Made by a program: the position numbers and the translations under genes. The notes beneath the pieces were generated by a model. It did no database searches. It was not told the DNA's origin and was given only the letters and a program-made list of their open reading frames with translations. A stretch of 64,000 nt of DNA from NCBI GenBank assembly GCA_035544015.1, contig DATKIP010000076.1, positions 256,299-320,298 of the forward strand, read 5' to 3'. This stretch comes from Candidatus Saccharimonadia bacterium (lineage in GTDB: Bacteria > Patescibacteriota > Saccharimonadia > UBA4664). How positions within the stretch are numbered: the stretch's first letter is position 1; every line of letters starts with the position of its first letter. Shown here piece by piece: positions 1 through 64,000 of this stretch.

Positions 1-130
1 TTTGCAGCGCTGCGCTGCCGATGCTGTCAGTTTTTTGCGCACCATCATCGGCATGGGTAATCAGCAAGTAATCATTCAATATCGCCGCCCAAGCGTCAAC
101 GTCACCTCCCGGAACGGGTAATCTTGCCAT
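1..130 (-). CDS. N-terminal fragment (runs off window edge) of a fourth tandem beta-helix/pectate-lyase-fold paralog
   Basis: Reverse translation from 130 gives MARLPVPGGDVDAWAAILNDYLLITHADDG..., matching the conserved N-terminus of the three complete paralogs. GGAGG Shine-Dalgarno a few nt upstream of the ATG. Confidence 0.5.
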   Translation of the reverse strand, partial: MARLPVPGGDVDAWAAILNDYLLITHADDGAQKTDSIGSAALQ

Positions 131-184
131 AATCCCTCCACTTTCTTGTACTAACGACTATCGCGCGTTGGTCTTAACTACCCA

Positions 185-2224
185 TTAAGCCGTTACCGTA
201 TAGTCAAAATTGAGGACCAAACCTGGCAGGAGCGCCGATCGCGTCGAAACCGTAAAGGCACTAGCGCTTCGCGCCGATACGTAGAGATCACCCGAAGTTA
301 CCGAGTGATCGTACAAAATGATGGCCAACGGCGCCGCCGCGTACGGCCGCGAAAACGTCACAGTGGCGATTGTGCCAGGCGCAGTCGGCACGGGTCGGAC
401 GGTAGCCGTAATGTTGCCGGCCACGTCTCGCACCTGTACGCGGGGACTGGCGCTGTTGGCTTGATTGCCGGGCGAAACCCGCGGCGGCGTCCCTACCGCC
501 ACCGGCCGGCCGTTCGAGTCAAAAGCCTGGCCTTGGATGTTGTACGTCTCATCTTGAAATTCCAGCAGGCGGTTAAAGGAAGTGCTCGATGGCCTCACGA
601 CAGCAATACCACGGTCGTCACCGGCCGCCGCCCGCACGAGCATGGCTATACCGGTGAAGGGCGTCGCGTTAATTCCCACATAGCCCTTTGTGCCCTCTAT
701 CTGGAACTTTCCGCCGGCAAATCGCGCTGCTCCCGTAGGCCCTACAATCCGCCACTTTTCCGCCGCATAGCTGTCAGAAAACCCAGCCAGGTCAAGCCCA
801 TTTACCGCATTTAGAGCTGGCCGCGTGCCAGTATTGTCGAGCTTTAGCAGGTCCTTGTGAATAACATTAGAAGTAATCTTAAACACACCCGATGCATCAA
901 GTGGCAAAGTCAGCCCTCGGCTCGCACTTGAGATCGTCACTGAGGACACATCACCAACCGTCGGCTTGCCGCGGTTGATCACCGTACTCGATACAATTAC
1001 ATCTTCGGCTTCAGGCTCTGCAATAACCGCCGCCTCCGTTGGGTCCTCTGCCGGGAAGAACGTATCAAGCTTGTAGTACATATGCGGGCCGCTGCGATAA
1101 ATATGTACCAAAGACCGGGCAATGCTCAGCTCGGCACCCCATTGTATATACACGTCCGTCATAAATACGTGCGAGCCGTGATCCTCGATCGCGTCCAGCG
1201 GTTTTACCAGATCCGGATCCACCGCCATCATGGCGATATAGAGCTGGTTCACAAATACAATTGTGGTCCCCTCCATGATCTGGAAAGCCGGCCCCGCAGC
1301 ATGGCGGCTTTCCATTTTACACGACACCAAAAATATCCCGTTCAACAGATTGGGCGACCCATTAGCTCCGCCGTCGAGCTTTAGAGCGCCATTTCGCCAG
1401 CCTTCCCAGCGGCAGCCCAAAAAATGAATCTGGTTCGTATTATCAACCCCAAAGCCAAATACCCCCGAGGGCATAGTGTTGCGCAAGAGCACGGCCGGGT
1501 CGCTCAGGGAGCCGCACTCCTCCCAGCTGCTGCTGAAAAATCGCGTGTCCCACACCTCCACGAAGTCCATAGAAAGCCCGTCGCAGTTAATGAAGCTCAC
1601 GTCGCGGTACACGAAGTTGTCGGCAAAGATCGATCTCAGCAGCACCCCCGGCTGGTAGTTGCCGCTCAAGGTAATGCTCAGAAGCGAACCGTACTTAATG
1701 TGGCCGTCAAGCGTCGCGGTGCCACTAAACTCAATCAGTGGGTCGGCGCCGCTATGCCGCACGAGTCGTGTACCCCAGCGCGCTTCGCCGGTGATGGTGA
1801 TGCCGTTCTTCTTAACTTTGAGCCCGCGCACAAGATAGGTACCGCGGGGAATATGCACCACACCGCCATTGGCCGCGTAGTTAATAGCAGCCTGTATCGC
1901 AGCGGTATCATCAGCGACACCATCTCCTTTCGCGCCAAAGCTAAGCACGTTGATCTGCAGTCTATCGAGCGGCACCTTCGTCGTATCGCGCAAAACCTCG
2001 CCAACCTTCCGCCAGACGAGTCGCGTATTGTCGTTGGTGAGCACGAGATTTGTGAGCATTTGATCTGCCGGATTTTTAACGTCGAGATCATGAAGCTCTA
2101 CCGAATGAGCCGGAATACTTTCTACGCGCTGCGATCCGTCCGGATTGTGCGATACCAGCAAGTATTCATTTAACACTCCCGCCCAGGCATCAACATCGCC
2201 TCCGGGTATCGGTAATCTGGCCAT
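185..2224 (-). CDS. Right-handed beta-helix protein (pectate-lyase-3 / tailspike-like fold), paralog 1 of the tandem array
   Basis: ORF 185..2260 trimmed to the Met at MARLPIPGGD (AAGGAG upstream). Signature NVLSFGAKGDGVADDTAAIQAAINYA...GGVVHIPRGTY typical of the PF12708-type beta-helix. C-terminal ~60 aa shared with the paralogs. Confidence 0.7.
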   Translation of the reverse strand: MARLPIPGGDVDAWAGVLNEYLLVSHNPDGSQRVESIPAHSVELHDLDVKNPADQMLTNLVLTNDNTRLVWRKVGEVLRDTTKVPLDRLQINVLSFGAKGDGVADDTAAIQAAINYAANGGVVHIPRGTYLVRGLKVKKNGITITGEARWGTRLVRHSGADPLIEFSGTATLDGHIKYGSLLSITLSGNYQPGVLLRSIFADNFVYRDVSFINCDGLSMDFVEVWDTRFFSSSWEECGSLSDPAVLLRNTMPSGVFGFGVDNTNQIHFLGCRWEGWRNGALKLDGGANGSPNLLNGIFLVSCKMESRHAAGPAFQIMEGTTIVFVNQLYIAMMAVDPDLVKPLDAIEDHGSHVFMTDVYIQWGAELSIARSLVHIYRSGPHMYYKLDTFFPAEDPTEAAVIAEPEAEDVIVSSTVINRGKPTVGDVSSVTISSASRGLTLPLDASGVFKITSNVIHKDLLKLDNTGTRPALNAVNGLDLAGFSDSYAAEKWRIVGPTGAARFAGGKFQIEGTKGYVGINATPFTGIAMLVRAAAGDDRGIAVVRPSSTSFNRLLEFQDETYNIQGQAFDSNGRPVAVGTPPRVSPGNQANSASPRVQVRDVAGNITATVRPVPTAPGTIATVTFSRPYAAAPLAIILYDHSVTSGDLYVSARSASAFTVSTRSALLPGLVLNFDYTVTA

Positions 2225-2304
2225 AGTAATGAAATCTCCTTTTGGCTTCATTAATACCAAAGAAGAATGAACTGTTTATTAATTAAGTACCGGTTTCAAT
2301 ATGG

Positions 2305-4317
2305 TTAGGCAACCACGAGATATTCAAAATTGAGCAACGATCCGCCCGCCAGCGCGTTGCGCGTGGACACCGTAAATCCGGCGGTGCTGCGCGCCGACAC
2401 GTACAGATTGGCGGCTACGGCCGAGTGGTCGGTGAGCATAATCGTCAGCGGTGCCACGGCGTACGGCCTCGAAAACGTCACCGTGGCAATGGCGCCGGGC
2501 GCGGTGGGGGAGGGGCGCACCGCGGCCACGATATTGCCCGCCACATCGCGCACCTGCACCCCCGGGTTAGCGTAGCTCACCTGCGCGCCGGGCGTCACGT
2601 GCGGGGGCGTGCCTACCACCACGGGCCGGCCGTTAGAATCAATCGACAAGCCTTGAATAGCGAAGGCCTCGTCCTGAAACTCCAGCAACCGGTTGGTGGC
2701 CGTGCTCGTAGGCCGCACGATGGCCAGACCCCGGTCGCCCTCGACCGCCGCCTTGATGAGCATGGCAATCCCCGTAAACGGCGTAGCATTAATGCCCACG
2801 TAACCTTTGGTGGCCTCAATCTGGAACTTCCCTCCCGCGAACCGCGCCGCGCCCGTAGCCCCGATAATCCGCCATTTTTCAGTCGTGAAGGCATCGGAGT
2901 AGCCCACCACATCCACCGCATTCACTGCTTGCAGCGCCGGCCGGGTGGGGTTATCGTCGATTTTTACCAGGGTATTGCCCGTAGTTTGATCCGTCACCCG
3001 AAACGAGCCCGGATACAGCAGTGGAACGTTAAGGCCGGTCATCGGGCTGCTGCCGAGTACTTGGCTAAAGTTGCCCAGCCCATCGGTGCTGCTATCCGTA
3101 TTTGACCACAGCGTGGTGACCGTCACGTCTACCACCCCGGGCTCCACCCAAATGGTGGCATGCGAAGGAACGCCAGTGGTGTAAAACGTCGTGATTTCCT
3201 GATACATATGGGGAGCGTTGCCGATAATATGTGCCACCGAGCTGGCGATGCCCGGTACATCTCCCCAGTGCACAAACACGTCCGACATAAAGATATGCGA
3301 AGCGTTATCCAGTATCACATCGATGGGCGTGGAGTAGCCTGCGTCAAAGCCGGTAACGGCCACATACAATTGGTTCACAAAGATAACCGTGGAATTTTCC
3401 AGCGCCTGAATGAACGGCCCGGCGGCCACGAGCGTTTCCATTTTGCACGAGACGAAGAAAATACCATTGAGCAATTCCGTGGAGCCACCAAAGGTTCCGT
3501 CCAGCCGGACCGCACCGTTGCGAAAACCCTCCCAGCGGCAGCAAGTGAAGTAGATCTGGTTGGTGTTATCGTCGCTGAAGCCAAACGTACCGGGCTCCGT
3601 GCTATTGCGCAGCAGCGTGCAGGCCTCGGTAGCCGAGCCACAATCTTCCCACGCACACTCGATAAACCGCGTATCCCAGACCTCCACAAAATCGATAGCC
3701 GCTCCCACGCAATGAATGAAATTTATCTGCCCATACAAGCAGGTGTCGGCATAATACGACCGCAGCAATGGCCCGGACATGAAGTTGCCGCTAAGCATGA
3801 TGTTGTTGATGGAGGCGTAGCGGATGTGGCCGATTTTGGTGCCCGATCCGCTAATGGTAATGAGCGGAGCGTTGCCGCTCTTGCGCACAATCCGCGTCGC
3901 CCAGCGGCCATCGCCCAAGATGTTGGTGCCTTTATTGCGCAGGACGAGGCCGGTGACCATATAGACGCCCCGGGGCAAAAAGATGGTGCCGCCGTTGACG
4001 GCCGCATCGATGGCCGATTGGATGGCCGCCGTGTCGTCGGTGGCGCCGTCGCCCTTGGCGCCGTAATTGCTCACATCCAACACCGTATCGGCCCGCCACT
4101 TCAGATTGACTCCGTCGTTCGATAGCACAAAATTGCCGATAGCTTGCCCGGCGGGGTTGATCGTTTTCAGATCCCCCAGCCCCACTGTCGCCGCCGCCAA
4201 CGTGCTCACCGCCTCCGCCCGCGGCGTCCCATCCGGATTGTGCGCCACCAACAAAAAATCATTTAATACTTTAGCCCAAACGTCGTGATCGCCGCCTGGC
4301 TTGGGAAGCCGTGCCAT
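2305..4317 (-). CDS. Right-handed beta-helix protein (pectate-lyase-3 / tailspike-like fold), paralog 2
   Basis: 670 aa ORF with AGGAG SD. Same conserved N-terminus MARLPKPGGDHDVWAKVLNDFLLVAHNPDGT, beta-helix motif NYGAKGDGATDDTAAIQSAIDAA, conserved C-terminal module. Estimated >80% identical to paralog 3. Confidence 0.75.
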   Translation of the reverse strand: MARLPKPGGDHDVWAKVLNDFLLVAHNPDGTPRAEAVSTLAAATVGLGDLKTINPAGQAIGNFVLSNDGVNLKWRADTVLDVSNYGAKGDGATDDTAAIQSAIDAAVNGGTIFLPRGVYMVTGLVLRNKGTNILGDGRWATRIVRKSGNAPLITISGSGTKIGHIRYASINNIMLSGNFMSGPLLRSYYADTCLYGQINFIHCVGAAIDFVEVWDTRFIECAWEDCGSATEACTLLRNSTEPGTFGFSDDNTNQIYFTCCRWEGFRNGAVRLDGTFGGSTELLNGIFFVSCKMETLVAAGPFIQALENSTVIFVNQLYVAVTGFDAGYSTPIDVILDNASHIFMSDVFVHWGDVPGIASSVAHIIGNAPHMYQEITTFYTTGVPSHATIWVEPGVVDVTVTTLWSNTDSSTDGLGNFSQVLGSSPMTGLNVPLLYPGSFRVTDQTTGNTLVKIDDNPTRPALQAVNAVDVVGYSDAFTTEKWRIIGATGAARFAGGKFQIEATKGYVGINATPFTGIAMLIKAAVEGDRGLAIVRPTSTATNRLLEFQDEAFAIQGLSIDSNGRPVVVGTPPHVTPGAQVSYANPGVQVRDVAGNIVAAVRPSPTAPGAIATVTFSRPYAVAPLTIMLTDHSAVAANLYVSARSTAGFTVSTRNALAGGSLLNFEYLVVA

Positions 4318-4337
4318 ATCTATACTCCTATTATTAA

Positions 4338-6350
4338 TTAAGCTGCTACGGTGTAGTCAAAGTTCAGAATCGAGCCTCCGGGTAGGGGTGAGCGTGTCGA
4401 TACTACAAAGCTGCTGCCGCTGCGGGCCGAAACGTACAAGTCCGCGGCAATGGCCGAGTGGTCGTTGATGGCGATAGAGAGCGGAGCAGCGGCGTAAGGC
4501 TTGGAAAAGGTAATCCGCACAATGGTGCCTGGTGCCGTGGGGCTCGGCTTCACGGCCGCCGTGATGTTGCCGGCAATGTCGCGCACCTGATCGCGCGGGT
4601 TGGCGTAGCTCACTTGAGCACCGGCCGTCACCGTCGCCGGAGTGCCCACAGCCACCGGGCGGCCACTGAAGTCGAAGGCCTGCCCCTGGAGCGTGTTGGT
4701 TTCATCCTGAAACTCCAAGAGCCTACCGACCGCCGCACTGGTGGGCCGCACAATCGCCAGCCCCCGGTCGCCGGCCGCCGCGGCTTTCACGAGCATGGCA
4801 ATCCCCGTAAACGGCATAGCATTGATCCCCACATAGCCTTTGGTAGGCTCAATCTGAAACTTCCCGCCCGCAAACCGCGCCCCGCCCGTGGCACCGATAA
4901 TCCGCCATTTTTCGGTGGTGAAGGTGTCGGAGTAGCCGATCAAGTCCACGCCGTTCCCCGCCTGCAGCGCCGGCCGGGTAGTATTCGCATTAACTTTTAT
5001 CAGTGCGCGGTCTGTGACCTGGTCGGTAATCTGAAAGGCGCCCGGATACTCCAGCGGCACGTTCAGGCCGGTCATCGGGCTGCTGCCCACCACTTGGCTG
5101 AAGTCGCCCAAGCCGTCGGTGCTAGTAGGCGCATTCGACCACAGCCTCGTAATCGTCACATCGGAGGCGGCCGTCTCGGTCCAGATTGTAGCGTGCGAAG
5201 GAACGCCGGTGGTATAGAAGGTGGTGACGCTCTGATACATATGCGGCGAGTTGCTCATAATGTGTGCCACCGAGCTCGCGATACCCGGCACATCCCCCCA
5301 GTGCACAAAGATATTCGACATAAAGATATGCGAAGCGTTGTCCTGGATCACGTCAATGGGCGTGGAGTAGCCCGCATCAAAGCCGGTGACAGCCACATAG
5401 AGCTGGTTTACGAATACCACCGTCGTATTATCGGTCGTCTGAATGAAGGGCCCAGCCGCCACAATCGACTCCATCTTGCACGACACAATGAAGACTCCGT
5501 TGAGCATCTCCGTGGAACCGCCAAAGGTCCCGTCCATCCGAATCGCGCCGTTGCGAAAACCCTCCCAGCGGCAAGAGCTAAAGTAAATTTGGTTAGTATT
5601 ATCCCTGCTGAAGCCAAAATTTCCCGGAGCCGTGCTATTGCGCAGTAAGACACAGGCCTCAGTCGCCGAACCGCAGTCTTCCCAGGCGCACTCCAGGAAG
5701 CGCGTATCCCAGACCTCCACAAAGTCGATAGCCCGGCCGACCGTGTGAATGAAATTTATCTGCCCAAATAAACACGTATCAGCATAATACGACTGCACCA
5801 ATGTGCCGGGCATAAAGTTGCCGCTGAGCATGATGTTGTTGATGGACGCATATCGCAAATGCCCAATCTTGCTGCCCGACCCGTTCATCGTAATCAGCGG
5901 AGCGTTGCCGCTGAGCCGCACAATCCGCGTCGCCCAACGGCCGTCGCCGAGGATATTGGTGCCTTTGTTACGCAGGACGAGGCCGGTGACCATATAGACC
6001 CCGCGTGGCAAAAACACCGTGCCGCCGTTGATAGCTGCGTCGATGGCCGATTGGATAGCGGCCGTGTCGTCGTGGATGCCGTCGCCGACGGCGCCATAGT
6101 TCGTCACATCCAGCACCGTCGCGGCCTTCCACTTCAGGTTGATCCCGTCATTCGACAGCACAAAGTTCCCGATCGCCTGTCCCGCCGGATTGCTTGTTTT
6201 CAGATCCGCCAACCCCACCGTAGCCGCGGCCAGCGTGCTCACTGCCTCCGTGCGCGGTGTGCCGTCCGGATTGTGCGCCACCAAGAGAAAATCGTTTAAT
6301 ACTTTGGCCCAAACATCGTGATCGCCGCCTGGCTTGGGAAGCCGTGCCAT
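4338..6350 (-). CDS. Right-handed beta-helix protein (pectate-lyase-3 / tailspike-like fold), paralog 3
   Basis: 670 aa ORF with AGGAG SD, near-duplicate of 2305..4317. Follows the Wzx gene by 3 nt. Confidence 0.75.
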   Translation of the reverse strand: MARLPKPGGDHDVWAKVLNDFLLVAHNPDGTPRTEAVSTLAAATVGLADLKTSNPAGQAIGNFVLSNDGINLKWKAATVLDVTNYGAVGDGIHDDTAAIQSAIDAAINGGTVFLPRGVYMVTGLVLRNKGTNILGDGRWATRIVRLSGNAPLITMNGSGSKIGHLRYASINNIMLSGNFMPGTLVQSYYADTCLFGQINFIHTVGRAIDFVEVWDTRFLECAWEDCGSATEACVLLRNSTAPGNFGFSRDNTNQIYFSSCRWEGFRNGAIRMDGTFGGSTEMLNGVFIVSCKMESIVAAGPFIQTTDNTTVVFVNQLYVAVTGFDAGYSTPIDVIQDNASHIFMSNIFVHWGDVPGIASSVAHIMSNSPHMYQSVTTFYTTGVPSHATIWTETAASDVTITRLWSNAPTSTDGLGDFSQVVGSSPMTGLNVPLEYPGAFQITDQVTDRALIKVNANTTRPALQAGNGVDLIGYSDTFTTEKWRIIGATGGARFAGGKFQIEPTKGYVGINAMPFTGIAMLVKAAAAGDRGLAIVRPTSAAVGRLLEFQDETNTLQGQAFDFSGRPVAVGTPATVTAGAQVSYANPRDQVRDIAGNITAAVKPSPTAPGTIVRITFSKPYAAAPLSIAINDHSAIAADLYVSARSGSSFVVSTRSPLPGGSILNFDYTVAA

Positions 6351-6352
6351 AT

Positions 6353-7633
6353 CTATACTCCTAAGCGTTTATTATTAATTCCCATCAAGCAGAGTCCACC
6401 CACGCCGCACGCCGCCACGTTACCAAGCGCCCAGGCCCAGCCCACCGTCAGGAGTCCCCCGTGGGGCACCCAGAGAAAACTCAAGCCCAAAATCACCCCC
6501 GCGTAGGTCACATTCATCGCTACCACCCCGCGCAGGTTCTTAGTGACCTTGAAGATCGCCCCCAGAGCCGAATACACCGCCACCGGCAGCGCACTGAGGG
6601 CAAAGATTTGCAACAGTGCACCCGCCTGCGCTGCATACGCCCGGCCGAATACCCCCAGCAGCCACCCGCTCAGCGCCGCCACCACGAGCGCCGCCGGCAC
6701 CAGCGTCACGCCGATCATGCGCGCGGCTTTGGTCACATGCGCCCGGATGGCCGTCTCGTCGTGCGAACCTTCCGCAAACACCGACTGCATCGACGCATAG
6801 GCGATGGTGTAGAGCACCCCCGCGATAGTAAAAGCCATGTAGTAGAAGGCCGCCGGCTCCGGACCCAGCTGATGAATAATAATCAGCGGCAAGACGGTCG
6901 GCGGAATCAAATTCAAAACGCTCGAGAAATAAACCGAAACCGAAAATTTCCGTACCACCCGCAGCGCGTCCACATCCAGCCGAGGGGAAAATCGGTAGCC
7001 AAACCGGTGGTACATCCAAGCGACGCTCAAAACCAACCCCAGCAGCTGAGCCAGGCCCGCCAGCACAAAAATCCCCATGGCGCCGCCGTTCACCACTACG
7101 AGGGGTAGCATCACCTTAAACGCGCTAAACGTCGCATTAATCGCAAAAATATATCGAGCTTCTTTGTAAGCCAAAAACACCGCATTGGTCAGCACATTCA
7201 GCGACGTCACGACCGTGAAAAACACAAATCCCACCAGTGCCCAGCCGCTCCCGAGCATCGAAAGCTGGGGCGATATGCGCGGCAACACCAGCGCCAGAGC
7301 TAGGGCCAGCCCGGCGCTCGCGAGGGTCACAATGATAAACCCACTGTTGATGTAGTCATTCTTGTGCTCCGATCGCGGCAAAAAGCGCACAAACGTCGTG
7401 TCAAAGCCCCCCAGCCCCAAAAGCGAAAGCAATCCCGATACCGAAAGCAGCGTCGTTGCCAGCCCCACGGCAGCCGTATCGTGCGTACGAGCCACCACCA
7501 CCCAAAACCCCAGCCCCGCCGCCGCTACCACGAAGGTCGAGAGCATGAGATAGAAAGCATTCACCACTAAGCTGCTGGCACGTAGGGCCTGCAGCCGTAC
7601 CGATATCGGCGTCAGCCAAACCGCCGTCGTCAC
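6353..7633 (-). CDS. Polysaccharide biosynthesis flippase, Wzx-like (MOP superfamily), 12-14 TM
   Basis: 426 aa highly hydrophobic ORF with the multi-TM topology of Wzx/MurJ-type exporters. GTGA overlap with the upstream gene. Sits in a glycosyltransferase operon. Confidence 0.6.
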   Translation of the reverse strand: MTTAVWLTPISVRLQALRASSLVVNAFYLMLSTFVVAAAGLGFWVVVARTHDTAAVGLATTLLSVSGLLSLLGLGGFDTTFVRFLPRSEHKNDYINSGFIIVTLASAGLALALALVLPRISPQLSMLGSGWALVGFVFFTVVTSLNVLTNAVFLAYKEARYIFAINATFSAFKVMLPLVVVNGGAMGIFVLAGLAQLLGLVLSVAWMYHRFGYRFSPRLDVDALRVVRKFSVSVYFSSVLNLIPPTVLPLIIIHQLGPEPAAFYYMAFTIAGVLYTIAYASMQSVFAEGSHDETAIRAHVTKAARMIGVTLVPAALVVAALSGWLLGVFGRAYAAQAGALLQIFALSALPVAVYSALGAIFKVTKNLRGVVAMNVTYAGVILGLSFLWVPHGGLLTVGWAWALGNVAACGVGGLCLMGINNKRLGV

Positions 7634-9957
7634 TGGTACACTCGCGTAGACGAAGTGCTGTAAATTTGGTTTTTAGTCGTATCGTAATAGCCAACCGGGA
7701 AAGTCATTACGAGTGGGCTGCTTTCGTAATACGCATAAAACTTCTGTGACACAATCTGGGCGTAATCCAGATAGACGTAGCTCTTAGGCTTAAGCTGGGA
7801 TGGCAAAATGCCCGTGTGGCCAAAAGGATATTCCGGATCGTGCATAACCGCGCGGTTGAAGTTTGCGGCTCGCACGTCACCCCCCTTCGGGACGTGTGTC
7901 TTGAGCCACACAAATGACTCATAATCCGCCGCCGATGAGTAATACAAGCCAAAATACAGACCCCGATTATTCAGGCTCAGTGACGGACTCGTTCCCCCCA
8001 GCATCTGGGCAAACATGCCCGTAAAAAGAAAAAACAAGCCCACCACCCCTATCGTGGCAATGCTCGTGCGCATCCAGGCACGAAGCGGTCTGTGTAGCTG
8101 AGCCAGCAGGAGCGTGATCGGTAAGACCAGAAAAATAAGCGCCTGCTGAAATGCCCGCAAAACCCCATAATTCACTGATAAAACCGGCAATACCACCATG
8201 AGGGCCAGCAGCACAATACCGGCCATACTCAGGCAAATAAAATCAATCGTAAGTGTGTCGGGCCGTTTCCGAAAGAGCGTATCAATGCCCAGCGCATCCG
8301 GCCGCTTCCGTAGCAAGACATACACCGCGTAGAGCACACCGGCCAAAGCCAGCAGCTGCAGAAATTTGGCAAAATTCTGGCGCAGCGTAGTAATGATCGA
8401 CGGATTCAGGCCCATCGATTGAGCTTTTTTGCCTAGCCACGTCAGCGGCAGGTCGTCGCTCGTAAGCAAAGGCATGGGCTCCGCCGGACCCGCCTCATGT
8501 GCAGCCGCACCACCCTGGGAAGTCTTGATGTAGGTTTGGTACAAATCCACCACCGACTTGCTGCCCGAAAAAACCAGCGCCACGGAGGTATCCGAAGATT
8601 TATTGTCTTCCGTCATCAACTTAGGAATGTTGGCGATCGAACTGCGAATCGTCGTCAGAAGCCCATTCGAGGTAGCGGTAATTTGCGTATACCAGATAAA
8701 CGTCATCAGCAATATCAGCCCCGCGTATAGCGGCGATACCACGCTGCGGGGAGTGCGGTACTGCGGCGACCGGCGCTTCTGCCACCACCCGACCACGTAC
8801 TTGCACACCACCGCCCCCGCAAACAACGCCACAAACATGTAGGCCGTCGAGTAGTGCGACAGCACCGCTCCCAGGGCGCACAGCAAAAACAGCCGCCGAT
8901 ATCTTTTCTTCTGAGTTTTATTCGATATCACGAGCAACGCCAGCGCAAAAAAGAGGTAGGCCACGCCCTGGCGAGTCAACATGGCCGAATCATTCACAAA
9001 CGTGGGGTAGGAAATAAACAGCATGCATCCCGCCAGGGCGCCGAGACGCGACACATATTGCCGCAGCAGCACATACAACACTGCCGGGCAGGCCGCGAAG
9101 ACAATTTGCAAAATAAGCTTAAATACCAACAGGCCCGATACGCCGAGCAGCTTCGCAAACATCTCCGGCAAGATAGTGATGCTCAAGCAAGCGTTGTAGG
9201 GATCGCGGTTGAGGCCAATGTCCCACCGTCCGTTCAGGTGAGCCAGCGTGTATACCCGAAACTCACGCTCAATATCGTGCCCCAAAATATCCCACCCGCG
9301 AAGCGAAGTCATGAGCAATATGCTTAGACCCATCACGAAAATAAACCATGCCAGCAGCCCATCGGGCAGACGTCGCCGCAATACAAACGCATAAACGATC
9401 AAAATGGCCGCGTAGCCCAACGTGGCCTGCGCTACGAGCGCGTCGCCGCCATTATTGAGCCGAATGGCGCCCAAAGCCGCCAGACCCGGAAGCAGCAGCG
9501 TGAGGAACCCAAACATCCATGCCAGGTTCGATACCCCCGCCAGCGACCATCGTCGCAGCTTGGCCGGCTGCGGGTTGGTGAAAACACCCGCCACAATAAT
9601 CGCGGCCGTTACCAGCGTCCAGATGATAGCAATGCCCGGGAGTTCGAGCGGCCGGCTGATGCCGACCATCATCAGGGCTTGGTTCGTCACCAATCCACTC
9701 ACCATCAACACGAGCACGCTGAGGCCAAAACTATACAGCACGCCGGCCGAGATCGTTTTGAGCGTAATGCGCAACGCTCGCAGCAATGCCACCCCCGGCA
9801 GAAATACCAAACTCACAAACAGCCCGACCCGAAGCGGCCACCATCCCGCGCTATCAACGAGCCAAATCAGCACATCCGTAACCAACAGCCAGCCCAAAAG
9901 CTCGGCCGCGGTCTTGTTGGTACTAATCTCCCAGAATTTCTTCATAGAGATCTTCAT
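7630..9957 (-). CDS. Large polytopic membrane protein, candidate GT-C-fold glycosyltransferase or Wzy-like polymerase
   Basis: 775 aa, more than 12 predicted TM helices plus a hydrophilic C-terminal domain. Operon context between glycosyltransferases and the flippase. No specific motif recognised. Confidence 0.4.
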   Translation of the reverse strand: MKISMKKFWEISTNKTAAELLGWLLVTDVLIWLVDSAGWWPLRVGLFVSLVFLPGVALLRALRITLKTISAGVLYSFGLSVLVLMVSGLVTNQALMMVGISRPLELPGIAIIWTLVTAAIIVAGVFTNPQPAKLRRWSLAGVSNLAWMFGFLTLLLPGLAALGAIRLNNGGDALVAQATLGYAAILIVYAFVLRRRLPDGLLAWFIFVMGLSILLMTSLRGWDILGHDIEREFRVYTLAHLNGRWDIGLNRDPYNACLSITILPEMFAKLLGVSGLLVFKLILQIVFAACPAVLYVLLRQYVSRLGALAGCMLFISYPTFVNDSAMLTRQGVAYLFFALALLVISNKTQKKRYRRLFLLCALGAVLSHYSTAYMFVALFAGAVVCKYVVGWWQKRRSPQYRTPRSVVSPLYAGLILLMTFIWYTQITATSNGLLTTIRSSIANIPKLMTEDNKSSDTSVALVFSGSKSVVDLYQTYIKTSQGGAAAHEAGPAEPMPLLTSDDLPLTWLGKKAQSMGLNPSIITTLRQNFAKFLQLLALAGVLYAVYVLLRKRPDALGIDTLFRKRPDTLTIDFICLSMAGIVLLALMVVLPVLSVNYGVLRAFQQALIFLVLPITLLLAQLHRPLRAWMRTSIATIGVVGLFFLFTGMFAQMLGGTSPSLSLNNRGLYFGLYYSSAADYESFVWLKTHVPKGGDVRAANFNRAVMHDPEYPFGHTGILPSQLKPKSYVYLDYAQIVSQKFYAYYESSPLVMTFPVGYYDTTKNQIYSTSSTRVYQ

Positions 9958-11029
9958 ATTCTTTCAAGGTCCGGTTCCATCGCAGCCCCTCCGCCGACGC
10001 GAACCCCCGCGACACCATTTCCGGTAATGAGGAGTAGCGGTCGTAGAATTCATCAATGCCCCGAACCAGACCTGTCGCCGTCGGCTCCACGATAATCCCC
10101 ACCTTTTGGATGTGATCTGCCACCCCGATCACGTCCGTGCCGATAATCGGTATCCGGGCTGCCATCGCCTCAAACAACACGAGAGGCTGGGCCTCGTAGA
10201 GCGAAGGCATGATGAGCGCATCGCACGCTTCATAAAATCGCATCACTTCCTGTCGTTTGAGCCGGCCGTGCACGGTCACATTCCCTAGGCCGTAATCCGC
10301 AATGAAGCCGTCTATCACGGCCCGCTCTTCACCGTCGCCCACGATATCTAAATGCACGCTCCGTTTGGTCTTACGCAGAGCCTCCAGCAGCACCGGAACA
10401 TTTTTTTGTTTACTAAGCCGTCCCACAAACAGGAGGTGCAGGATGTTGGGTGGCTGGGGAGCAAATGGCAAACGCTCCAAAGTAAAGTAAACCTCATCTA
10501 TCCCATTGTGCATCACGCGGGCACGCTTGCAGCCATACGTCCTACGAACCATGCGCAGGGTTTGCTCATTGAGGGTGACCACCATGGCCGCCGACCTCAG
10601 TACGCGTCCCAGTACCAGGCGTTTATAGAGCGGCAGCAAGAGGCCCGCCGGCCCCGAGGGTTCAAAATCAATATGCAACTGAGCGATGTACCGAAAGCGA
10701 CGCAGCTTCGAAACCAGCCATACCATTTCTGGCGTAAAAGCCTGGCCGATATGCAGGTGCACGACGCTACCCGCTCGAGCCGCACGAAAAAGCCCAATGG
10801 GAAACCAAGGCATGATCGGCGCATGCCCAAACACGACGCCGCCAAACCGCGTTACCCGCACGCCGTCTTCCAGGCTCGTGCCTGCCGCGCCTCCGCCCGC
10901 GGTTGAAGTCAGCACATCCACCTGGTGGTCGCGGGCGAGCTGCGTGGCCAAATCATGCACCGCATTTTCTTGCCCACCCAGATGGGGAGGGTAGTACGAG
11001 CTTACCTGAACAATATGCTCCGCCCTCAT
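9923..11029 (-). CDS. Glycosyltransferase family 4 (GT-B fold)
   Basis: 368 aa. N-terminal Glyco_transf_4-like and C-terminal Glycos_transf_1-like halves with the conserved EX7E region (MPSLYEAQPLVLFEAMAARIPII). Confidence 0.7.
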   Translation of the reverse strand: MRAEHIVQVSSYYPPHLGGQENAVHDLATQLARDHQVDVLTSTAGGGAAGTSLEDGVRVTRFGGVVFGHAPIMPWFPIGLFRAARAGSVVHLHIGQAFTPEMVWLVSKLRRFRYIAQLHIDFEPSGPAGLLLPLYKRLVLGRVLRSAAMVVTLNEQTLRMVRRTYGCKRARVMHNGIDEVYFTLERLPFAPQPPNILHLLFVGRLSKQKNVPVLLEALRKTKRSVHLDIVGDGEERAVIDGFIADYGLGNVTVHGRLKRQEVMRFYEACDALIMPSLYEAQPLVLFEAMAARIPIIGTDVIGVADHIQKVGIIVEPTATGLVRGIDEFYDRYSSLPEMVSRGFASAEGLRWNRTLKEYEDLYEEILGD

Positions 11030-11586
11030 ACGACACTCCCGTAGATCGCTTCGGCCGATTGCGCGATCAAAGGCCAGGCGTATTTTTTCGACTCCTCGTA
11101 GCCCTTGGCCGCTACTCGCGAGCTCGATTCATGGTCGGTCATGCACCGTCTCATAGCCTGCATGAGCGAGCGCTCATCGCCCGGCGACACGATATAGGCT
11201 GCCTCGAAATCTGGCGATACCTCGTGCAAAATACCCACCGGCGTTATGATCACCGGCACCGTTGCCGCCCAAGCCTCCAGGAGGGTCAGCGGCGTCGTCT
11301 CGTAGAGCGACGGAAATACGGCCGCATCGGTCCGCGAAAGCATCGTCCTCACCTCGCTCGGGTCCTTACGCCCCACCAAGAGCACCACGTCCTCGACGCG
11401 CAGTTCGCGCGCCAGATCAAGCAGGGCGTCATATTGCGAGCCGTCGCCGATAATTACCACCCGGAACACTCCCGGCAGCTCCCCGATGAGGAGCGCTGCG
11501 GCTCGAATCAGATACTCGCACCCCTTTTGGCGCTCAAGGCGGCCGATCGACAAAAAGGTATAAACCTCCGATTTCACTGACATCAT
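11026..11586 (-). CDS. GT4 glycosyltransferase C-terminal (Glycos_transf_1) domain as a separate ORF
   Basis: 186 aa: ...FPSLYETTPLTLLEAWAATVPVIITPVG..., the donor-binding half only. ATGA overlap with the preceding N-domain ORF. Confidence 0.55.
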   Translation of the reverse strand: MMSVKSEVYTFLSIGRLERQKGCEYLIRAAALLIGELPGVFRVVIIGDGSQYDALLDLARELRVEDVVLLVGRKDPSEVRTMLSRTDAAVFPSLYETTPLTLLEAWAATVPVIITPVGILHEVSPDFEAAYIVSPGDERSLMQAMRRCMTDHESSSRVAAKGYEESKKYAWPLIAQSAEAIYGSVV

Positions 11587-12176
11587 CTTCCCCGCCAGAA
11601 TGCGAGATCCACACCGTTAGGCAGCAGTACGGTTTGGACAAGTCCTGCAGCCTGCAGCTTCGCCACGTCATAACTATTAGGCGCCGTGGCCGAGCGCAGA
11701 TGAGCCGCGCGCGCGAGCCATAGTTCAGATTTTCGACGGAGCGCCGACTGGGTCGCATCGTAGAACGTTACGATATGAAAGGTATGAACCATGGGAATCC
11801 CGTACAACCGGGCCGCAAACGAAACAAAAAAAGCCATATCTATCGAGTGCGTGTGGATCACATCCGGCCGCTCTCTCCGCAAAATACCAAACATCCCCAG
11901 AGATAAAATCACCAGAGACACCAGCCGTTTCGGGGTGATCGAATCAAGGCTGGCCGGAGTATCCTTCATCCCAATCTTGTAGATATGCCGACCCTTAAGT
12001 ATTTCGTTGCAATTTGATGTCACCACCGCTACGTCGTGGCCGGCCGCTTGCTGCTGACGTCGCAAATTGGATACCACTACCGCGTCGCCGCCCAGCGCAT
12101 CGGGATACTTCTTGCAGACATGCAGAATATTCATAGCATGTATGCCTCCACTTGTTTTTTGGCCAGCTGGTTCCAA
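11583..12176 (-). CDS. GT4 glycosyltransferase N-terminal (Glyco_transf_4) domain as a separate ORF
   Basis: 197 aa: MNILHVCKKYPDALGGDAVVVSNL...VHTHS..., the acceptor-binding half only. Stop overlaps the start of the C-domain ORF. Confidence 0.5.
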   Translation of the reverse strand: MEPAGQKTSGGIHAMNILHVCKKYPDALGGDAVVVSNLRRQQQAAGHDVAVVTSNCNEILKGRHIYKIGMKDTPASLDSITPKRLVSLVILSLGMFGILRRERPDVIHTHSIDMAFFVSFAARLYGIPMVHTFHIVTFYDATQSALRRKSELWLARAAHLRSATAPNSYDVAKLQAAGLVQTVLLPNGVDLAFWRGR

Positions 12177-13987
12177 TCGTATTCAGCTACCGGCATCGAG
12201 ATAATCGGCTTACTGGCGAAGGAGATCCAGTACAAAATCGCCTCGCTCAGTGCCCGAGGAGAGAGCACAACCTTGCTCCCATTCAGGCCCTCCTGTATGA
12301 AATGGCGCGCCGCATTGCCGGGGCTATCGATCGTAACGACCGGCGTGCCACACCCTAAGGCCTCGAGCGAGGTAATTCCAAAACCCTCGCGGGTCGACGG
12401 CGAACAAAAAACCCGAGCAGCTTTCATGTAGCCGTACACTTCCGACGCCTCGGGTAGAGAATCCAAGAACGTAATGTTCTTTTCCAGCTTCCGTTTCGTA
12501 ACCTCCTGCTTCAAGCGAGGCTTCTCCAGCCCGTCGCCAATTATCAGGCAAGACACTTCAGGATGGTGTTGCCGAATAATATCCACCGCCGCAATCAGTT
12601 CATCGACGTTTTTGTCTTTCACGAGCCTCCCCACATACAGCGCGTCCACACGAATGGGGCTCGTTCGCACAGCCCTCAGGAGCGAAGCATCAATGCCGGA
12701 GGCCACCAGGTTGACGCGCCGACTGCGCCCGTGAATAGTCTCAAGGAGCTCCTTGGTGTGGGCCGATGCGGCGGTGATGTGGTGAGGCAGGCGAATGCTG
12801 AGCCGTTCAACCCCCGCGGCCACAAATCCACCCATCCCCATGTAGTTGACCCACTCCTGGTAGGTGAGTGCCTCATGCCAGGTAGCCGACAGATTGCGAC
12901 CGCGCAAGGTGCACACAATCCAGGCCGTGAAAATCGGGAAAAACGGCATATGGTCCACATCGAGCACATCAAACTGAACCCGAAAGAGCTTAAAGCACGC
13001 CAAGCCAAACCCTATACCCTCCCGGATCGTCCGGCGGTCCCCATGGTACATCTCGTAATATTTACTCAACGCGTGCAAGTGCACCCCGAATTCCATCCGA
13101 GTCTTAGCGGGTTCATTCCACCAGTGCATGGTATAGATGTGAACGTCATACCCCATGAGCGCCAATCGCTTGGTGATTTCATGCAGGCGCTTTTCTTTTC
13201 CGCCCTTCATATAGGGATAAATCGCATCGCTTACAAATACGATCTTCCGCCCTTCGGGTACCGCCGGGGGGCGCCAGGCCAAGTTCCGCATGAACATGAG
13301 CAGAATACGCGAGCCATCTCTTAGCGGATGCAAATGAGACGCCCCTGCGCGCGGGTGGTAGCTTATCGGAACCGATGCCATCCGATGCCGGAGCCGAGCC
13401 ATTTTGGTGATCATCTCCATCTCGATAGCAAAATCGGTACTTTTAACATGCGGCTCCAGGGCATCGAGTGCCACCTTCTTCCAGGCAAAATATCCCGTGA
13501 GCACATCGGTTACGTTCGCGCCGTACAACACGCGCACAGCGGTCGTGAAGACCCGATTGCCGAACCGGTTAAATCTGCTCATCGCCGTGCTCTGAATCCG
13601 ACCGCCGAGTCTCGAACCCACTACCACATCGCAGAAGTCACTCCGCAATGGCTCTATCACGCGCAGAATTTCCCCAGGGCTATACGTGTCGTCGCCATCG
13701 AGCATCACAACATACTCGGAGTCGGGGGAAACCGTTCGAAATCCGGCTCGCAGGGCATTGCCCTTGCCCTTTTTCGATTCGTGAATCACCGTGGCGCCAG
13801 CTTCTCGCGCAATTTCGGCCGTATTATCAGAAGAGCCATTATCAACGACGAGTATCTCGAGCTGTACGCCATGCCGGGCTAGCTCGTCGAGGGGGAATTT
13901 GGCTATCACATGGCCGATACTGGCCGCCTCGTTATGGCACGGAATCACCACCGCCACTTTGGTAGACTTCGTATCACTTGGTCGCAT
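12131..13987 (-). CDS. Bifunctional glycosyltransferase: N-terminal GT2 (DPM/DPG-synthase-like) fused to C-terminal GT4
   Basis: 618 aa. N-terminus VAVVIPCHNEA...LVVDNGSSDNT...DGDDTY (GT2 DXD). C-terminal half has GT4 motifs (GRLVKDKNVDELI...EGFGITSLEALGCGTPVV). Confidence 0.7.
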   Translation of the reverse strand: MRPSDTKSTKVAVVIPCHNEAASIGHVIAKFPLDELARHGVQLEILVVDNGSSDNTAEIAREAGATVIHESKKGKGNALRAGFRTVSPDSEYVVMLDGDDTYSPGEILRVIEPLRSDFCDVVVGSRLGGRIQSTAMSRFNRFGNRVFTTAVRVLYGANVTDVLTGYFAWKKVALDALEPHVKSTDFAIEMEMITKMARLRHRMASVPISYHPRAGASHLHPLRDGSRILLMFMRNLAWRPPAVPEGRKIVFVSDAIYPYMKGGKEKRLHEITKRLALMGYDVHIYTMHWWNEPAKTRMEFGVHLHALSKYYEMYHGDRRTIREGIGFGLACFKLFRVQFDVLDVDHMPFFPIFTAWIVCTLRGRNLSATWHEALTYQEWVNYMGMGGFVAAGVERLSIRLPHHITAASAHTKELLETIHGRSRRVNLVASGIDASLLRAVRTSPIRVDALYVGRLVKDKNVDELIAAVDIIRQHHPEVSCLIIGDGLEKPRLKQEVTKRKLEKNITFLDSLPEASEVYGYMKAARVFCSPSTREGFGITSLEALGCGTPVVTIDSPGNAARHFIQEGLNGSKVVLSPRALSEAILYWISFASKPIISMPVAEYDWNQLAKKQVEAYML

Positions 13988-14537
13988 GGTGCACCTTGTC
14001 GCTCAAAACGGCACGAGTAGCTTCGACCCAATAATGAATCGATTGCGTTTGCGGGGTGGGACGGCTGTCCCCAAAGGCAATACCCTCATAGCTCAAAGAA
14101 ACCTTGATGAGCGTTCGCTTTCGAGGCGAAGGCACCGCGATAACTTGCTCAGTCACCTTCGATTGCCCGTGCGCCAGCATAATCGACCCACTCCCCAGCG
14201 TCTTCCCGGTCTGCTCGTCTGCCGCCAGAGATGTAAGTTCGTAGCGATACGCTGTCGATCGGTGCTCGAGATTATGCACCGTAAACGCCACGGTTTGCGT
14301 CGAACCGGGCTTCGGCGCAGTCGATAGGCGAAGGTAATCAGCAAAATATAATTCCGTGAATCTTTGAGGGCGAGGCACCAGGTGCCAAGCGTCTGCCTGC
14401 TCCGCCAGCGCCGATCGGCTCAAAAAAACCACGCAGCCCAAACCAAGCAGAACGCCGACGATCAGAAAACCAAAAAATCTTTTAACCAGCTTGGTAATAG
14501 TGAGGCCTCCTCCATTATCGTGTATCCGTAGCTGCAC
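13974..14537 (-). CDS. Membrane-anchored hypothetical protein (first gene of the glycan operon)
   Basis: 187 aa ORF with an N-terminal TM segment (FFGFLIVGVLLGLGCVVFL). Exact start uncertain. Confidence 0.35.
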   Translation of the reverse strand: MQLRIHDNGGGLTITKLVKRFFGFLIVGVLLGLGCVVFLSRSALAEQADAWHLVPRPQRFTELYFADYLRLSTAPKPGSTQTVAFTVHNLEHRSTAYRYELTSLAADEQTGKTLGSGSIMLAHGQSKVTEQVIAVPSPRKRTLIKVSLSYEGIAFGDSRPTPQTQSIHYWVEATRAVLSDKVHHATK

Positions 14538-14632
14538 GTAACAATGTAGAAGAAGGATGTGATGTGAGTATTAACTTGGAGGTCTGGGTAGGCCGCCCCC
14601 CGATCCGGTTTCATAATATCGTCAACAAAAGT

Positions 14633-14641
14633 TGCTATAAT
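14633..14641 (+). promoter_or_regulatory. Candidate extended -10 element (TGCTATAAT) for the GH5-like gene
   Basis: TGnTATAAT about 30 nt upstream of the ATG at 14671, in the divergent intergenic region. Approximate coordinates. Confidence 0.35.
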
Positions 14642-14670
14642 CCCGACAGTTCAGAAAGGACAGTCATGTT

Positions 14671-15852
14671 ATGCGAGCACACGTTCGGTTATTGAAAACC
14701 GGTATGTATTGGGGGCTGATGCTCAGTCTCGTGATCTTTGAGCTCGCCACAGTGCCGCCGGTGCAGGCCGCCACGAGAGACGAAGTCGGTATCGCCACCG
14801 GTGCCACGCTTCTGCGAATGAACGACAAGGACCTCGATAGCCGGCTAGCCGACATTGAAAGGCTGGGAGCCACCTGGATCCGAGTCGACTTCAGCTGGCC
14901 GGCCATTCAACCCGAAGGGCCGACCATCTACCACTGGAAAATGTATGATCGCGTGGTGCGCGTGGCCGGTGTGCACCACCTCAAAATCCTGGCCGTCCTA
15001 GACTACACGGCGCCCTGGGCCGCGGAGCCCCGCTGCGCCACTTTGGTCATCACCAAAGCCGCGGCCCAAAAATGCAACCCCCAAAGCAACGCTGCCTTCG
15101 CCCGATTTGCTCGGACGGCCGCCATTCGATATAAGCACCAGAGCATACGCGCCTGGGAGATCTGGAACGAGCCAAATCTAAGCTCCTATTGGAAAACCGC
15201 CCGCCGCAACAAAACCGTATATTACGACCCACGAGCCTACGCCGCCCTGGCCAATGCCGCCGCGCGCGAAATTCGTCACAACAGCCCGGGCACCCTTGTC
15301 GTCACCGGCGGCCTCGCCCCGATGTTTGAGCCAAAATTTCCCAAAGGCATGCGCCAAAGCGATTTTCTGGCCCAAATGCTCCCGTATCTGAATCCCAAAT
15401 TATTTGATGCCGTAGGTGTCCACCCCTATAGCTGGCCGGTGCCACCCGCCCGGGCCGTCAGCTACAATGCGTTTTACACGGTTGATCAAGGTCGACCCAA
15501 AGACAACCTCCGCACCATCATGGCCAGAGCCGGCTGGGGTAACAAGCAAATTTGGGGCACGGAGTATGGCGCGCCCACAACGGGCGCGCGTGCGGTAGCC
15601 CAGCCGACGAAGCGAAACCGACCCGATCACGTCACTGAAGCGAGCCAAGCCCAAATAGTCAAACAAGGCCTGGATATCTGGTATGACAAGGCCAATGTGG
15701 GACCACTCTTCGTGCATTCCGATTCAGATCAATGGCTACCCACTAGCCACAAGAACGAAGACGGCTTTGGCCTCCGGCGCAGTGACGGCTCAAAAAAGCC
15801 CGCCTATGATGCCTTCCGCACTGTTGCCCAGCAGGTGCAGGGGCGCTACTAG
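14671..15852 (+). CDS. Secreted glycoside hydrolase, GH5-like (TIM-barrel glycanase)
   Basis: 393 aa. N-terminal signal/TM segment, WEIWNEPN (acid/base Glu in NEP) and GTEYG nucleophile motif typical of clan GH-A/GH5. Confidence 0.6.
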   Translation: MRAHVRLLKTGMYWGLMLSLVIFELATVPPVQAATRDEVGIATGATLLRMNDKDLDSRLADIERLGATWIRVDFSWPAIQPEGPTIYHWKMYDRVVRVAGVHHLKILAVLDYTAPWAAEPRCATLVITKAAAQKCNPQSNAAFARFARTAAIRYKHQSIRAWEIWNEPNLSSYWKTARRNKTVYYDPRAYAALANAAAREIRHNSPGTLVVTGGLAPMFEPKFPKGMRQSDFLAQMLPYLNPKLFDAVGVHPYSWPVPPARAVSYNAFYTVDQGRPKDNLRTIMARAGWGNKQIWGTEYGAPTTGARAVAQPTKRNRPDHVTEASQAQIVKQGLDIWYDKANVGPLFVHSDSDQWLPTSHKNEDGFGLRRSDGSKKPAYDAFRTVAQQVQGRY

Positions 15853-15901
15853 TGTCGGCAGCCGCTCCCGAGGACATCATAAATGATTTACAATACAGAC
15901 A

Positions 15902-16936
15902 ATGAAAATCCTCACCGTCGAAACCCTCGCCACGCTCATCGGCCGCCACGGCCTCGATGCCTACCTTACCGACCTCATGCGGGCCCTGGAGCGCGATTTT
16001 GGGCGCTGGGCACAATTCACCCAAATGCCGCGCCCCGCCATGCATGTGCCTGGCGGTGTGCTCGAGCTCATGCCGGTCTGCGACGGCACCTACTACACCT
16101 ATAAATACGTCAACTGCCATCCCAAAAATCCCGAGCTCGGGCTTCAGACCGTGGTCGCCACAGGCCAGCTCTCGCGCATCGATACCGGCTACCCGCTCCT
16201 GTACAGCGAAATGACGCTCCTCACCGCCCTGCGCACCGCCGCCACCTCGGCGCTCGTCACCAACCTGATGGCGCGCCCAGACGCGTCCATCCTAGCCATT
16301 ATCGGCACCGGCGCGCAAAGTGAATTTCAGGTGCAGGCCGCGCAGCTGGTGCGCAATCTTACCAGCGTGCGCTATTTCGACATCGATCCCGCGGCTATGG
16401 ATAAGTTCGAGCGCAACCTGGCCGGGTCGCCGCTGCGGCTGGTGCGTTGCCACAGCGCCGAGGAGGCCACCGCTGGCGCCGACATCGTGACCGTCTGCAC
16501 CGCCTGCAAGGCGCACGTCGACGTCATCAAAAACGATTGGATCAAGCCCGGCGTGCACATCAATGGCCTGGGCGGCGACTGCCCCGGCAAGACCGAGCTG
16601 GAGGCGACCCTACTGCCCCGATGTCGCATCGTAGTAGAGTATTTCGACCAATCGTTTATAGAGGGAGAGATACAGCGATTTAGCCTCCCTGAAGCCAAAA
16701 AAGCCGTACTGGGCGAACTCCACGAGCTCATTACCGGCGCCAAATCCGGCCGCCAACACGATGACGACATCACCTTGTTTGATTCGGTCGGCATCGGCCT
16801 GGAAGATTACTCCGCGCTGCGGCTCACCTACGAACTAACCGAGCGCTATGGACTCGGCGAGGAGCACAATTTCACACCCTCGCTAGCCGATCCCAAGGAT
16901 CTCATGGCCGTTGTGCGCGCCGCCCCAGACGCCTAG
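15902..16936 (+). CDS. Ornithine cyclodeaminase / mu-crystallin family NAD(P)-dependent enzyme
   Basis: 344 aa. Rossmann motif AIIGTGAQS, family-typical length and conserved blocks. Confidence 0.75.
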   Translation: MKILTVETLATLIGRHGLDAYLTDLMRALERDFGRWAQFTQMPRPAMHVPGGVLELMPVCDGTYYTYKYVNCHPKNPELGLQTVVATGQLSRIDTGYPLLYSEMTLLTALRTAATSALVTNLMARPDASILAIIGTGAQSEFQVQAAQLVRNLTSVRYFDIDPAAMDKFERNLAGSPLRLVRCHSAEEATAGADIVTVCTACKAHVDVIKNDWIKPGVHINGLGGDCPGKTELEATLLPRCRIVVEYFDQSFIEGEIQRFSLPEAKKAVLGELHELITGAKSGRQHDDDITLFDSVGIGLEDYSALRLTYELTERYGLGEEHNFTPSLADPKDLMAVVRAAPDA

Positions 16937-17274
16937 TAGCAGGTGGCACTAATAAATCTCTGAACCACGGTTCAATGACCTCAAGCGTCGCCGGCTGATT
17001 GGCGGGAATGACACGCCAAGCTATAGGGGTGAACGGGGATGACCACACTTGGGCAGGGCGCACGCGCAGTCGGGTTGATCAGACCCGGCAGACGGCGCCC
17101 TGCCCAAGGCGGGAGAGTTCGCGGGCGGTTCAGGCTGCAGTCCCTCGCCTTTCGCGAGCATTCGAAGCAAACGCAGACCATGGTAATAAAACTTCTGCCT
17201 TTGGCAAGGGGCTTACGCGCTCTCACGGCCAAGTCGGCCCAAAATGCTCAAATCCGCTCATAATGCTCGTGCTT

Positions 17275-17303
17275 ATTGATCAAAGCGCTTGTAAACGCTA
17301 TAT
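17275..17303 (+). promoter_or_regulatory. Sigma70-like promoter (TTGATC-17nt-TATATT)
   Basis: -35 / 17 nt spacer / -10 about 20 nt upstream of an AAGAAGG SD and the ATG at 17324. Approximate coordinates. Confidence 0.4.
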
Positions 17304-17323
17304 TAAGCCAAGAAGGCGACATT

Positions 17324-17590
17324 ATGGCGAAAAAATTAAAGCCCAAACCCAAACCGAAGCTGCATATTCGAGACTGGCTTATCATTGCGCTGTTTGTTGC
17401 GGTCGGGGCCACGAACATTGTGTGGTACCGCACCACCCAGGGGCTCAACATGAACGCCGAAAATGCTGCTAAAGGCTGGGCCTCCACCCAAACTCAAAAC
17501 GCGAAGCTCCAAATCTGTGTCGATCAGCCCTCCAAGCCGTGTTCACTCTCGAGCGCCCCGCAATCCGGATCATCCGCCACAGCCCACTAA
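17324..17590 (+). CDS. Small membrane protein with a KPKPKPK N-terminus (hypothetical)
   Basis: 88 aa: MAKKLKPKPKPKLHIRDWLIIALFVAVGATNIVWY... Good SD and an upstream promoter. Confidence 0.4.
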   Translation: MAKKLKPKPKPKLHIRDWLIIALFVAVGATNIVWYRTTQGLNMNAENAAKGWASTQTQNAKLQICVDQPSKPCSLSSAPQSGSSATAH

Positions 17591-17627
17591 AAAAGCGTAA
17601 GATGAGCATACATAACGAGGGCAGAGC

Positions 17628-18008
17628 ATGTTTAAAGACACCCACGCATTTAGCGGTTTTTCCGTGGACGATCAAGCGGCGGCCAAAAAGTTTTATAGCG
17701 AAACCCTAGGCATCGAAGTGCAAGAAGATCCCATGGGCCTATCGCTCAAGATAGCCGGCTCAAATCCAATTTTTGTGTACCCCAAAGACGACCACGTACC
17801 CGCCAGCTTCACCATTCTCAATTTCCCCGTCGACGACATCGACACGGCCGTGAAGGCGCTCAAGGCCAAAGGCGTTACGTTTGAACACTACGACGACCTG
17901 ACCGACGACGGCGACATCGCCCGAGGCCTCACCACTGGCCGCGGCCCCGACATTGCCTGGTTCAAGGACCCGGCCGGCAATGTGCTCGCGGTACTACAGC
18001 AAGACTAG
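17628..18008 (+). CDS. VOC-family (glyoxalase/bleomycin-resistance fold) protein
   Basis: 126 aa with GAGGG SD. Conserved VOC-fold blocks: FSVDDQAAAKKFYSETLG, KDPAGNVL. Confidence 0.65.
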   Translation: MFKDTHAFSGFSVDDQAAAKKFYSETLGIEVQEDPMGLSLKIAGSNPIFVYPKDDHVPASFTILNFPVDDIDTAVKALKAKGVTFEHYDDLTDDGDIARGLTTGRGPDIAWFKDPAGNVLAVLQQD

Positions 18009-18023
18009 CGGTCGCGCCTTTCC

Positions 18024-18695
18024 CTACGTGTCATCGACCATATAACCGATCCCATAGGCTGTCTTGATCAGCGGCATCCCAAACGGCCGATCCACCTTAT
18101 CGCGCAGGTGCTTGATGTGTACGTCCACGGTATTATTCCAGCCCTCGGTGCCGGCCTCCCAGACGTGGTCGAGAATCATCGACCTCGTGAGGGCGTGTCC
18201 CTGATTGCTGATCAAATATTCCAAAATATCAAATTCTTTGCGTCGCAATGAAATGATCGTGCCCGAACGCGTCACCTGGCGCCGGGTCACATTCATGGTT
18301 AGGTCGCTGACTTTGATGATTTTTTCCTCATGCATCTCGCTGCTACGCCGCAGCAACGCCGCAATCCGAGCCCTGAGCTCATCACCGTTAAACGGCTTCG
18401 TAAGGAAGTCGTCAGCTCCGCAATTGAGCAATCGCACCGAGGTGGCTGAGTCCTTGCGGACCGTCAATATCAAGATCGGCGCCCCAACATTGGCACTACG
18501 GAGTGCGCGGCACACCTCAAACCCATCCATATCCGGCAGCCCCAAATCGAGCAAAATCAGTCCATACCGAATCAAACGCGCGCGCTCGATGCCCTCGTAC
18601 CCCGTGTCGGCCGAATCGACCACGTAGGTTGGAGCTAGTCTCGATTTCACACTGTCGAAGATAAGCTGATTATCGTCTATCAAGAGAATTTTCAT
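18024..18695 (-). CDS. Two-component response regulator, OmpR/PhoB family (REC + winged-helix)
   Basis: 223 aa. MKILLIDDNQL...LLDLGLPDMDG (phospho-acceptor Asp), C-terminal Trans_reg_C. No histidine kinase adjacent. Confidence 0.8.
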   Translation of the reverse strand: MKILLIDDNQLIFDSVKSRLAPTYVVDSADTGYEGIERARLIRYGLILLDLGLPDMDGFEVCRALRSANVGAPILILTVRKDSATSVRLLNCGADDFLTKPFNGDELRARIAALLRRSSEMHEEKIIKVSDLTMNVTRRQVTRSGTIISLRRKEFDILEYLISNQGHALTRSMILDHVWEAGTEGWNNTVDVHIKHLRDKVDRPFGMPLIKTAYGIGYMVDDT

Positions 18696-19391
18696 GACCG
18701 CCTAGAAATTAAACAAAGTTAACTAGGTATTGATAGAAATTGCATCATGAACATTACAAGGGAAAGATTAAATACGAAGTAATCACTCGACCTCAAAACC
18801 CCCCAGAAGGGCCAACCAGGAATTCCTCACAATCGACTTCTTTACTTCAAAGAGGCATTTAAAATGCTTGGTAGCTATGGTTGCAGAACGATCTGCGGCC
18901 TCGGTCGAATGGCGGTCGCCGCTACCCAAAACTTGCGAGGTCGGCCATCTCGCTCTTTCTGGCTATAGAAAGGTGAACGTTGAGGCCGACTCCACCTTTG
19001 ATAACCGCCGTAGCGGTGGGCCAGTCTCTCGCTCGACGCCCCGCGTGGCGACCCTACGCCCCTAGCCGGACAGCTAAAAAAAGGATAAGAGCGGCGTTTT
19101 TAGCATTATGACCAAAAATCTTCACCGACCCCAGCCGCTCCACTGTTCTGTGGCCGCTCCAACCCCAGTTTTGATCCATGGGAACTCCTCGCAACGCGAC
19201 ATTTGAGCAGGATCTCATCTGATCGGAGCGTCGATGTCGAATATCTGGCAATTGGCAATAGTCAAACTCCCAGAATAAGCCAATTGAGCCGACCACTTTA
19301 GGGCTCTGCTCGTCTCGGTAAAAATGAAAAAACGGAAAAATGAAAAAAGAATTAACCCCGCAATGAATATTCATTTGGTATACTAAGCTTC

Positions 19392-19622
19392 GTGAAAAAA
19401 ATATTACGTGCCTTCAGTTTTACCGTGTTTGTGTTTGGATTCGCCGGCTGGGTCTACATTGCTCAAAATGCCAGCCATCATCCCGAAACCCTACCGCTGC
19501 CCCTCACGCACTTCGCTTCGTTCCCGCGCGAAGACACGTTTGGCGCCGTCTGTTTTGCGGTCTCGTTTGTGGCACTCTTCATCTACATGTATCTGCGCGA
19601 CGACCAGCGCAGTTCGCGATAG
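19392..19622 (+). CDS. Small hydrophobic protein (hypothetical), possibly leaderless
   Basis: 76 aa with a GTG start. TATACT -10-like hexamer ending about 8 nt before the start, no SD. Two TM segments. Confidence 0.3.
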   Translation: MKKILRAFSFTVFVFGFAGWVYIAQNASHHPETLPLPLTHFASFPREDTFGAVCFAVSFVALFIYMYLRDDQRSSR

Positions 19623-19632
19623 CCAGCCGTCG

Positions 19633-20154
19633 CTAAACGAGGGTGGCGGCTAGCATAGCGCAGCCCACCGCCAGCTTCAAGAAGCCGTCGACGATCCAAA
19701 AAGCGTGAAAATCAACCCGTTTAAGCCTCAGCCCAATCAGCGCATTGGCGATACAGATCAATCCTAGTGCGCCCGCAAACGGCCCGTGCGAAAAGGTAAA
19801 AACCAGAAAATGCGCTCCCACCACCACGAGCATCCATAGCCAAAACTCCCGGGAGTCGTGATCCTTGATCGTAAACACCACGTAATTTACCAGGCAAAAC
19901 TCCACCGCAAACCCTATGCCCATGATGATCCAATGCAGTGGTGACGGTGAGCCCAAGCCGGCAAATATCACCTTGGTGATCGAGAGCCCGGCCATCGCCA
20001 GCACCGCCGCCACGGCCCCGCCGATGAGCCAGCCGAGCATCCAGCGCCGCCGGCCAAAGCCGCCGATAATAATCCCCAAGCCTACCAAAATAAACAATAT
20101 CGCCCCGCCCCGCATCAGCGGATAGGTCCGTGCCAAGTCGTGTAAAAATTCCAT
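19633..20154 (-). CDS. Integral membrane protein (hypothetical), co-oriented downstream of the globin gene
   Basis: ORF 19633..20190 trimmed to the internal ATG (MEFLHDLARTYP...). About 5 TM helices. Confidence 0.45.
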   Translation of the reverse strand: MEFLHDLARTYPLMRGGAILFILVGLGIIIGGFGRRRWMLGWLIGGAVAAVLAMAGLSITKVIFAGLGSPSPLHWIIMGIGFAVEFCLVNYVVFTIKDHDSREFWLWMLVVVGAHFLVFTFSHGPFAGALGLICIANALIGLRLKRVDFHAFWIVDGFLKLAVGCAMLAATLV

Positions 20155-20208
20155 AGTCAAAATCTTCTCATGCCGCGCGCCGAAGCACAAATCCGCCCAA
20201 CACTAGCC

Positions 20209-20688
20209 CTACTCGGGTGGTATATATGGCGTTCGTTCCCCCCAGCCCCAGCTCGGCACCGGCGACTCGTCCGGCACCGGAGCCCCGTTCGCAAACACCT
20301 GGTTCATACGAGTGCCCCACTCAAAATAAGCCACGAAGGCCGAACGAAACTCCGCATCGTTGGGCAACTTCTCGATGTCCGCGGCGCGCTGCATGAGCTG
20401 AATCCACCGCACTCGTGCCGCTTCTGGAATCGTGAGTTCCAGGTGCCGCCGAATCATGTGCGGATGGCCCTTCAAGGCCCCGTAGACCTCAGAATATACC
20501 TTAGGACCGCCAAAAACCTCGATAAGCCACAATGCCACATAATGCTTATGCTTCGCCGACATATGCTCAAAAAACGGCCGCAATAGTTCGTCTTGGAGCG
20601 TCAAATCGTAAAACGTCGTCACGAGCCGCTCAAAGGCTTCGGACCCCCCAGCCCATTCGTACAGTGTTGGAATGTGTCGGTCTGCCAT
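20209..20688 (-). CDS. Truncated haemoglobin (2/2 Hb), group II (trHbO-like)
   Basis: 159 aa: MADRHIPTLYEWAGGSEAFERLVTTFYD...RPFF...HKHYVALWL... Typical trHb N-terminus and length. Confidence 0.7.
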   Translation of the reverse strand: MADRHIPTLYEWAGGSEAFERLVTTFYDLTLQDELLRPFFEHMSAKHKHYVALWLIEVFGGPKVYSEVYGALKGHPHMIRRHLELTIPEAARVRWIQLMQRAADIEKLPNDAEFRSAFVAYFEWGTRMNQVFANGAPVPDESPVPSWGWGERTPYIPPE

Positions 20689-20831
20689 GGTGTCACCATT
20701 TGGTTACCCGCCGATTATAGGTAGCCGCCGATGGGCTGACAAGGTGCGCGCCCCAAAAGACTATCCAGCGGCCGCCGATTTCGACAATTGCCGCCGATGA
20801 GTCCATCCACTATGATGACGTCGGAGGAGCC

Positions 20832-21263
20832 ATGCTCGACTGGAAAATACTCGCTGTCACGACGCCGCTCTTATTCGTCAGCTATCAGGCTTTGTCAAAA
20901 TTGCTGCCCAAGGACATCTCAGCCTTTTTGATCAACGCCTATGCCTCCCTCGTAGGCCTCGTCGTCATGCTGCTGCTCTTTTTTCTGACGTCGCCGAACA
21001 AATCTCTGCAACTTCCGCCCAAATATCTCTCGATCGCCGTCGGCATCGGGCTGTTCATTAGCTTTGGAAACTTCGGCATCATCAAGGCCTACAGTCTCGG
21101 CGCACCCCAGTCTGCCTTCACGCCGTTGTTCTATATCGCCCTCATCATTTATGGAACGCTTTTTGGCTGGCTCATTTGGCACGAGAAGCTCACCTTGCTG
21201 CAGATCGCCGGTATACTGCTCGCCTGCATTGGTATTTACATGGCCGCCCATTTTAAGAAGTAA
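20832..21263 (+). CDS. EamA/DMT-superfamily small membrane transporter (4 TM)
   Basis: 143 aa hydrophobic ORF with the EamA-like half-transporter pattern. Confidence 0.45.
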   Translation: MLDWKILAVTTPLLFVSYQALSKLLPKDISAFLINAYASLVGLVVMLLLFFLTSPNKSLQLPPKYLSIAVGIGLFISFGNFGIIKAYSLGAPQSAFTPLFYIALIIYGTLFGWLIWHEKLTLLQIAGILLACIGIYMAAHFKK

Positions 21264-21331
21264 AATTGAGTTACTTTACAAAGTAAAGTAATCCTCGTAC
21301 ATTTGAAATACTAAAAACGAGAGCGGAGGGC

Positions 21332-21898
21332 ATGATGCTCAAGATTCAGATTATCCTCGGGAGCACACGCCCCGGCCGGACCGGTGAGGCGGTGGCCCGA
21401 TGGGCCTACGAAATGGGTCAAAAACGGACCGATTTTGAAGTCGAACTGGTCGACGTCCAGGACTATGATCTACCCTTACTCGACGAACCGGTGCCGCCCT
21501 CGGTCGCCGATCAGTACACCAAAGAGCACACCAAACGCTGGTCTCAAAAAATCGCCGAAGCCGACGGCTACGTCATCGTCACCGGCGAGTACAATCACGG
21601 CATTCCTGGCGCGCTCAAAAACGCTATTGATTTCCTCTCGCGCGAGTGGCGTGACAAATCGGTTGGGTTCGTGAGCTATGGCTCATCATCGGGCGGCGCC
21701 CGGGCCGTGGAGCATCTGCGCGGCGTCGTCAGCGAGCTTCAGTTGGCCGATGTCCGCGAGCAACTGATGCTCTTTTTGCGATCTGATTTTGAAAATATGA
21801 AAGACTTTCAACCCACCTCGCATCACGAGGCCCAACTCAACAAAATCTTCGACCAAGTCGTTCGCTGGGCCGGCGCCCTGAAGACCCTGCGCAACTAA
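21332..21898 (+). CDS. NADPH-dependent FMN reductase family flavoprotein
   Basis: 188 aa. N-terminal IILGSTRPGRTGE motif and flavodoxin-like fold blocks. Confidence 0.7.
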   Translation: MMLKIQIILGSTRPGRTGEAVARWAYEMGQKRTDFEVELVDVQDYDLPLLDEPVPPSVADQYTKEHTKRWSQKIAEADGYVIVTGEYNHGIPGALKNAIDFLSREWRDKSVGFVSYGSSSGGARAVEHLRGVVSELQLADVREQLMLFLRSDFENMKDFQPTSHHEAQLNKIFDQVVRWAGALKTLRN

Positions 21899-21954
21899 AA
21901 AACTCTCCTCGGGCCGATGCGGTACAATAAGCACAAACGAGGACGCCACGCTGT

Positions 21955-23421
21955 ATGCCGAACAATACCGAACCCAAGGCCGATATCGCCGTCATGGGCC
22001 TAGCCGTCATGGGCCAAAACCTTATTCTCAACATGAACGACCACGGCTTTACCGTCGTGGCGTTCAACCGCACGCTGAGCAAAATCGACGATTTTTTGGC
22101 CGGTCCCGCTAAAGGCACGCGGGTAGTGGGCGCGCACTCGGTGGCCGAAATGGTCTCACTCCTCAAGCGGCCACGTCGCGTGATGCTCATGGTGAAGGCC
22201 GGCGCGCCCGTGGACGAGGCCATCGAGCAATTGCTACCACACCTCGAAGCTGGCGACATCATCATCGATGGCGGCAACTCGCTCTTTACCGACACCGCCC
22301 GCCGCGTGGAGTACGCTCAGTCCAAGGGGCTGCTGTATGTGGGGGCCGGGGTTTCGGGCGGCGAGGAGGGCGCGCGGCGCGGGCCGTCCATTATGCCCGG
22401 CGGCACCCCGGCCGCGTGGCCCGAGGTTAAGGAGATCTTTCAGGCTATCGCGGCCAAGGTCGAAGACGGCACCCCTTGCTGCGACTGGGTGGGGGAGGGC
22501 GGCGCCGGCCACTACGTGAAGATGGTGCACAACGGCATCGAGTACGGCGACATGCAGCTCATCGCCGAAGCCTATCAGCTGTTGCGCGACCGGCTCGGCC
22601 TGAGCGCCGATGCCATGGCCAAAATCTTTGCCGCGTGGAACAAAACCGAGCTCGATAGCTACCTCATCCAGATCACCGCCGAAATCCTCGCTTTCAAAGA
22701 CTCCGACGGCTCGCCGCTGGTCGACCACATCCTCGACGCCGCCGGCCAAAAGGGCACCGGCAAGTGGACGGTGATTGATTCGGCGCAGCTAGGTACTCCG
22801 GTGACACTCATCGCCGAGGCCGTGTTCGCGCGCTGCCTCTCGGCTCTCAAGGACGAGCGCGTCGCGGCGGCCGGCCGGCTCAAAGGCCCCGCCGTGCCCC
22901 CGCCGGCCGACCAGGCGGCCTACCTCGAGCAGGCTCGCCAGGCGCTCTACGCCGCCAAAATCGTCAGTTACACCCAGGGCTACATGCTGATGCGCGCGGC
23001 CGCCGCTGAGTACGGCTGGAATCTAAACTACGGTGGCATCGCCCTCATGTGGCGCGGCGGCTGCATCATCCGCAGCCGTTTCCTGGGCGACATCAAGGCC
23101 GCCTACGACGCCGACCCCCAGCTCACCAACCTGCTGCTAACGCCGTTCTTTGCCGCCGCCATCGAGGCGGCCGGGCCGGCGTGGCGCGCCACGGTCGCCG
23201 ACGCCGTGACCGCCGGCGTGCCCGTACCCGCCATGAGCACCGCGCTCGCTTTTTACGACGGCTACCGCACAGCTAATCTGCCCGCCAACCTGATCCAAGC
23301 TCAGCGCGACTACTTTGGCGCACACACCTTTGAGCGCACCGACCGGCCACGGGGCGAGTTCTCGCACGCCGACTGGACCGGTCACGGCGGCGATACGAGC
23401 TCAAGCGCCTACCAGGTGTAG
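21955..23421 (+). CDS. gnd: 6-phosphogluconate dehydrogenase (decarboxylating)
   Basis: 488 aa. ADIAVMGLAVMGQNLILN NAD(P)-binding motif and conserved blocks throughout. Full-length match to Gnd. Confidence 0.9.
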   Translation: MPNNTEPKADIAVMGLAVMGQNLILNMNDHGFTVVAFNRTLSKIDDFLAGPAKGTRVVGAHSVAEMVSLLKRPRRVMLMVKAGAPVDEAIEQLLPHLEAGDIIIDGGNSLFTDTARRVEYAQSKGLLYVGAGVSGGEEGARRGPSIMPGGTPAAWPEVKEIFQAIAAKVEDGTPCCDWVGEGGAGHYVKMVHNGIEYGDMQLIAEAYQLLRDRLGLSADAMAKIFAAWNKTELDSYLIQITAEILAFKDSDGSPLVDHILDAAGQKGTGKWTVIDSAQLGTPVTLIAEAVFARCLSALKDERVAAAGRLKGPAVPPPADQAAYLEQARQALYAAKIVSYTQGYMLMRAAAAEYGWNLNYGGIALMWRGGCIIRSRFLGDIKAAYDADPQLTNLLLTPFFAAAIEAAGPAWRATVADAVTAGVPVPAMSTALAFYDGYRTANLPANLIQAQRDYFGAHTFERTDRPRGEFSHADWTGHGGDTSSSAYQV

Positions 23422-23434
23422 CCGCTCTCGGGCC

Positions 23435-23752
23435 TCACACCTTATCGTCAATTTCGTCAGCGTAATCTTCGGCTGCGTGCCGCCATTCGCCAAACACCGG
23501 CAGTCGCACGGTCGGGACTTCGCCGGCCACGTCTACCAAGCTAATGTCGCGCGCACCATTGCCCTCGAGTATGCGCCGCACTATCGCAACGACCTCGTCG
23601 CGCACCCGCAGCCCCACGGCAATACCATCCACGCGCCGCGTTTGTTCCGGACTGTAGCCATAATCACGCAACTGGGCCAGTGCTCGGTCCGCCTGTCCCA
23701 CATCGCCAAATATTCCCAACATCATTGCTGCCATCCAACCCTCCTGACCCAT
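23435..23752 (-). CDS. Hypothetical protein
   Basis: 105 aa ORF downstream of a long hairpin. No recognised domain. Confidence 0.3.
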   Translation of the reverse strand: MGQEGWMAAMMLGIFGDVGQADRALAQLRDYGYSPEQTRRVDGIAVGLRVRDEVVAIVRRILEGNGARDISLVDVAGEVPTVRLPVFGEWRHAAEDYADEIDDKV

Positions 23753-23855
23753 TACGAAGTAGCGCCATCGTAATCGTCCCGCCGCCCGGTTGTTATGTGC
23801 ATTCCCCCAGCATAAGCGTTTTCAACCCACAAAACCCCCGCCTTCAAGCAGCGCG

Positions 23856-23954
23856 CCGCAGGCAATGGTCTGTCCGCAGCCTCAGCGCCGGACAAGAAAG
23901 AGGATAGAATTTAAACGAAGGAAAGCGTTCGCTGAGCCAGGACAGACCATTGCC
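23856..23954. other. Long extended hairpin (15-bp perfect outer stem, nested inner stem, ~40-nt AT-rich loop)
   Basis: GGCAATGGTCTGTCC ... GGACAGACCATTGCC with nested CCTCAGCG/CGCTGAG, between two minus-strand genes. Approximate coordinates. Confidence 0.45.
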
Positions 23955-23968
23955 GGAGGAGCCAAAGA

Positions 23969-24283
23969 TTAGGCGTCAAAATCCTCAACGTCAGTAACTT
24001 CTTCCTTAGCCACCAAAATCGTTACACCCGCGGCCCCATTGGGCGCGCGGGTGTAGACGATGTAGAGGGACGATTCATAAATCGCCACAATCTCGTACCG
24101 GTGATTTTGATTTTCGAGCTGCCCCACCGTAGCGGTGCAAACTTTTTTGTCGTGCACATACCGCAGGCTCGCAATGCGACGGTCGGTGATGGGCCAGCGC
24201 AACTGCTCCTTGAGCAAGTCGCGGGTCTGCCCATACACCGTCTCGGCCTCATGAGGCCTGGCCTGCGGTACGAAAAATTTCAC
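23969..24283 (-). CDS. Hypothetical protein
   Basis: 104 aa ORF 7 nt downstream of the RRM gene, same strand. Confidence 0.35.
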   Translation of the reverse strand: MKFFVPQARPHEAETVYGQTRDLLKEQLRWPITDRRIASLRYVHDKKVCTATVGQLENQNHRYEIVAIYESSLYIVYTRAPNGAAGVTILVAKEEVTDVEDFDA

Positions 24284-24289
24284 GACTGC

Positions 24290-24586
24290 TTAGTAGCGGC
24301 TGCCGCGCGAAGAGCTGGGGTTGCTGCTGCGCTCGGTCATTGGCTTGGCGACGTTCACGACGATCGCGCGGCCACCAAGTTCTTTACCGGCCAGCTGAGC
24401 GATCGCGTTCTGAGCCTCTTCGTCGGTGCTCATTTCTACGAAGCCGAAGCCCTTTGAGCGGTTCATGTCGCGGTCAATGATGACCTTGGCCGACACTACC
24501 GTACCGGCAGTGGCAAAAAGCTCAGCGAGCTCTTCGTCAGTTACGCTGTATCCAAGCGATCCTACAAACAATTTATTAGCAGACAT
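24290..24586 (-). CDS. RNA-binding protein with a single RRM domain (glycine-rich RBP type)
   Basis: ORF trimmed to MSANKLFVGSLGYSV (RNP2), KGFGFVEM (RNP1). AAGGAGA SD upstream of the ATG at 24586. Confidence 0.75.
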   Translation of the reverse strand: MSANKLFVGSLGYSVTDEELAELFATAGTVVSAKVIIDRDMNRSKGFGFVEMSTDEEAQNAIAQLAGKELGGRAIVVNVAKPMTERSSNPSSSRGSRY

Positions 24587-24842
24587 ATCATCTCCTTGAT
24601 GAGCCCCATAATAGTGATGGTTCTGGAATGAGATGATGCAGACCGCGTGGGGAACACAGCGAAACAAAATCGACAAGCGAGGTGCTTGTTTCTAGATCAA
24701 TGCAATTATACTACATTCCCGGCCATATGTGAACCTGCCGACCGAAGAGAAGCGAACACCGTCCAGGTTGCTCTCAGGAAAGCCTCACATAATCAGTTTA
24801 TATTATATAGTGAATAAGCATGTGACCCTGAGGGATGTAGCC

Positions 24843-25331
24843 GTGGATACCCCGAAACCGAGGAACAACCAGAAGCTAGCCGCCGTCTTTGGCCTGGTGG
24901 TAATAGTAGCTGCGATAGGAGCGGGGGTGGCCTTTTTGGCACCAAAATCAGACGGCCAAGTCATCGGCGGCGCCACCTCGCCCACGCCCACCGCTACGGC
25001 TGACGCCACCCCGACCGCAGCCACCACCAGCGCCGCCTACAAAGACGGCACCTACACAGCCAACGGCAGCTACGACTCGCCCGGCGGCCTCGAAACCGTT
25101 CACCTTAGCGTCACCCTCGTCAGCGGCTTGGTGAGCGATTCGAACGCCACCACCACCGGCAACAATCCCACCGGCCGGCTGTATCAGGGCAAATTCCTCG
25201 GCGGCTACAAGGGCCTCGTGGTGGGTCGCAATGTCGACTCCATCAAACTCTCGCGTGTCTCGGGTTCGTCACTAACGTCCGGTGGCTTTAATGATGCCCT
25301 CGCCAAGATCAAGACCCAAGCCAAGGCCTAA
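24843..25331 (+). CDS. Membrane-anchored FMN-binding domain protein (FMN_bind, likely ApbE substrate)
   Basis: Start chosen at the GTG preceded by an AGGGA SD (alternative GTG at 24822). N-terminal TM helix, C-terminal FMN_bind-like domain with candidate flavinylation motif SRVSGSSLTSGGF. Immediately upstream of apbE. Confidence 0.5.
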   Translation: MDTPKPRNNQKLAAVFGLVVIVAAIGAGVAFLAPKSDGQVIGGATSPTPTATADATPTAATTSAAYKDGTYTANGSYDSPGGLETVHLSVTLVSGLVSDSNATTTGNNPTGRLYQGKFLGGYKGLVVGRNVDSIKLSRVSGSSLTSGGFNDALAKIKTQAKA

Positions 25332-26241
25332 CGTCGCGGGCCCAGCCACCCGCCAATGGCAATTTGACGCCATCGGCACGCGCTGGTCCGTTGAGGCCCT
25401 GCAGGTGGTGCCGCCGGCCGTTTGGGCTCGGGCCCGTCGCGCCGTCGCTGGGCGCATTGAGCAGTTCGATCGCGATTACTCGCGGTTTCGGGCCGATTCG
25501 CTCGTATCGGCAATGGCCCGCACCGCCGGCCGCTACCAGCTGCCGCCCGACGCGCAGCCGCTATTTGATCTGTACCGCGAGCTCTACGACCTCACCGCCG
25601 GCGCCGTCACGCCGCTCGTGGGCGGGCTGCTGGCCGCCGCCGGGTACGACGCCGCCTACAGCCTGCGCCCCGGCACCCTCACACCCCCGCCGGCCTGGCC
25701 CGGCACGTTGCGCTACGAATTTCCGCACCTCACCCTGGCCCGCCCCGTCTCCCTCGACCTGGGCGCCGCCGGCAAAGGCTACCTGGTAGATCTGGTGGCC
25801 GGCGTGCTGCGGACCCACGGCATCACGGCCTATTGCGTCGACGCCGGCGGCGACATGGCCCACCAGGGCGCGCTCGAGGCGGATCCCCTGGCCGTCGGGC
25901 TCGAGCACCCCGCCGACGCCGGTCAAGTCATCGGCGTGGCGCAGCTGCGCAACCAAAGCCTCTGCGGCTCGGCTGGCAACCGGCGAGCGTGGGCGGGCCT
26001 CAATCACATCATCGATCCGCATACACGGACATCACCCACCCACCTTCGCGCGGTCTGGGCGGTAGCCGACACCACCCTGCTCGCTGATGCCCTCACCACG
26101 GCGCTTTATTTTGTGCCCCCGCCGATACTGGCGGCTCATTATGTCTTTGAATACGCTCTCGTCTACGAAGATTTCTCGCTCGAGCACTCCGCCGATTTCC
26201 CCGCCGCCTTTTTTACCACCCCTGCAATCAGTGCTCTATAA
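25282..26241 (+). CDS. apbE: FAD:protein FMN transferase (ApbE family)
   Basis: FDAIGTRWSV N-terminal motif, GAAGKGYLVD and VDAGGDM conserved blocks. Start uncertain; overlaps the upstream gene. Confidence 0.75.
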   Translation: MALMMPSPRSRPKPRPNVAGPATRQWQFDAIGTRWSVEALQVVPPAVWARARRAVAGRIEQFDRDYSRFRADSLVSAMARTAGRYQLPPDAQPLFDLYRELYDLTAGAVTPLVGGLLAAAGYDAAYSLRPGTLTPPPAWPGTLRYEFPHLTLARPVSLDLGAAGKGYLVDLVAGVLRTHGITAYCVDAGGDMAHQGALEADPLAVGLEHPADAGQVIGVAQLRNQSLCGSAGNRRAWAGLNHIIDPHTRTSPTHLRAVWAVADTTLLADALTTALYFVPPPILAAHYVFEYALVYEDFSLEHSADFPAAFFTTPAISAL

Positions 26242-26248
26242 TGAACCA

Positions 26249-26902
26249 ATGCATATTCGCGCCGCCATCATAGACTTCGACAAAACGCTTACCACTGCCG
26301 ATATGTCCGATCTGTTGGCCGAAACCGTCGGCAAAAAGGCCGAAAGCCAACAGCTCAACCAACTGTTCCAAAACGGAAAACTTCGGGGTCTCAACGGGCT
26401 GGTTCAGCGCGTCAATTTTCTGACCGGGTTGTCGATAGACCAGCTCGAAGCCTTTGCCGAGCAGCATGATTGTTTGCGCCCCGGCGCCGTGGCGCTGTTT
26501 GAATATTTTCGTCGTCATCATATCGTCACCATCATTGCTTCGGGCAGCACCGTGCCGTTCCTCGAAATCTACCAACGCCGACTCGGCGCCGATTACGTGG
26601 TGGGCAGCCGCCCGGCCATGAACGGCGCCATCATGGGATCGGTCACCGAAGCCGATTACTCCGGTCCCGACTTCAAGGTTCGAGACTGCCGAGTGATCCT
26701 GGAGCGCCTGCATATCCCGGCCGAGAATGTGGTCGCCATCGGCGACTCCATGGCCGATCAGGGAATTTTCGAATTCGCGGCCTGCAGCATCGCCATCGAT
26801 CCCCACCCCGGCATCGTGGCCTACGCCGATCATGTCATCGCCCACGATCTGACCCGCGCCCTACCGATTCTCGACCGCCTCAGCGGACGGGCCGCCGCAT
26901 GA
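26249..26902 (+). CDS. HAD-superfamily hydrolase (phosphoserine-phosphatase-like subfamily)
   Basis: ORF trimmed to MHIRAAIIDFDKTLT (motif I DxDxT). Motif IV GDSMADQG present. Confidence 0.6.
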   Translation: MHIRAAIIDFDKTLTTADMSDLLAETVGKKAESQQLNQLFQNGKLRGLNGLVQRVNFLTGLSIDQLEAFAEQHDCLRPGAVALFEYFRRHHIVTIIASGSTVPFLEIYQRRLGADYVVGSRPAMNGAIMGSVTEADYSGPDFKVRDCRVILERLHIPAENVVAIGDSMADQGIFEFAACSIAIDPHPGIVAYADHVIAHDLTRALPILDRLSGRAAA

Positions 26903-27474
26903 TCAGTCTGCGGACTGCCGCCGTTTGGGCCACCGGAGCTGCCATGACGCTGGCCTCGGCCTGGCCGCTGGCAGCGAGCGCTCATGTCGTGAAGTCCGAC
27001 GGCCAAATCACCGCGCTGCTCCACGTTAATCCCTACGATGAGCCGTTTACCGGCCGGCCGGCCAACCTCGTGTTTTCGGTGACCGACGCTAGCAGTCGGT
27101 TTGCCGCCGCCGATTGCGACTGCCACCTCACCGTCGAGCGCGACGGCCACCGCCTCACCGATCAAACCCTCGCCGCCAAAACTTCCGAATACGGCCCGCG
27201 AGCATTCGTAGTGCCGTACACGTTCGGCGCCTCCGCCGTCTATACCATCCGCCTCGCCGGCCGGCCACGGGCGGCCCCGTTTCAGGCCTTTGCGCTTAGC
27301 TACATTGTCCGCGTCGGCCCCCCGCCAACCTCGGGCGCCGCTGGCCTCAATCCCTACGTCGCCGGCTTCGTCGTGCTCATGGTGATCGCGGCGGCCGGTC
27401 TGGCCGTTGCGGGGGTGCAGCTGAGTCGCCAGCCGCGATCCGCTAAACAACCAAAGGAGATACACCGTGCGTAA
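26899..27474 (+). CDS. Secreted, C-terminally membrane-anchored protein with a mature N-terminal His (candidate CopC-like copper-binding fold)
   Basis: Signal peptide ...ASA|HVVKSDG... Internal CDCH. C-terminal TM helix. ATGA-type overlap with the next gene. Confidence 0.35.
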   Translation: MISLRTAAVWATGAAMTLASAWPLAASAHVVKSDGQITALLHVNPYDEPFTGRPANLVFSVTDASSRFAAADCDCHLTVERDGHRLTDQTLAAKTSEYGPRAFVVPYTFGASAVYTIRLAGRPRAAPFQAFALSYIVRVGPPPTSGAAGLNPYVAGFVVLMVIAAAGLAVAGVQLSRQPRSAKQPKEIHRA

Positions 27475-28060
27475 ACCGTTACTGCCCATCATTATCACCA
27501 TTTTTGCCAGTCTCGTACCCCTGAGCGCATCGGCCCACGTGGTCGTTGGGCCTGCCCAAGTCGGCGTGGGCGCGCTCCAAGCCTTTAGCGTGGGCGTGCC
27601 CAACGAGCGCGACTCGGCCACCGTCGCGTTGCGCCTGGTAATACCCGGCGGCCTCGCCTCTGTCAGGCCCAACGTCAAGCCCGGCTGGACCATCGCCATG
27701 GCCAAAACCGGTTCCGGCGACGATGCCCGCGTCACTGAGATCACCTGGACCGGCGGCCAGATCCCGCCCGACCAGCGCGACGAGTTTGCTTTGAGCGCTC
27801 AAGCTCCAGCCCAGCCCACGTCGCTCACCTGGAAGGCCTACCAAACCTACGCCGACGGCACCGTCGTATCATGGGACCAGGCCCCCGATGGCAAAGGCGA
27901 TGAGCATATCAAGCCATACTCGGTCACCAAGGTGATCGACGACCTCGCTACCGGTCCCACCACCCCCGCCACGTCCGCCGCCATGGCGCAAACCGCCCTC
28001 GTGATCGCCAGCCTAGCGCTGCTCGTAGCCGCCGCCGGATTTGTACGCCGCCGCCGTTAG
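27467..28060 (+). CDS. YcnI-like (DUF1775) extracytoplasmic copper-binding protein, C-terminally anchored
   Basis: Signal peptide ...SASA|HVVVGPAQV... with the mature N-terminal His typical of YcnI. Conserved VPNER, PGW, ITWTGG, WDQ blocks. C-terminal TM followed by an RRRR anchor. Confidence 0.55.
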   Translation: MRKPLLPIIITIFASLVPLSASAHVVVGPAQVGVGALQAFSVGVPNERDSATVALRLVIPGGLASVRPNVKPGWTIAMAKTGSGDDARVTEITWTGGQIPPDQRDEFALSAQAPAQPTSLTWKAYQTYADGTVVSWDQAPDGKGDEHIKPYSVTKVIDDLATGPTTPATSAAMAQTALVIASLALLVAAAGFVRRRR

Positions 28061-28132
28061 GCCTCTGTAATTCTCCTCAAAAATCACTATACTAATTAAA
28101 GTAATATCCCGAATAACCAGCGAGGAGGCACC

Positions 28133-29074
28133 ATGAAAGCAGCTCAGGCCGTTAAATATGGCGGTCAGGAAGCCGTAAAAACCGACCCAAACGCCCCGCG
28201 GCCAACCATTACGGCCGATCAAGTGTTGGTGGAGGTGTACGCCGCCGGCGTCAACCCATTTGACTTCAAAGTTCGCGAAGGCCAGGTACGCCAGATGGCC
28301 GAGCTCACCTTCCCCGCTACCCTGGGCGGTGATCTGGCCGGCGTGGTGGCTGAAGTAGGGGAGAACGTTCAGGGCCTCACACCCGGCACCGCTGTCTACG
28401 GACAGGCCGGCGCCCTCAGCGGCCACGGCTCGTTTGCCGAATACGCACCCGTAGCGTCAGGCTCGCTCGCCCCCAAACCCGCCAATCTCGACTTCATCCA
28501 GGCCGCCGCCCTCCCGCTCGCGGCCGTCAGCGCGTATCAAGCGCTCGTTGAGGTAGCCGGGCTCGCCGGGGGCCAAACCGTTCTGATCCACGGCGGCGCC
28601 GGCGGTATCGGCAGCCTGGCCATCCAGATCGCCGCCCACCTCGGTGCCCGTGTCACCGCCACCGCCGCCGGTGCGCACAAGGATTACGTGCTGAGCCTCG
28701 GCGCCAACACCGCGCTCGACTACCAAGCCGAGCCCCTTACCGCCCAGTCCGGCCGCTACGACGTCGTGTTCGACACCGTCGGCGACGACGTTTACGAGCA
28801 ATCCTTTGCCGTCATCAAACCCGGCGGCATCGTCGTCACCATGAGTGCCCGCCCCAACGAGGCGCTGGCCGCCGAGCACCACGCCCGCACCGCCGGCATG
28901 CACACCCAAGTGACCGCCGAGCGCCTAGCCGCCGTCACCAAGCTGGTAGAGGCCGGCGTCCTCGCTCCCCATGTCGACAAGGTCTTTCCGCTCGACGAGG
29001 CCGCCGCCGCCCTCGACTACCTCCAGCACGGCCGACCCAAGGGCAAGGTCGTGATCGCGGTCAAGCCTTCTTAG
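28133..29074 (+). CDS. Zinc-type alcohol dehydrogenase-like NADPH:quinone oxidoreductase (MDR superfamily)
   Basis: 313 aa with AGGAGG SD. GroES-like N-terminal domain and Rossmann GGAGGIGSLAIQIA. Confidence 0.75.
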   Translation: MKAAQAVKYGGQEAVKTDPNAPRPTITADQVLVEVYAAGVNPFDFKVREGQVRQMAELTFPATLGGDLAGVVAEVGENVQGLTPGTAVYGQAGALSGHGSFAEYAPVASGSLAPKPANLDFIQAAALPLAAVSAYQALVEVAGLAGGQTVLIHGGAGGIGSLAIQIAAHLGARVTATAAGAHKDYVLSLGANTALDYQAEPLTAQSGRYDVVFDTVGDDVYEQSFAVIKPGGIVVTMSARPNEALAAEHHARTAGMHTQVTAERLAAVTKLVEAGVLAPHVDKVFPLDEAAAALDYLQHGRPKGKVVIAVKPS

Positions 29075-29375
29075 CCGGCAGACTATCCGCCGTTTCGCGA
29101 ATCAACCTCGCCATCCACGCCGCATCGTCCCAGTAATCTTCGGGCACCCGAATCGAAGGCTTAGCCCCGGGATAGGCCGGGTAGTCATACGACTCGTCCA
29201 GATACGGACGGCTCGCGGAAGTGATCTTTACGTACAGCTGATCGTCGCAAATGAGCGCCACCACCTTGTCGTCGCAGTACAGCGCATATTCCCCAAACAT
29301 GGCTCGTGTGCGAATGTTGCCCGCGCCCGCGGTTTGTTCCGCCAAAAATTCTACCGTGCGTTTATCGGTCGCCAT
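29061..29375 (-). CDS. TfoX N-terminal-domain-like protein
   Basis: 104 aa: ...IRTRAMFGEYALYCDDKVVALICDDQLYVK..., characteristic TfoX_N block. Confidence 0.45.
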   Translation of the reverse strand: MATDKRTVEFLAEQTAGAGNIRTRAMFGEYALYCDDKVVALICDDQLYVKITSASRPYLDESYDYPAYPGAKPSIRVPEDYWDDAAWMARLIRETADSLPAKKA

Positions 29376-29390
29376 CGCGTTACGTCCTAA

Positions 29391-30992
29391 TTACCGCAGC
29401 ACGTCGTCACGCTTATCGCGCAAAAACGCATTCCACTGCTCAATAATCCGCAGCAGCGTCTTAAACGGTGTCTCGATAATAATGTCCAAAATCGCCGTAA
29501 AAATATTAATCCGGCTATAGCGTTCGGCCAGCCATTGCCCCGTGCGAATGAACGGCGTCAGCAAAAAATCGCTAAAACTCGTGAGCAGCCCGGCCTCCTC
29601 CTCGATCACCGCGTACTCCCGCACCGAATACGAGATGCGGTAGGCAAAAAAGCTAACGGTCGACAAAAACACAAAGAAAATAATCCCGCTCACGATATTA
29701 AACCCGGCCAGACGCAGCAAGTACGAAATCCCGGCCAGCGTCGCTAGTGAGGTCACACCGTAAACAAAACTAAAGGCCTGCCGCGTCATCGAGCGCCGGC
29801 CTCGAGTACGCAGCGAGTACACCAGCGGTTGGTCCGATTCGTAAACAATGCGCTTGAGATCGCTCAAAATCTTGGTCGTATTGCGCTGGCCCGGAATTTT
29901 AATACCAAAGCCCACCATCGCCATATAAAACGGCGGGAAAGCCAAATTTATCGCCAACGGCACGTAGCTAATGGCCCCGTACACAAACATCTCATACGGC
30001 ACTTCCACGAGAATCCCCAACACCATTTTGGTCACAAACAAAAAGATAACGGCTTGAATCACGCTCCGCCGCAGCCGGCCCGACACCACTTGGTATTGTT
30101 GCTCGGCCACGCTGCGGGCTTTTTCCATCAGCACGGTCGGGGTAGTCGCCAGCTGCTCCAATCCTTCGGTGCTGGTTTTGATAATCTCGCGCAATATCAG
30201 ATACGGCGCGATGTGCCGCCGCACCAGGCGGAACATTTTGTGGGGCCGCGTACCTCCCGTTTGCTCGGCCAGCTGCGCATTGAGCTCGGCAAAATGCCCG
30301 GCCGCAGCCGCCAGCTGCTCGTCGTCTTCGAGCCAGCGCGGGAACGCCCGCGAAAACACGCCGTACCGAATCGTCGCGATATCAGATTTGAGCAGGGCCT
30401 TGTGCGCGGCCGCATAGAGCGCCAGCTGGTCTTCCTTGGCCACATCCGCATGTCGAATGAACGACGCGTAAGTGAACTCCACAATCGCCGCCTCGCTGGG
30501 GCTGGGCAGCAAGGCGCGCTCCAGTTCCACCGAGAGCAGCTGCACGATGGCCGCCGCCACCGCCTCTTCGTCGGCCCCGCCCTGGCTCAGCGCCCCTTGC
30601 TGTAAGGCGGCGTAGCGTCCCACCAGGTAATCCAAGTAAGCCACTTCGTCGTCCGTGACCGTGTCGTTGTGCAGGTAGCGCGTTTTGGTGAGCTCACTTA
30701 CGAGCTCAAACCCCAGGCCGTCAGTGTCGGCCGACTTGAGCTCGCGCAGCAAAAACCGCTCGATCGCCCCGCGCACAAACAGGTGCTGCTCGCGATATTC
30801 CACGGCGTTGCGGATTTGTTCATAAAAAAAATGCGCCCCGGCCGTAATTTCGGGCACATGAATTTTGACACCACTCCACGTCGGCCGCGACCGATGGCGC
30901 AGCAGCTGCACGAGGCCCTGCATGAGGGGTGAAAGTTTCGGAGCCGTCTCGGTAGGAGTGGTCTGGGCCTGGCTCTCAAGCGGATTTCGCAT
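29391..30992 (-). CDS. Hypothetical protein with an N-terminal soluble domain and C-terminal multi-TM region
   Basis: Real 3-prime part of the 939-aa ORF 29391..32210. Trimmed to the Met at MRNPLESQ because upstream codons are antisense to pgi. Possible later start at MQGLVQ. Confidence 0.4.
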
Positions 30993-31025
30993 ACAACAAT
31001 TATACCAAACATGTACAATCGAACC

Positions 31026-32606
31026 ATGAAACTCACCAATCTGCCCGAATGGAAGTCCCTCGAGCAACATCACGTTACCGTCAAAGATATGCACCTGCGC
31101 GAATTGTTTGCCGCTAGCCCCGGCCGGGCCGAGGTACTCAGCCTCGAAGTCGGCGACATTTTCGCCGACTATTCCAAAAACCGGCTCACGGTCACCACGC
31201 TTGAACTGCTCGTGGATTTGGCGCGCGCGGCCGGCGTGGAGCGCCTGCGCGACGACATGTTCGCCGGCGTCCCCATCAATACCACCGAGAATCGCGCCGT
31301 GCTCCACACAGCCCTGCGCCGCCCCGCCTCGGCCGGCCCACTCGTGGTAGACGGCGCCGATGTGATGCCCGCCGTTCACGAGGTGCTCGACCGCATGGGC
31401 GCCTTTGCCGAAGCCGTGCGCTCCGGCGAGTGGCGCGGCCACACGGACAAGCGCATCACCACCGTCATCAACATCGGCATCGGCGGCTCCGACCTCGGCC
31501 CGGTAATGGCCTATGAGGCCCTGCGCTTCTACGCACAGCGCGATCTCACGGTGAAATTCGTCTCCAACATCGACGCCACCCACCTCGTAGAAGCCACCCG
31601 CGGCCTCGACCCAGCCGAAACACTCTTTATCATCGCGTCCAAAACCTTCACCACGGACGAAACCATGACCAACGCGGCATCGGCCCGCGAGTGGCTGCTG
31701 GCCGCCCTCCACGACGAAGCCGCCGTGGCCAAGCACTTTGTGGCCGTATCCACCAACGCCGAAGCGGTGACCGCCTTCGGCATAGACCCGGCCAACATGT
31801 TTGGCTTTTGGGATTGGGTCGGCGGCCGGTACTCGCTCACTTCGGCCATCGGCCTGTCGCTCATGGTCGCCATCGGCCGCGACCACTTCGCCGATCTGCT
31901 CGCCGGCTTCCACGCCATGGACAGGCACTTCCGCACCGCCCCGCTCGAGCACAACCTGCCCGTCACCCTGGCCCTCATCGGCCTCTGGTACACCAATTTC
32001 TTCCATGCCGAAACCGAAGCCATCCTCCCCTACGACCAATACCTCAGCCGTTTCCCAGCTTATTTTCAGCAAGGCAACATGGAATCCAACGGCAAGTCCG
32101 TCACCAAGGCCGGCGAACCAGTCGATTACGCCACCGGCCCGGTTGTCTGGGGCGAGCCCGGCACCAACGGCCAGCACGCCTTTTACCAGCTCATCCACCA
32201 AGGCACGCACCTCGTCCCCGCCGATTTTATTGGCTTCACCAAGCCACTAAACCCACTCGGCCAACACCACCCCAAGCTCATGGCCAACCTCCTGGCCCAA
32301 ACCGAAGCCCTCGCCTTCGGCAAAGCCTCGGATGAGCCCCACCGCAATTTCCCCGGCAACCACCCCACCAACACCCTCCTCGTCACCCAGCTCACCCCCC
32401 ACACCCTCGGCCAGCTCATCGCCCTCTACGAGCACAAAATTTTCGTCCAAGGCGCCATCTGGCAAATCGATTCCTTCGACCAATGGGGCGTCGAGCTCGG
32501 CAAAGTCCTGGCCAAAACCATTTACACTGACCTGCAAGCCGGTCACCCTTCCGAGCACGACAGCTCCACCGCGCAACTCATCGAGCGCTACCTTCACGGC
32601 CGCTAA
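31026..32606 (+). CDS. pgi: Glucose-6-phosphate isomerase
   Basis: Full-length match to bacterial Pgi ([28 protein letters not shown] blocks). Start at MKLTNLPEW (alternative ATG at 31011). Confidence 0.9.
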
Positions 32607-32617
32607 CCACGCTACAT

Positions 32618-32645
32618 TTGCAAAAAATTATTTCCCCCTTATAAT
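32618..32645 (+). promoter_or_regulatory. Sigma70-like promoter TTGCAA-16nt-TATAAT
   Basis: Near-consensus hexamers downstream of pgi, about 60 nt upstream of the small ORF at 32709. Approximate coordinates. Confidence 0.45.
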
Positions 32646-32708
32646 CCATACCGGCCGGATGGTCCGGCAGTGGTTTGGTCGCTCTGTAGAGCAGATAAGG
32701 GCACATAG

Positions 32709-32933
32709 ATGAATACTCTGTTCAGTAGGCCGGGCAGCACCTCGCGCACAAGCGGCCGCAACCGGCCGTCCTTGTGGTTTGTCCTCCTGTGTGTTGGGAT
32801 CGTGCTGGCCGCCCTCGCGTGGCGGAGCTCCTCGGCCGGTCCCCCGTCCAATTCTCGGCCCGGTCGGCCCGCCGTTCACTCAACCGTCGTCCACCACCCG
32901 CCGACGACACCAGCGCACACCCCGAACCACTAG
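32709..32933 (+). CDS. Small membrane protein (hypothetical)
   Basis: 74 aa with one TM helix (LWFVLLCVGIVLAALAW), preceded by a strong promoter-like element. Pro/Ser-rich tail lowers confidence. Confidence 0.3.
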   Translation: MNTLFSRPGSTSRTSGRNRPSLWFVLLCVGIVLAALAWRSSSAGPPSNSRPGRPAVHSTVVHHPPTTPAHTPNH

Positions 32934-33024
32934 CACCACCTCCGGCACCCGTCGGGATGAGGCCACACGGCCACATCCCGACGGCCAGCCCCTCGTCATG
33001 CACTCAGCAAAGTTCTTCTATACT

Positions 33025-33531
33025 ATGATCATGCCATCCCTTCGCATTCAAGTCGAAACAACCCCTTCGCCCGCCATTCAGGCCAAAGTAGCAGCATTTC
33101 TCACCGGCCATTGGGGCAGCACATCTATCGTATCCAAAGGCCGACTTCATAACGCCTCCACGCTGCCGCGCGTGGCTGCGCTCACTGATCAAGACGAACT
33201 GGCTGGCCTAGCCACCTTCAGTATCGATACATCAGCCCACGCCTGCGAAATTGTCTCGCTCAACGCCGACCCACCTGGCACCGGCTTGGGCGCCAGCCTC
33301 ATCACGGCCGTAGAATCCGCCGCCAAAGCCGCGGGCTGTCACAAAACCTGGCTCATCACCACCAACTCCAATCCCGAAGCCGCCGCGTTCTACACTAAAC
33401 ACGGGTACCGGCTCGTCGCCGTACACCTCGACGCGCTTACGCAGTCGCGCCGGCTCAAACCCCAGATCCCCCTCCAAGACGATCGCGGCATCCCCCTGCT
33501 CGACGAATGGGAATTCGAAAAATCTCTCTAG
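33025..33531 (+). CDS. GNAT-family N-acetyltransferase
   Basis: ORF 32779..33531 trimmed to MIMPSLRIQ. Acetyl-CoA binding motif A-like region (GTGLGASLITAVE) and C-terminal FYTKHGYRLV. Confidence 0.65.
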   Translation: MIMPSLRIQVETTPSPAIQAKVAAFLTGHWGSTSIVSKGRLHNASTLPRVAALTDQDELAGLATFSIDTSAHACEIVSLNADPPGTGLGASLITAVESAAKAAGCHKTWLITTNSNPEAAAFYTKHGYRLVAVHLDALTQSRRLKPQIPLQDDRGIPLLDEWEFEKSL

Positions 33532-33557
33532 TACGCCGTTCGTAGCGCAGACTCGCC

Positions 33558-33593
33558 AAAAAATGACACAAAGTGTCAAAAATTCCCCATGCA
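33558..33593. repeat. Copy 1 of a conserved AT-rich palindromic element (AAAAAATGACA-N5-TGTCAAAAAT + TCCCCATGC)
   Basis: Near-identical to the elements at about 44195 and 60455. Lies between the convergent GNAT and S8 protease genes. Approximate coordinates. Confidence 0.6.
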
Positions 33594-33681
33594 CAGAGCA
33601 CTACTCAACCATCGCTGAGGTTTACACGCCCGCCGAACCCCACATGATCACCAAGCTTTCTCGGAGCTAATCCCTATCGCC

Positions 33682-36054
33682 CTACTCCGGCAGCAACGCA
33701 AATGTCTCACTAGCGCTAGCCGGCGCTGTGCAAAGCCCCGAGACCAGGCTGCCCGTTAAGCTAATGTGATACAGCCCCAGCTGCTTATAGGTGTGGCTGC
33801 CATAAGTCGCCACCTTATCAGTAGCACTGCCCGGCAGGGTATAATCGCTCGCCGTCCCGTCGCCCCACACCGCGTGCACACCATAGGTGCAGTCCGACGT
33901 GTCGCCGCGATACGTCGCCTGCACCGTCACCGTCGGATCAGTACTCTCGCATTGCGTCAGATGCCCGCCGCCAAACACGCACGGCACTGAGCTGGGTGGA
34001 AAGCAGCGCACCGCTTCCGGCGCGCTAATTACATGGAAGCTCTGCCCAGGCACCGGCTTGCCGTACGTATTAGCGGCGTTCACAATGCACTGCCGCACCT
34101 CCCCAGCCGACATGTCTGGATGCTTCGCCAGCACCAGGCCCGCCAGTCCGCTCACAAACGGCGCGGCCAAAGACGTTCCCGATGCGGTCGTATATTGCGG
34201 TCCGCAATTGGTAATGACCACAAAACACGTTGTGCCGGACGTGGTGTAAATGTCCTTCCCCGGCGCCGCCACGGTGATGAGCGAACCAAAGTCCGATCCG
34301 CCCTGTTTCCCCAAGAACGACTCATCCCACAGGCCACCCGTCTGGTCGATGGCCGCCACCGCCATTGTATTGTCTGGATAGTCCCGCACGATGCTGGCCG
34401 GCGCCGAGTATTTAACATCGCGGCATTCATTGCCTGCCGCAAACACCCACAGCACGTCCTTGCCGGTGAGCTTGGCCCACTCAATGCCGTACTTAAAGAT
34501 ACCGTCGTACAAGCGCGCATCCTGCTCGGTCTGAGCGTTGCCCGGCTTCGTGCAGTCATTATTATCAATCCACTGCAGACTCATATTCACCACCTGCATG
34601 TCATCGTTGGCCGCGGCTTGCATCATTTCCACCGCCCGGATCGCGCTGCGCCGGCTGTCTTGCTCATTGGCCTCTCCATGGGTAAAGCCCACCGAGTAGT
34701 TGGAGAGCGCACAACGCCAGTTCATCCCGGCAATGCCCTTGCCATTGTTGCCGCTGGCACAGATCGGCCCCGCCACCATGCTGCCGTGGATTGCGTCGGT
34801 GATGGCATTCGTCTCCGATCGATAGCCCTTGGTCGCCACGATGTTGCCCACCAAATCCTCATGCTTCGAATTAAACCGCGCATCGATCACCCCCATGCGC
34901 ACATTCGGACTGCCCGTAGTAATGTCCCAGGCACTCGGCGCCTTAATGTACTCCCAGCTCCAATTGTTGCCGGCCGGGTGAGCCTCATCCCAGGAGTTAA
35001 ATTTGGGGTCATCGGGAATCGCCGCCTCAGCTGCCGACACCGGGTCTGGCGACGCCAACTGCACATCGGCAAGCCCAGCCACCTGCCCGCGGATTGCCTC
35101 CAGCTGATCCAAGCTCGCTACCTGGTAGCGTAGCTGATACAAGTGCAGGCTCGGCACCGACCCCATGATCACCGCGTGCGTCTGCGAGGCAATGTCCTTG
35201 ATGCGCTGGTCGGCGTTGACCAGCCCGAGGCCTAGCCCCACGATGAGCTCATCCTTGGCCACATCCACGCCCCGTAGCGATGCGATGCGCGCCTCCGACG
35301 GCAGGGCGCTGGTGGACGGGACCACGTTGCTGGTCGCCACCCGGGCCGTCACCTTCATGCTCGCGCGCGCCATCACCCGCCCGTCCGACCGCACCTCGAT
35401 CGTGCCCGTGTACTTGCCGCCCGACCGTTTGTCCGGCACTGTCACCGTGGCCGGCAGCACGTACGCCACGCCAGCCGCAATGTCCGTCAGCCCGTCGGCC
35501 TCTACCGCCACCAGCTTCGCGAGCTCGCCTGTCGCCCTCAGGCTCACCTTGCTCAATGCCACCTTCGATGTCAGCGTCAGTTCCAGGCTCGTGTCCGTCC
35601 CCGCCAGCCCCTCCACTGCGATCGGGTCAGGAGCCCAAACCACCCGGTCCGGCAACGTCACGATCACAGCGCGAGAACGGGCCACCTCATGGTTATGGCT
35701 GCTATAAATCTTGGCCTCAATCTTCAGCCTCTGGGTGTGCATATCGTTATAAAACGGCGCCAAGGGCACTGTCACCGTGGTCGTGCTCGCCGTGGCCGGG
35801 GGCACCATCTGCACCTGGCGCGTCGATCCGTTCACGATCACCTCCACCGCCGTTACCGGCTTGCCCGTTCGCCCAGAGGCGTAGTCGGCTCGGACCTTCA
35901 CATAATCCTTAGCATCATCAATGCTAGCCACCACCGCCACCTTGGCCGGTTGCCCGCCGTCCCCAAACCCCGGCCACAAATTCGCCGCCCCCGCTGACGC
36001 CGGCAGTGCTGCCACCAATAACAATCCAAAAAAAGATAGAAGTTTATATCGCAT
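33682..36054 (-). CDS. Secreted subtilisin-like serine protease (peptidase S8) with a long N-terminal region and a Cys-rich C-terminal extension
   Basis: ORF trimmed to MRYKLLSFFGLLLVAALPASAGA (signal peptide, GAAGG SD). Catalytic triad blocks GVIDARF (Asp), HGSMVAG (His), GTSLAAPFVSG (Ser). Confidence 0.8.
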   Translation of the reverse strand: MRYKLLSFFGLLLVAALPASAGAANLWPGFGDGGQPAKVAVVASIDDAKDYVKVRADYASGRTGKPVTAVEVIVNGSTRQVQMVPPATASTTTVTVPLAPFYNDMHTQRLKIEAKIYSSHNHEVARSRAVIVTLPDRVVWAPDPIAVEGLAGTDTSLELTLTSKVALSKVSLRATGELAKLVAVEADGLTDIAAGVAYVLPATVTVPDKRSGGKYTGTIEVRSDGRVMARASMKVTARVATSNVVPSTSALPSEARIASLRGVDVAKDELIVGLGLGLVNADQRIKDIASQTHAVIMGSVPSLHLYQLRYQVASLDQLEAIRGQVAGLADVQLASPDPVSAAEAAIPDDPKFNSWDEAHPAGNNWSWEYIKAPSAWDITTGSPNVRMGVIDARFNSKHEDLVGNIVATKGYRSETNAITDAIHGSMVAGPICASGNNGKGIAGMNWRCALSNYSVGFTHGEANEQDSRRSAIRAVEMMQAAANDDMQVVNMSLQWIDNNDCTKPGNAQTEQDARLYDGIFKYGIEWAKLTGKDVLWVFAAGNECRDVKYSAPASIVRDYPDNTMAVAAIDQTGGLWDESFLGKQGGSDFGSLITVAAPGKDIYTTSGTTCFVVITNCGPQYTTASGTSLAAPFVSGLAGLVLAKHPDMSAGEVRQCIVNAANTYGKPVPGQSFHVISAPEAVRCFPPSSVPCVFGGGHLTQCESTDPTVTVQATYRGDTSDCTYGVHAVWGDGTASDYTLPGSATDKVATYGSHTYKQLGLYHISLTGSLVSGLCTAPASASETFALLPE

Positions 36055-36136
36055 GCCTTCTATGATAATAAACAGCCCATCGCCCTGGCAACGACTTCTT
36101 GTGCTAAAGTGCAAGCATTACAAAAGCGAGGGCATC

Positions 36137-36226
36137 ATGGGTAAAGGCAAAGATAAAGGCACCAAAAGCAACCGGGAGGCCAAAAAGCCCAAGGGACCCA
36201 AGAAAGAAAAGAAGCCCAAAGTTTAA
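36137..36226 (+). CDS. Very small lysine-rich basic protein (hypothetical)
   Basis: 29 aa: MGKGKDKGTKSNREAKKPKGPKKEKKPKV. GAGGG SD about 6 nt upstream. Followed by a long hairpin. Confidence 0.25.
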   Translation: MGKGKDKGTKSNREAKKPKGPKKEKKPKV

Positions 36227-36245
36227 TCAAGCGGGGTAGGCGAAA

Positions 36246-36337
36246 GGAAAAGCCCCAACCCGCCGGCAACGCCCGACAACCACTGCATCGTTAAACGTAG
36301 AAGGTAGAGTTCGTTGACAAGGGTTGGGGCTTTTCCT
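36246..36337. terminator. Long extended hairpin (16-bp perfect outer stem GGAAAAGCCCCAACCC / GGGTTGGGGCTTTTCC, ~60-nt interior with nested pairing)
   Basis: Between the small basic ORF (+) and the purL 3-prime end (-). Could serve as a bidirectional terminator or be a structured RNA. Approximate coordinates. Confidence 0.4.
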
Positions 36338-36358
36338 GCAGCAAAAACAGTGCGCTTA

Positions 36359-39300
36359 CTAATCCTCGCGCTCGCACCAAGCGCGCGCATTCTGAAACAT
36401 CCGCAGCCACGGACTCGCCTCAAACCCCTGCCATTCCGTCGGCAGCCACGGCCACTGCCATAGCGCATTGGCCATGCGCTCCGGGTGCGGCATCATGGCC
36501 AGATGGCGGCCGTCGGGTGAGCACAGCGCCGTGATGCCTTCGGGGCTGCCGTTGGGGTTAAACGGATAGGCCGTGGTCGGCCCGCCGTCGGGCTCCACAA
36601 AGCGCAGGGGCGCCAAATTGCCCGCACGAATATCGCGCAGCACCTCCGGCGTCGGCACGTGCAGCCGGCCTTCGCCGTGCGCCACCCATACCCCGAGCCG
36701 CGAGCCCTCCATGCCAGCGAGCATGATCGCCGGGCTCGGTCCAATCTCTACCGTTGCCAGCCGCGACTCAAACCGGCCCGACGCGTTCTGCACAAACCGC
36801 GGCTTCTCGTCGTCCGGCAGCTGCGCAAACGGCGCCCAACCCAACAGTGCCATGAGCTGCGCCCCGTTGCATACGCCGAGCGAAAACGTGTCGGTGCGGG
36901 CATAAAAGCTCGCAAACTGATCCGCCAGGACCGGGTTAAATCGAATGACTCCGGCCGAACCCTTACCCGCGTCGAGCACGTCGCCAAAGGAAAACCCACC
37001 CGGAAACGCCACGCCGCGAAATTGCTCCAACCCCACGCTGCCCGTTAGCAAATCGCTCATGGTAACGTCCCAGGCCTCAAAACCGGCCGCCACAAACGCC
37101 GCCGCCATCTCGCGGTCGCCGTTGGTGCCGGCTTCGCGCAGCACCGCCACCTTGGGCGCCGCCAATCCCGGCCCAATAACGGTCGCCGCGGAGGGCGAGA
37201 CCGGCTTAAAGGTCAAATGCCAGCGCGGATTCACGCGCGGCGCGGCCATCACCGCCGCCTCATCGGCCACCAGTTTGGGGTTGGCCTGGAGCGCGTCGAG
37301 TCGGCTACTAGTGGCTTCCCAGAGCCCGCGCAGCTCGTGCAGCGGTACATCGACCAGCGCGTGGCCGCCGGCGCTCACGCGCACCGGAGCGCCCGCCTCG
37401 CCCACGCGCCCCACCGTGGTGTGCGCTACGCCGTCGCTGTCGAGCTCAGCCCGCACTGCCTCGGCCGCGGCCGGCGCCACTTCGAGCAGCACGCCCAGTT
37501 CTTCGCAAAACAGTGCCGCCAGCGGCTCCTCCGCACCCGGCAGCTCAAGCTCCAGGCCCAGGTTACCCGCCAGTGCCATCTCGATAGCCGTCACCACCAA
37601 GCCGCCGTCGCTGCGGTCGTGGAGCGCGCGCACGCGACCGCGCCGAATCAGCCCCTGCACGCTCACAAACGCTTGCCCCAGCACGGCCGGGTCATCGAGG
37701 TCGGGCGCCTCGTCGCCGATTTGCCCGTAGGCCTGCGCCAGCGCCGAGCCACCCAGCCGTGTGTGCCCGCCGCTCAAATCTACCAATATCAAAACATTGC
37801 CCGCACCCTTAAAATCGGGCGTGATTTTTTGGCGTACGTCCGGCATCACCGCATACGGCGCTACCACCAGCTGCCCCGGCGCCTTCACCATACCCCCTGG
37901 GGTTTGAGCGGCCATCGAGAGGCTGTCCTTGCCACCGTCCACCGCCATCCCCAGCGCGGTCATGGTGTCGCTCATGGCGACCGCCGCTTCATAGAGCCGC
38001 GCGCCCTCGCCCTCGAGCTTGGCCGGCCACATCCAGTTGGCGCTGGCCCGCACATCGCCCAGGTCCGAAATCCGCGCGCCCATCAGGTTGGTAATCGCCT
38101 CGCCCACCGTCATGCGGCCCTGCGCGCCCGGCGAGACCAGCCCAATGAGCGGCCGCTCGCCCTGGCTCACCACGGTACCGCTGTTGCCAAAGAGGCTATG
38201 CGCCACCACGCCGTAATCCGCCAGCGGGGTCTCGAGCGGTCCCACCCCTTGCTGCTGCGCGACGAGCCCGGTCACGCTCCGGTCAACCTTGCGCGTCAGC
38301 CAGCTTTTGGAGCCCACGCTCACCAGCCGCAGTACCCGCTCGAGCGCCTGGCGCACCGTCAGGTCGGCGGGCAACTTCAGCGGCCGCAGCACTGGCGGCT
38401 GCGTGGTGAGCTCCACCGTTTTGGCCACCGAGTCACCCAAGACAGCCTCAAGCGGCAGGTTTACCGGCGTCGTATCGTCGGTCGCATCGTGCACCACCAG
38501 CTGCCCATCACCGGTGATTTCGCCCACCACTGCCACCGGCGCTTTCTCGCGCGCGCAAATTGCCTCAAACCGCGCCAAATCCTCGGGCCGCAGTAGCAGC
38601 GCATCGCGCTCCTGCGATTCATTGCCCCAGATTTCCAGCACCGACAGCGTGGCGTCGCCCACCGGAATCGCGCGTAGCTCGATACGCCCGCCCACGGGGT
38701 TGGCAATCTCCGGCAGGGCATTCGAATCGCCGCCGGCGCCTAAATCGTGCGCCGACACAATCGGGTTACTCGCGCCCAGCTCCACGCAGGTGCGAATCAC
38801 GCGCCCCAGCCGCTGCTCCATCTCGGGGTCGCCGCGTTGCACCGCATTAAAATCGAGGGCCGCCGAGTTGTCACCGCTCATGAGCGAGCTGGCCGCACCT
38901 CCGCCCATGCCGATCCGGTACGCCGGGCCACCCACCTGCACGATGAGCATTCTTGGCTCGGGAAGGCCTTTTTCGGCATGATTCGCATCAAGCATACCCA
39001 CGCCCTCGCTGTACATCACCGGCTTAAACCATGCCCGGTAGCCGCCCGGCGTGGTTTGGCCGAACGTCCGCACGTGTCCCAAGAGCACCGGCTCGCCAAA
39101 GCAGTTACCGTAATCCGAGGCGCCATTCGAAGCCTCGATCAGAATGTCGAGCGGCGAAGCCAAATTCTCCGGATGCGCCACGCCGTCTTTCTCCCAGGGC
39201 AGTTCGTAGCCGGGAATGTGCAAATTCCCCACGCTGTAGCCCACCCCGCTCGCCACCACTAGGCCACCCCGCCCCACCGCCTGATTGTCGCGAATCCGCC

Positions 39301-40246
39301 CGCCGGTACCCGTGGCCGCGCCCGGGTACGGCGCAATACCCGTCGGGAAGTTGTGGGTTTCGGCCGTGAGCGTGGGATGATACGTGCGGTCGTCGATCAC
39401 AAATCGACTCGCCTCACCCGGCCGGCCTGGCGCCATCACATGCACCCGCCGACCCTCGATAGCCGAACTATCGTCGTGAAATGCGATCACCGAATTATTC
39501 GGGTTGGCCCGCCACGGCGCCTTCACGATCTTCATGAGGCTCGTATCGAGCGGCCGGCCGTCAAGCACCAAGCTACCCCGAAAAAACCCGTGCCGCGCGT
39601 GCTCATTATTGGCTTGGCCAAGGGAAAATATCTCAACATCCGTCGGGTCACGCTGCAACCGATTTACGAATAATTCCGCGTAACTGGCCATATCCTGCTC
39701 ATCCATAGCCAGCCCAAATTCCTGGTTGGCCCGGCGCAGCGCCTCGATACCGTCGCGCAGTACCGGCACGGTGCGCACCGGCTCCGGCGCCCCGCTCACC
39801 GCCAGCGTGGCCGGCGCCTCATGGTACGGCTGCTGGGTCATGCGGTCGGCCAGCGCCGCCTCGAGCTGGCCGCGCTCATCCGGCCCCAGCCGCTTCGAAA
39901 ATCCCAGCCGCCGTGCCCGCTCAATCCGGATCACGCTGTCAAGCCCCACCGCTCGGCAAATCTGGCGCGCGGTACTCGCCCACGGCGTCTCAAAGTTCAG
40001 TCGCGGTCCGATCTCGATCACGCTCGGATGCTCGGTCAAAAAAGACGCCTCGCGCGTCCCCCAAGGGTCAAATGTCTCGCCGAGCAGCCACTGGAGCTGC
40101 CCAATTTCGCCTTCGCTGAGCTGCCGCGCCGTCTCCACGTAATACACCCACTCGGCCTGTACTGACCGCGGCGCCGCGATTCCAGCCGCTTCCAGTTGGC
40201 TCAATTCACGCGCCCGCAGTTTGTCTCGGCGATGAAACTTGTACAC
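36359..40246 (-). CDS. purL: Phosphoribosylformylglycinamidine synthase, single-chain large form
   Basis: 1295 aa, collinear with E. coli-type PurL including the C-terminal glutaminase domain (GVCNGAQLMALLG, MMPHPER). Confidence 0.9.
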   Translation of the reverse strand: MYKFHRRDKLRARELSQLEAAGIAAPRSVQAEWVYYVETARQLSEGEIGQLQWLLGETFDPWGTREASFLTEHPSVIEIGPRLNFETPWASTARQICRAVGLDSVIRIERARRLGFSKRLGPDERGQLEAALADRMTQQPYHEAPATLAVSGAPEPVRTVPVLRDGIEALRRANQEFGLAMDEQDMASYAELFVNRLQRDPTDVEIFSLGQANNEHARHGFFRGSLVLDGRPLDTSLMKIVKAPWRANPNNSVIAFHDDSSAIEGRRVHVMAPGRPGEASRFVIDDRTYHPTLTAETHNFPTGIAPYPGAATGTGGRIRDNQAVGRGGLVVASGVGYSVGNLHIPGYELPWEKDGVAHPENLASPLDILIEASNGASDYGNCFGEPVLLGHVRTFGQTTPGGYRAWFKPVMYSEGVGMLDANHAEKGLPEPRMLIVQVGGPAYRIGMGGGAASSLMSGDNSAALDFNAVQRGDPEMEQRLGRVIRTCVELGASNPIVSAHDLGAGGDSNALPEIANPVGGRIELRAIPVGDATLSVLEIWGNESQERDALLLRPEDLARFEAICAREKAPVAVVGEITGDGQLVVHDATDDTTPVNLPLEAVLGDSVAKTVELTTQPPVLRPLKLPADLTVRQALERVLRLVSVGSKSWLTRKVDRSVTGLVAQQQGVGPLETPLADYGVVAHSLFGNSGTVVSQGERPLIGLVSPGAQGRMTVGEAITNLMGARISDLGDVRASANWMWPAKLEGEGARLYEAAVAMSDTMTALGMAVDGGKDSLSMAAQTPGGMVKAPGQLVVAPYAVMPDVRQKITPDFKGAGNVLILVDLSGGHTRLGGSALAQAYGQIGDEAPDLDDPAVLGQAFVSVQGLIRRGRVRALHDRSDGGLVVTAIEMALAGNLGLELELPGAEEPLAALFCEELGVLLEVAPAAAEAVRAELDSDGVAHTTVGRVGEAGAPVRVSAGGHALVDVPLHELRGLWEATSSRLDALQANPKLVADEAAVMAAPRVNPRWHLTFKPVSPSAATVIGPGLAAPKVAVLREAGTNGDREMAAAFVAAGFEAWDVTMSDLLTGSVGLEQFRGVAFPGGFSFGDVLDAGKGSAGVIRFNPVLADQFASFYARTDTFSLGVCNGAQLMALLGWAPFAQLPDDEKPRFVQNASGRFESRLATVEIGPSPAIMLAGMEGSRLGVWVAHGEGRLHVPTPEVLRDIRAGNLAPLRFVEPDGGPTTAYPFNPNGSPEGITALCSPDGRHLAMMPHPERMANALWQWPWLPTEWQGFEASPWLRMFQNARAWCERED

Positions 40247-40358
40247 CCATACTCCCCATCATTTAGCCGTATCTTGGTTTATCCGCCGGGCTTCGTCAAT
40301 CCTTACTTTGATCTGGTGTCGATAACCGCTAAACTTATGAAGTAATGTTGCGGAACAA

Positions 40359-40925
40359 ATGACCAAACTCGCCGTGATGGTGTCGGGCGTGGGCTCGATA
40401 CTCGAGGCTATACTCGAATCCGGCCTCCAGGTATCGTTGGTAGTGGCCGACCGCCAGTGTCGCGGGCTCAAATTGGCGGCCGATGCCGGGATTCCGGTCG
40501 AGCTCGTCGAACGTAGCAACTACGGCCATAGCTTCGACCGCCTGGCCTATTCACACCGCCTCGCCGGCGTGCTCAAAGCCCACCACATCGATCTTGTCGC
40601 CATGGCCGGCTTCATGACCGTCCTCGATAAGCCGATTTTTGACCATTACGAAGGCAAAATCCTCAACACCCACCCCTCGCTTCTGCCGGCCTTTGCAGGC
40701 GAACGAGCGGTGCAAAATGCCCTCGATTACGGCGTCAAATTGACCGGCTGCACCATCCACATCGCCACCATCAAGCTCGATGACGGCCCCATTTTGGCCC
40801 AGGAAGCCGTGCCGGTATTGGCCGGCGACACGGCCGAATCGCTCCAGGAGCGCATCAAGCAAGTGGAGCGCCGGCTGTATCCCGAAACTATCCGCCACCT
40901 AATCACGAAAGCGAGCCCCGTATGA
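40359..40925 (+). CDS. purN: Phosphoribosylglycinamide formyltransferase
   Basis: 188 aa: LAVMVSGVGSILEAIL, N-10-formyl-THF binding block NTHPSLLPAFAG, HxxD. Confidence 0.85.
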   Translation: MTKLAVMVSGVGSILEAILESGLQVSLVVADRQCRGLKLAADAGIPVELVERSNYGHSFDRLAYSHRLAGVLKAHHIDLVAMAGFMTVLDKPIFDHYEGKILNTHPSLLPAFAGERAVQNALDYGVKLTGCTIHIATIKLDDGPILAQEAVPVLAGDTAESLQERIKQVERRLYPETIRHLITKASPV

Positions 40926-42025
40926 GTAAACCCGGCCTCAAATACGCCGACACCGGCGTTGATTATAGCGCCCTCGACCCCTTTAAGCGCCTCGCCCAGA
41001 CGGCGGCCGCCCAGACCGCCGGCAATGCCCAGCGCCTCGGTTTCACCGAGCTATCATCGAGTCGCGGCGAGAGCGCCTACCTCATTGAGGCCGCCGACCA
41101 CTTCATCGCTCATGTCGAGGAGGGTCTCGGCACCAAAAACCTCGTGGCCGACGCCGTGCATGAGCTCACCGGCCGCCAGTATTATGACGCCATCGCCCAA
41201 GACACCGTCGCCATGATCGTCAATGACATGATCACGCTCGGCGCGCTGCCGGTCTCGGTGGCCATGCACGCCGGCGTCGGCGACACACGCTGGTTTGCCG
41301 ACGAGGCCCGCGCCGCCAGCCTCGTGGCCGGCTGGAAGCACGCCTGCGACCTGGCGCGCGCCGTGTGGGGCGGCGGCGAGTCGCCCGGGCTCACCGGCGT
41401 GGTGGAGCCCCACGCCGTGGTGCTGGCCGGATCGGCCGTGGGCGTCATCAAGCCCAAAGACCGCCTCATCACCGGCAACATCGCCGCCGGCGATGCCATC
41501 GTGATGTTTGCCAGCACCGGCATCCACGCCAACGGCCTGTCGCTGGCCCGCAAAATCGCCCAGTCCACCGGCTACGACGCCACCTTGAGCGACGGCCGCA
41601 CCTACGGCGAGGCGCTCCTCGATCCCACGCATATCTATGTCCCCGTTATCGAGGACGTGCAGGAGGCGGGCATCAAACTCCATTACGCCGTCAACATTAC
41701 CGGCCACGGCTGGCGCAAGCTCATGCGCGCCGTCGAGCCGTTTGTGTACGAAATCGACACCATCCCCGAGCCGCAGCCGGTCTTCACCTTCATGCAGGAG
41801 CACGGCCCGGTCGACGACGCCGAAGCCTACGGCAACTTCAATATGGGCGCCGGTTTCGCCGTGTACGCTCGCCCCGAAGACGTCGCTCGCATCATCGAAG
41901 TCGCCGCCAGCCATAGCATCAAGGCGTGGCTAGCGGGAACTATCCGCAAAGACGCAGATCAGAAAAAGGTCGTCATCAAGCCAAAAAACCTAACGTACGA
42001 AGGAGACTCACTCGGTGTCCGCTAA
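40922..42025 (+). CDS. purM: Phosphoribosylformylglycinamidine cyclo-ligase (AIR synthase)
   Basis: 367 aa. YADTGVDYSALD N-terminus, AIRS and AIRS_C domain blocks. 4-nt overlap with purN. Confidence 0.9.
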   Translation: MSKPGLKYADTGVDYSALDPFKRLAQTAAAQTAGNAQRLGFTELSSSRGESAYLIEAADHFIAHVEEGLGTKNLVADAVHELTGRQYYDAIAQDTVAMIVNDMITLGALPVSVAMHAGVGDTRWFADEARAASLVAGWKHACDLARAVWGGGESPGLTGVVEPHAVVLAGSAVGVIKPKDRLITGNIAAGDAIVMFASTGIHANGLSLARKIAQSTGYDATLSDGRTYGEALLDPTHIYVPVIEDVQEAGIKLHYAVNITGHGWRKLMRAVEPFVYEIDTIPEPQPVFTFMQEHGPVDDAEAYGNFNMGAGFAVYARPEDVARIIEVAASHSIKAWLAGTIRKDADQKKVVIKPKNLTYEGDSLGVR

Positions 42026-43454
42026 CCGCCCCCTCATCCCCAATGTCCTAGCCGACCGCTACGCGTCCGTTCCCATGCTCGAATTATGGACCGACGAAGC
42101 CCGCGTGGTGCGCGAACGCCGGTTTTGGCTGAGCGTGCTGCGTTCACAAATCAAGCACGGCCACGATGCGCCTGCCGGAGCCGTGGCCGACTATGAGAAG
42201 GTGATCGACCAGGTCGACCTCGCCTCCATTCGCCGCCGCGAGCTGCGGCTCCACCACGACGTAATGGCGCGTATCGAGGAATTCAACGCTCTCGCCGGCC
42301 ACGAGCTCGTCCACGTGGGCCTCACCTCGCGCGACGTCACCGAAAACACCGAGCAGGCGGCTATTCGCGACTCACTCACCCTGATGCATGGCCGGCTAGT
42401 GGGCACCCTGGCCCGCCTCGACCGCCTCGCCCGCGAGTATCGCGACCTGCCCGTGGCCGGCCGCAGCCACAACGTGCCGGCGCAGGTCACCACGCTCGGC
42501 AAACGTTTCGCCACCGCCGGCGAGGAGTTACTCCTGGGCATTGAGGCGCTCGAGGATTTGCAGGCGCGGTACCCGCTGCGCGGCATTAAGGGCCCCATGG
42601 GCACGGCCGCCGACCAGCTGCAGGTGCTCGGCGGCGACCCGGCCGCCGTCGGCGCCCTCGAGGCCGACATCGCCGCCGAGCTCGGTTTCGAGCATGTCTT
42701 CGGCAGCGTCGGCCAAGTGTACCCGCGCTCGCTCGATCTGGCCGCGGTCGACGCACTCATCCGCGCGCTAGCGCCGCTCTCAAGCCTCGCCACCACCATC
42801 CGCCTCATGGCCGGCAACGGCCAAGCCACCGAAGGCTTTGCCAAGGGCCAGGCCGGTTCCAGCGCCATGCCGCACAAAATGAACGCCCGCTCCTGCGAGC
42901 GCGTCCACGGCCTCTACGCTGTGCTCGGCGGCAGTCACGCGCAGCTAGCGGCCATCACCGGCGACCAATGGTACGAAGGCGACGTCACCTGCTCGGTGGT
43001 GCGCCGGGTCGCTCTGCCCAATGCCTTCTTCGCAGCCGACGGCCTGGTGCAGACCATGCTCGCCGTACTCGATTCGTTTGGCGCCTACCCGGCCGTCATC
43101 ACGGCCGAGCTCACTACCTACCTACCGTTCCTAGCCAGCTCCAAAATCCTCATGGCCGCAGTCGCGGGGGGTGTCGGCCGCGAAACCGCCCACGCCGCCA
43201 TCAAGGAGCACGCCACGGCCGTGGCCAAGGCCATGCGCGAATCCGGCGCCACCACCAACAACCTCGTCGACCGCCTCGCCGCCGACGACCGCCTCGGCCT
43301 CACCGCCGCCGAGCTCACCAGCCTCATCCACGCCGAGCCGCTCAGCTTCGCCGGCCTGGCCCGCGAGCAAGTCGACACCTTCCACGCCCGCGCCGCCACC
43401 GTCCTCGAAGCCCACCCCGAAGCCGCCAAATATGTACCGGAAGCAGTACTTTAG
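42015..43454 (+). CDS. purB: Adenylosuccinate lyase
   Basis: 479 aa, fumarate-lyase family with the signature region GSSAMPHKMN. Overlaps the purM stop. Confidence 0.9.
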   Translation: MSANRPLIPNVLADRYASVPMLELWTDEARVVRERRFWLSVLRSQIKHGHDAPAGAVADYEKVIDQVDLASIRRRELRLHHDVMARIEEFNALAGHELVHVGLTSRDVTENTEQAAIRDSLTLMHGRLVGTLARLDRLAREYRDLPVAGRSHNVPAQVTTLGKRFATAGEELLLGIEALEDLQARYPLRGIKGPMGTAADQLQVLGGDPAAVGALEADIAAELGFEHVFGSVGQVYPRSLDLAAVDALIRALAPLSSLATTIRLMAGNGQATEGFAKGQAGSSAMPHKMNARSCERVHGLYAVLGGSHAQLAAITGDQWYEGDVTCSVVRRVALPNAFFAADGLVQTMLAVLDSFGAYPAVITAELTTYLPFLASSKILMAAVAGGVGRETAHAAIKEHATAVAKAMRESGATTNNLVDRLAADDRLGLTAAELTSLIHAEPLSFAGLAREQVDTFHARAATVLEAHPEAAKYVPEAVL

Positions 43455-43521
43455 CGAACCATCACGCTAGGGTATAGCGGGGTTGTCCTGTTTTGTAATA
43501 CCTCTAGTGCTGCAACAGTAG

Positions 43522-44160
43522 TTACTCTATAAAACCAGCAGCCTTTGCCTCTGCTTCCAGCCGTAGCGTCTGTGCAGTGATAGTCTCATACAACCTAGCG
43601 TCAACTGTCTTCGCAAAAGGCAAATAGAAATTCTTCGTTTCATCGAGGTAGATCGTGACCAGCTCTTTACCAAATGTCATTGCCCAGTGGAGATTATCAA
43701 TCCTATCTAAAAGCTTAATAATTTTTGCTTCGTGTGGTGCAGATTGAAGGTTTTTAAAATACGCTCCATTGACTCTCTGGCGCTTCTGAGTTTCGGAAAA
43801 TTGCCCTGCTACGCTTGGCTTAGAAAGCGACATAACAATTTCGCAGATGTGGCTTCCAAAAATACTTCTTAGTTCGGCTTTGGTAAAACTGGCGTCATCT
43901 TCGATGCAATCATGCAGCAAAGCACTGGCAACAAACTCTTCTGTCACCTCGTTTGCTAGAAAATTAATAGTTAAGGTGGTGACGGGGTAAATATGCTCAG
44001 TAAGGTAGGGTTGTCCATCTTCTCGGAGTTGACCGGTGTGCGATTTAATTGCTTGTTCGAGGGCACGCTCAATAAGCGCGGTGAGACCAACTGCGGACCG
44101 ATCGATACGGTTTCTGAGCTCGGCTTCTGTAACACTCTCAGGGATTTGCATTATCTGCAT
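43522..44160 (-). CDS. HD-domain small alarmone hydrolase, (p)ppGpp pyrophosphohydrolase-like (RelA/SpoT HD domain only)
   Basis: ORF trimmed to MQIMQIPESV. Blocks HTGQLREDGQPYLTEHIYPV, ALLHDCIEDD, IIKLLDRIDNLHW match the SpoT/Mesh1 hydrolase domain. Lies in a low-GC island. Confidence 0.6.
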   Translation of the reverse strand: MQIMQIPESVTEAELRNRIDRSAVGLTALIERALEQAIKSHTGQLREDGQPYLTEHIYPVTTLTINFLANEVTEEFVASALLHDCIEDDASFTKAELRSIFGSHICEIVMSLSKPSVAGQFSETQKRQRVNGAYFKNLQSAPHEAKIIKLLDRIDNLHWAMTFGKELVTIYLDETKNFYLPFAKTVDARLYETITAQTLRLEAEAKAAGFIE

Positions 44161-44194
44161 AATAACAGGTTCGAAAGTGATTCCTTGGTTGGGC

Positions 44195-44229
44195 AAAAAA
44201 TGACAAAAATTGTCAAAAATTCCCCATGC
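44195..44229. repeat. Copy 2 of the conserved AT-rich palindromic element (AAAAAATGACAAAAATTGTCAAAAATTCCCCATGC)
   Basis: About 35 nt upstream of the HD-domain gene start and about 12 nt downstream of the PRTase-domain stop. Approximate coordinates. Confidence 0.6.
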
Positions 44230-44240
44230 GACACGCCGGA

Positions 44241-44642
44241 CTATACATTCTCCCAAAAAAAGTGAGGCGGATTTCCGTCGCACGTCTCACCCACGAAGTC
44301 CGGCAGAAGACCACCATTCGAAGCAATTAAGACGCAACTTTTTGCCATACCTCCGCGCTCCCGAACCAGAGCAACCGCCTTGCGCGTGAGCAGCCCGCGC
44401 TTACTCGCGTCATCCACTACTAGTACCCGACGTCCCGTGCAATCGCCCAACGTTGCCAACTCATCGAGATGATAGTCGCCAGTATCGTCCTTGTAGACGG
44501 GCAGACCAATCACGTTCCGGCTACGTATGCCCAGCCGCTTAGCAAGGACGGCCGCCGTCGGAAACCCACCCGTGCTGAGTCCAATGATCGTATCAGGCGC
44601 AAACCCCTCGGCCTCAATTTTGGCAACGACGAGCTCAATAAA
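44241..44642 (-). pseudogene. Gpt-like (xanthine-guanine) phosphoribosyltransferase domain with no start codon of its own, in frame with the upstream hydrolase across a single TAG
   Basis: 133 codons: FIELVVAKIEAEGFAPDTIIGLSTGGFPTAAVLAKRLGIRSRNVIGLPVY...RVLVVDDASKRG..., collinear with E. coli Gpt residues ~13-150. No ATG/GTG/TTG between the TAG (44643-44645) and the conserved core. Same reading frame as 44643..45575. Confidence 0.5.
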
Positions 44643-45575
44643 CTATTTCCCCTTGAGCCAATCTATAATGTCTTGGATTGCTGCCCTGCCCATTTTAGTT
44701 GGGCTTGATGTAAAGCCATGGGCAGCTTCGGGGTAAACTCGTAAATCCACTTCATTGCCGGCCGCTGAAAGCCTAGCAGCCATAGCAAAGCTATCTTCCA
44801 TCAAGATATCTGCCGTACCCACTATTATCAACGCCGGCGGTAAGCCTTTTAAATCGCCATAAAGTGGTGATATATCAGATTGTGTTTTGTCGACAATCTT
44901 TCCAGCATATGCCTGAATAAAATACTCGTCAGCATATAGCCTCCCACCTGGTGTTTGACCGCTCAAATCATATGCACCAAATTGTAAAACTGCACCAACA
45001 AATCGGGCTAAAAGCTTGTCATCACGCAGCCGAAGCAAAGTAGTCATCGCCAATGTTGCGCCTGCTGAAGAACCGCCGATTATAAGGCGTGCTGTTCCAA
45101 ACAATTGCTCAGCTTGCTCAGTCAACCAATGGGCCACAGTAGCACAGTCATCGGGAGCAGCAGGCCAAGGGTCTTCGGGTGCTAGTCGGTACTCAACGCT
45201 TATTACCGCCACTTCTAAAGCATCTGCAAGATAAGCATTTTGTACATCGTTTCTCGCAGCCTCGTTGAGGTAAAAGCCCCCGCCGGGAATATTGAGGTAT
45301 ACACCTTGCGCCTTACCTTTCTTCGGCTGAATTATCCGTACAGGAACTTCTCTGCCATATGCTTCAACAATTGCTTCAGTAATGTTACGGTCTGTTAGCG
45401 TGTCGGATGGTTTACGGGCATCTCGAGCCTCCTGTAGCCCATCAGGAGTAGTCAAATCAGGCTGCTTTTTATTGGGCTTAGCGGCTTTCCTAGCTTCGTA
45501 GAACTGCTTGCTCTCATCTGCAAGAGATTTCATTTCAGGGTCAATAAGCTGGTTTAGTCCGATTTGCATACTCAC
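44643..45575 (-). CDS. Alpha/beta-hydrolase fold-3 esterase/lipase (HSL/Aes-like)
   Basis: 310 aa. HGGG-type oxyanion motif (NIPGGGF), nucleophile elbow GGSSAG, C-terminal His region. Low GC relative to its surroundings. Confidence 0.7.
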   Translation of the reverse strand: MSMQIGLNQLIDPEMKSLADESKQFYEARKAAKPNKKQPDLTTPDGLQEARDARKPSDTLTDRNITEAIVEAYGREVPVRIIQPKKGKAQGVYLNIPGGGFYLNEAARNDVQNAYLADALEVAVISVEYRLAPEDPWPAAPDDCATVAHWLTEQAEQLFGTARLIIGGSSAGATLAMTTLLRLRDDKLLARFVGAVLQFGAYDLSGQTPGGRLYADEYFIQAYAGKIVDKTQSDISPLYGDLKGLPPALIIVGTADILMEDSFAMAARLSAAGNEVDLRVYPEAAHGFTSSPTKMGRAAIQDIIDWLKGK

Positions 45576-45693
45576 TTATTATACTGTGGTTTGGCTTCTG
45601 ATTGATTAACCATCCCTGCCCGATTGCCCAGGTACCGCTTGTGTCGCCGTTGGGTTAAAATAATCTAGAAAGCTAGTGAAGGAGCCACAAACC

Positions 45694-46176
45694 ATGACCC
45701 TCGTACACATCGTTCTCGGCAGCGCCAGCGACCTCGAAGCCGTCAAGGCCGCCGGCATGACCCAAACCCTAGACACCATCGGCATCTCCAGCGCCGTATC
45801 CGTTTGCAGCGCCCACCGTAACCTCGAAGAGCTCGGTACCTTTGCCACCGAAGCCGTCCAAAACGGCGCCCAAGTCTTCATCGGGGTCGCCGGCATGGCC
45901 ACGGCGCTTCCAGGTGCGCTCGCCGGCCTCACCACCATGGCCAAGCCCATCATTGGCGTGCCCCTCGACGAGCACGGCATCGACTCGTGTATCTACATGC
46001 CGCCGGGTGTGCCCGTGCTCACCGCCGGCGTGGGCAAATCCGGGCTCAAAAACGCCGCCATCGCCACGGCCCAAATTCTCGCCGTAAACGACCCCGCCAT
46101 CACCGAAGGCCTAGCCACATTCCTCGCCGCCTCCAAAAAGCAGCCGCAATTCGACATTAAAGAAGGGAGCAAATAA
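45694..46176 (+). CDS. purE: N5-carboxyaminoimidazole ribonucleotide mutase / AIR carboxylase catalytic subunit
   Basis: ORF trimmed to MTLVHIVLGSASDL (AAGGAG SD 9 nt upstream). PurE blocks GSASDL, AHR, GVAGMA. Confidence 0.85.
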   Translation: MTLVHIVLGSASDLEAVKAAGMTQTLDTIGISSAVSVCSAHRNLEELGTFATEAVQNGAQVFIGVAGMATALPGALAGLTTMAKPIIGVPLDEHGIDSCIYMPPGVPVLTAGVGKSGLKNAAIATAQILAVNDPAITEGLATFLAASKKQPQFDIKEGSK

Positions 46177-47018
46177 TGGCAGACGCGCAAGTCAAACTGG
46201 CCGAAGGCAAAACCAAAGTCATCTGGGACGCCGGCGACGGCAAAGTCACGATTGAATCCAAAGACGACATCACCGCCGGAGACGGCGCCAAGCACGATAT
46301 GCTCGAAGGCAAAGCCATCACCGCCAACCAGACCACTTCAAACGTTTTTGCCCTTCTCAAAGCCAAAGGTCTGGCCACCCATTTCATTGAACGCACCGCC
46401 GACCGCGCCTTCAAAGCCCGCTCAGCTAAGATGATCCCGCTCGAGCTCGTCGCCCGCCGCATCGCCACCGGTTCGTATCTCAAGCGCCGGCCGGACGTAA
46501 AGGAAGGCACCATTTTCGGCGATCTCGTGGTGGAATTCTTTGAAAAAGACGACCCCAACCACGATCCTCTGGTGATTTTCGACTTCGTCACCGGGCGCTT
46601 GTTGCGTTATACCGCCAGCAAGCCCCTGGGCGAAGGCTTTATGAACGAACAGCCCCTGGCCGAAACCATATTTAAAGACCTCGACGCCCCCCAAATCCTT
46701 ACCCTGGTGGAGCTCACCAAGCAGGCTTTTGAAGTTCTCGAAGCCGCCTGGGCCGAGCAGGAGGTAACCCTCGTGGACCTCAAAATAGAGGCCGGCCGCG
46801 ACGCCGAAACCGACGAATTATTCATCGCCGACGTGGTCGATAACGACTCCTGGCGCATCTGGCCCGGCGGCGACAAGTCCCAAATGAAAGACAAGCAAGT
46901 TTACCGCAACCTCGCCGGCGTGGACGATCCCGCCGCCAAGGCCAAAGAGCTCGGTAAAATCAAACAAAATTACACCTGGGTGGCCGAAGCCACTGAAAAA
47001 TTCAGCCAGGGCGAATAA
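46176..47018 (+). CDS. purC: Phosphoribosylaminoimidazole-succinocarboxamide synthase (long form)
   Basis: 280 aa. SAICAR synthetase blocks (EGKTKVIW, IPLELVARR, VDLKIE). TAATG overlap with purE. Confidence 0.85.
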   Translation: MADAQVKLAEGKTKVIWDAGDGKVTIESKDDITAGDGAKHDMLEGKAITANQTTSNVFALLKAKGLATHFIERTADRAFKARSAKMIPLELVARRIATGSYLKRRPDVKEGTIFGDLVVEFFEKDDPNHDPLVIFDFVTGRLLRYTASKPLGEGFMNEQPLAETIFKDLDAPQILTLVELTKQAFEVLEAAWAEQEVTLVDLKIEAGRDAETDELFIADVVDNDSWRIWPGGDKSQMKDKQVYRNLAGVDDPAAKAKELGKIKQNYTWVAEATEKFSQGE

Positions 47019-47019
47019 T

Positions 47020-48624
47020 TTGAAATCACGCACCGCCCTCATCTCCGTCTACGACAAAACAGGCATTGCCGACTTTGCCAAGACCCTTACCGAACTCGGG
47101 TGGCAAATTTACTCATCGGGCGGCACCGCCAAGGCGCTCACTGCCGCCGGCGTGCCCGTCACTGACGTAGCCGAGCTCGTAGGCGGAGAGGCGATTCTCG
47201 GCCACCGGGTGGTCACGCTCTCGCGCGAAATCCACGCCGGCCTACTCGCCCGCGACACGCCCGAAGACCGCGCCGAGCTCGAACGCCTCAGGGTGCCGTA
47301 CATCGACCTCGTATGTGTCGATCTCTACCCGCTCTCGGGCGAAATCGCCAAACCCGGCTCCACGCCCGAATCCGTCATCGAGCAAACCGACATCGGCGGC
47401 CCCACCATGCTGCGCTCCGCCGCCAAGGGCCGCCGCATCGTCATCGCCCGACCCCAGCAGCGCACCGAAGTACTCAAATGGCTCCAGGCCGGCGAACCCG
47501 ACGCCGCCACCTTCCGCACCCGCCTCGCCGCCGCGGCCGAAGCCGTAGTCGCCGACTATGCGCTCACTTCGGCCCGCTACACCTCCCGTGGCCTCCACGA
47601 CGGCCTCGTGGGCACCCAAGTCCTAGCCGCCAAATACGGCGAAAACGCCTGGCAAACCCCGGCCGGCCTCCATACCACGGATTCAAACGATCCGCTCGCC
47701 CTCGACCGCTTCGAGCTCGTCGCCGGCGCCGCCCCCAGCTACAACAACCTGGCCGAGCTCGACCGTCATCTCCAAACCATCACCCACATCGCCGCCGGTT
47801 TCGAGCAAAACTTCGGCCGCGTCCCGGCTATCGCCCTCGGCACCAAGCACGGCAACCCCTGCGGCGCCGCCGCGGCCGAAACGCCCGCCGACGCCATCAA
47901 AGCCATGGTCACCGGCGACACCCGCGCCATCTTCGGCGGGCTCGTCAGCACCAACTTCGAAATCGACGAAGCCCTCGCCGAGCTCCTCCTCACTCACTGC
48001 CAACCTGCCGGCCGCCGCCTCCTCGACGCCGTCATCGCGCCATCATTCACGCCCGAAGCCATCGCGCACCTCAGTCGCAAAGGCGACAAATGCCGCTTCC
48101 TCGCCAACCCCGAGCTCGCCAAAATCGGCAAAAATTCCCTCAACTCAGCCCCGCACCTCCGCCCCGTCCGCGGCGGCTTCCTGCGCCAACCCGGTTACAC
48201 ATTCATCCTCGACCTCAAGGATCCCAACCTCACCACCACCGGCACCCTCTCAGGCGACCAAGCCAAAGACCTCATCCTGGCTTGGGCCGTCGGCAGCACC
48301 TCCAACTCCAACACCATCACCCTGGTCAAATCCGGCCAACTCATTGGCAACGGCGTCGGCCAGCAAGACCGTGTGAGCTGCTGCGAGCTCGCGGTCAAAC
48401 GCGCCACCGACGGCCAGCACGACATCACCGGCGCCGTCGCTTACTCCGACAGCTTCTTCCCGTTCCCCGACGGCCCCCAGGTGCTCATCGACGCGGGCAT
48501 CTCAGCTATCTGGTCCACCACCGGCTCCGTCCGCGACCACGAAACCACCGAACTCTGCGCGAAGCACCACGTTGCCCTCTACCAACTCCCCGACACCCAG
48601 GCCCGCGGCTTCTTCGGACACTAA
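47020..48624 (+). CDS. purH: Bifunctional AICAR transformylase / IMP cyclohydrolase
   Basis: 534 aa with a TTG start. ALISVYDKTG N-terminus (MGS-like IMPCH domain) and the C-terminal AICARFT domain. Confidence 0.9.
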   Translation: MKSRTALISVYDKTGIADFAKTLTELGWQIYSSGGTAKALTAAGVPVTDVAELVGGEAILGHRVVTLSREIHAGLLARDTPEDRAELERLRVPYIDLVCVDLYPLSGEIAKPGSTPESVIEQTDIGGPTMLRSAAKGRRIVIARPQQRTEVLKWLQAGEPDAATFRTRLAAAAEAVVADYALTSARYTSRGLHDGLVGTQVLAAKYGENAWQTPAGLHTTDSNDPLALDRFELVAGAAPSYNNLAELDRHLQTITHIAAGFEQNFGRVPAIALGTKHGNPCGAAAAETPADAIKAMVTGDTRAIFGGLVSTNFEIDEALAELLLTHCQPAGRRLLDAVIAPSFTPEAIAHLSRKGDKCRFLANPELAKIGKNSLNSAPHLRPVRGGFLRQPGYTFILDLKDPNLTTTGTLSGDQAKDLILAWAVGSTSNSNTITLVKSGQLIGNGVGQQDRVSCCELAVKRATDGQHDITGAVAYSDSFFPFPDGPQVLIDAGISAIWSTTGSVRDHETTELCAKHHVALYQLPDTQARGFFGH

Positions 48625-48642
48625 CATTACCAAAAATAAAAA

Positions 48643-48696
48643 CCCCCTAAAGGGGCTCCCGGCGCCCGCCTCCGCTCGTGGCGGAAGGCGGGCGCC
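48643..48696. terminator. Bidirectional intrinsic terminator between purH (+) and the membrane-protein gene (-)
   Basis: CCCCTAAAGGGG mini-hairpin plus GC-rich hairpin GGCGCCCGCCTCCGC-tcgtg-GCGGAAGGCGGGCGCC. T-tract on the minus-strand side. Approximate coordinates. Confidence 0.6.
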
Positions 48697-48707
48697 GCAG
48701 GGTGCGT

Positions 48708-49418
48708 TCAGAACGCGATGTACAGGAACGTCACAAACAGCGTGAGCCCGAGGATGACGAGCATCCCCGTCAGCACCAGCGCGCGCTTGAGAAACTGCGC
48801 GATGGCGCTGCGGTCGTGCACGAGCTTGTAGAGCACGAGAAGCCGGTCTTTCGGATCGACCTTCTTGCCGATCCACTCGGTAGGTTCGTCGTAGTTGGTC
48901 CACAGGGCCTTGGGCGGCGGCATCGCGCATCGGGTGAGGATCGCCACTGCCAGGGTTACCCCCGTGATCGCCGTGAGCGCCAGGTGCACCGCGAGCCTTG
49001 GCGGGTGCGGGGTGAAGACGAACATGATGCCGATCAGAGCATCCAGCCCCGACACGGCGGCGAAGCCCATCTTCGCAAAGTCCCGCATCTCATCGAGCGT
49101 CTTACTGCGATCCTTGATGAGCTCGGTGAACTCATTGGCGAGCTCTGCCTCGACGCGCGCTCGGCTGCGAGCCGGCGAAACGCGGCCGCGCCGAATCCTC
49201 TGCAGTAGGTTCCAGCGTCCTTGCGGAGCCGACTCCTTCTGCCGCTTCGCGATGAGTTTGTCGAGCCGCCGCTTGATCTCCGTGTCGCTGATGATCGGGC
49301 TTTTGCCCAGCAGGACCATGCGGAAAATCTGCGGCCATCGGTTTTGGTGCCACCATGGCTTGCGCTTCTTCTGCTGGACTGGCTGCACCGGCGTCGTTGC
49401 CACGAGCGTCTTTGCCAT
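48708..49418 (-). CDS. Hypothetical membrane protein (N-terminal basic region, 3-4 C-terminal TM helices)
   Basis: 236 aa ORF, terminated by the hairpin at ~48643-48696. Confidence 0.4.
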   Translation of the reverse strand: MAKTLVATTPVQPVQQKKRKPWWHQNRWPQIFRMVLLGKSPIISDTEIKRRLDKLIAKRQKESAPQGRWNLLQRIRRGRVSPARSRARVEAELANEFTELIKDRSKTLDEMRDFAKMGFAAVSGLDALIGIMFVFTPHPPRLAVHLALTAITGVTLAVAILTRCAMPPPKALWTNYDEPTEWIGKKVDPKDRLLVLYKLVHDRSAIAQFLKRALVLTGMLVILGLTLFVTFLYIAF

Positions 49419-49559
49419 GCTCCGACCTCTATTCGTGTATGATGAACGTCCCTCGAGGCAATACTATAAACTAATTTTATAATTTGGCAATAGCCATGTC
49501 TGCTGAGAATTTATTTGCGCCCTCCTAAGCGATTTATCAGCTACCCGTGACATGCTAGG

Positions 49560-49574
49560 GTCGTTCAACGATTG
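49560..49574. promoter_or_regulatory. Perfect palindrome GTTCAACGATTGAAC immediately upstream of the SD of the secreted-protein gene
   Basis: 6-3-6 inverted repeat about 10 nt upstream of GAAGGGGAG and the ATG at 49591. Candidate operator. Approximate coordinates. Confidence 0.35.
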
Positions 49575-49590
49575 AACAGAAGGGGAGTAT

Positions 49591-50121
49591 ATGAACATTC
49601 CATCCAAGAAAATCATCATTCCAATGGCTGCGGTCGCTATCTTTAGCGCCGGAGCTTACGGAGTAACCCAAGTCTCGGCCGCCAGCGACTCAGCCAATCC
49701 GCAGACCTCGCTCGTCCAGAAAATCGCCGACACGTTCCATCTCGATAAAACCAAAGTCCAGGCCGTGTTTGATCAAAACCGCCAGGACAACCAGGCCAAT
49801 CACGAAACCAATTACGAGGCGCGCCTCACGCAGGCCGTCACCGACGGTAAGCTCACGAGTGCTCAAAAAGACCTCGTGCTGGCCGAGCACAAAAAGCTTC
49901 AGGGCGAAATGGACGCCGCTATGAGCGACGACACTTCAACCTCCAAGACTGACCGCCGCACCGCCATGCAAAAAATCCGCAGCGAAACCCGAGACTGGGC
50001 CAAAGCCAACCACATTGACGCCAAATGGCTCATCGGCCCTGGCCGTATACGCGGTGGTCACAGGGGTCCCGGCGGCGGCATGCCCGGCGGCGCCGACAGC
50101 CCTGCCGACACCCAAAGCTAG
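49591..50121 (+). CDS. Secreted protein with LTxxQ-like motifs (possible CpxP/Spy-like periplasmic protein) and a Gly-rich tail
   Basis: 176 aa. Signal peptide MNIPSKKIIIPMAAVAIFSAGAYG, motifs KLTSAQKDL and KTKVQAVF, C-terminal GGHRGPGGGMPGG. Confidence 0.45.
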   Translation: MNIPSKKIIIPMAAVAIFSAGAYGVTQVSAASDSANPQTSLVQKIADTFHLDKTKVQAVFDQNRQDNQANHETNYEARLTQAVTDGKLTSAQKDLVLAEHKKLQGEMDAAMSDDTSTSKTDRRTAMQKIRSETRDWAKANHIDAKWLIGPGRIRGGHRGPGGGMPGGADSPADTQS

Positions 50122-50972
50122 CGCTCCAGGCTCCGCCAGGCCTCCGGCAGATACGCGATCACATCCGAGGCCACCATTCCGGCCTCGGTTTTCGCTGTTC
50201 GCGCGCTGTCGCCGGCTAGCCCGTGCAGGTACACGCCGGCCTCGGCAGCCTGCGCCGCGTCCACGCCCTGCGCCAGCAACCCGGCAATGATGCCGGTCAA
50301 TACGTCGCCCGTGCCCGCCGTCGCTAGCCCCGGGTTGCCCGTGGTATTTTCGCGCACCGTACCATCGGGCCGGGCGATGAGGCTATGGTGGCCTTTGAGC
50401 ACCACGATGAGTCCGGAGCGCTGCGCAAAGTCCGCCACCGCTCGCTTAATTTCATTCCGAGCAGCGGGCAATGTGCTGTCGGTCAACTTTTCGTACTCAC
50501 CCGTGTGCGGTGTCGCGATGATGCCGGGGCTCGCTCGCGCTAGTTCACCCAGCGCCGAAATATGGCCTCGGTAGGCCAAAAGGCCGCCGGCATCGAGCAC
50601 CACCGGCACGCGCACCACCGGCACCAGCGCGCGGCACAGCGGCGCCGCCTCAGCGCGCAGGCCTGGGCCCACCACCACGGCCGTCACGCGCCGCGCGGCC
50701 GCAAACTCGGCCGCCGTCCGCGCCGTCTCAGCCGGGTCCGCCGGCAGCGTCAGCGTCATGATCTCGCGCACCCGGCGCTCCAGCCTGTCGGTTACATGAG
50801 CCGCCGCCGCAATCGTCACCAGCCCCGCGCCCGCCCGCAGCGCGGCCTCGCCGGCGAGCAGCGGCGCACCCACCATCCCCGGGGACCCGCCTACCACCAG
50901 TACATGGCCAAAATCGTATTTGTTGACCCCGGTGGGCCGGTGTAGGAGCCGTCGCACAAGTTCATCATTCAT
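50118..50972 (-). CDS. ADP-dependent (S)-NAD(P)H-hydrate dehydratase (YjeF C-terminal / Nnr2 domain)
   Basis: ORF trimmed to MNDELVRRLL. Blocks HVLVVGGSPGMVGAPLLAG, TPHTGEYEKL, GNPGLATAGTGDVLTG. Confidence 0.7.
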   Translation of the reverse strand: MNDELVRRLLHRPTGVNKYDFGHVLVVGGSPGMVGAPLLAGEAALRAGAGLVTIAAAAHVTDRLERRVREIMTLTLPADPAETARTAAEFAAARRVTAVVVGPGLRAEAAPLCRALVPVVRVPVVLDAGGLLAYRGHISALGELARASPGIIATPHTGEYEKLTDSTLPAARNEIKRAVADFAQRSGLIVVLKGHHSLIARPDGTVRENTTGNPGLATAGTGDVLTGIIAGLLAQGVDAAQAAEAGVYLHGLAGDSARTAKTEAGMVASDVIAYLPEAWRSLER

Positions 50973-51075
50973 ACTTCCATCATAAACCCATACCCAGCAC
51001 GACCCCCAAAAAAAAGCAGCGGTGGCCCTCCCGGCGACATAGCACGGGGAGGGCCACCACATCGGTGACCAGGAC

Positions 51076-51681
51076 TCAGGTATCGAGAAAAGCGTCGAAC
51101 GCCTCCCGCCTGACGGACAGATCCGGAACCTGTGGATCCGGCTCCGTTTTCCAGGTAGTGCCCGACCAACTCCAGGCTAAGAGATTACCCGGTAAGGTGA
51201 GCTTCACCGCGCCACTTGGCATCTTCAGCAGAAGCCGCCGGTTGCCGGAGAAGACGACCATCCAGTCGTTGCCGGGACCATCCCGCTGGGCGAAGGAACT
51301 TGGCACGTCCGCCGGATTTGCCTTGCCGGAATGCACCGGCACTACCGCGTACACGCCTTTCTGGCCCTTCAGGCTGGCGAAGCAGTAGTCGGTCTGACCG
51401 CGGCAGCTCTGCGGCAGGTTGGTCGGCTTCAGCGCCTTCAGCTGCTGTCCGCAGACTTTGGCGGCGAAATTCGCCACCGTCTCCCCGCGTGGGGCGGTGG
51501 TGGTGGGTTGGCCACACTCGACGGGCGCACTGGACCCCTTGCCGCTACCGATCTGGGGAAGGTTCTGGAAAAGCAGCCACGCGACCAAGGCCACAACTGC
51601 TGCCGGCGCCCCCAACCCCACTATGAGGCCCCTGAGCGAGCTGCCGAGCCCGTTACCGATAGAGCCATCTGGATTGGTCAT
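51076..51681 (-). CDS. Membrane-anchored Cys-containing extracytoplasmic protein, paralog A (unknown function)
   Basis: Real 3-prime part of the 565-aa ORF that is otherwise antisense to purA. Start at MTNPDGS with GGAAGAA SD. TM anchor LIVGLGAPAAVVALVAWLLF. Paralogous to 53602..54270 (YAVVPV/FAVVPA, WSWSGTTW/WRWSGTAW, REAFDAFL/RNDFDVFF). Confidence 0.5.
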   Translation of the reverse strand: MTNPDGSIGNGLGSSLRGLIVGLGAPAAVVALVAWLLFQNLPQIGSGKGSSAPVECGQPTTTAPRGETVANFAAKVCGQQLKALKPTNLPQSCRGQTDYCFASLKGQKGVYAVVPVHSGKANPADVPSSFAQRDGPGNDWMVVFSGNRRLLLKMPSGAVKLTLPGNLLAWSWSGTTWKTEPDPQVPDLSVRREAFDAFLDT

Positions 51682-51807
51682 AGTTCTTCCAGCCTCTCTG
51701 GATAGACGCATAGGACAAAGCTTATTATCCAAATATATAAACCATTTGTCAATCATCGCCCGCCCGCCGGCCCGGCGCAGTCGCCATATCTGGCCCGCCC
51801 CTGTACA

Positions 51808-53097
51808 ATGAAAATAATGAAACATTCCGAAGTCATAGCGGTTATCGGTGGTCAGTGGGGTGATGAGGGCAAGGGCAAGATCGTCGATTATCTTGCCACT
51901 ACCGCCGACGTCGTCATTCGCTCTCAAGGCGGCGATAATGCCGGCCACACCGTTATCAACGACCATGGCAAATTTGGTCTCCACCTCGTACCGGCCGGCA
52001 TTTTTAACCCCCGCACCCTCAACATCATCGGCGCCGGCGTAGCGCTCAATCCCAAAACGCTCATGAAAGAAATTGCCGAGCTCACGCAGCGCGGCGTGTC
52101 GTTCGACAATCTCGTCATTAGTCCCAAATCCCACTTGGCCTTCGAGTACCACCGGTTCATCGACTCGCACCAAGAAGCCGCCCGCGGCGCCAAGCGCATC
52201 GACACCACCAAGCGCGGCATCGGCCCCACCTACATGGACAAGGCCGAACGCATCGGCTTGCACGCTCGCATGCTGCTCTACCCCGACCGCCTGCTGGCCG
52301 AACTCGACGATATTTTGGCTTCCAAAAGGGCCAAACTCGGCGTCGACAACGAGGTGCTCCACGCCGACTACTACGCCGAATTTGTACACGAGGCCGCGGC
52401 CACGCTCAGGCCGTTTATTCGCGACACCGAGGTCCTCGTAGAGGAGCACCTGCACAAGGGCAGCCGTTTTGTGCTCGAAGGCGCCCATGGCACACTGCTC
52501 GACCTCGACCACGGCACCTACCCGATGGTCACCGCTTCCAACTCCACCGCCGGCGGGTTGCTCGTGGGCGCCGGCATGCCACCGCTCGCACTCACCAAGG
52601 TTATTGGCATCTTCAAGGCCTACCAAACCCGCGTGGGCGCCGGCGGCATGCCCACCGAGCTGCACGACGACCTCGCCACCACCATTCGCGAGCGCGGCCA
52701 AGAATTCGGCACCACCACCGGCCGCCCCCGCCGCATCGGCTACTTCGACGGCGTAGCCGCCCGCTACGCCCACCGCCTCAACGGCTTCACCGACATCGCG
52801 CTCACCAAAGTCGATACGTTGGCGGATCTCGGCGAGCTCAAAATCGCCACCGGCTACGAAGATGCCGCCGGCGCTGCCAGCCAGTTCCAGACCGAGGCCG
52901 ATCTATTGGCCAATTGCCATGCCCGCTACCAAACCTTTCCCGGCTGGACCACCGCCGATCTCGCAGGGGTCACTTCCTATGATGCCCTCCCCGAAAGCCT
53001 CAAAGCCTACTGCGCGGCCATCACCGCCACAATGCCCGGTGCCCGGTTGAGCTTTGTGGGGGTTGGCCGGTCTCGCGAACAGCTCATTCGGCTCTAA
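51808..53097 (+). CDS. purA: Adenylosuccinate synthetase
   Basis: 429 aa. GGQWGDEGKGKIVD P-loop, GIGPTY, and TTGRPRR blocks. Start may instead be the ATG at 51817, immediately after a TACAAT -10-like hexamer (leaderless). Confidence 0.9.
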   Translation: MKIMKHSEVIAVIGGQWGDEGKGKIVDYLATTADVVIRSQGGDNAGHTVINDHGKFGLHLVPAGIFNPRTLNIIGAGVALNPKTLMKEIAELTQRGVSFDNLVISPKSHLAFEYHRFIDSHQEAARGAKRIDTTKRGIGPTYMDKAERIGLHARMLLYPDRLLAELDDILASKRAKLGVDNEVLHADYYAEFVHEAAATLRPFIRDTEVLVEEHLHKGSRFVLEGAHGTLLDLDHGTYPMVTASNSTAGGLLVGAGMPPLALTKVIGIFKAYQTRVGAGGMPTELHDDLATTIRERGQEFGTTTGRPRRIGYFDGVAARYAHRLNGFTDIALTKVDTLADLGELKIATGYEDAAGAASQFQTEADLLANCHARYQTFPGWTTADLAGVTSYDALPESLKAYCAAITATMPGARLSFVGVGRSREQLIRL

Positions 53098-53117
53098 AAT
53101 ATGTCATAATACCGGTT

Positions 53118-53540
53118 ATGAAATCTACCTTCCAACATTGGTTCAGACGCAATCGGCTGTCGGTCATTCTACCCGCGGTCGGGCTCGTAATAGCTGCTGT
53201 GTTGATCGCCGTCACGTACCGTCCCCCCGAACCCCGGGTAATCACCGGCCGTCCGCCGGCTTCAACCCCCGCCGGCCAGCAGACCATAACCGTGGTCGGC
53301 CAGTCGCTCTGCCTGCCGCACACCAACACCACCGGTCCCCAGACCGACGAATGCGCCTACGGGCTCAAAGACGACACGGGCGTATACTACGCGCTGCACG
53401 ACACCACTACTGGCAGTTCGCTCATCAGCAAAGCCGGTTTTGGCAAGCGCGTCCGCGTCACCGGCACCTACAAAGCTCAGACCAGCGCCACCTATCCCAT
53501 TATCGGTATCATCACCCTGACCGCCGTCGAACCCGAGTGA
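53118..53540 (+). CDS. Small membrane-anchored extracytoplasmic protein (hypothetical)
   Basis: 140 aa, N-terminal TM (LSVILPAVGLVIAAVLIAV), two Cys. CATAAT hexamer about 7 nt before the ATG (possible leaderless transcript). Confidence 0.4.
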   Translation: MKSTFQHWFRRNRLSVILPAVGLVIAAVLIAVTYRPPEPRVITGRPPASTPAGQQTITVVGQSLCLPHTNTTGPQTDECAYGLKDDTGVYYALHDTTTGSSLISKAGFGKRVRVTGTYKAQTSATYPIIGIITLTAVEPE

Positions 53541-53560
53541 CTTACTCAGCGCAAGGTCCT

Positions 53561-53589
53561 GGCGGCCCTCCCGTGACAGGAGGGCCGCC
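53561..53589. terminator. Bidirectional hairpin terminator GGCGGCCCTCC-cgtgaca-GGAGGGCCGCC
   Basis: Perfect 11-bp GC-rich stem between convergent genes 53118..53540 (+) and 53602..54270 (-). Approximate coordinates. Confidence 0.55.
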
Positions 53590-53601
53590 CCACAAGCAGC
53601 C

Positions 53602-54270
53602 TCAGGTGATCTGGCGGAAGAACACGTCGAAGTCATTCCGCACAGTAGTGACCCCCTGAAGCTTCGGGGGTGAGCTCGGGACCCACGCCGTGCCGCTCCA
53701 TCGCCAGACCCGGATCGTTCCCGGGGTAAGTGGCGCCCTTCCGGATGGTGCCCTCACGAGGTAACTTGTCGTCCCGAGGGCTACGATCCAGTCGACGGTA
53801 CCGATGCGTTGCACAAAATACTGCGGCACGACCGTCAGATCGACTCTCGTAGCGTTCGCTGGTACTACCGCGAAGACCGCCTTGAATCCCGTCATGTCCG
53901 GGAAGCAGTAGGTCGTCGCGGGGGCAAGCGTGCCGTCCCCCAGGGTCACGCAGCTGTTTCGCAGCTTGCGCCCCGGATTCGTCCGCGGCGTTACCGCTAG
54001 CTTCGCCCGGGGCGTGCCGCAGTAGCGCGTAGCCACATCACCCACGAGAGCTGGTGCATGCACCGTGGCCTTGCCACAGGTGATAGCCGAGTTTTGGTCG
54101 CTGCCTCCTCGGTTCAGTGCCGCGTAAGTGCTGGCGAGCAGTAGCACAACGACCAGTACGACTCTGGAGCGCCTTCCACGGCTGGCCCTCCTTGCAGCCC
54201 TTGGCCGGGTCCAGTCGAAATCTGGGTCGTCTCCAAAGTGGAAGCGAACGCGACCACCATCGTCACCCAT
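53602..54270 (-). CDS. Membrane-anchored Cys-containing extracytoplasmic protein, paralog B (unknown function)
   Basis: ORF trimmed to the second Met (AAGGAG SD). Arg-rich N-terminus, TM anchor, C-terminal domain paralogous to 51076..51681. Confidence 0.5.
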   Translation of the reverse strand: MGDDGGRVRFHFGDDPDFDWTRPRAARRASRGRRSRVVLVVVLLLASTYAALNRGGSDQNSAITCGKATVHAPALVGDVATRYCGTPRAKLAVTPRTNPGRKLRNSCVTLGDGTLAPATTYCFPDMTGFKAVFAVVPANATRVDLTVVPQYFVQRIGTVDWIVALGTTSYLVRAPSGRAPLTPGTIRVWRWSGTAWVPSSPPKLQGVTTVRNDFDVFFRQIT

Positions 54271-54369
54271 GCCATCTCCTTGCGCGTGCGCGGATTGGAC
54301 ATCCAACATCGTACTACAGCCATCCGCCTGCCTCTAGCCAGACAGTTCGCCACGGATTATGCTTATGGT

Positions 54370-56028
54370 ATGAATATCAAAGACGACCTTTCGCGTCTCA
54401 TCAGCGGCGAACTCGAAGACGCGCCCGCCACGCTCGAAACCTATTCCCACGACGCCAGCCTCTTTGAGGTCAAGCCGCAGCTCGTGGTCTACCCCAAAGA
54501 CTCAGCCGACGTCAGAGCCCTCGTTAAATACGCCAAAGAGCACAAAACTAAACTCGCCAACCTCTCGCTCACCGCCCGCAGCGCCGGCACCGACATGTCC
54601 GGCGGCGCGGTCAACGACTCCATCATCGCCGACTTCAACCGCCACTTTACGGCTATCACCGAAATTACGCCCACCGAAGGCCACGCCCAGCCCGGCGTGT
54701 TTTACCGCGACTTCGAAAAAGCCACCTTCGAGCACGGCGCGCTCATGCCCAGCTATCCGGCCAGCCGCGATCTCTGCACCATCGGCGGCATGGTCAACAA
54801 CAACTCCGGCGGCGAAAAATCCCTCGAATTCGGCAAAACCGAGAATTTCGTCAAGCAGCTCAAGGTCGTGCTGGCCGACGGCAACGAATACACCATCGGC
54901 CCGCTCACTCGGGCCCAGCTCGACGTCAAAATGCAGCTAAGCACCTTCGAAGGCGAGATCTATCGCAAAACCTTCGCGCTGGTCGACAAGCATTACGACG
55001 CCATCAAAGCCGCCAAGCCGCACGTCACCAAGAACTCCACCGGCTACAATCTCTGGGACGTCTGGGACCGCGACACCGGCATCTTCGACCTCACCAAACT
55101 CATCGTCGGCGCTCAGGGCACGCTCGGTTTCACCACCGATATCAAATTCCGGCTCGTGCCGCACCGCCCCCACTCCGGGGTGCTCGTGGTCTTCTTGCGT
55201 GACATCGACCGCCTCGGCGAGCTCATCAATGTGGTAATGAAACACCACCCCGCCACCTTCGAATCGTTCGACGACGTCACGCTCATGCTCTCGATCAAAT
55301 TCATGCCGTATTTTCTCCAAATGCTCGGTCTAAAAAAGTTTATTCATCTCATTATTGGCCTCATTCCCGAGGGCTTTTTGCTGCTGCGCGGCATTCCCAA
55401 GCTCATCTTAATGATCGAATTCAACGGCGAAACGGCCGATGAGGTACGCGAAAAAGTGAAGGCCCTCGACAAAGAGCTCTTTACCAAGCGTGCCGTGTAC
55501 GAAATCGAAGGAACCGAAGAAGACCCTACCGAGTCCCAAGCCGAAAAATTCTGGGTAATGCGCCGCCAAAGCTTCCAGATCTTGCGCAAAAAAGTCAAAG
55601 ACAAGCACACAGCGCCGTTCATCGATGACCTTGTGGTAAACCCCGAATACCTACCGGAATTTCTGCCCCAAATGCGCAAAATCATCAAAAAATACCATCT
55701 CTTTGCCACCATCGCCGGCCACATGGGCGACGGCAACTTCCACATCATCCCCCTCATGAAAATCGAAGACCCCAAGGAGCTCGCCAAACTCCGCCCCGCC
55801 ATGACCGAAACCAACGAACTCGTTCTCAAATACCACGGCGTGCTCTCGGGCGAACACAACGACGGCATGATCCGCGGCCCCTGGCTCCAGCGCAGCTACG
55901 GCGATGAAGTGTATGGCTACTTCAAAGAGGTCAAGAATATTTTCGACCCTCAAGGCATCTTCAACCCGCACAAAAAAGCCGACGCCGATTGGGAGTGGAC
56001 CATGAGCCACATTCGACAGAGCTTTTAA
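54370..56028 (+). CDS. FAD-linked oxidase (FAD_binding_4 + FAD-oxidase_C; GlcD / D-lactate dehydrogenase family)
   Basis: ORF trimmed to MNIKDDL. FAD-binding PCMH domain blocks (RSAGTDMSGGAV) and C-terminal domain with GEHNDGMIRG. Confidence 0.8.
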   Translation: MNIKDDLSRLISGELEDAPATLETYSHDASLFEVKPQLVVYPKDSADVRALVKYAKEHKTKLANLSLTARSAGTDMSGGAVNDSIIADFNRHFTAITEITPTEGHAQPGVFYRDFEKATFEHGALMPSYPASRDLCTIGGMVNNNSGGEKSLEFGKTENFVKQLKVVLADGNEYTIGPLTRAQLDVKMQLSTFEGEIYRKTFALVDKHYDAIKAAKPHVTKNSTGYNLWDVWDRDTGIFDLTKLIVGAQGTLGFTTDIKFRLVPHRPHSGVLVVFLRDIDRLGELINVVMKHHPATFESFDDVTLMLSIKFMPYFLQMLGLKKFIHLIIGLIPEGFLLLRGIPKLILMIEFNGETADEVREKVKALDKELFTKRAVYEIEGTEEDPTESQAEKFWVMRRQSFQILRKKVKDKHTAPFIDDLVVNPEYLPEFLPQMRKIIKKYHLFATIAGHMGDGNFHIIPLMKIEDPKELAKLRPAMTETNELVLKYHGVLSGEHNDGMIRGPWLQRSYGDEVYGYFKEVKNIFDPQGIFNPHKKADADWEWTMSHIRQSF

Positions 56029-56052
56029 CTATCCGGCCCCACTACTTCCTCC

Positions 56053-56095
56053 AAATTACCTCCCAAAAAGGTACTACCCAAAAGGGAGGTAATTT
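56053..56095. terminator. Bidirectional hairpin AAATTACCTCCC-N19-GGGAGGTAATTT between convergent genes
   Basis: Perfect 12-bp inverted repeat between the FAD oxidase (+) and helicase (-) stops. Approximate coordinates. Confidence 0.5.
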
Positions 56096-56112
56096 CGCGA
56101 TAGCTCCATATG

Positions 56113-57663
56113 CTAGGAATCTTGGCCGCCCTTCTCGGCCACCACGCGCAAAATTCCCGCCCCGTACGTCTCCACCTTCTTCGCGCCAAATCCCGGCACT
56201 CGCAGCAGCTCCTGCTCGCTGGCCGGCTTGCGTGCCGCCAGCTCCGCCAACGTCTTGTCGTGCGCGATGATGTACGCCGGCATGCCCAGCTCCCGTGCCT
56301 GCTCAGCCCGCCACGCCCGCAGCGCCTCAAACAGCCCCGGGTCGGCCGCCGTCGCCATCACATCTTTCACCTCGTCGGGCTTCCAGGCCGCAATCTGAGT
56401 CGCAAACTCGGTCCGCGCCCGCTCGCTGGCGGTCCGCAAATCCGCGTCGATCTGCTTCGCCAGCGGGCTCACCCGCAGCGCCATGCCGTTGAGGCCGTCG
56501 AGCCGCAAATGCTCCAGGCTGCGTACCCGCGACAGCGCCACGTACCCCATGCCCTCAACAAACGCCCGACTCAAATCAATCCGCGCCGCATCCAGCGTCA
56601 TGCCCTGGCTTTTGTGCACCGTAATCGCCCACGCCAGCCGCAGCGGCAGCTGCTCCAGGCTGGCCCGCCGTTTGTCGCCGTCCATGAGCTCCCAGGTTTC
56701 CGGTCGCACCGTCAGTGTCCGCCCCGACACGAGCTCCACCACCGGATAATCCATGCGCTCTTCAAAACCCACCACCGTGCCCAGCGACCCATTCGCAAAC
56801 GACCGGTCCTGCGCATTCTTAATGAACATCACCCGCGCCGCCAATTTGAGCTCCAGTATCGCCGGCGCCAGGCACGACCGTTGCAGCTGCTCCACGTAAT
56901 TTTTGCCCCCGTGCGTCCCCATGTCGTAGCGGTGCACCTCGCCCGCCAGGCCGCGCAGCTCGGCCGCGTTCACGCTGTCCACATCCACATTCACCGTCAG
57001 TAGCCGTGTCTGCTCGGCGGCCGCGTCGTGGCTGCCGTCGCGCGCCCGCAACGTATCGAGCTGTCCGCGTGTGAGCACGCCGGCCCGGATCCCGTTCAAA
57101 ATGGCCGTGTACGCCTCGTCTTCAGTTTGCCGATATTGTTTTTCCAGATAGCACACCGCAAACCCGGCCCGCTGCCACGCCTCCGACAAAATCACAAATC
57201 CGCCCTCCCGACCATCGCGCCGATTCACCGGCGGCAACTGGAAAAAGTCCCCACACAAAATCACCTGCAACCCCCCGAACGGCGCCTCGCTTTCGCGCAC
57301 CGTCCGCAGCGCCTCATCCACCATATCCAGCCGAAAATCGTGCAGCATACTAATCTCGTCGATCACAAGCACGTCCGCCCGCCGCATCAAATCCTGCCGC
57401 GACTGCGCCAATTTGCCCGCCATGTGCCGGTCAAAATAATCATGCACCCCAATGCCCGACCACGCGTGAATCGTGGTGCCGTGCAAATGCGTCGCCGCCA
57501 GCCCCGTGGTCGCCGTCACCGCCACGCTCAATCCTCGCCGCTTGGCGCGCCGAATAAACTCGTTGAGCACATACGTCTTGCCCGTACCCGCCGCGCCCGT
57601 CAGCAGCGCCGATTGCCCAGACTCCAAAATCGCCAACGCCTCACTCTGTGTCATGAGCACCAT
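56113..57663 (-). CDS. PIF1/RecD-like ATP-dependent DNA helicase (AAA_30 + UvrD_C_2) with a C-terminal helix-hairpin-helix-like tail
   Basis: 516 aa. Walker A LTGAAGTGKT, Walker B VLVIDEISM, helicase motifs through ITVHKSQGMT. C-terminal ~70 aa with PGFGAKK. Confidence 0.75.
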   Translation of the reverse strand: MVLMTQSEALAILESGQSALLTGAAGTGKTYVLNEFIRRAKRRGLSVAVTATTGLAATHLHGTTIHAWSGIGVHDYFDRHMAGKLAQSRQDLMRRADVLVIDEISMLHDFRLDMVDEALRTVRESEAPFGGLQVILCGDFFQLPPVNRRDGREGGFVILSEAWQRAGFAVCYLEKQYRQTEDEAYTAILNGIRAGVLTRGQLDTLRARDGSHDAAAEQTRLLTVNVDVDSVNAAELRGLAGEVHRYDMGTHGGKNYVEQLQRSCLAPAILELKLAARVMFIKNAQDRSFANGSLGTVVGFEERMDYPVVELVSGRTLTVRPETWELMDGDKRRASLEQLPLRLAWAITVHKSQGMTLDAARIDLSRAFVEGMGYVALSRVRSLEHLRLDGLNGMALRVSPLAKQIDADLRTASERARTEFATQIAAWKPDEVKDVMATAADPGLFEALRAWRAEQARELGMPAYIIAHDKTLAELAARKPASEQELLRVPGFGAKKVETYGAGILRVVAEKGGQDS

Positions 57664-57716
57664 TGTAGCACGCTAGTTCGGCTTTTGTTCACATACAATG
57701 CGAGTATAATACCCTC

Positions 57717-58187
57717 ATGAACATCATCGCTCTCGTCATCGATTTCTCGCGAGTCCTCATTTTCACCAAAACCGCCGACGTGGCGAGCCTCAACCGCCAC
57801 CACGCCGAGCTCGAAGCGACGCCCGGCTACCGGGTAGGGGAGCATTTTTACCTCAACATCGAGCTGCTCGAGTACCTTCGTGGGCTGTCAGCCTACGTGC
57901 CGACCTACCTCTTCACGAGCGGCGGCCTTCACGCCCTGCCCGAGTTTGCGCCGGCACTCGAAGGCATTTTTCGCGACATCATCACCACCGACGAAATCGG
58001 CTACGGCAAAACCAAACCCGAAGCCTACCTCGCCCTAGCTTACCGTCTGAGCTACACGCCGAGTCAGATTCTCTTCATCGACGACAGCCCGGCCAACATC
58101 CAAGCTGCCAAAACCGCCGGCTTCGTCGCCGTCCAATACCAGTCAAACGCGGCCACCATCAAATTGCTCGACAGCGCCCGACGCTGA
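57717..58187 (+). CDS. HAD-like hydrolase (short, subfamily IA-like)
   Basis: 156 aa. C-terminal motif FIDDSPANIQAAKTAGF. N-terminal DxD motif not clearly present, so function uncertain. Confidence 0.45.
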   Translation: MNIIALVIDFSRVLIFTKTADVASLNRHHAELEATPGYRVGEHFYLNIELLEYLRGLSAYVPTYLFTSGGLHALPEFAPALEGIFRDIITTDEIGYGKTKPEAYLALAYRLSYTPSQILFIDDSPANIQAAKTAGFVAVQYQSNAATIKLLDSARR

Positions 58188-58284
58188 AATTGACAGAATG
58201 AGGTCAAAAAGTTATAATATGCCTCGGTTCAACCCCGAACATTGAGTACTCACATACCTATCCGTTCTAGCGAAAGGTCATGCC

Positions 58285-59073
58285 ATGATCGACGCTCGTC
58301 GTACCACCCCACCCGTCCCCGCCGCCATGATGCGGCACCTCGTGCTCACCCCCGACCAGATGCAGTGGGAATTCCCCTGCAGCATCATCCTGGTTGTTGC
58401 CAGCGGTGGCGCCCACGAGGTTCGTTTGAGCCTCTACGCCCCCGGGCTCAAGCACGAGGCCAGTCTGCGCCAGACGGTCGCCGACAAGCTCGGCAACCTC
58501 ATCCTGGGCCTCAACCCGGAGTGGGTCTACGAGGTGAAGCTGGAAGGCGTCGAGGTCGTCGTCGCGATCGACAACCCCGCCTTCCTCGGGGACGAGACCA
58601 TCGACCTCATCCTGGGCCCGGTAGTCCTCATCCTCCGGGCCCTCGCCATCTGCGAGGGCCGGCCGCTGTTCACGGTCCGCAACCACCAGCGGCTCGTGCC
58701 GGTGGACTGCGGTGTCGGCAACGACTACAAGGTCCCCACCTTCGAGCTCAAGCTCCCGCTGGAGATCGAGCTCGCCGGCGCCCAGGACGACCTCACCAAG
58801 GTCGCTAAGCGGTGCCCGGGCGCCGTGGCCCTCGACACCCTGGTCCTGGGCGGGGCCCGCAAGCTCGTGGTCACGTTCGACGCCATGAAGCCTCGCCCGT
58901 CCGAGCAGGACCTGCGGCGCCTGGTCGTGAGCTTGCTCGCCAGCATCGCCGAGAAGGCCAGCACGCAACACCCCAACCTGGTGCTCCAGCCGGCCCGCCC
59001 CTACACCGTCGAGATCGACGACGGCGGCCCCAGCCGTTTCGACGAGCGCCAGATGTTCGGCCAGGAGTTCTGA
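58285..59073 (+). CDS. Hypothetical protein (possibly tandem YbjN-like domains)
   Basis: 262 aa, very high GC, GAAAGG SD. Followed by a strong intrinsic terminator. Domain assignment is weak. Confidence 0.45.
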   Translation: MIDARRTTPPVPAAMMRHLVLTPDQMQWEFPCSIILVVASGGAHEVRLSLYAPGLKHEASLRQTVADKLGNLILGLNPEWVYEVKLEGVEVVVAIDNPAFLGDETIDLILGPVVLILRALAICEGRPLFTVRNHQRLVPVDCGVGNDYKVPTFELKLPLEIELAGAQDDLTKVAKRCPGAVALDTLVLGGARKLVVTFDAMKPRPSEQDLRRLVVSLLASIAEKASTQHPNLVLQPARPYTVEIDDGGPSRFDERQMFGQEF

Positions 59074-59079
59074 ACCACC

Positions 59080-59127
59080 CCGTCCCGGCGCCGCGACCCT
59101 TCGCGGCGCCGGGACGGTTTTGCGTTT
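59080..59127 (+). terminator. Rho-independent terminator (16-bp GC stem CCGTCCCGGCGCCGCG/CGCGGCGCCGGGACGG + TTTTGCGTTT)
   Basis: Perfect GC-rich hairpin followed by a T-tract, immediately after the stop at 59073. Approximate coordinates. Confidence 0.7.
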
Positions 59128-59153
59128 AGAGCAATTAAGTATATATTCCTAAG

Positions 59154-59777
59154 ATGAAAGCCATCATCTTTGATTTTGACGGAACGATTGCCGATAGCTT
59201 CGATATGTTTATAGAAGTGATGATGGTGCTGTTACGGCGCACACAACCACTAACGGCAGCCCAAATCGAAGACCTGCGCCAATCCTCCACCCGAGAGGTT
59301 ATTAAAAAGCTCGGCATCAAACCCTGGCAGATACCACGACTCATGCTGAAGGGACGACGTGAAATGAGCGCCAGAATGGAGCGGGTGCAGGCCTTCGATG
59401 GCCTCCCGGAGGCTCTTCGGGAGCTATCGTCGCAATACTCCCTGTATATTCTCAGTACCAATAGTGAAGAAAACATTGCTACCTTCCTGAAGAAATATCA
59501 GCTAGGTAATAATATCGACCGGATTTATGGCAATATCGGCTTAATGGGTAAGGCCAAGGGTCTGAAAAAATTACCCCAACAAGCGTCGCTCGATAGAGCC
59601 GACTGTGTCTACGTAGGGGACGAAACTCGCGACATCGAAGCCGCGCGCCAGGCCGGCATGAGCTGCATTGCCGTTGGGTGGGGCTATAACGGCGCAGAGG
59701 CGTTGCGGTCTTTTGCGCCGGACGCCCTGGCCGAAACACCTGGAGCGCTGCTCGAAATTATTCGGGGATTGAAATGA
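59154..59777 (+). CDS. HAD-superfamily phosphatase (phosphoglycolate-phosphatase-like, subfamily IA)
   Basis: 207 aa. Motif I IIFDFDGTIADS, motif II STNS, motif III K, motif IV YVGDETRDIEAARQAG. Confidence 0.7.
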   Translation: MKAIIFDFDGTIADSFDMFIEVMMVLLRRTQPLTAAQIEDLRQSSTREVIKKLGIKPWQIPRLMLKGRREMSARMERVQAFDGLPEALRELSSQYSLYILSTNSEENIATFLKKYQLGNNIDRIYGNIGLMGKAKGLKKLPQQASLDRADCVYVGDETRDIEAARQAGMSCIAVGWGYNGAEALRSFAPDALAETPGALLEIIRGLK

Positions 59778-60385
59778 CCACACCCGCCCAAATCGCCGCC
59801 GCCGAGGCCGAGCTCCAGCGGCTCGATCCAGTGCTCGGCGCCGTCATCGCCACGCAGGCCCCGCTCAACCGCCTCCGCGCAGGCGCCTATTTCGGCAACC
59901 TCGTTCGCTCCATTGTGAGCCAGCAAATCTCCGTGGCCGCCTCCGCCTCCATCCTCGCCCGCATCCAAGCCGCCACCGACCTCGACCCCGCCCGAGTCAT
60001 CGCGATGAGTCCCGACGACCTCCGCGCGCTCGGCCTCTCGCGCTCCAAAGCCGGCTACATCCACGACCTCGCCGAGCACTTTGTGCGCGACGCCGCCGTC
60101 TTCGACCACCTTGACCAGCTGCCCGACGAAGCCGTAATAGACGAACTCGTGGGCGTCAAAGGCATCGGCGTCTGGACCGCCCAAATGTTCCTCATGTTCA
60201 CCCTCGGCCGTCTCGACGTCTTCGCCCCCGACGACGTCGGCCTCCAGCGCGCCATCGTCCGCCTCTACGGCCTCGCCGCCGTCCCACCCCGCGCCGAGCT
60301 CGACCGCCTCGCCGACGCCTGGCGGCCGTATCGCACGGTGGCGTCTTGGCATTTGTGGGAGTCGCTGCGCAATACGCCGGCGTGA
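59774..60385 (+). CDS. DNA-3-methyladenine glycosylase II-like HhH-GPD base-excision repair protein
   Basis: 203 aa. HhH motif LVGVKGIGVWTAQMFLMF followed by the catalytic Asp region (PDDVGLQRAI). 4-nt overlap with the upstream HAD gene. Confidence 0.75.
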   Translation: MTTPAQIAAAEAELQRLDPVLGAVIATQAPLNRLRAGAYFGNLVRSIVSQQISVAASASILARIQAATDLDPARVIAMSPDDLRALGLSRSKAGYIHDLAEHFVRDAAVFDHLDQLPDEAVIDELVGVKGIGVWTAQMFLMFTLGRLDVFAPDDVGLQRAIVRLYGLAAVPPRAELDRLADAWRPYRTVASWHLWESLRNTPA

Positions 60386-60454
60386 CCCCCAAACCTGAGT
60401 TTCAAAACTTCCGGAATTTTCCTCGCCCCGACGAGCCCATTCGCATGCATAGGG

Positions 60455-60484
60455 AAAAAATGACAAAAAATGTCAAAAATCACC
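60455..60484. repeat. Copy 3 of the conserved AT-rich palindromic element (AAAAAATGACAAAAAATGTCAAAAAT)
   Basis: About 70 nt downstream of the AlkA-like gene and about 130 nt upstream of the gene starting at 60615. Followed by an AT-rich promoter-like stretch. Approximate coordinates. Confidence 0.6.
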
Positions 60485-60614
60485 GAGCCATCCGAAGTGA
60501 GGCTGGGGTTTTGAGACTCAGGGTCCCCAAAACTTGCTTTATTTCATAGTATATTATATACTATGTATTAGTAATTTGCCCTACGAATTACCACCACCCC
60601 GATCAAGGAGTGTC

Positions 60615-61007
60615 ATGAGTACCGTTAGCGACAGCATTGCGGCAGCGAACGCGGCCCAGGAGGTTAGCTCCCAAGAGGCCCTCCTCGCCGACGCCCGCCA
60701 AACGGCCGAGCATCTCAAGAAGGTGCAGAACGAGGTCGCGCGCGCCGGAAGGCCTTGCCAGGTCGACGGCATCCCCGGCGAGCCCGTGGTGGTCTGGAGT
60801 CTCCTCGACTCCGACCTCATGGCTCACGCCACCGGTCTCACGGAAGATGGCATACTGGTCCGGTCGTATCTGAGGTCGACCATCGCAGGTTGGCTCACCG
60901 GCCGCGACACCTGGTCACCCTACCGCGTCCTCGACGTGACAACCCTGCCCTCCGAGGAGCGCATCGCGCTCCATACCCAACTCCAGCGGATCCGCGACCA
61001 CCACTAA
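60615..61007 (+). CDS. Hypothetical protein
   Basis: ORF 60534..61007 trimmed to MSTVSD, preceded by an AAGGAG SD. 131 aa, no recognised domain. Confidence 0.45.
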   Translation: MSTVSDSIAAANAAQEVSSQEALLADARQTAEHLKKVQNEVARAGRPCQVDGIPGEPVVVWSLLDSDLMAHATGLTEDGILVRSYLRSTIAGWLTGRDTWSPYRVLDVTTLPSEERIALHTQLQRIRDHH

Positions 61008-61039
61008 CTACCCGCCCACCGATCGCGCCCTTCCTTTTT

Positions 61040-61089
61040 CAGCCACAAAAGGATAGGCCCCCGACCGCAGCGGCCGGCGGGGGCCTATC
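61040..61089. terminator. Hairpin GATAGGCCCCCG-N14-CGGGGGCCTATC with a flanking T-tract on the minus-strand side
   Basis: Perfect 12-bp stem between convergent genes. CCTTTTG follows the stem on the minus strand, serving the 61134..61421 gene. Approximate coordinates. Confidence 0.5.
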
Positions 61090-61133
61090 TGTCAGTCGAG
61101 GGCATGAATGGGCCGTTGAACTTCGCCGATCGG

Positions 61134-61421
61134 CTACTCCACTAGAGTACCCAGCCAGGCACAAAAGTTCAAAAACCACAGCTTGGGTCGGGCCCAGATG
61201 GGCACCATCAGGTTCATGATGGTCAAGGCGCCGGGCGTTTCGGGGTTGGCTTCAACGAATGTTGTTGCCGCCTGCCTCAGGCGAGAGTAGCTCAGGCGCC
61301 GGCCGGCGGTGGCGTCCAGCAGCGGCGCTAAATCAGCATCGGGGCCGACCACCAGGCCGACGCAACGGCGCATCCATCGTGCGCTCAGCGTCTTCACCGT
61401 TGCGGGCCTCGCCATGATCAT
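61134..61421 (-). CDS. Hypothetical protein
   Basis: 95 aa ORF ending at a hairpin terminator. No domain recognised. Confidence 0.3.
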   Translation of the reverse strand: MIMARPATVKTLSARWMRRCVGLVVGPDADLAPLLDATAGRRLSYSRLRQAATTFVEANPETPGALTIMNLMVPIWARPKLWFLNFCAWLGTLVE

Positions 61422-61451
61422 TACCTCACGTCCTCTCGGGGTGCGATCGTG

Positions 61452-61745
61452 TCAGTCTGAGTGCGGCAATCCCAATTTGTCACGGAGCTCCCAGGATGGG
61501 AGTGCGTGGTCGATCCGGACTCCGGTCGCGTCGGGATTGACCGCCACGCCATAAGACTCGCGGTCCGACGGCCAGTCACGGTGTCGCACGAGCCAGTGGG
61601 TCGGGCAGGGCTCAGAGCCGGATCGGTAGCCCGGCGGGTAGTCGCGAGTGACCTCCACCACGTTCATGCCCGCAGGGGGCGTGGACATGTGGTTGGCAAG
61701 CAGAACCTTGACGTCTTCTGCCTTGACGCCTTCTGCGCCGATCAT
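61452..61745 (-). CDS. Hypothetical protein
   Basis: 97 aa ORF 30 nt upstream of the previous one. Divergent from the ECF sigma gene. Confidence 0.3.
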   Translation of the reverse strand: MIGAEGVKAEDVKVLLANHMSTPPAGMNVVEVTRDYPPGYRSGSEPCPTHWLVRHRDWPSDRESYGVAVNPDATGVRIDHALPSWELRDKLGLPHSD

Positions 61746-61773
61746 AGCTGCCTCCAGAGGCGTAGCTGGACGT

Positions 61774-61815
61774 GAACCGCGCTACGATACCATCGTTTAC
61801 ATAGAATGTAAATCT
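61774..61815 (+). promoter_or_regulatory. ECF-sigma-type promoter (GAACC-N15-CGTT) overlapped by the palindrome TTTACAT-aga-ATGTAAA
   Basis: -35 GAACC and -10 CGTT with 15-nt spacing about 65 nt upstream of the ECF sigma gene. Probably autoregulatory. The inverted repeat overlaps and follows the -10. Approximate coordinates. Confidence 0.5.
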
Positions 61816-61864
61816 CACGATCCGCCAGCATTATATGATAAACCCGTAACCTTTCGCCACCCCC

Positions 61865-62398
61865 ATGCATATACCAAGTATGAAACAGAACGAACCAGAG
61901 CTCATCGCTCACATATTGGACGGCGACGAAGAGGCCTACGGGGCGCTCATCGACCGTTACAAAGAAGGATTGTACCGTCACTGTTTCCGACTCATGCGCG
62001 ACGAGGATGAAGCCGAAGATGTCGCTCACGAAGCGTTCATCGAAGCCTTTGTCCATCTCGACCGCTACGACTCTCGGTTCCGCTTCAGCACCTGGCTCTA
62101 CAAAATCGCCACCAACCTGGCCCTCATGCGCCTGCGCAAGCGCCGCGATGTCCGCCTGGACGACGACGAGCTCGAGCGAGTAGTGAGCGATCTCCCCGGC
62201 GCCGAAGACCTGGCCTTCTACCAGCAACTCCACGACGCCGTCGGCGCTCTGCCTCTGCAATACCGCACCGTGGTCTCCATGCACTACTGGCAGGGCAAAA
62301 CCTACCGCGAGATCGCTCTCCATATGGGCACCTCGGTCGGCTCAGTGAAGGGCTGGATGAGCCGCGCCAAAAAACAACTAAAGGAGGTGCTCTCATGA
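61865..62398 (+). CDS. RNA polymerase sigma factor, ECF (sigma-70 regions 2 and 4)
   Basis: 177 aa. Region 2 (YRHCFRLMRDEDEAEDVAHEAFIEAF...FSTWLYKIATN) and region 4 (YREIALHMGTSVGSVKGWMSRAKKQL). Confidence 0.85.
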   Translation: MHIPSMKQNEPELIAHILDGDEEAYGALIDRYKEGLYRHCFRLMRDEDEAEDVAHEAFIEAFVHLDRYDSRFRFSTWLYKIATNLALMRLRKRRDVRLDDDELERVVSDLPGAEDLAFYQQLHDAVGALPLQYRTVVSMHYWQGKTYREIALHMGTSVGSVKGWMSRAKKQLKEVLS

Positions 62399-63237
62399 GC
62401 CATCACAACACCCGCACGGCGCCGCTCTCGGAGCCCCGCCGCCCCCTCCGCGCCGACTTTACCGCCCGCATCGTGCGCCACGCCATTACCGCCAAGCGGC
62501 GGGCCGTCTCCAAGCAACAACTCCTAACCTTCTTAAAGGAACCCCTCTCCATGAAATCCGTAACATTCCTCCGCACCGCCCCAGGCGCCGTGCTAGCCTT
62601 GGCCATCATCGCCACCGGCACCACCGGAGCCTACGCGCTGAATAACTGGTTTAACGGCGATGTTACCGTTAAGCAAACCGCCTCGGTTTTCTCGGTCGAT
62701 CTCTCGCAATGCAAGGGCAGCCTGCCTCCAGGCGTCGACAGTCCCGACCGCAGCCACGTGCAGTTTAAGATCTTGGACGACCCGCACATTTCCGCAGACC
62801 AGCTCCAGCATCAACTGCTGGCCGAGTGCGAGTACGACGCCGTGGTGGATTTCTACCGCCAAAACCATGCTACCGCAGCTGCCGATACGCACATCGGCAC
62901 CATCAAGTCGATCGACGGAAGCACGGTCACGTTCGACTACCCCTGGGGCGGTCAGCTAAACCAAAAATCCCTCGCTCTCACCGCCGGCACCACCTTCTAC
63001 CGCCAGGGTAACGCCGTGTCCGCCCAAGACCTACATGCCGGCGATCATGTCGTCTTCGTCACTGCCAGCCCCGGCTACGTCCAAGAGGGGACCGACCCCC
63101 TGGCCGGTGCGAGCGAGGTCATGAGCGTCTTCAAAACTCAGTCCGACCCCGCCGACGCTCCCGATTCCACCAAAAAAGGCTTCTACGACGACAACCACAT
63201 CATGCCGCTGGACCTGTACAACCAGATCCACAAATAG
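62395..63237 (+). CDS. Putative anti-sigma factor (single-pass membrane protein with an extracytoplasmic domain)
   Basis: ATGA overlap with the sigma gene. N-terminal cytoplasmic segment, one TM (AVLALAIIATGTTGAYAL), about 200 aa outside the membrane. Confidence 0.5.
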   Translation: MSHHNTRTAPLSEPRRPLRADFTARIVRHAITAKRRAVSKQQLLTFLKEPLSMKSVTFLRTAPGAVLALAIIATGTTGAYALNNWFNGDVTVKQTASVFSVDLSQCKGSLPPGVDSPDRSHVQFKILDDPHISADQLQHQLLAECEYDAVVDFYRQNHATAAADTHIGTIKSIDGSTVTFDYPWGGQLNQKSLALTAGTTFYRQGNAVSAQDLHAGDHVVFVTASPGYVQEGTDPLAGASEVMSVFKTQSDPADAPDSTKKGFYDDNHIMPLDLYNQIHK

Positions 63238-63359
63238 CCAGTTCCCTGCTACCCAAAAAAACAGAAAGCCCCATCCGGGAGACTCTCCGCCGCGCGAGCG
63301 CAGACTTCGAGTTCCCGGATGGGGGCACCTCCTTGTCGAAGGGATGAGGGGACGTTCAC

Positions 63360-63908
63360 TTACACGAAACGGCTGAGGACGCCGCTAGCCCCCAGAAGCA
63401 ACACCAGGGCGACGCCGCAAGCGAGCGCTCGGGCTCGACTCATGACCGAGGGGTCCTGCCAGGCGTCAGGGTCCCTCGGCCTCATGATTCGCCAAGCGGC
63501 GATGATGACAAGTGCCGCGAGGACGGGCCGTACTACTATGGTGGGAAGGTGGGCATGTGCCGCCACCGTGCCGAAACCGTAGACGGCGGCGACGCAAACG
63601 GCCGCAGCCATGAGCGCACCGTCGCGCTCATTCAAGCCATCGCAGACGGCCGTTAGCGCCCTGTCGCCGTCCGACCGCCCGAACGGGATGAGGTTGAAGG
63701 CACCTACCGCCAGGTTCATCCCGGCAAAGAGCTTGCCGTTGGCATCGCCCGCATGGCCGGCCTGCCACGCCAATCCGCCTATCGCGAGCCCGAAGCTCGT
63801 GAGCGAACCCGAGAAAAACAGCACAAACTGCTCCCAGTCGGACCGGTACTCAATCCGTTCCGGGTCGAGAGGCACGGTAACAGCCCCAAAGCCGGCGAAA
63901 TAGATCAC
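63360..63908 (-). CDS. Peptidase M50 (site-2 protease) family membrane protein; annotated start probably too short
   Basis: Conserved LDG-type motif FNLIPFGRSDGDRAL. In-frame codons upstream of the GTG at 63908 encode AIAHELAHWLAYRWIG (HExxH), but an in-frame TGA lies 8 codons further upstream with no canonical start between them. Confidence 0.55.
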   Translation of the reverse strand: MIYFAGFGAVTVPLDPERIEYRSDWEQFVLFFSGSLTSFGLAIGGLAWQAGHAGDANGKLFAGMNLAVGAFNLIPFGRSDGDRALTAVCDGLNERDGALMAAAVCVAAVYGFGTVAAHAHLPTIVVRPVLAALVIIAAWRIMRPRDPDAWQDPSVMSRARALACGVALVLLLGASGVLSRFV

Positions 63909-64000
63909 CGCCCGGGAGCCGATCCAGCGGTAGGCCAGCCAATGAGCCAGCTCATGAGCTATAGCCCTCTCAAAACAAAACCGTCATAAACCATATTTAA

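Follow-up and report, generated by a model that had tools for sequence, protein, structure and literature searches.

Small alarmone hydrolases (SAHs) are stand-alone proteins that readily undergo horizontal transfer, and their distribution extends sporadically to archaea (PMC3153485). The hydrolase domains of the RSH proteins share six motifs, HD1 (Arg), HD2 (His), HD3 (His-Asp), HD4 (Glu-Asp), HD5 (Asp-Arg/Lys), and HD6 (Asn) (PMC9293644). Here we describe a gene for such a protein that lies in a low-GC tract between purB and purE of a Candidatus Saccharimonadia genome. Like Mesh1/MESH1, P. aeruginosa SAH (6YVC), C. glutamicum RelH (7QOC/7QOD), and XccSAH of Xanthomonas, its product has a single HD_4 domain and a length of about 210 aa. 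The six hydrolase motifs are common to all of these proteins, and the all-helical HD fold predicted for the new protein superposes on those of P. aeruginosa SAH, C. glutamicum RelH, and MESH1 (target TM of 0.73 to 0.81). Like XccSAH, it is an orphan without an adjacent synthetase. Its activity is a prediction. It differs from the solved members in being only 19 to 27% identical to them, with no named SAH subgroup clearly closer than the others, and its subfamily includes members on DPANN-like archaeal contigs and in Saccharimonadales.

The tract itself resembles genomic islets, which are small patches of horizontally acquired genes, in its anomalous GC content and codon usage, in having an empty site, in its cargo of mixed origin, and in the gene remnant at an internal junction. 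It differs from them in lacking an integrase, a tRNA anchor, or direct repeats, and it lies antisense inside a biosynthetic operon, not in a typical hotspot. The features of the locus are as follows.

42015..43454, plus strand: purB (adenylosuccinate lyase), intact left flank; Pfam Lyase_1 and ADSL_C, GC3 of 0.84
43455..45693, no strand: inserted low-GC tract of 2239 bp; GC profile, segment GC and GC3, empty site in L099
43522..44160, minus strand: RelA/SpoT-type HD hydrolase gene of the SAH class; Pfam HD_4, NCBIfam, motifs, AlphaFold2, Foldseek
44195..44229, plus strand: one copy of a short element specific to this genome, AAAAAATGACAAAAATTGTCAAAAAT then TCCCCATGC; pattern matches, three-copy alignment
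44241..44639, minus strand: 5'-truncated Gpt-like type I PRTase remnant; Pfam Pribosyltran (1.5e-10), homologue alignment
44643..45575, minus strand: intact hormone-sensitive-lipase-family (family IV) carboxylesterase gene; Pfam Abhydrolase_3, NCBIfam
45694..46176, plus strand: purE (AIR carboxylase/mutase), intact right flank; Pfam AIRC, 160 aa on the source contig

The window, by which we mean the whole 64-kb stretch of DNA analyzed, has a mean GC content of 0.598, and the DNA separating the purB stop (43454) from the purE start (45694) is its longest and deepest low-GC tract, with a GC content of 41 to 57% versus 60 to 68% in the flanking DNA. When plotted in 300-bp windows, GC content fell from 0.62 to 0.71 in the 3' end of purB to 0.41 to 0.51 over positions 43400 to 45800, with a single peak of 0.59 at 44300 to 44600, and returned to 0.61 to 0.66 in purE. 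By segment, the HD gene had a GC content of 0.448, the PRTase remnant one of 0.566, and the esterase gene one of 0.474. The drop between purB and purE noticed in a sequence-only reading of this DNA was borne out by both measures. Against the 43 other open reading frames of the window (mean GC3 of 0.736, standard deviation of 0.073, minimum of 0.571), GC3 was 0.43 in the HD gene (z = −4.2), 0.59 in the PRTase remnant (z = −1.9), and 0.39 in the esterase gene (z = −4.75), and codon-usage scores gave z values of −4.6, −2.0, and −5.8, respectively. The sliding-window and codon-usage analysis that the same reading had proposed sets the HD and esterase genes far from native composition (z of about −4 to −6). 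At least three segments of differing composition make up this mosaic tract. Its only genes are the HD gene, the PRTase remnant, and the esterase gene, all three antisense to the pur operon.

Both purB and purE are full length on either side of the tract, and purE has its own Shine-Dalgarno sequence, GAAGGAG. L099, a metagenome contig that is the closest available relative, has a contiguous purB-purE-purC-purH cluster in which the purB-purE spacer is 38 bp long, contains AGGAGG, and carries no tract. Since purB and purE lie only 38 bp apart at this empty site, the tract is an insertion, and a compositionally foreign one, into the pur operon. A purB-purE-purC adjacency was also found in two distant loci (L119 and L120). 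The foreign tract that the sequence-only reading had placed in the pur locus is thus absent from the syntenic locus of the relative, and no relative compared carried the same genes at the same site with native composition. Because the L099 proteins are only 67 to 79% identical (75% for purB, 67% for purE, 71% for purC, and 79% for purH), they bound the time of insertion only loosely. The tract encodes no integrase or transposase, no tRNA is found in the 64-kb window, and a search for border repeats of at least 12 nt found none, the sole word shared by the borders being the 7-nt AACCATC. The search for a donor turned up no near-identical DNA; the best match at the DNA level was 78% and covered the esterase gene only.

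The HD gene can be read from an ATG at 44160 (212 aa) or from an ATG at 44151 (209 aa), the latter being favored by NCBI and by the homologues. One annotation pipeline missed the gene entirely. Its product matched Pfam HD_4 (E = 2e-13) and, apart from a weak generic HD match, nothing else; it has no synthetase, TGS, or ACT domain. The NCBIfam spoT_relA profile matched it at 8e-17 through its N-terminal part only (profile positions 1 to 146 of 687). The catalytic motif residues, in the 209-aa numbering, are R43, H53, H80-D81, E84-D85, D149-R150, and N153; HD1 to HD6 are therefore all present, and every motif residue except D85 was invariant in a 10-sequence family alignment. The best sequence match in the PDB was Drosophila Mesh1 (3NQW, 1e-10), which the hydrolase domains of Rel and SpoT trailed by less than 2 orders of magnitude. 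The AlphaFold2 model (pLDDT of 95.9, pTM of 0.92) retrieved only Rel, SpoT, SAH, Mesh1, or (p)ppApp hydrolase domains among its top 40 Foldseek matches in the PDB, all with a probability of 1.00, and these matches included the (p)ppApp hydrolase 7SMG. The HD-only RelA/SpoT-type hydrolase proposed earlier has thus held up, none of the Mesh1/SpoT catalytic motifs being missing on alignment. Judged by its motifs and predicted fold, the HD protein is an intact stand-alone RelA/SpoT-type hydrolase. The same features suggest that its most likely activity is the Mn2+-dependent removal of the 3'-pyrophosphate from (p)ppGpp, (p)ppApp, or both, and by analogy with characterized orphan SAHs, it may additionally use NADPH-type 3'-phosphorylated nucleotides.

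The HD subfamily comprises about 340 clusters at an E value of ≤1e-10, mainly stand-alone proteins of about 200 aa. The closest homologues with genomic context are on archaeal contigs of 31 to 36% GC (51% and 44% identity), and a further homologue is on a Saccharimonadales contig (40% identity). The homologues are neighbored by housekeeping or nucleotide-hydrolase genes (NT5C, NUDIX, and PfkB) and not by toxin genes, and in one Saccharimonadales genome the homologue sits in an NT5C-HD-NUDIX cluster. Similar HD proteins are found in the phage family phrog_990 (2e-18).

With Gpt-type and archaeal 6-oxopurine PRTases (1VDM, Sulfolobus GpT-1 [4TRB], and enterobacterial XPRT), the PRTase of the tract shares the type I fold signature and the PRPP loop, its PRPP-binding acidic loop being retained as VLVVDDASKRG. 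It matched Pfam Pribosyltran with 41 bits against a cutoff of 26.3. Full-length proteins of this family are about 150 aa long, whereas the tract copy has 132 readable codons, no start codon, and, compared with homologues of 145 to 156 aa that are 59 to 70% identical to it, lacks about 17 (17 or 18) N-terminal residues. The frame directly adjoins the TAG stop codon of the esterase gene in the same frame, with no ATG, GTG, or TTG between that TAG and codon 44. The lost N terminus was sought across the rest of the window and was not found. The NCBIfam XPRT profile matched at 2.8e-6, with 27 bits against a cutoff of 138, and was outscored by an orotate-PRTase-like family. A profile of the PRTase family found the purine PRTase 1VDM of P. 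horikoshii at 1.5e-6 and XPRT weakly, and the best solved relatives are 1VDM, GpT-1, and XPRT. About 50 homologues are 58 to 70% identical, and all named sources are Saccharimonadales or Saccharibacteria. The gene list of the sequence-only reading, an HD gene, an alpha/beta-hydrolase gene, and a Gpt-like PRTase domain, stands in this respect with a correction: the PRTase is loosely Gpt-like by its nearest solved relatives, but it is a start-less remnant with a missing N terminus and not an intact gene. It is probably inactive. Changes were seen at 4 of 66 conserved columns, whereas 44 homologues averaged 2.4 such changes and had at most 11. Since there is no excess of such changes, the PRTase may have been truncated very recently, or the remnant may still be translated somehow.

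The esterase gene starts either at a GTG at 45575 (310 aa) or at an ATG at 45569 (308 aa, the NCBI call). Its product has the features of hormone-sensitive lipase (HSL) family IV, which includes the LipP1, GTSAG, and GESAG subfamilies: a match to Pfam Abhydrolase_3 (E = 1.3e-43, 149.7 bits against a cutoff of 25), a GxSxG nucleophile elbow (GGSSAGA), a PGGG oxyanion-hole stretch, and the C-terminal Asp and His (TADILMED and AAHGF). The elbow reads GSSAG, unlike the GTSAG, GESAG, and GCSAG of other subfamilies, and the NCBIfam LipP1 and HSL subfamily profiles all matched below their cutoffs. The protein is predicted to be a cytosolic family IV carboxylesterase. It is 79% identical to metagenomic esterases, 75% identical to a Ktedonosporobacter protein, and 72% identical to a Saccharimonadales MAG protein, and these closest relatives (72 to 79%) are on contigs of 45 to 53% GC. 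Homology at the DNA level to one esterase locus (L179) stops at the gene borders.

An AT-rich palindromic element had also been reported inside the island, and a copy is indeed present at 44195 to 44221 (27 nt). The pattern AAAAAATGACA-N5-TGTCAAAAAT (25 nt) has three exact matches in the 64-kb window, compared with 0.01 expected. The copy in the tract lies 11 nt past the stop of the PRTase remnant and about 35 to 45 nt ahead of the point where the HD gene begins, just where GC content steps from one of these two segments to the other, and its hairpin is weak. The other copies are in high-GC parts of this genome only, and none of the loci that we examined from other organisms contains the element. 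As a genome-specific element lies inside the tract, part of the tract either is not foreign or has been resident long enough to gain such a local signal.

The sequence-only reading had further proposed that the tract is a horizontally acquired mobile module that pairs the hydrolase with a Gpt-type PRTase for purine-nucleotide homeostasis. On this view, the module would have arrived as a single unit, its two enzymes would cooperate, and it would have been selected for its position in the pur locus. In E. coli and B. subtilis, enzymes of the Gpt/Hpt type are known to be targeted by (p)ppGpp, which would suit such a module, as would the complete set of HD catalytic motifs, the loose Gpt resemblance of the PRTase family, the open frame of the remnant with its conserved residues intact, and the adjacency of the HD gene and the PRTase on the same strand within the pur cluster. 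We compared the three tract proteins by tblastn with 18 loci around their homologues, covering 6 to 8 kb per side where the contig permitted, and no two of them occurred together in any locus: the HD protein was found in HD loci only, the PRTase in PRTase loci only, and the esterase in esterase loci only. In the seven HD loci and five PRTase loci, all from other organisms, the HD gene and the PRTase were never neighbors. The nearest relatives also differ, being on archaeal and Saccharimonadales contigs for the HD protein, on Saccharimonadales contigs for the PRTase, and in soil bacteria for the esterase. Together with the beheading of the PRTase, the discrepant GC3 of the two genes, the lack of mobility genes, tRNA, and repeats, and the presence of an unrelated esterase gene that makes up 40% of the tract, these results argue against the regulatory unit, which we regard as very unlikely. 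On the same evidence, the placement within the pur locus looks incidental, and the tract has the appearance of a commonplace patchwork of genes gained by horizontal transfer rather than of a purpose-built regulatory module.

We therefore consider it probable that the tract is a mosaic horizontal-transfer patch in the purB-purE spacer with an orphan small alarmone hydrolase aboard, its genes being independent of each other and its position incidental. It would have entered the short purB-purE spacer of a high-GC Candidatus Saccharimonadia genome whose purB-purE-purC-purH operon was once contiguous, and it was probably assembled in more than one step. The Gpt-like PRTase gene, with its intermediate GC content, seems to have been there first; its 5' end would then have been displaced by a low-GC esterase gene, so that only a remnant without promoter or start codon was left, and the low-GC HD gene lies on the 3' side of this remnant. 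The HD and esterase proteins most likely function independently. The purB/purE junction would have been a tolerated insertion point, flanked by genes that have both retained their own translation signals. Since all three genes are antisense to the operon, expression of purE-purC-purH would need either read-through over 2.2 kb of antisense DNA or an unrecognized promoter near the right-hand border, within the tract. If this explanation holds, the locus is a clean, small case of stepwise foreign-gene build-up in an essential operon of a reduced-genome CPR bacterium, in which an internal gene remnant records the order of events and a relative provides the empty site. It also calls for caution in annotation, as one pipeline overlooked the HD gene and the "PRTase" domain match conceals a beheaded gene.

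Instead of being a housekeeping regulator, the HD protein could be an immunity or antitoxin-type hydrolase clearing the (p)ppApp or (p)ppGpp of a toxic small alarmone synthetase, whether a toxin-antitoxin partner of the same cell or an effector that competitors or hosts inject. Bacterial SAHs are often linked to toxic alarmone synthetases, and an orphan SAH protects Xanthomonas during interbacterial competition (PMC9765508). As in toxSAS-SAH pairs, the HD gene encodes a horizontally spread stand-alone hydrolase of the same superfamily, and its mobility, the 7SMG fold match, and the similar phage family fit this role. In contrast to those pairs, it has no neighboring synthetase: no synthetase-domain gene is adjacent to it or has been called within about 7 kb per side, and no RelA_SpoT synthetase domain was found in the genes called between 36.2 and 57.0 kb or in 20 further large open reading frames of the window. 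PADLOC gave no defense-system match, and the homologues keep company with NT5C, NUDIX, and PfkB genes rather than toxins, making an immunity role rather unlikely. It is also highly improbable that the genes are native and long resident, simply AT rich, and were deleted in L099. The GC3 of the PRTase is near native (0.59, with native genes reaching down to 0.57), the named members of its family are confined to Saccharimonadales or Saccharibacteria, and the genome-specific element is present; however, the HD and esterase genes are 4 to 6 standard deviations off native codon usage, their closest relatives are in archaea and unrelated soil bacteria, and the operon-type 38-bp spacer of L099, with the purB-purE adjacency of the distant loci, suits an ancestral state better than a precise deletion. 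Finally, the source contig is metagenome assembled and GC content changes abruptly at both borders, as would be seen if a low-GC tract of another organism had been joined to it by chimeric assembly. Against this, 14.6 kb including the tract is 100% identical in Logan SRR8863102, an assembly from a different pipeline, although possibly from the same reads; both junctions fall in the purB-purE spacer and leave purB and purE unharmed; the 27-nt element, elsewhere only in high-GC parts of this genome, occurs within the tract; and the tract is itself mosaic, with a 57% GC segment. We regard such an artifact as extremely improbable.

The mosaic patch thus remains our preferred reading of the tract. 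A more speculative and, in our view, unlikely idea concerns the HD subfamily, which may be an uncharacterized group, swapped between ultra-small episymbionts of the two domains (DPANN-like archaea and CPR Saccharimonadia), that scavenges or detoxifies host alarmones or NADPH- or CoA-type nucleotides. The protein would then be a 3'-(pyro)phosphatase without a role in the stringent response. To our knowledge, archaea generally produce no (p)ppGpp, and the NT5C-HD-NUDIX cluster of the Saccharimonadales genome would fit such scavenging. If this idea is correct, the antisense insertion would also leave purE-purC-purH uncoupled from purN-purM-purB, and this in a CPR lineage unusual for its continued de novo purine synthesis. 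Orphan SAHs are poorly understood, and the DPANN-like/Saccharimonadia lineage would suit their study in organisms that depend on host nucleotides. The host of the tract, a 60% GC member of the Saccharimonadia with a near-complete set of de novo purine genes, is arguably odder than the island.

We looked at base composition across the purine-biosynthesis (pur) genes of the window, which lies on a 320-kb source metagenome contig (ENA ERZ27251635, k141_318506) whose proteins NCBI attributes to a Candidatus Saccharimonadia MAG. GC content, 59.8% for the window as a whole, fell in 300-bp windows from 0.62-0.71 to 0.41-0.51 across ~43400-45800, interrupted by a rise to 0.59 at 44300-44600. No tract within the 64-kb window was deeper or longer. 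The drop coincides with the interval between purB and purE, and the features of this region are as follows.

Features of the pur region and copies of the repeated element (window coordinates)
36359-40246, minus strand: purL
40359-43454, plus strand: purN, purM and purB, left of the tract
43522-44151/44160, minus strand, antisense to the operon: gene for a stand-alone RelA/SpoT-type hydrolase (HD gene), single HD_4 domain (Pfam 2e-13), 209-212 aa
44241-44639, minus strand, antisense to the operon: type I PRTase remnant, 132 readable codons (Pfam 1.5e-10)
44643-45575, minus strand, antisense to the operon: hormone-sensitive-lipase-family esterase (Abhydrolase_3), intact, 308-310 aa
45694-48624, plus strand: purE, purC and purH, right of the tract
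51817-53097: purA, beyond purH
33558-33592, 44195-44229 and 60455-60481, plus strand: AT-rich palindromic element AAAAAATGACA-N5-TGTCAAAAAT, 3 matches versus 0.01 expected

Measured against the 43 other ORFs of the window (GC3 0.736 ± 0.073, minimum 0.571), the HD gene had a GC3 of 0.43 (z = −4.2) and the esterase gene one of 0.39 (z = −4.75); their codon-usage scores lay at z = −4.6 and z = −5.8, respectively. The PRTase segment was intermediate (GC 0.566, GC3 0.59, z = −1.9). The GC profile, GC3 and codon-usage scores thus bear out the low-GC island that the sequence-only reading had placed between purB and purE. The converse arrangement, in which the high-GC DNA would be foreign and the tract native, was rejected, since high GC3 is common to all 43 other ORFs over 64 kb; this genome is therefore normally GC-rich, with the tract as the exception.

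Searching metagenomes with purC yielded a 3.3-kb contig of a relative (L099, OCTA010046463.1; 55% GC) in which the pur genes are contiguous. Its proteins are 75% (purB), 67% (purE), 71% (purC) and 79% (purH) identical to those of the window. The purB-purE spacer of this contig is 38 bp, with the purB TAA followed by AGGAGG ahead of the purE start, and the corresponding distance in the window is 2239 bp (43455-45693). Both purB and purE are full length at the tract borders, purE retaining its own GAAGGAG, and the purB-purE-purC adjacency was also found in two more distant loci (L119 and L120). The parsimonious reading of these comparisons is that a formerly contiguous pur operon was split by the tract. 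A purB search of species-representative genomes returned no close relative (best identities 56-62%, compared with 75% for L099), and so no presence/absence comparison came from these. The hypothetical protein of 236 aa adjoining purH, which is lineage-specific, gave no match when searched against metagenomes.

Neither direct nor inverted repeats of at least 12 nt were present at the tract borders, the sole shared junction word being 7 nt. No tRNA or tmRNA was found, and there was no integrase or transposase gene in the tract. PADLOC detected no defence systems, and matches in PHROGs were to generic HD, PRTase and esterase families only. Rfam searches returned nothing, either across the window at gathering thresholds or within the tract at E ≤ 1, and so gave no sign of the purine, PRPP, ppGpp or ZTP riboswitch that we had considered. 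The real consequence of the tract's location is that 2.2 kb of antisense genes now divide purE-purC-purH from purN-purM-purB. A promoter and terminator scan produced weak consensus matches only and found no plus-strand promoter consensus upstream of purE, from which we infer that purE-purC-purH are expressed by read-through or from an unrecognised promoter.

The sequence-only reading had also proposed that the tract encodes a stand-alone RelA/SpoT-type hydrolase, and this held up at the level of both catalytic motifs and fold. Hydrolases of the RelA/SpoT homologue (RSH) superfamily are defined by six motifs: Arg, His, His-Asp, Glu-Asp, Asp-Arg/Lys and Asn (PMC9293644). The HD protein has all six (R43, H53, H80-D81, E84-D85, D149-R150 and N153 in the 209-aa numbering), and in a family alignment of 10 sequences the motif residues were invariant except for D85. 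Its best solved relative by sequence was Drosophila Mesh1 (3NQW, 1e-10), with SpoT, Rel and small alarmone hydrolases next. An AlphaFold2 model built from the 10-sequence alignment had a pLDDT of 95.9, and the 40 best Foldseek matches to it in the PDB were hydrolase domains without exception (Rel, SpoT, small alarmone hydrolases, Mesh1 and a (p)ppApp hydrolase), with target-normalised TM scores of 0.73-0.81 to the stand-alone enzymes. By its motifs and predicted fold, the protein agrees with the small alarmone hydrolases in each testable feature of that class, but because it is only 19-27% identical to all solved members, we assign it to no named subgroup. Homologues and the NCBI annotation favour the ATG at 44151 as the start codon. 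NCBI includes the 209-aa protein, and the ENA gene calls for the contig omit it, giving instead a 52-aa fragment and a 90-aa antisense ORF, both spurious (7347-7505 and 7818-8090 of the source-contig locus L001, or 43522-43680 and 43993-44265 of the window).

Most probably, the HD protein would hydrolyse (p)ppGpp and/or (p)ppApp in an Mn2+-dependent manner. It may also have side activities, for example dephosphorylation of NADPH, by analogy with an orphan enzyme of the same class in Xanthomonas that has this activity (PMC9765508). The means to make (p)ppGpp have been reported for most Saccharibacteria (PMC6031116); no synthetase domain was found in the scanned parts of the window. Small alarmone hydrolases are known to transfer horizontally as stand-alone modules and are found in archaea that lack a synthetase (PMC3153485), and our literature search found no link between these enzymes and Saccharibacteria.

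An exhaustive search for the HD subfamily returned 342 cluster representatives at E ≤ 1e-10, most of them stand-alone proteins ~200 aa long; just five remained at E ≤ 1e-30. The closest homologues with gene context included two (51% and 44% identity) whose contigs, at 31-36% GC, are plainly archaeal, with genes for NMD3, a TFS-type zinc ribbon, eIF-1A, eIF-2 beta, RIO1 and topoisomerase VI. A further homologue (40% identity), from a Saccharimonadales contig, is flanked by a 5′-nucleotidase (NT5C) gene and NUDIX genes and has a GC content of 38% versus 51% in its surroundings. The corresponding intervals are 8001-8621 of locus L003, 2898-3530 of L008 and 7315-9181 of L005. This distribution suggests that the subfamily spread horizontally more than once, and we regard a hydrolase subfamily common to DPANN-like archaea and Saccharimonadia as among the most interesting threads to emerge here.

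The type I PRTase was also present as a domain, and the description "Gpt-like" is fair if taken loosely: its family profile matched 1VDM, a purine PRTase, at 1.5e-6 and gave a weak match to XPRT. The gene, however, lacks its 5′ end and a start codon. Its frame runs upstream only to the in-frame TAG of the esterase gene (44643-44645), with no ATG, GTG or TTG ahead of codon 44. About 50 homologues of 145-156 aa (58-70% identity), the named ones all from Saccharimonadales or Saccharibacteria, are longer by 17-18 N-terminal residues with the consensus M....IVTLDKFN.LLD. Neither this motif nor a tblastn match to the PRTase was found elsewhere in the window, and insertion of the esterase gene into a PRTase gene whose 5′ part lies beyond it was rejected on these grounds. 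At 44639-44648, the esterase TAG is followed in frame by PRTase codon ~18 (...DWLKGK*FIELVVAKIE...). A tblastn match of the PRTase extends across this TAG into the esterase C terminus, which is best read as chance because other esterases share homology with this stretch all the way to the stop.

Conserved columns were changed in the remnant at 4 of 66 positions; the 44 homologues compared averaged 2.4 such changes and reached at most 11. Given the lack of a substitution excess, decay as a pseudogene is not demonstrable, and it is truncation alone that argues for inactivity; either truncation occurred recently or the fragment remains in some kind of use. The only obvious route to such use is read-through of the in-frame TAG, which, if it occurs, would yield an esterase-PRTase fusion; since purB also ends in TAG, this codon is an ordinary stop here. 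The shared frame may be coincidence (a 1-in-3 chance) or a relic of the recombination that joined the two segments. An intact PRTase homologue in one Saccharimonadales contig (L013, 8001-8456) has a GC content of 61% and a GC3 of 0.75 versus 51% GC in its surroundings, and in another (L010) the homologue is low (GC 41%, GC3 0.22); the PRTase family may also move between genomes.

The nearest relatives of the esterase were a metagenomic protein on a 45% GC contig (79% identity), one from Ktedonosporobacter (75%) and a Saccharimonadales MAG protein (72%), with further matches at 74-76% identity on other contigs. DNA homology ended at the gene borders.

These observations confirm the composition and gene content described in the sequence-only reading and support its interpretation only in part. 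That reading saw in the hydrolase and the Gpt-like PRTase a mobile regulatory module inside the pur operon. Its premise is sound, as (p)ppGpp inhibits Gpt-type enzymes. However, the PRTase here is beheaded and its composition differs from that of the HD gene. The relatives of the PRTase sit in unrelated gene contexts, and in none of the 18 loci around homologues did the HD gene adjoin a PRTase, nor did any two of the HD, PRTase and esterase genes occur together. We therefore consider such a module very improbable. The best reading of the tract is a mosaic made up of pieces acquired horizontally, not a unit, and its HD and esterase genes probably act independently. In this mosaic, the PRTase segment, nearest to native composition and followed by a genome-specific element, would be the oldest piece; the esterase gene would next have replaced the PRTase 5′ end, and the HD gene lies on the 3′ side of the PRTase. 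Small horizontally acquired gene patches are a class already known, represented here by one with an orphan small alarmone hydrolase.

The copy of the palindromic element reported inside the tract was indeed there, at 44195; it and the copy at 33558 are extended by a shared TCCCCATGC. No copy was found in the fetched loci of other organisms. The presence of the element speaks for integration of this part of the tract into the signals of the genome itself, and against the tract being a chimera of assembly. Its hairpin is 5-6 bp, with a folding energy no better than that of shuffled sequence, and a strong intrinsic terminator was rejected on account of this weakness. TTGACA occurs on the minus strand of the element, with no consistent −10 hexamer after it. 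The element follows the stop codons of two minus-strand genes and precedes the start codons of two further genes, and neither role therefore suits all copies; an operator and a weak terminator are both possibilities.

De novo nucleotide synthesis is generally described as beyond Saccharibacteria (PMC6031116). One neighbourhood of this Saccharimonadia MAG (36359-48624 plus 51817-53097) carries purL, purN, purM, purB, purE, purC, purH and purA. In a search of 185,579 species-representative genomes, the best matches of purB were in Actinomycetota (56-62% identity), and by sequence the gene looks actinobacterial. Actinobacterial hosts support the growth of cultivated Saccharimonadia (PMC9166423), and the two observations together hint at an old transfer of the purine pathway. 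Such a near-complete gene set for de novo purine synthesis in a high-GC Saccharimonadia genome is likewise among the most interesting threads.

Elsewhere in the window, three tandem paralogues of 670-691 aa on the minus strand (185-6350), each with an N-terminal pectate-lyase-like domain (Pect-lyase_RHGA_epim), adjoin genes for glycosyltransferases and polysaccharide export, in what is probably a locus for surface polysaccharide or adhesion. At 56113-57663, also on the minus strand, lies a gene for a 516-aa PIF1-family helicase with a fused C-terminal HRDC domain.

Follow-up and report, generated by a model that had tools for sequence, protein, structure and literature searches.

An in-frame domain-stop-domain junction in a Saccharimonadia purine cluster is probably an acquired esterase gene followed by a 5′-truncated phosphoribosyltransferase remnant

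In a Candidatus Saccharimonadia MAG of 60-65% GC, an esterase domain and a purine phosphoribosyltransferase (PRTase) domain stand in one reading frame on either side of a single TAG codon. This arrangement very likely consists of an esterase gene that was acquired horizontally and is complete up to its own TAG stop, followed by the remnant of a stand-alone purine PRTase gene, the two having been joined in a small foreign island. Read in this way, the junction is an ordinary, already-known kind of genomic debris and not a fusion or a case of recoding. Its main value is that of a negative result, in that an in-frame domain-stop-domain pattern mimicked a fusion, readthrough or phase variation; for annotation it is a caution that a native stop followed by a decapitated neighbour gene can look like an interrupted fusion.

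A sequence-only reading of the same DNA had described the junction and the lack of a canonical start for the PRTase, and had offered a fusion gene, readthrough or a sequencing error as explanations. The description was correct, but none of the three explanations found support, and the simplest one, a 5′-truncated remnant in a horizontally acquired island, was absent from the options given.

Geometry of the Junction

The window (the whole stretch of DNA analyzed, 64 kb) lies in contig k141_318506 (320 kb) of ENA ERZ27251635, in which the esterase and PurB are annotated as Candidatus Saccharimonadia at NCBI. The esterase and PRTase parts do share a frame with a single TAG between them, here located to the minus strand, and both domain assignments made from the letters were right, with a Pfam Abhydrolase_3 match followed by a match to PF00156 (Table 1). 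The esterase starts at ATG 45569, which is used by public gene calls, or at the in-frame GTG 45575 (308 or 310 aa), the ATG being the more likely start, and its stop is the TAG at 44645..44643. Past this codon the frame stays open for 133 sense codons (44642..44244) up to a second TAG at 44243..44241. The first in-frame ATG, GTG or TTG past the esterase stop is a GTG (codon 44, 44513) that follows the STGGFP loop, and with none ahead of it the PRTase indeed has no canonical start of its own. Stops close both remaining frames across the junction, and these contain neither a PRTase N-terminus nor PRTase similarity. The frame match between esterase and remnant is a matter of chance, to be expected in one of three cases for any junction, and is not significant alone.

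Table 1. Coordinates of the junction, the island and the flanking purine genes, given as positions in the window.
Feature	Coordinates	Strand	Evidence or remark
Esterase gene, complete, 308 aa	44643..45569	minus	Abhydrolase_3 match; native TAG included
PRTase remnant, Gpt-like type I purine, 5′-truncated	44241..44642	minus	PF00156; 133 codons + TAG
Candidate non-canonical initiation site	44637..44654	minus	Read directly from sequence; speculative
HD_4 gene, 212 aa, third gene of the island	43522..44160	minus	Pfam HD_4, TIGR00691
Low-GC mosaic island, ~40-58% GC	43480..45650		Composition profile, GC3
purB	42015..43454	plus	Left flank of island
purE	45694..46176	plus	Right flank of island

The Esterase and Its Native Stop

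The esterase matches Abhydrolase_3 (PF07859) with 149.7 bits over profile positions 5-209 of 210, and the PGGGF oxyanion motif, the GSSAG nucleophile elbow and a C-terminal HGF (AAHGF) are readable in its translation. It thereby has the full domain, oxyanion motif, GxSxG and C-terminal His of the hormone-sensitive-lipase family, and shares the full-length domain and the motifs with members such as E. coli Aes and the LipP1-type enzymes. However, it scores below all NCBIfam equivalog cut-offs (best LipP1, 151.7 versus 350 bits), and is therefore placed at family level only. An identical protein is annotated as HVQ44359.1 in Candidatus Saccharimonadia, and the best 120 homologues span 256-353 aa.

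The closest esterase homologue, encoded on a JGI contig (L008), has 79% amino acid identity to the window protein. Its gene ends in ...TGGCTTAAAAAGAAATAG and the window gene in ...TGGCTCAAGGGGAAATAG; both close with AAATAG at the same codon, and nucleotide similarity between them ceases directly past the TAG. Since the homologue has the same stop and the similarity ends there, the TAG is the ancestral stop of the esterase. Two further homologous genes (L009 and L010) also use a TAG stop, a few codons later.

What the PRTase Remnant Retains and What It Has Lost

The remnant matches Pfam Pribosyltran (PF00156) with E=1.5e-10 over positions 22-133 of 158, and its 41.0 bits lie above the gathering score of this type I PRTase family profile (cut-off 26.3). 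The PRPP motif VLVVDDASKRG and the LSTGGFP loop are both present and fall in invariant alignment columns. A functional type I PRTase would in addition have a complete domain, with its N-terminal segment, and a start of its own, and these the remnant lacks. Against the equivalog model for the xanthine PRTase Gpt (NCBIfam NF006613) it reaches 27 bits, with a cut-off of 138, and alignment with E. coli Gpt begins at Gpt residue ~14 and gives 32% identity over 103 aa. The label “Gpt-like” is therefore fair at the level of fold and family only.

We recovered 52 PRTase homologues from Saccharibacteria and other CPR MAGs, all of them single-domain proteins (108-191 aa) with at most 70% identity to the remnant. 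The full-length homologues (145-156 aa) carry 11-19 extra N-terminal residues with a conserved (I/V)VTLDKFNxL motif. Neither this motif nor the lost 5′ end was found in any of the six frames of the 64-kb window or upstream of the esterase, and the remnant is missing roughly its first 15-19 codons together with promoter, ribosome-binding site and start codon. A natural short isoform was considered as a precedent and rejected, as the 131-aa homologue in question (P0003) has a mis-called start, and on its contig MQHLKIVSLDKFNRLLHM... is encoded ahead of the Met that was called as start.

The transition between the two genes is sharp. Past the TAG there is a codon-by-codon alignment between the window and PRTase genes (TTT ATT GAG CTC GTC GTT... 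versus TTG TTG GAC GCA GTG ATT...), and ahead of it the window aligns with esterase genes only; the breakpoint therefore lies no more than a few bases from the stop codon.

In an AlphaFold2 model of a full-length homologue (P0012, pLDDT 87.9), helix alpha1 comprises residues 9-25, and the remnant begins at the position of the invariant L15, which is F in the window copy. Judged from this model, the remnant has lost the N-terminal tail and ~6 residues, about a third, of helix alpha1, and with a loss so small the shortened PRTase might still fold. Among PDB structures the P0012 model matches purine PRTases best, namely Sulfolobus HGXPRT 4zfn and Pyrococcus 1vdm (TM ~0.8); 1vdm was also recovered in a profile search (E=2.4e-6), and the archaeal purine PRTase 4trb aligns with the segment corresponding to the lost N-terminus. 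The remnant and its homologues have the type I PRTase fold in common with 1VDM of Pyrococcus horikoshii, 4ZFN and 4TRB GpT-1 of Sulfolobus solfataricus and E. coli Gpt. However, identity to the small 6-oxopurine PRTases is only ~20-30%, and the N-terminal segment is missing from the window copy.

A Foreign Island in a Variable Purine Locus

The junction is located in an island of ~2.1 kb (~43,480-45,650) that interrupts a de novo purine cluster in the order purL, purN, purM, purB, island, purE, purC and purH. The island holds three minus-strand genes: the esterase, the PRTase remnant and a gene for an HD_4 protein. Their GC3 values are 0.386, 0.586 and 0.434, respectively, versus 0.63-0.84 in 25 other genes of the window. 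The island is foreign in composition and internally mosaic, and its three pieces look independently derived. The GC3 of the esterase equals that of its homologues on contigs of ~45% GC, so that this gene looks recently imported. Conserved esterase-PRTase-HD_4 synteny in donor genomes was considered and rejected, as no two of the three genes were adjacent at any of the loci examined (five from CPR genomes, three around esterase homologues and one around an HD_4 homologue).

Related genomes with a purB-purE spacer (PurB identity 77-83%) differ in what the spacer contains. One (L011) carries a 379-aa protein without known function and others; a second (L016) an uncharacterized 230-aa protein, an aldehyde dehydrogenase and an EamA protein; in the third (L013) the spacer is empty and an inverted purE-purK follows directly after purB. 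As the cargo differs in each relative, the purB-purE site is a hot spot of gene flux, and a PRTase in the spacer was seen in none of the three related lineages, so it is not native to this site in any relative examined. With its mosaic three-piece island, the locus exemplifies ongoing gene flux on a small scale in an unusual lineage of Saccharimonadia that encodes de novo purine synthesis.

Signatures of a mobile element were looked for around the island; notable repeats, direct or inverted, do not flank it, and neither a tRNA nor viral or defense matches were found. The three island proteins matched none of the PADLOC defense models, which gives no indication of a defense system, and no relatives of them were found in viral contigs.

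The HD_4 protein matches Pfam HD_4 (E=2.2e-13) and the N-terminal hydrolase region of TIGR00691, and resembles RelA/SpoT hydrolases and small alarmone hydrolases; a homologue of 188 aa (L017) is 44% identical and has a comparable N-terminus. Its gene adjoins the purine PRTase remnant downstream, and among the structures recovered by the fold search was a PRTase-like one with bound ppGpp (5vog). Purine PRTases bind (p)ppGpp. For a functional link between HD_4 and PRTase no synteny spoke at the loci examined. Between the stop of the remnant and the start of HD_4, at 44190-44225 on the minus strand, there is an imperfect, AT-rich direct repeat (ATTTTTGACA/ATTTTTGTCA) with a T-run behind it; the repeat includes a TTGACA hexamer. 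This repeat may be a promoter for HD_4; a consensus promoter scan did not call it.

Public gene calls miss the intact HD_4 gene and show only a 52-aa piece of it (43522..43680), together with a spurious opposite-strand ORF of 90 aa (43993..44265), and they omit the PRTase remnant altogether. The calls are poor across the island probably because its codon usage is foreign to the gene model of the genome.

Origin of the Remnant

An illegitimate recombination or a deletion that broke the DNA only a few bases from the esterase stop has probably joined the esterase and the PRTase remnant inside the mosaic low-GC island at the variable purB-purE site. Such a truncation would have removed the expression signals and the N-terminal codons of the PRTase. 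Most likely the remnant is untranslated, or translated at trace level only, and at most it would be a passive passenger on an esterase-HD_4 transcript. That the esterase had simply inserted itself into a PRTase gene until then intact was considered and rejected, as no 5′ PRTase piece lies upstream of the esterase and the six-frame motif search was empty.

The 133 codons of the remnant contain no stops and no frameshifts, and all family-invariant residues are retained. At sites with at least 95% conservation the remnant has three private substitutions, one of them the junction codon itself, compared with a median of one and a maximum of five in intact homologues. We infer that the remnant is still open and undegraded because little time has passed since the event, a recency shown by the island's unameliorated composition. 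Its intactness fits recency and fits continued selection equally well, and with the nearest PRTase homologue only 70% identical, synonymous sites are saturated.

Remnants of this kind have been seen before at the edges of acquired insertions or deletions, where 5′-truncated genes likewise lack promoter, ribosome-binding site, start and N-terminal codons. As in those cases, the window remnant abuts an unrelated intact gene in a foreign, variable locus and is absent from relatives. It differs from them in that its 133 codons are fully intact and lie in frame right behind an upstream stop.

Alternative Explanations

Expression of the remnant by reinitiation was considered as an alternative. Ribosomes ending at the esterase TAG, or binding an SD-like AAGGGGA (44654..44648), could reinitiate at the in-frame ATT (44639..44637), which is the second codon past the TAG, and produce an active PRTase of ~131 aa coupled to the esterase. 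The 9 nt between the two elements are comparable to the spacing of host SDs (AAGGAG or AAGGGAG at 6-9 nt), and the GGGG is found only in the 3′ end of the window esterase and not in homologous esterases. The undegraded state of the remnant, with all invariant residues present, and the limited loss of structure in the AlphaFold2 model, confined to the tail and ~6 residues of helix alpha1, would also agree with an active product. However, every full-length homologue has conserved the (I/V)VTLDKFNxL motif that the remnant lost; the corresponding segment is the one that aligns with archaeal 4trb, and the invariant L15 would be lost or replaced in an ATT-initiated product. In the bacteria studied, translation initiates very poorly at ATT, which counts against reinitiation at this codon. 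The arrangement occurs in no related genome, so that selection for it cannot be demonstrated, and recency explains the intactness equally, the island GC3 being unameliorated. Taken together, we consider reinitiation at the ATT unlikely. That the truncated PRTase is a working gene, translated by termination-reinitiation at the ATT from an SD that evolved inside the last codons of the esterase, seems to us quite improbable. If this were true, the PRTase would be a freshly rescued gene fragment with its expression enslaved to a foreign upstream gene, and coupled expression from the ATT, if shown, would count as a modest case of a truncated gene being rescued.

The junction or the whole island could also be an artefact, either as a chimeric join in a MEGAHIT metagenome contig or through a base error that produced the TAG or masked a start codon. 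In favor of this are the origin of the sequence from a MAG contig, the different GC3 of the three adjacent segments and the absence of the exact junction, with NNN allowed at the stop, from JGI metagenome contigs. In contrast, the identical 308-aa esterase with this stop and an identical PurC each occur on three contigs, mostly with the same neighbors (the contigs carrying the esterase may share reads). Host purine genes lie on both sides of the island, and several independent chimeric joins, linking sequences that differ strongly in composition, would be required. The suggestion of a sequencing error at the TAG gains nothing from these data: the codon equals the stop of the homologue, which makes a base error unlikely, and one such error cannot account for ~15-19 missing codons. 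An artefact is thus very doubtful.

An esterase-PRTase fusion gene, whether broken by a nonsense mutation, possibly phase-variable, or made by programmed readthrough or recoding of the TAG, is hardly credible: the two parts do share one frame with a single TAG between them, but that TAG is ancestral to the stand-alone esterase, and the PRTase part lacks its own N-terminus where a fusion would have it joined by a linker. Homologues were searched with each half, and the joined 441-aa sequence without the stop was searched against 1.84 billion cluster representatives. No fusion was found in 120 esterase homologues, in 52 PRTase homologues or in the best 150 matches of the joined sequence, each of which covers the esterase or the PRTase part and none both. 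In the six longest of the joined-sequence matches the additional domain is a second esterase or a TIM barrel and in no case PF00156. Intact fusion orthologues, which the sequence-only reading had proposed to look for in databases, were thus not seen in the best matches, and the homologues examined include no uninterrupted two-domain ORF.

TAG is an ordinary stop in the window and the commonest one, terminating 11 of 25 non-island genes, among them purL and purB (TAA, 9; TGA, 5). No tRNA was found within the 64-kb window and no Rfam family matched in 43,000-46,500, and the fold of the RNA at and behind the TAG is no more stable than that of shuffled sequence (z=+0.67). The proposed readthrough is left with no sign of programmed recoding in the window. 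Nor do the data bear out a phase-varied or nonsense-inactivated fusion: the stop is ancestral, fusion homologues are lacking among those examined, no tandem or inverted repeats occur at 44,600-44,700 that could serve as a switch site, and the TAG codon is no slippage product.

The Purine Cluster and Other Features of the Window

The purine genes around the island form a near-complete de novo cluster (purL, purN, purM, purB, purE, purC and purH; 36359-48624 and downstream), with purA nearby, downstream (in L007). Some Saccharimonadia were recently reported to synthesize nucleotides de novo (bioRxiv 10.64898/2026.09.16.751625). The closest relatives of PurB are a small set of MAGs (70-83% identical), and the next-best matches (61-65%) all belong to Actinomycetes, e.g., Motilibacteraceae, Kutzneria and Frankia. 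These similarities hint that the purine cluster was acquired from hosts among the actinobacteria, or else that there is a problem with binning or taxonomy.

Elsewhere in the window, three tandem genes of ~670-690 aa are encoded at 185-6350 on the minus strand, adjoining a polysaccharide-synthesis and glycosyltransferase cluster. Two of them have an N-terminal pectate-lyase-like domain (PF12708), and the second and third genes are 80% identical over all 670 residues, which points to a recent tandem duplication. A related 721-aa protein is encoded near a PRTase homologue in another genome locus (L004).
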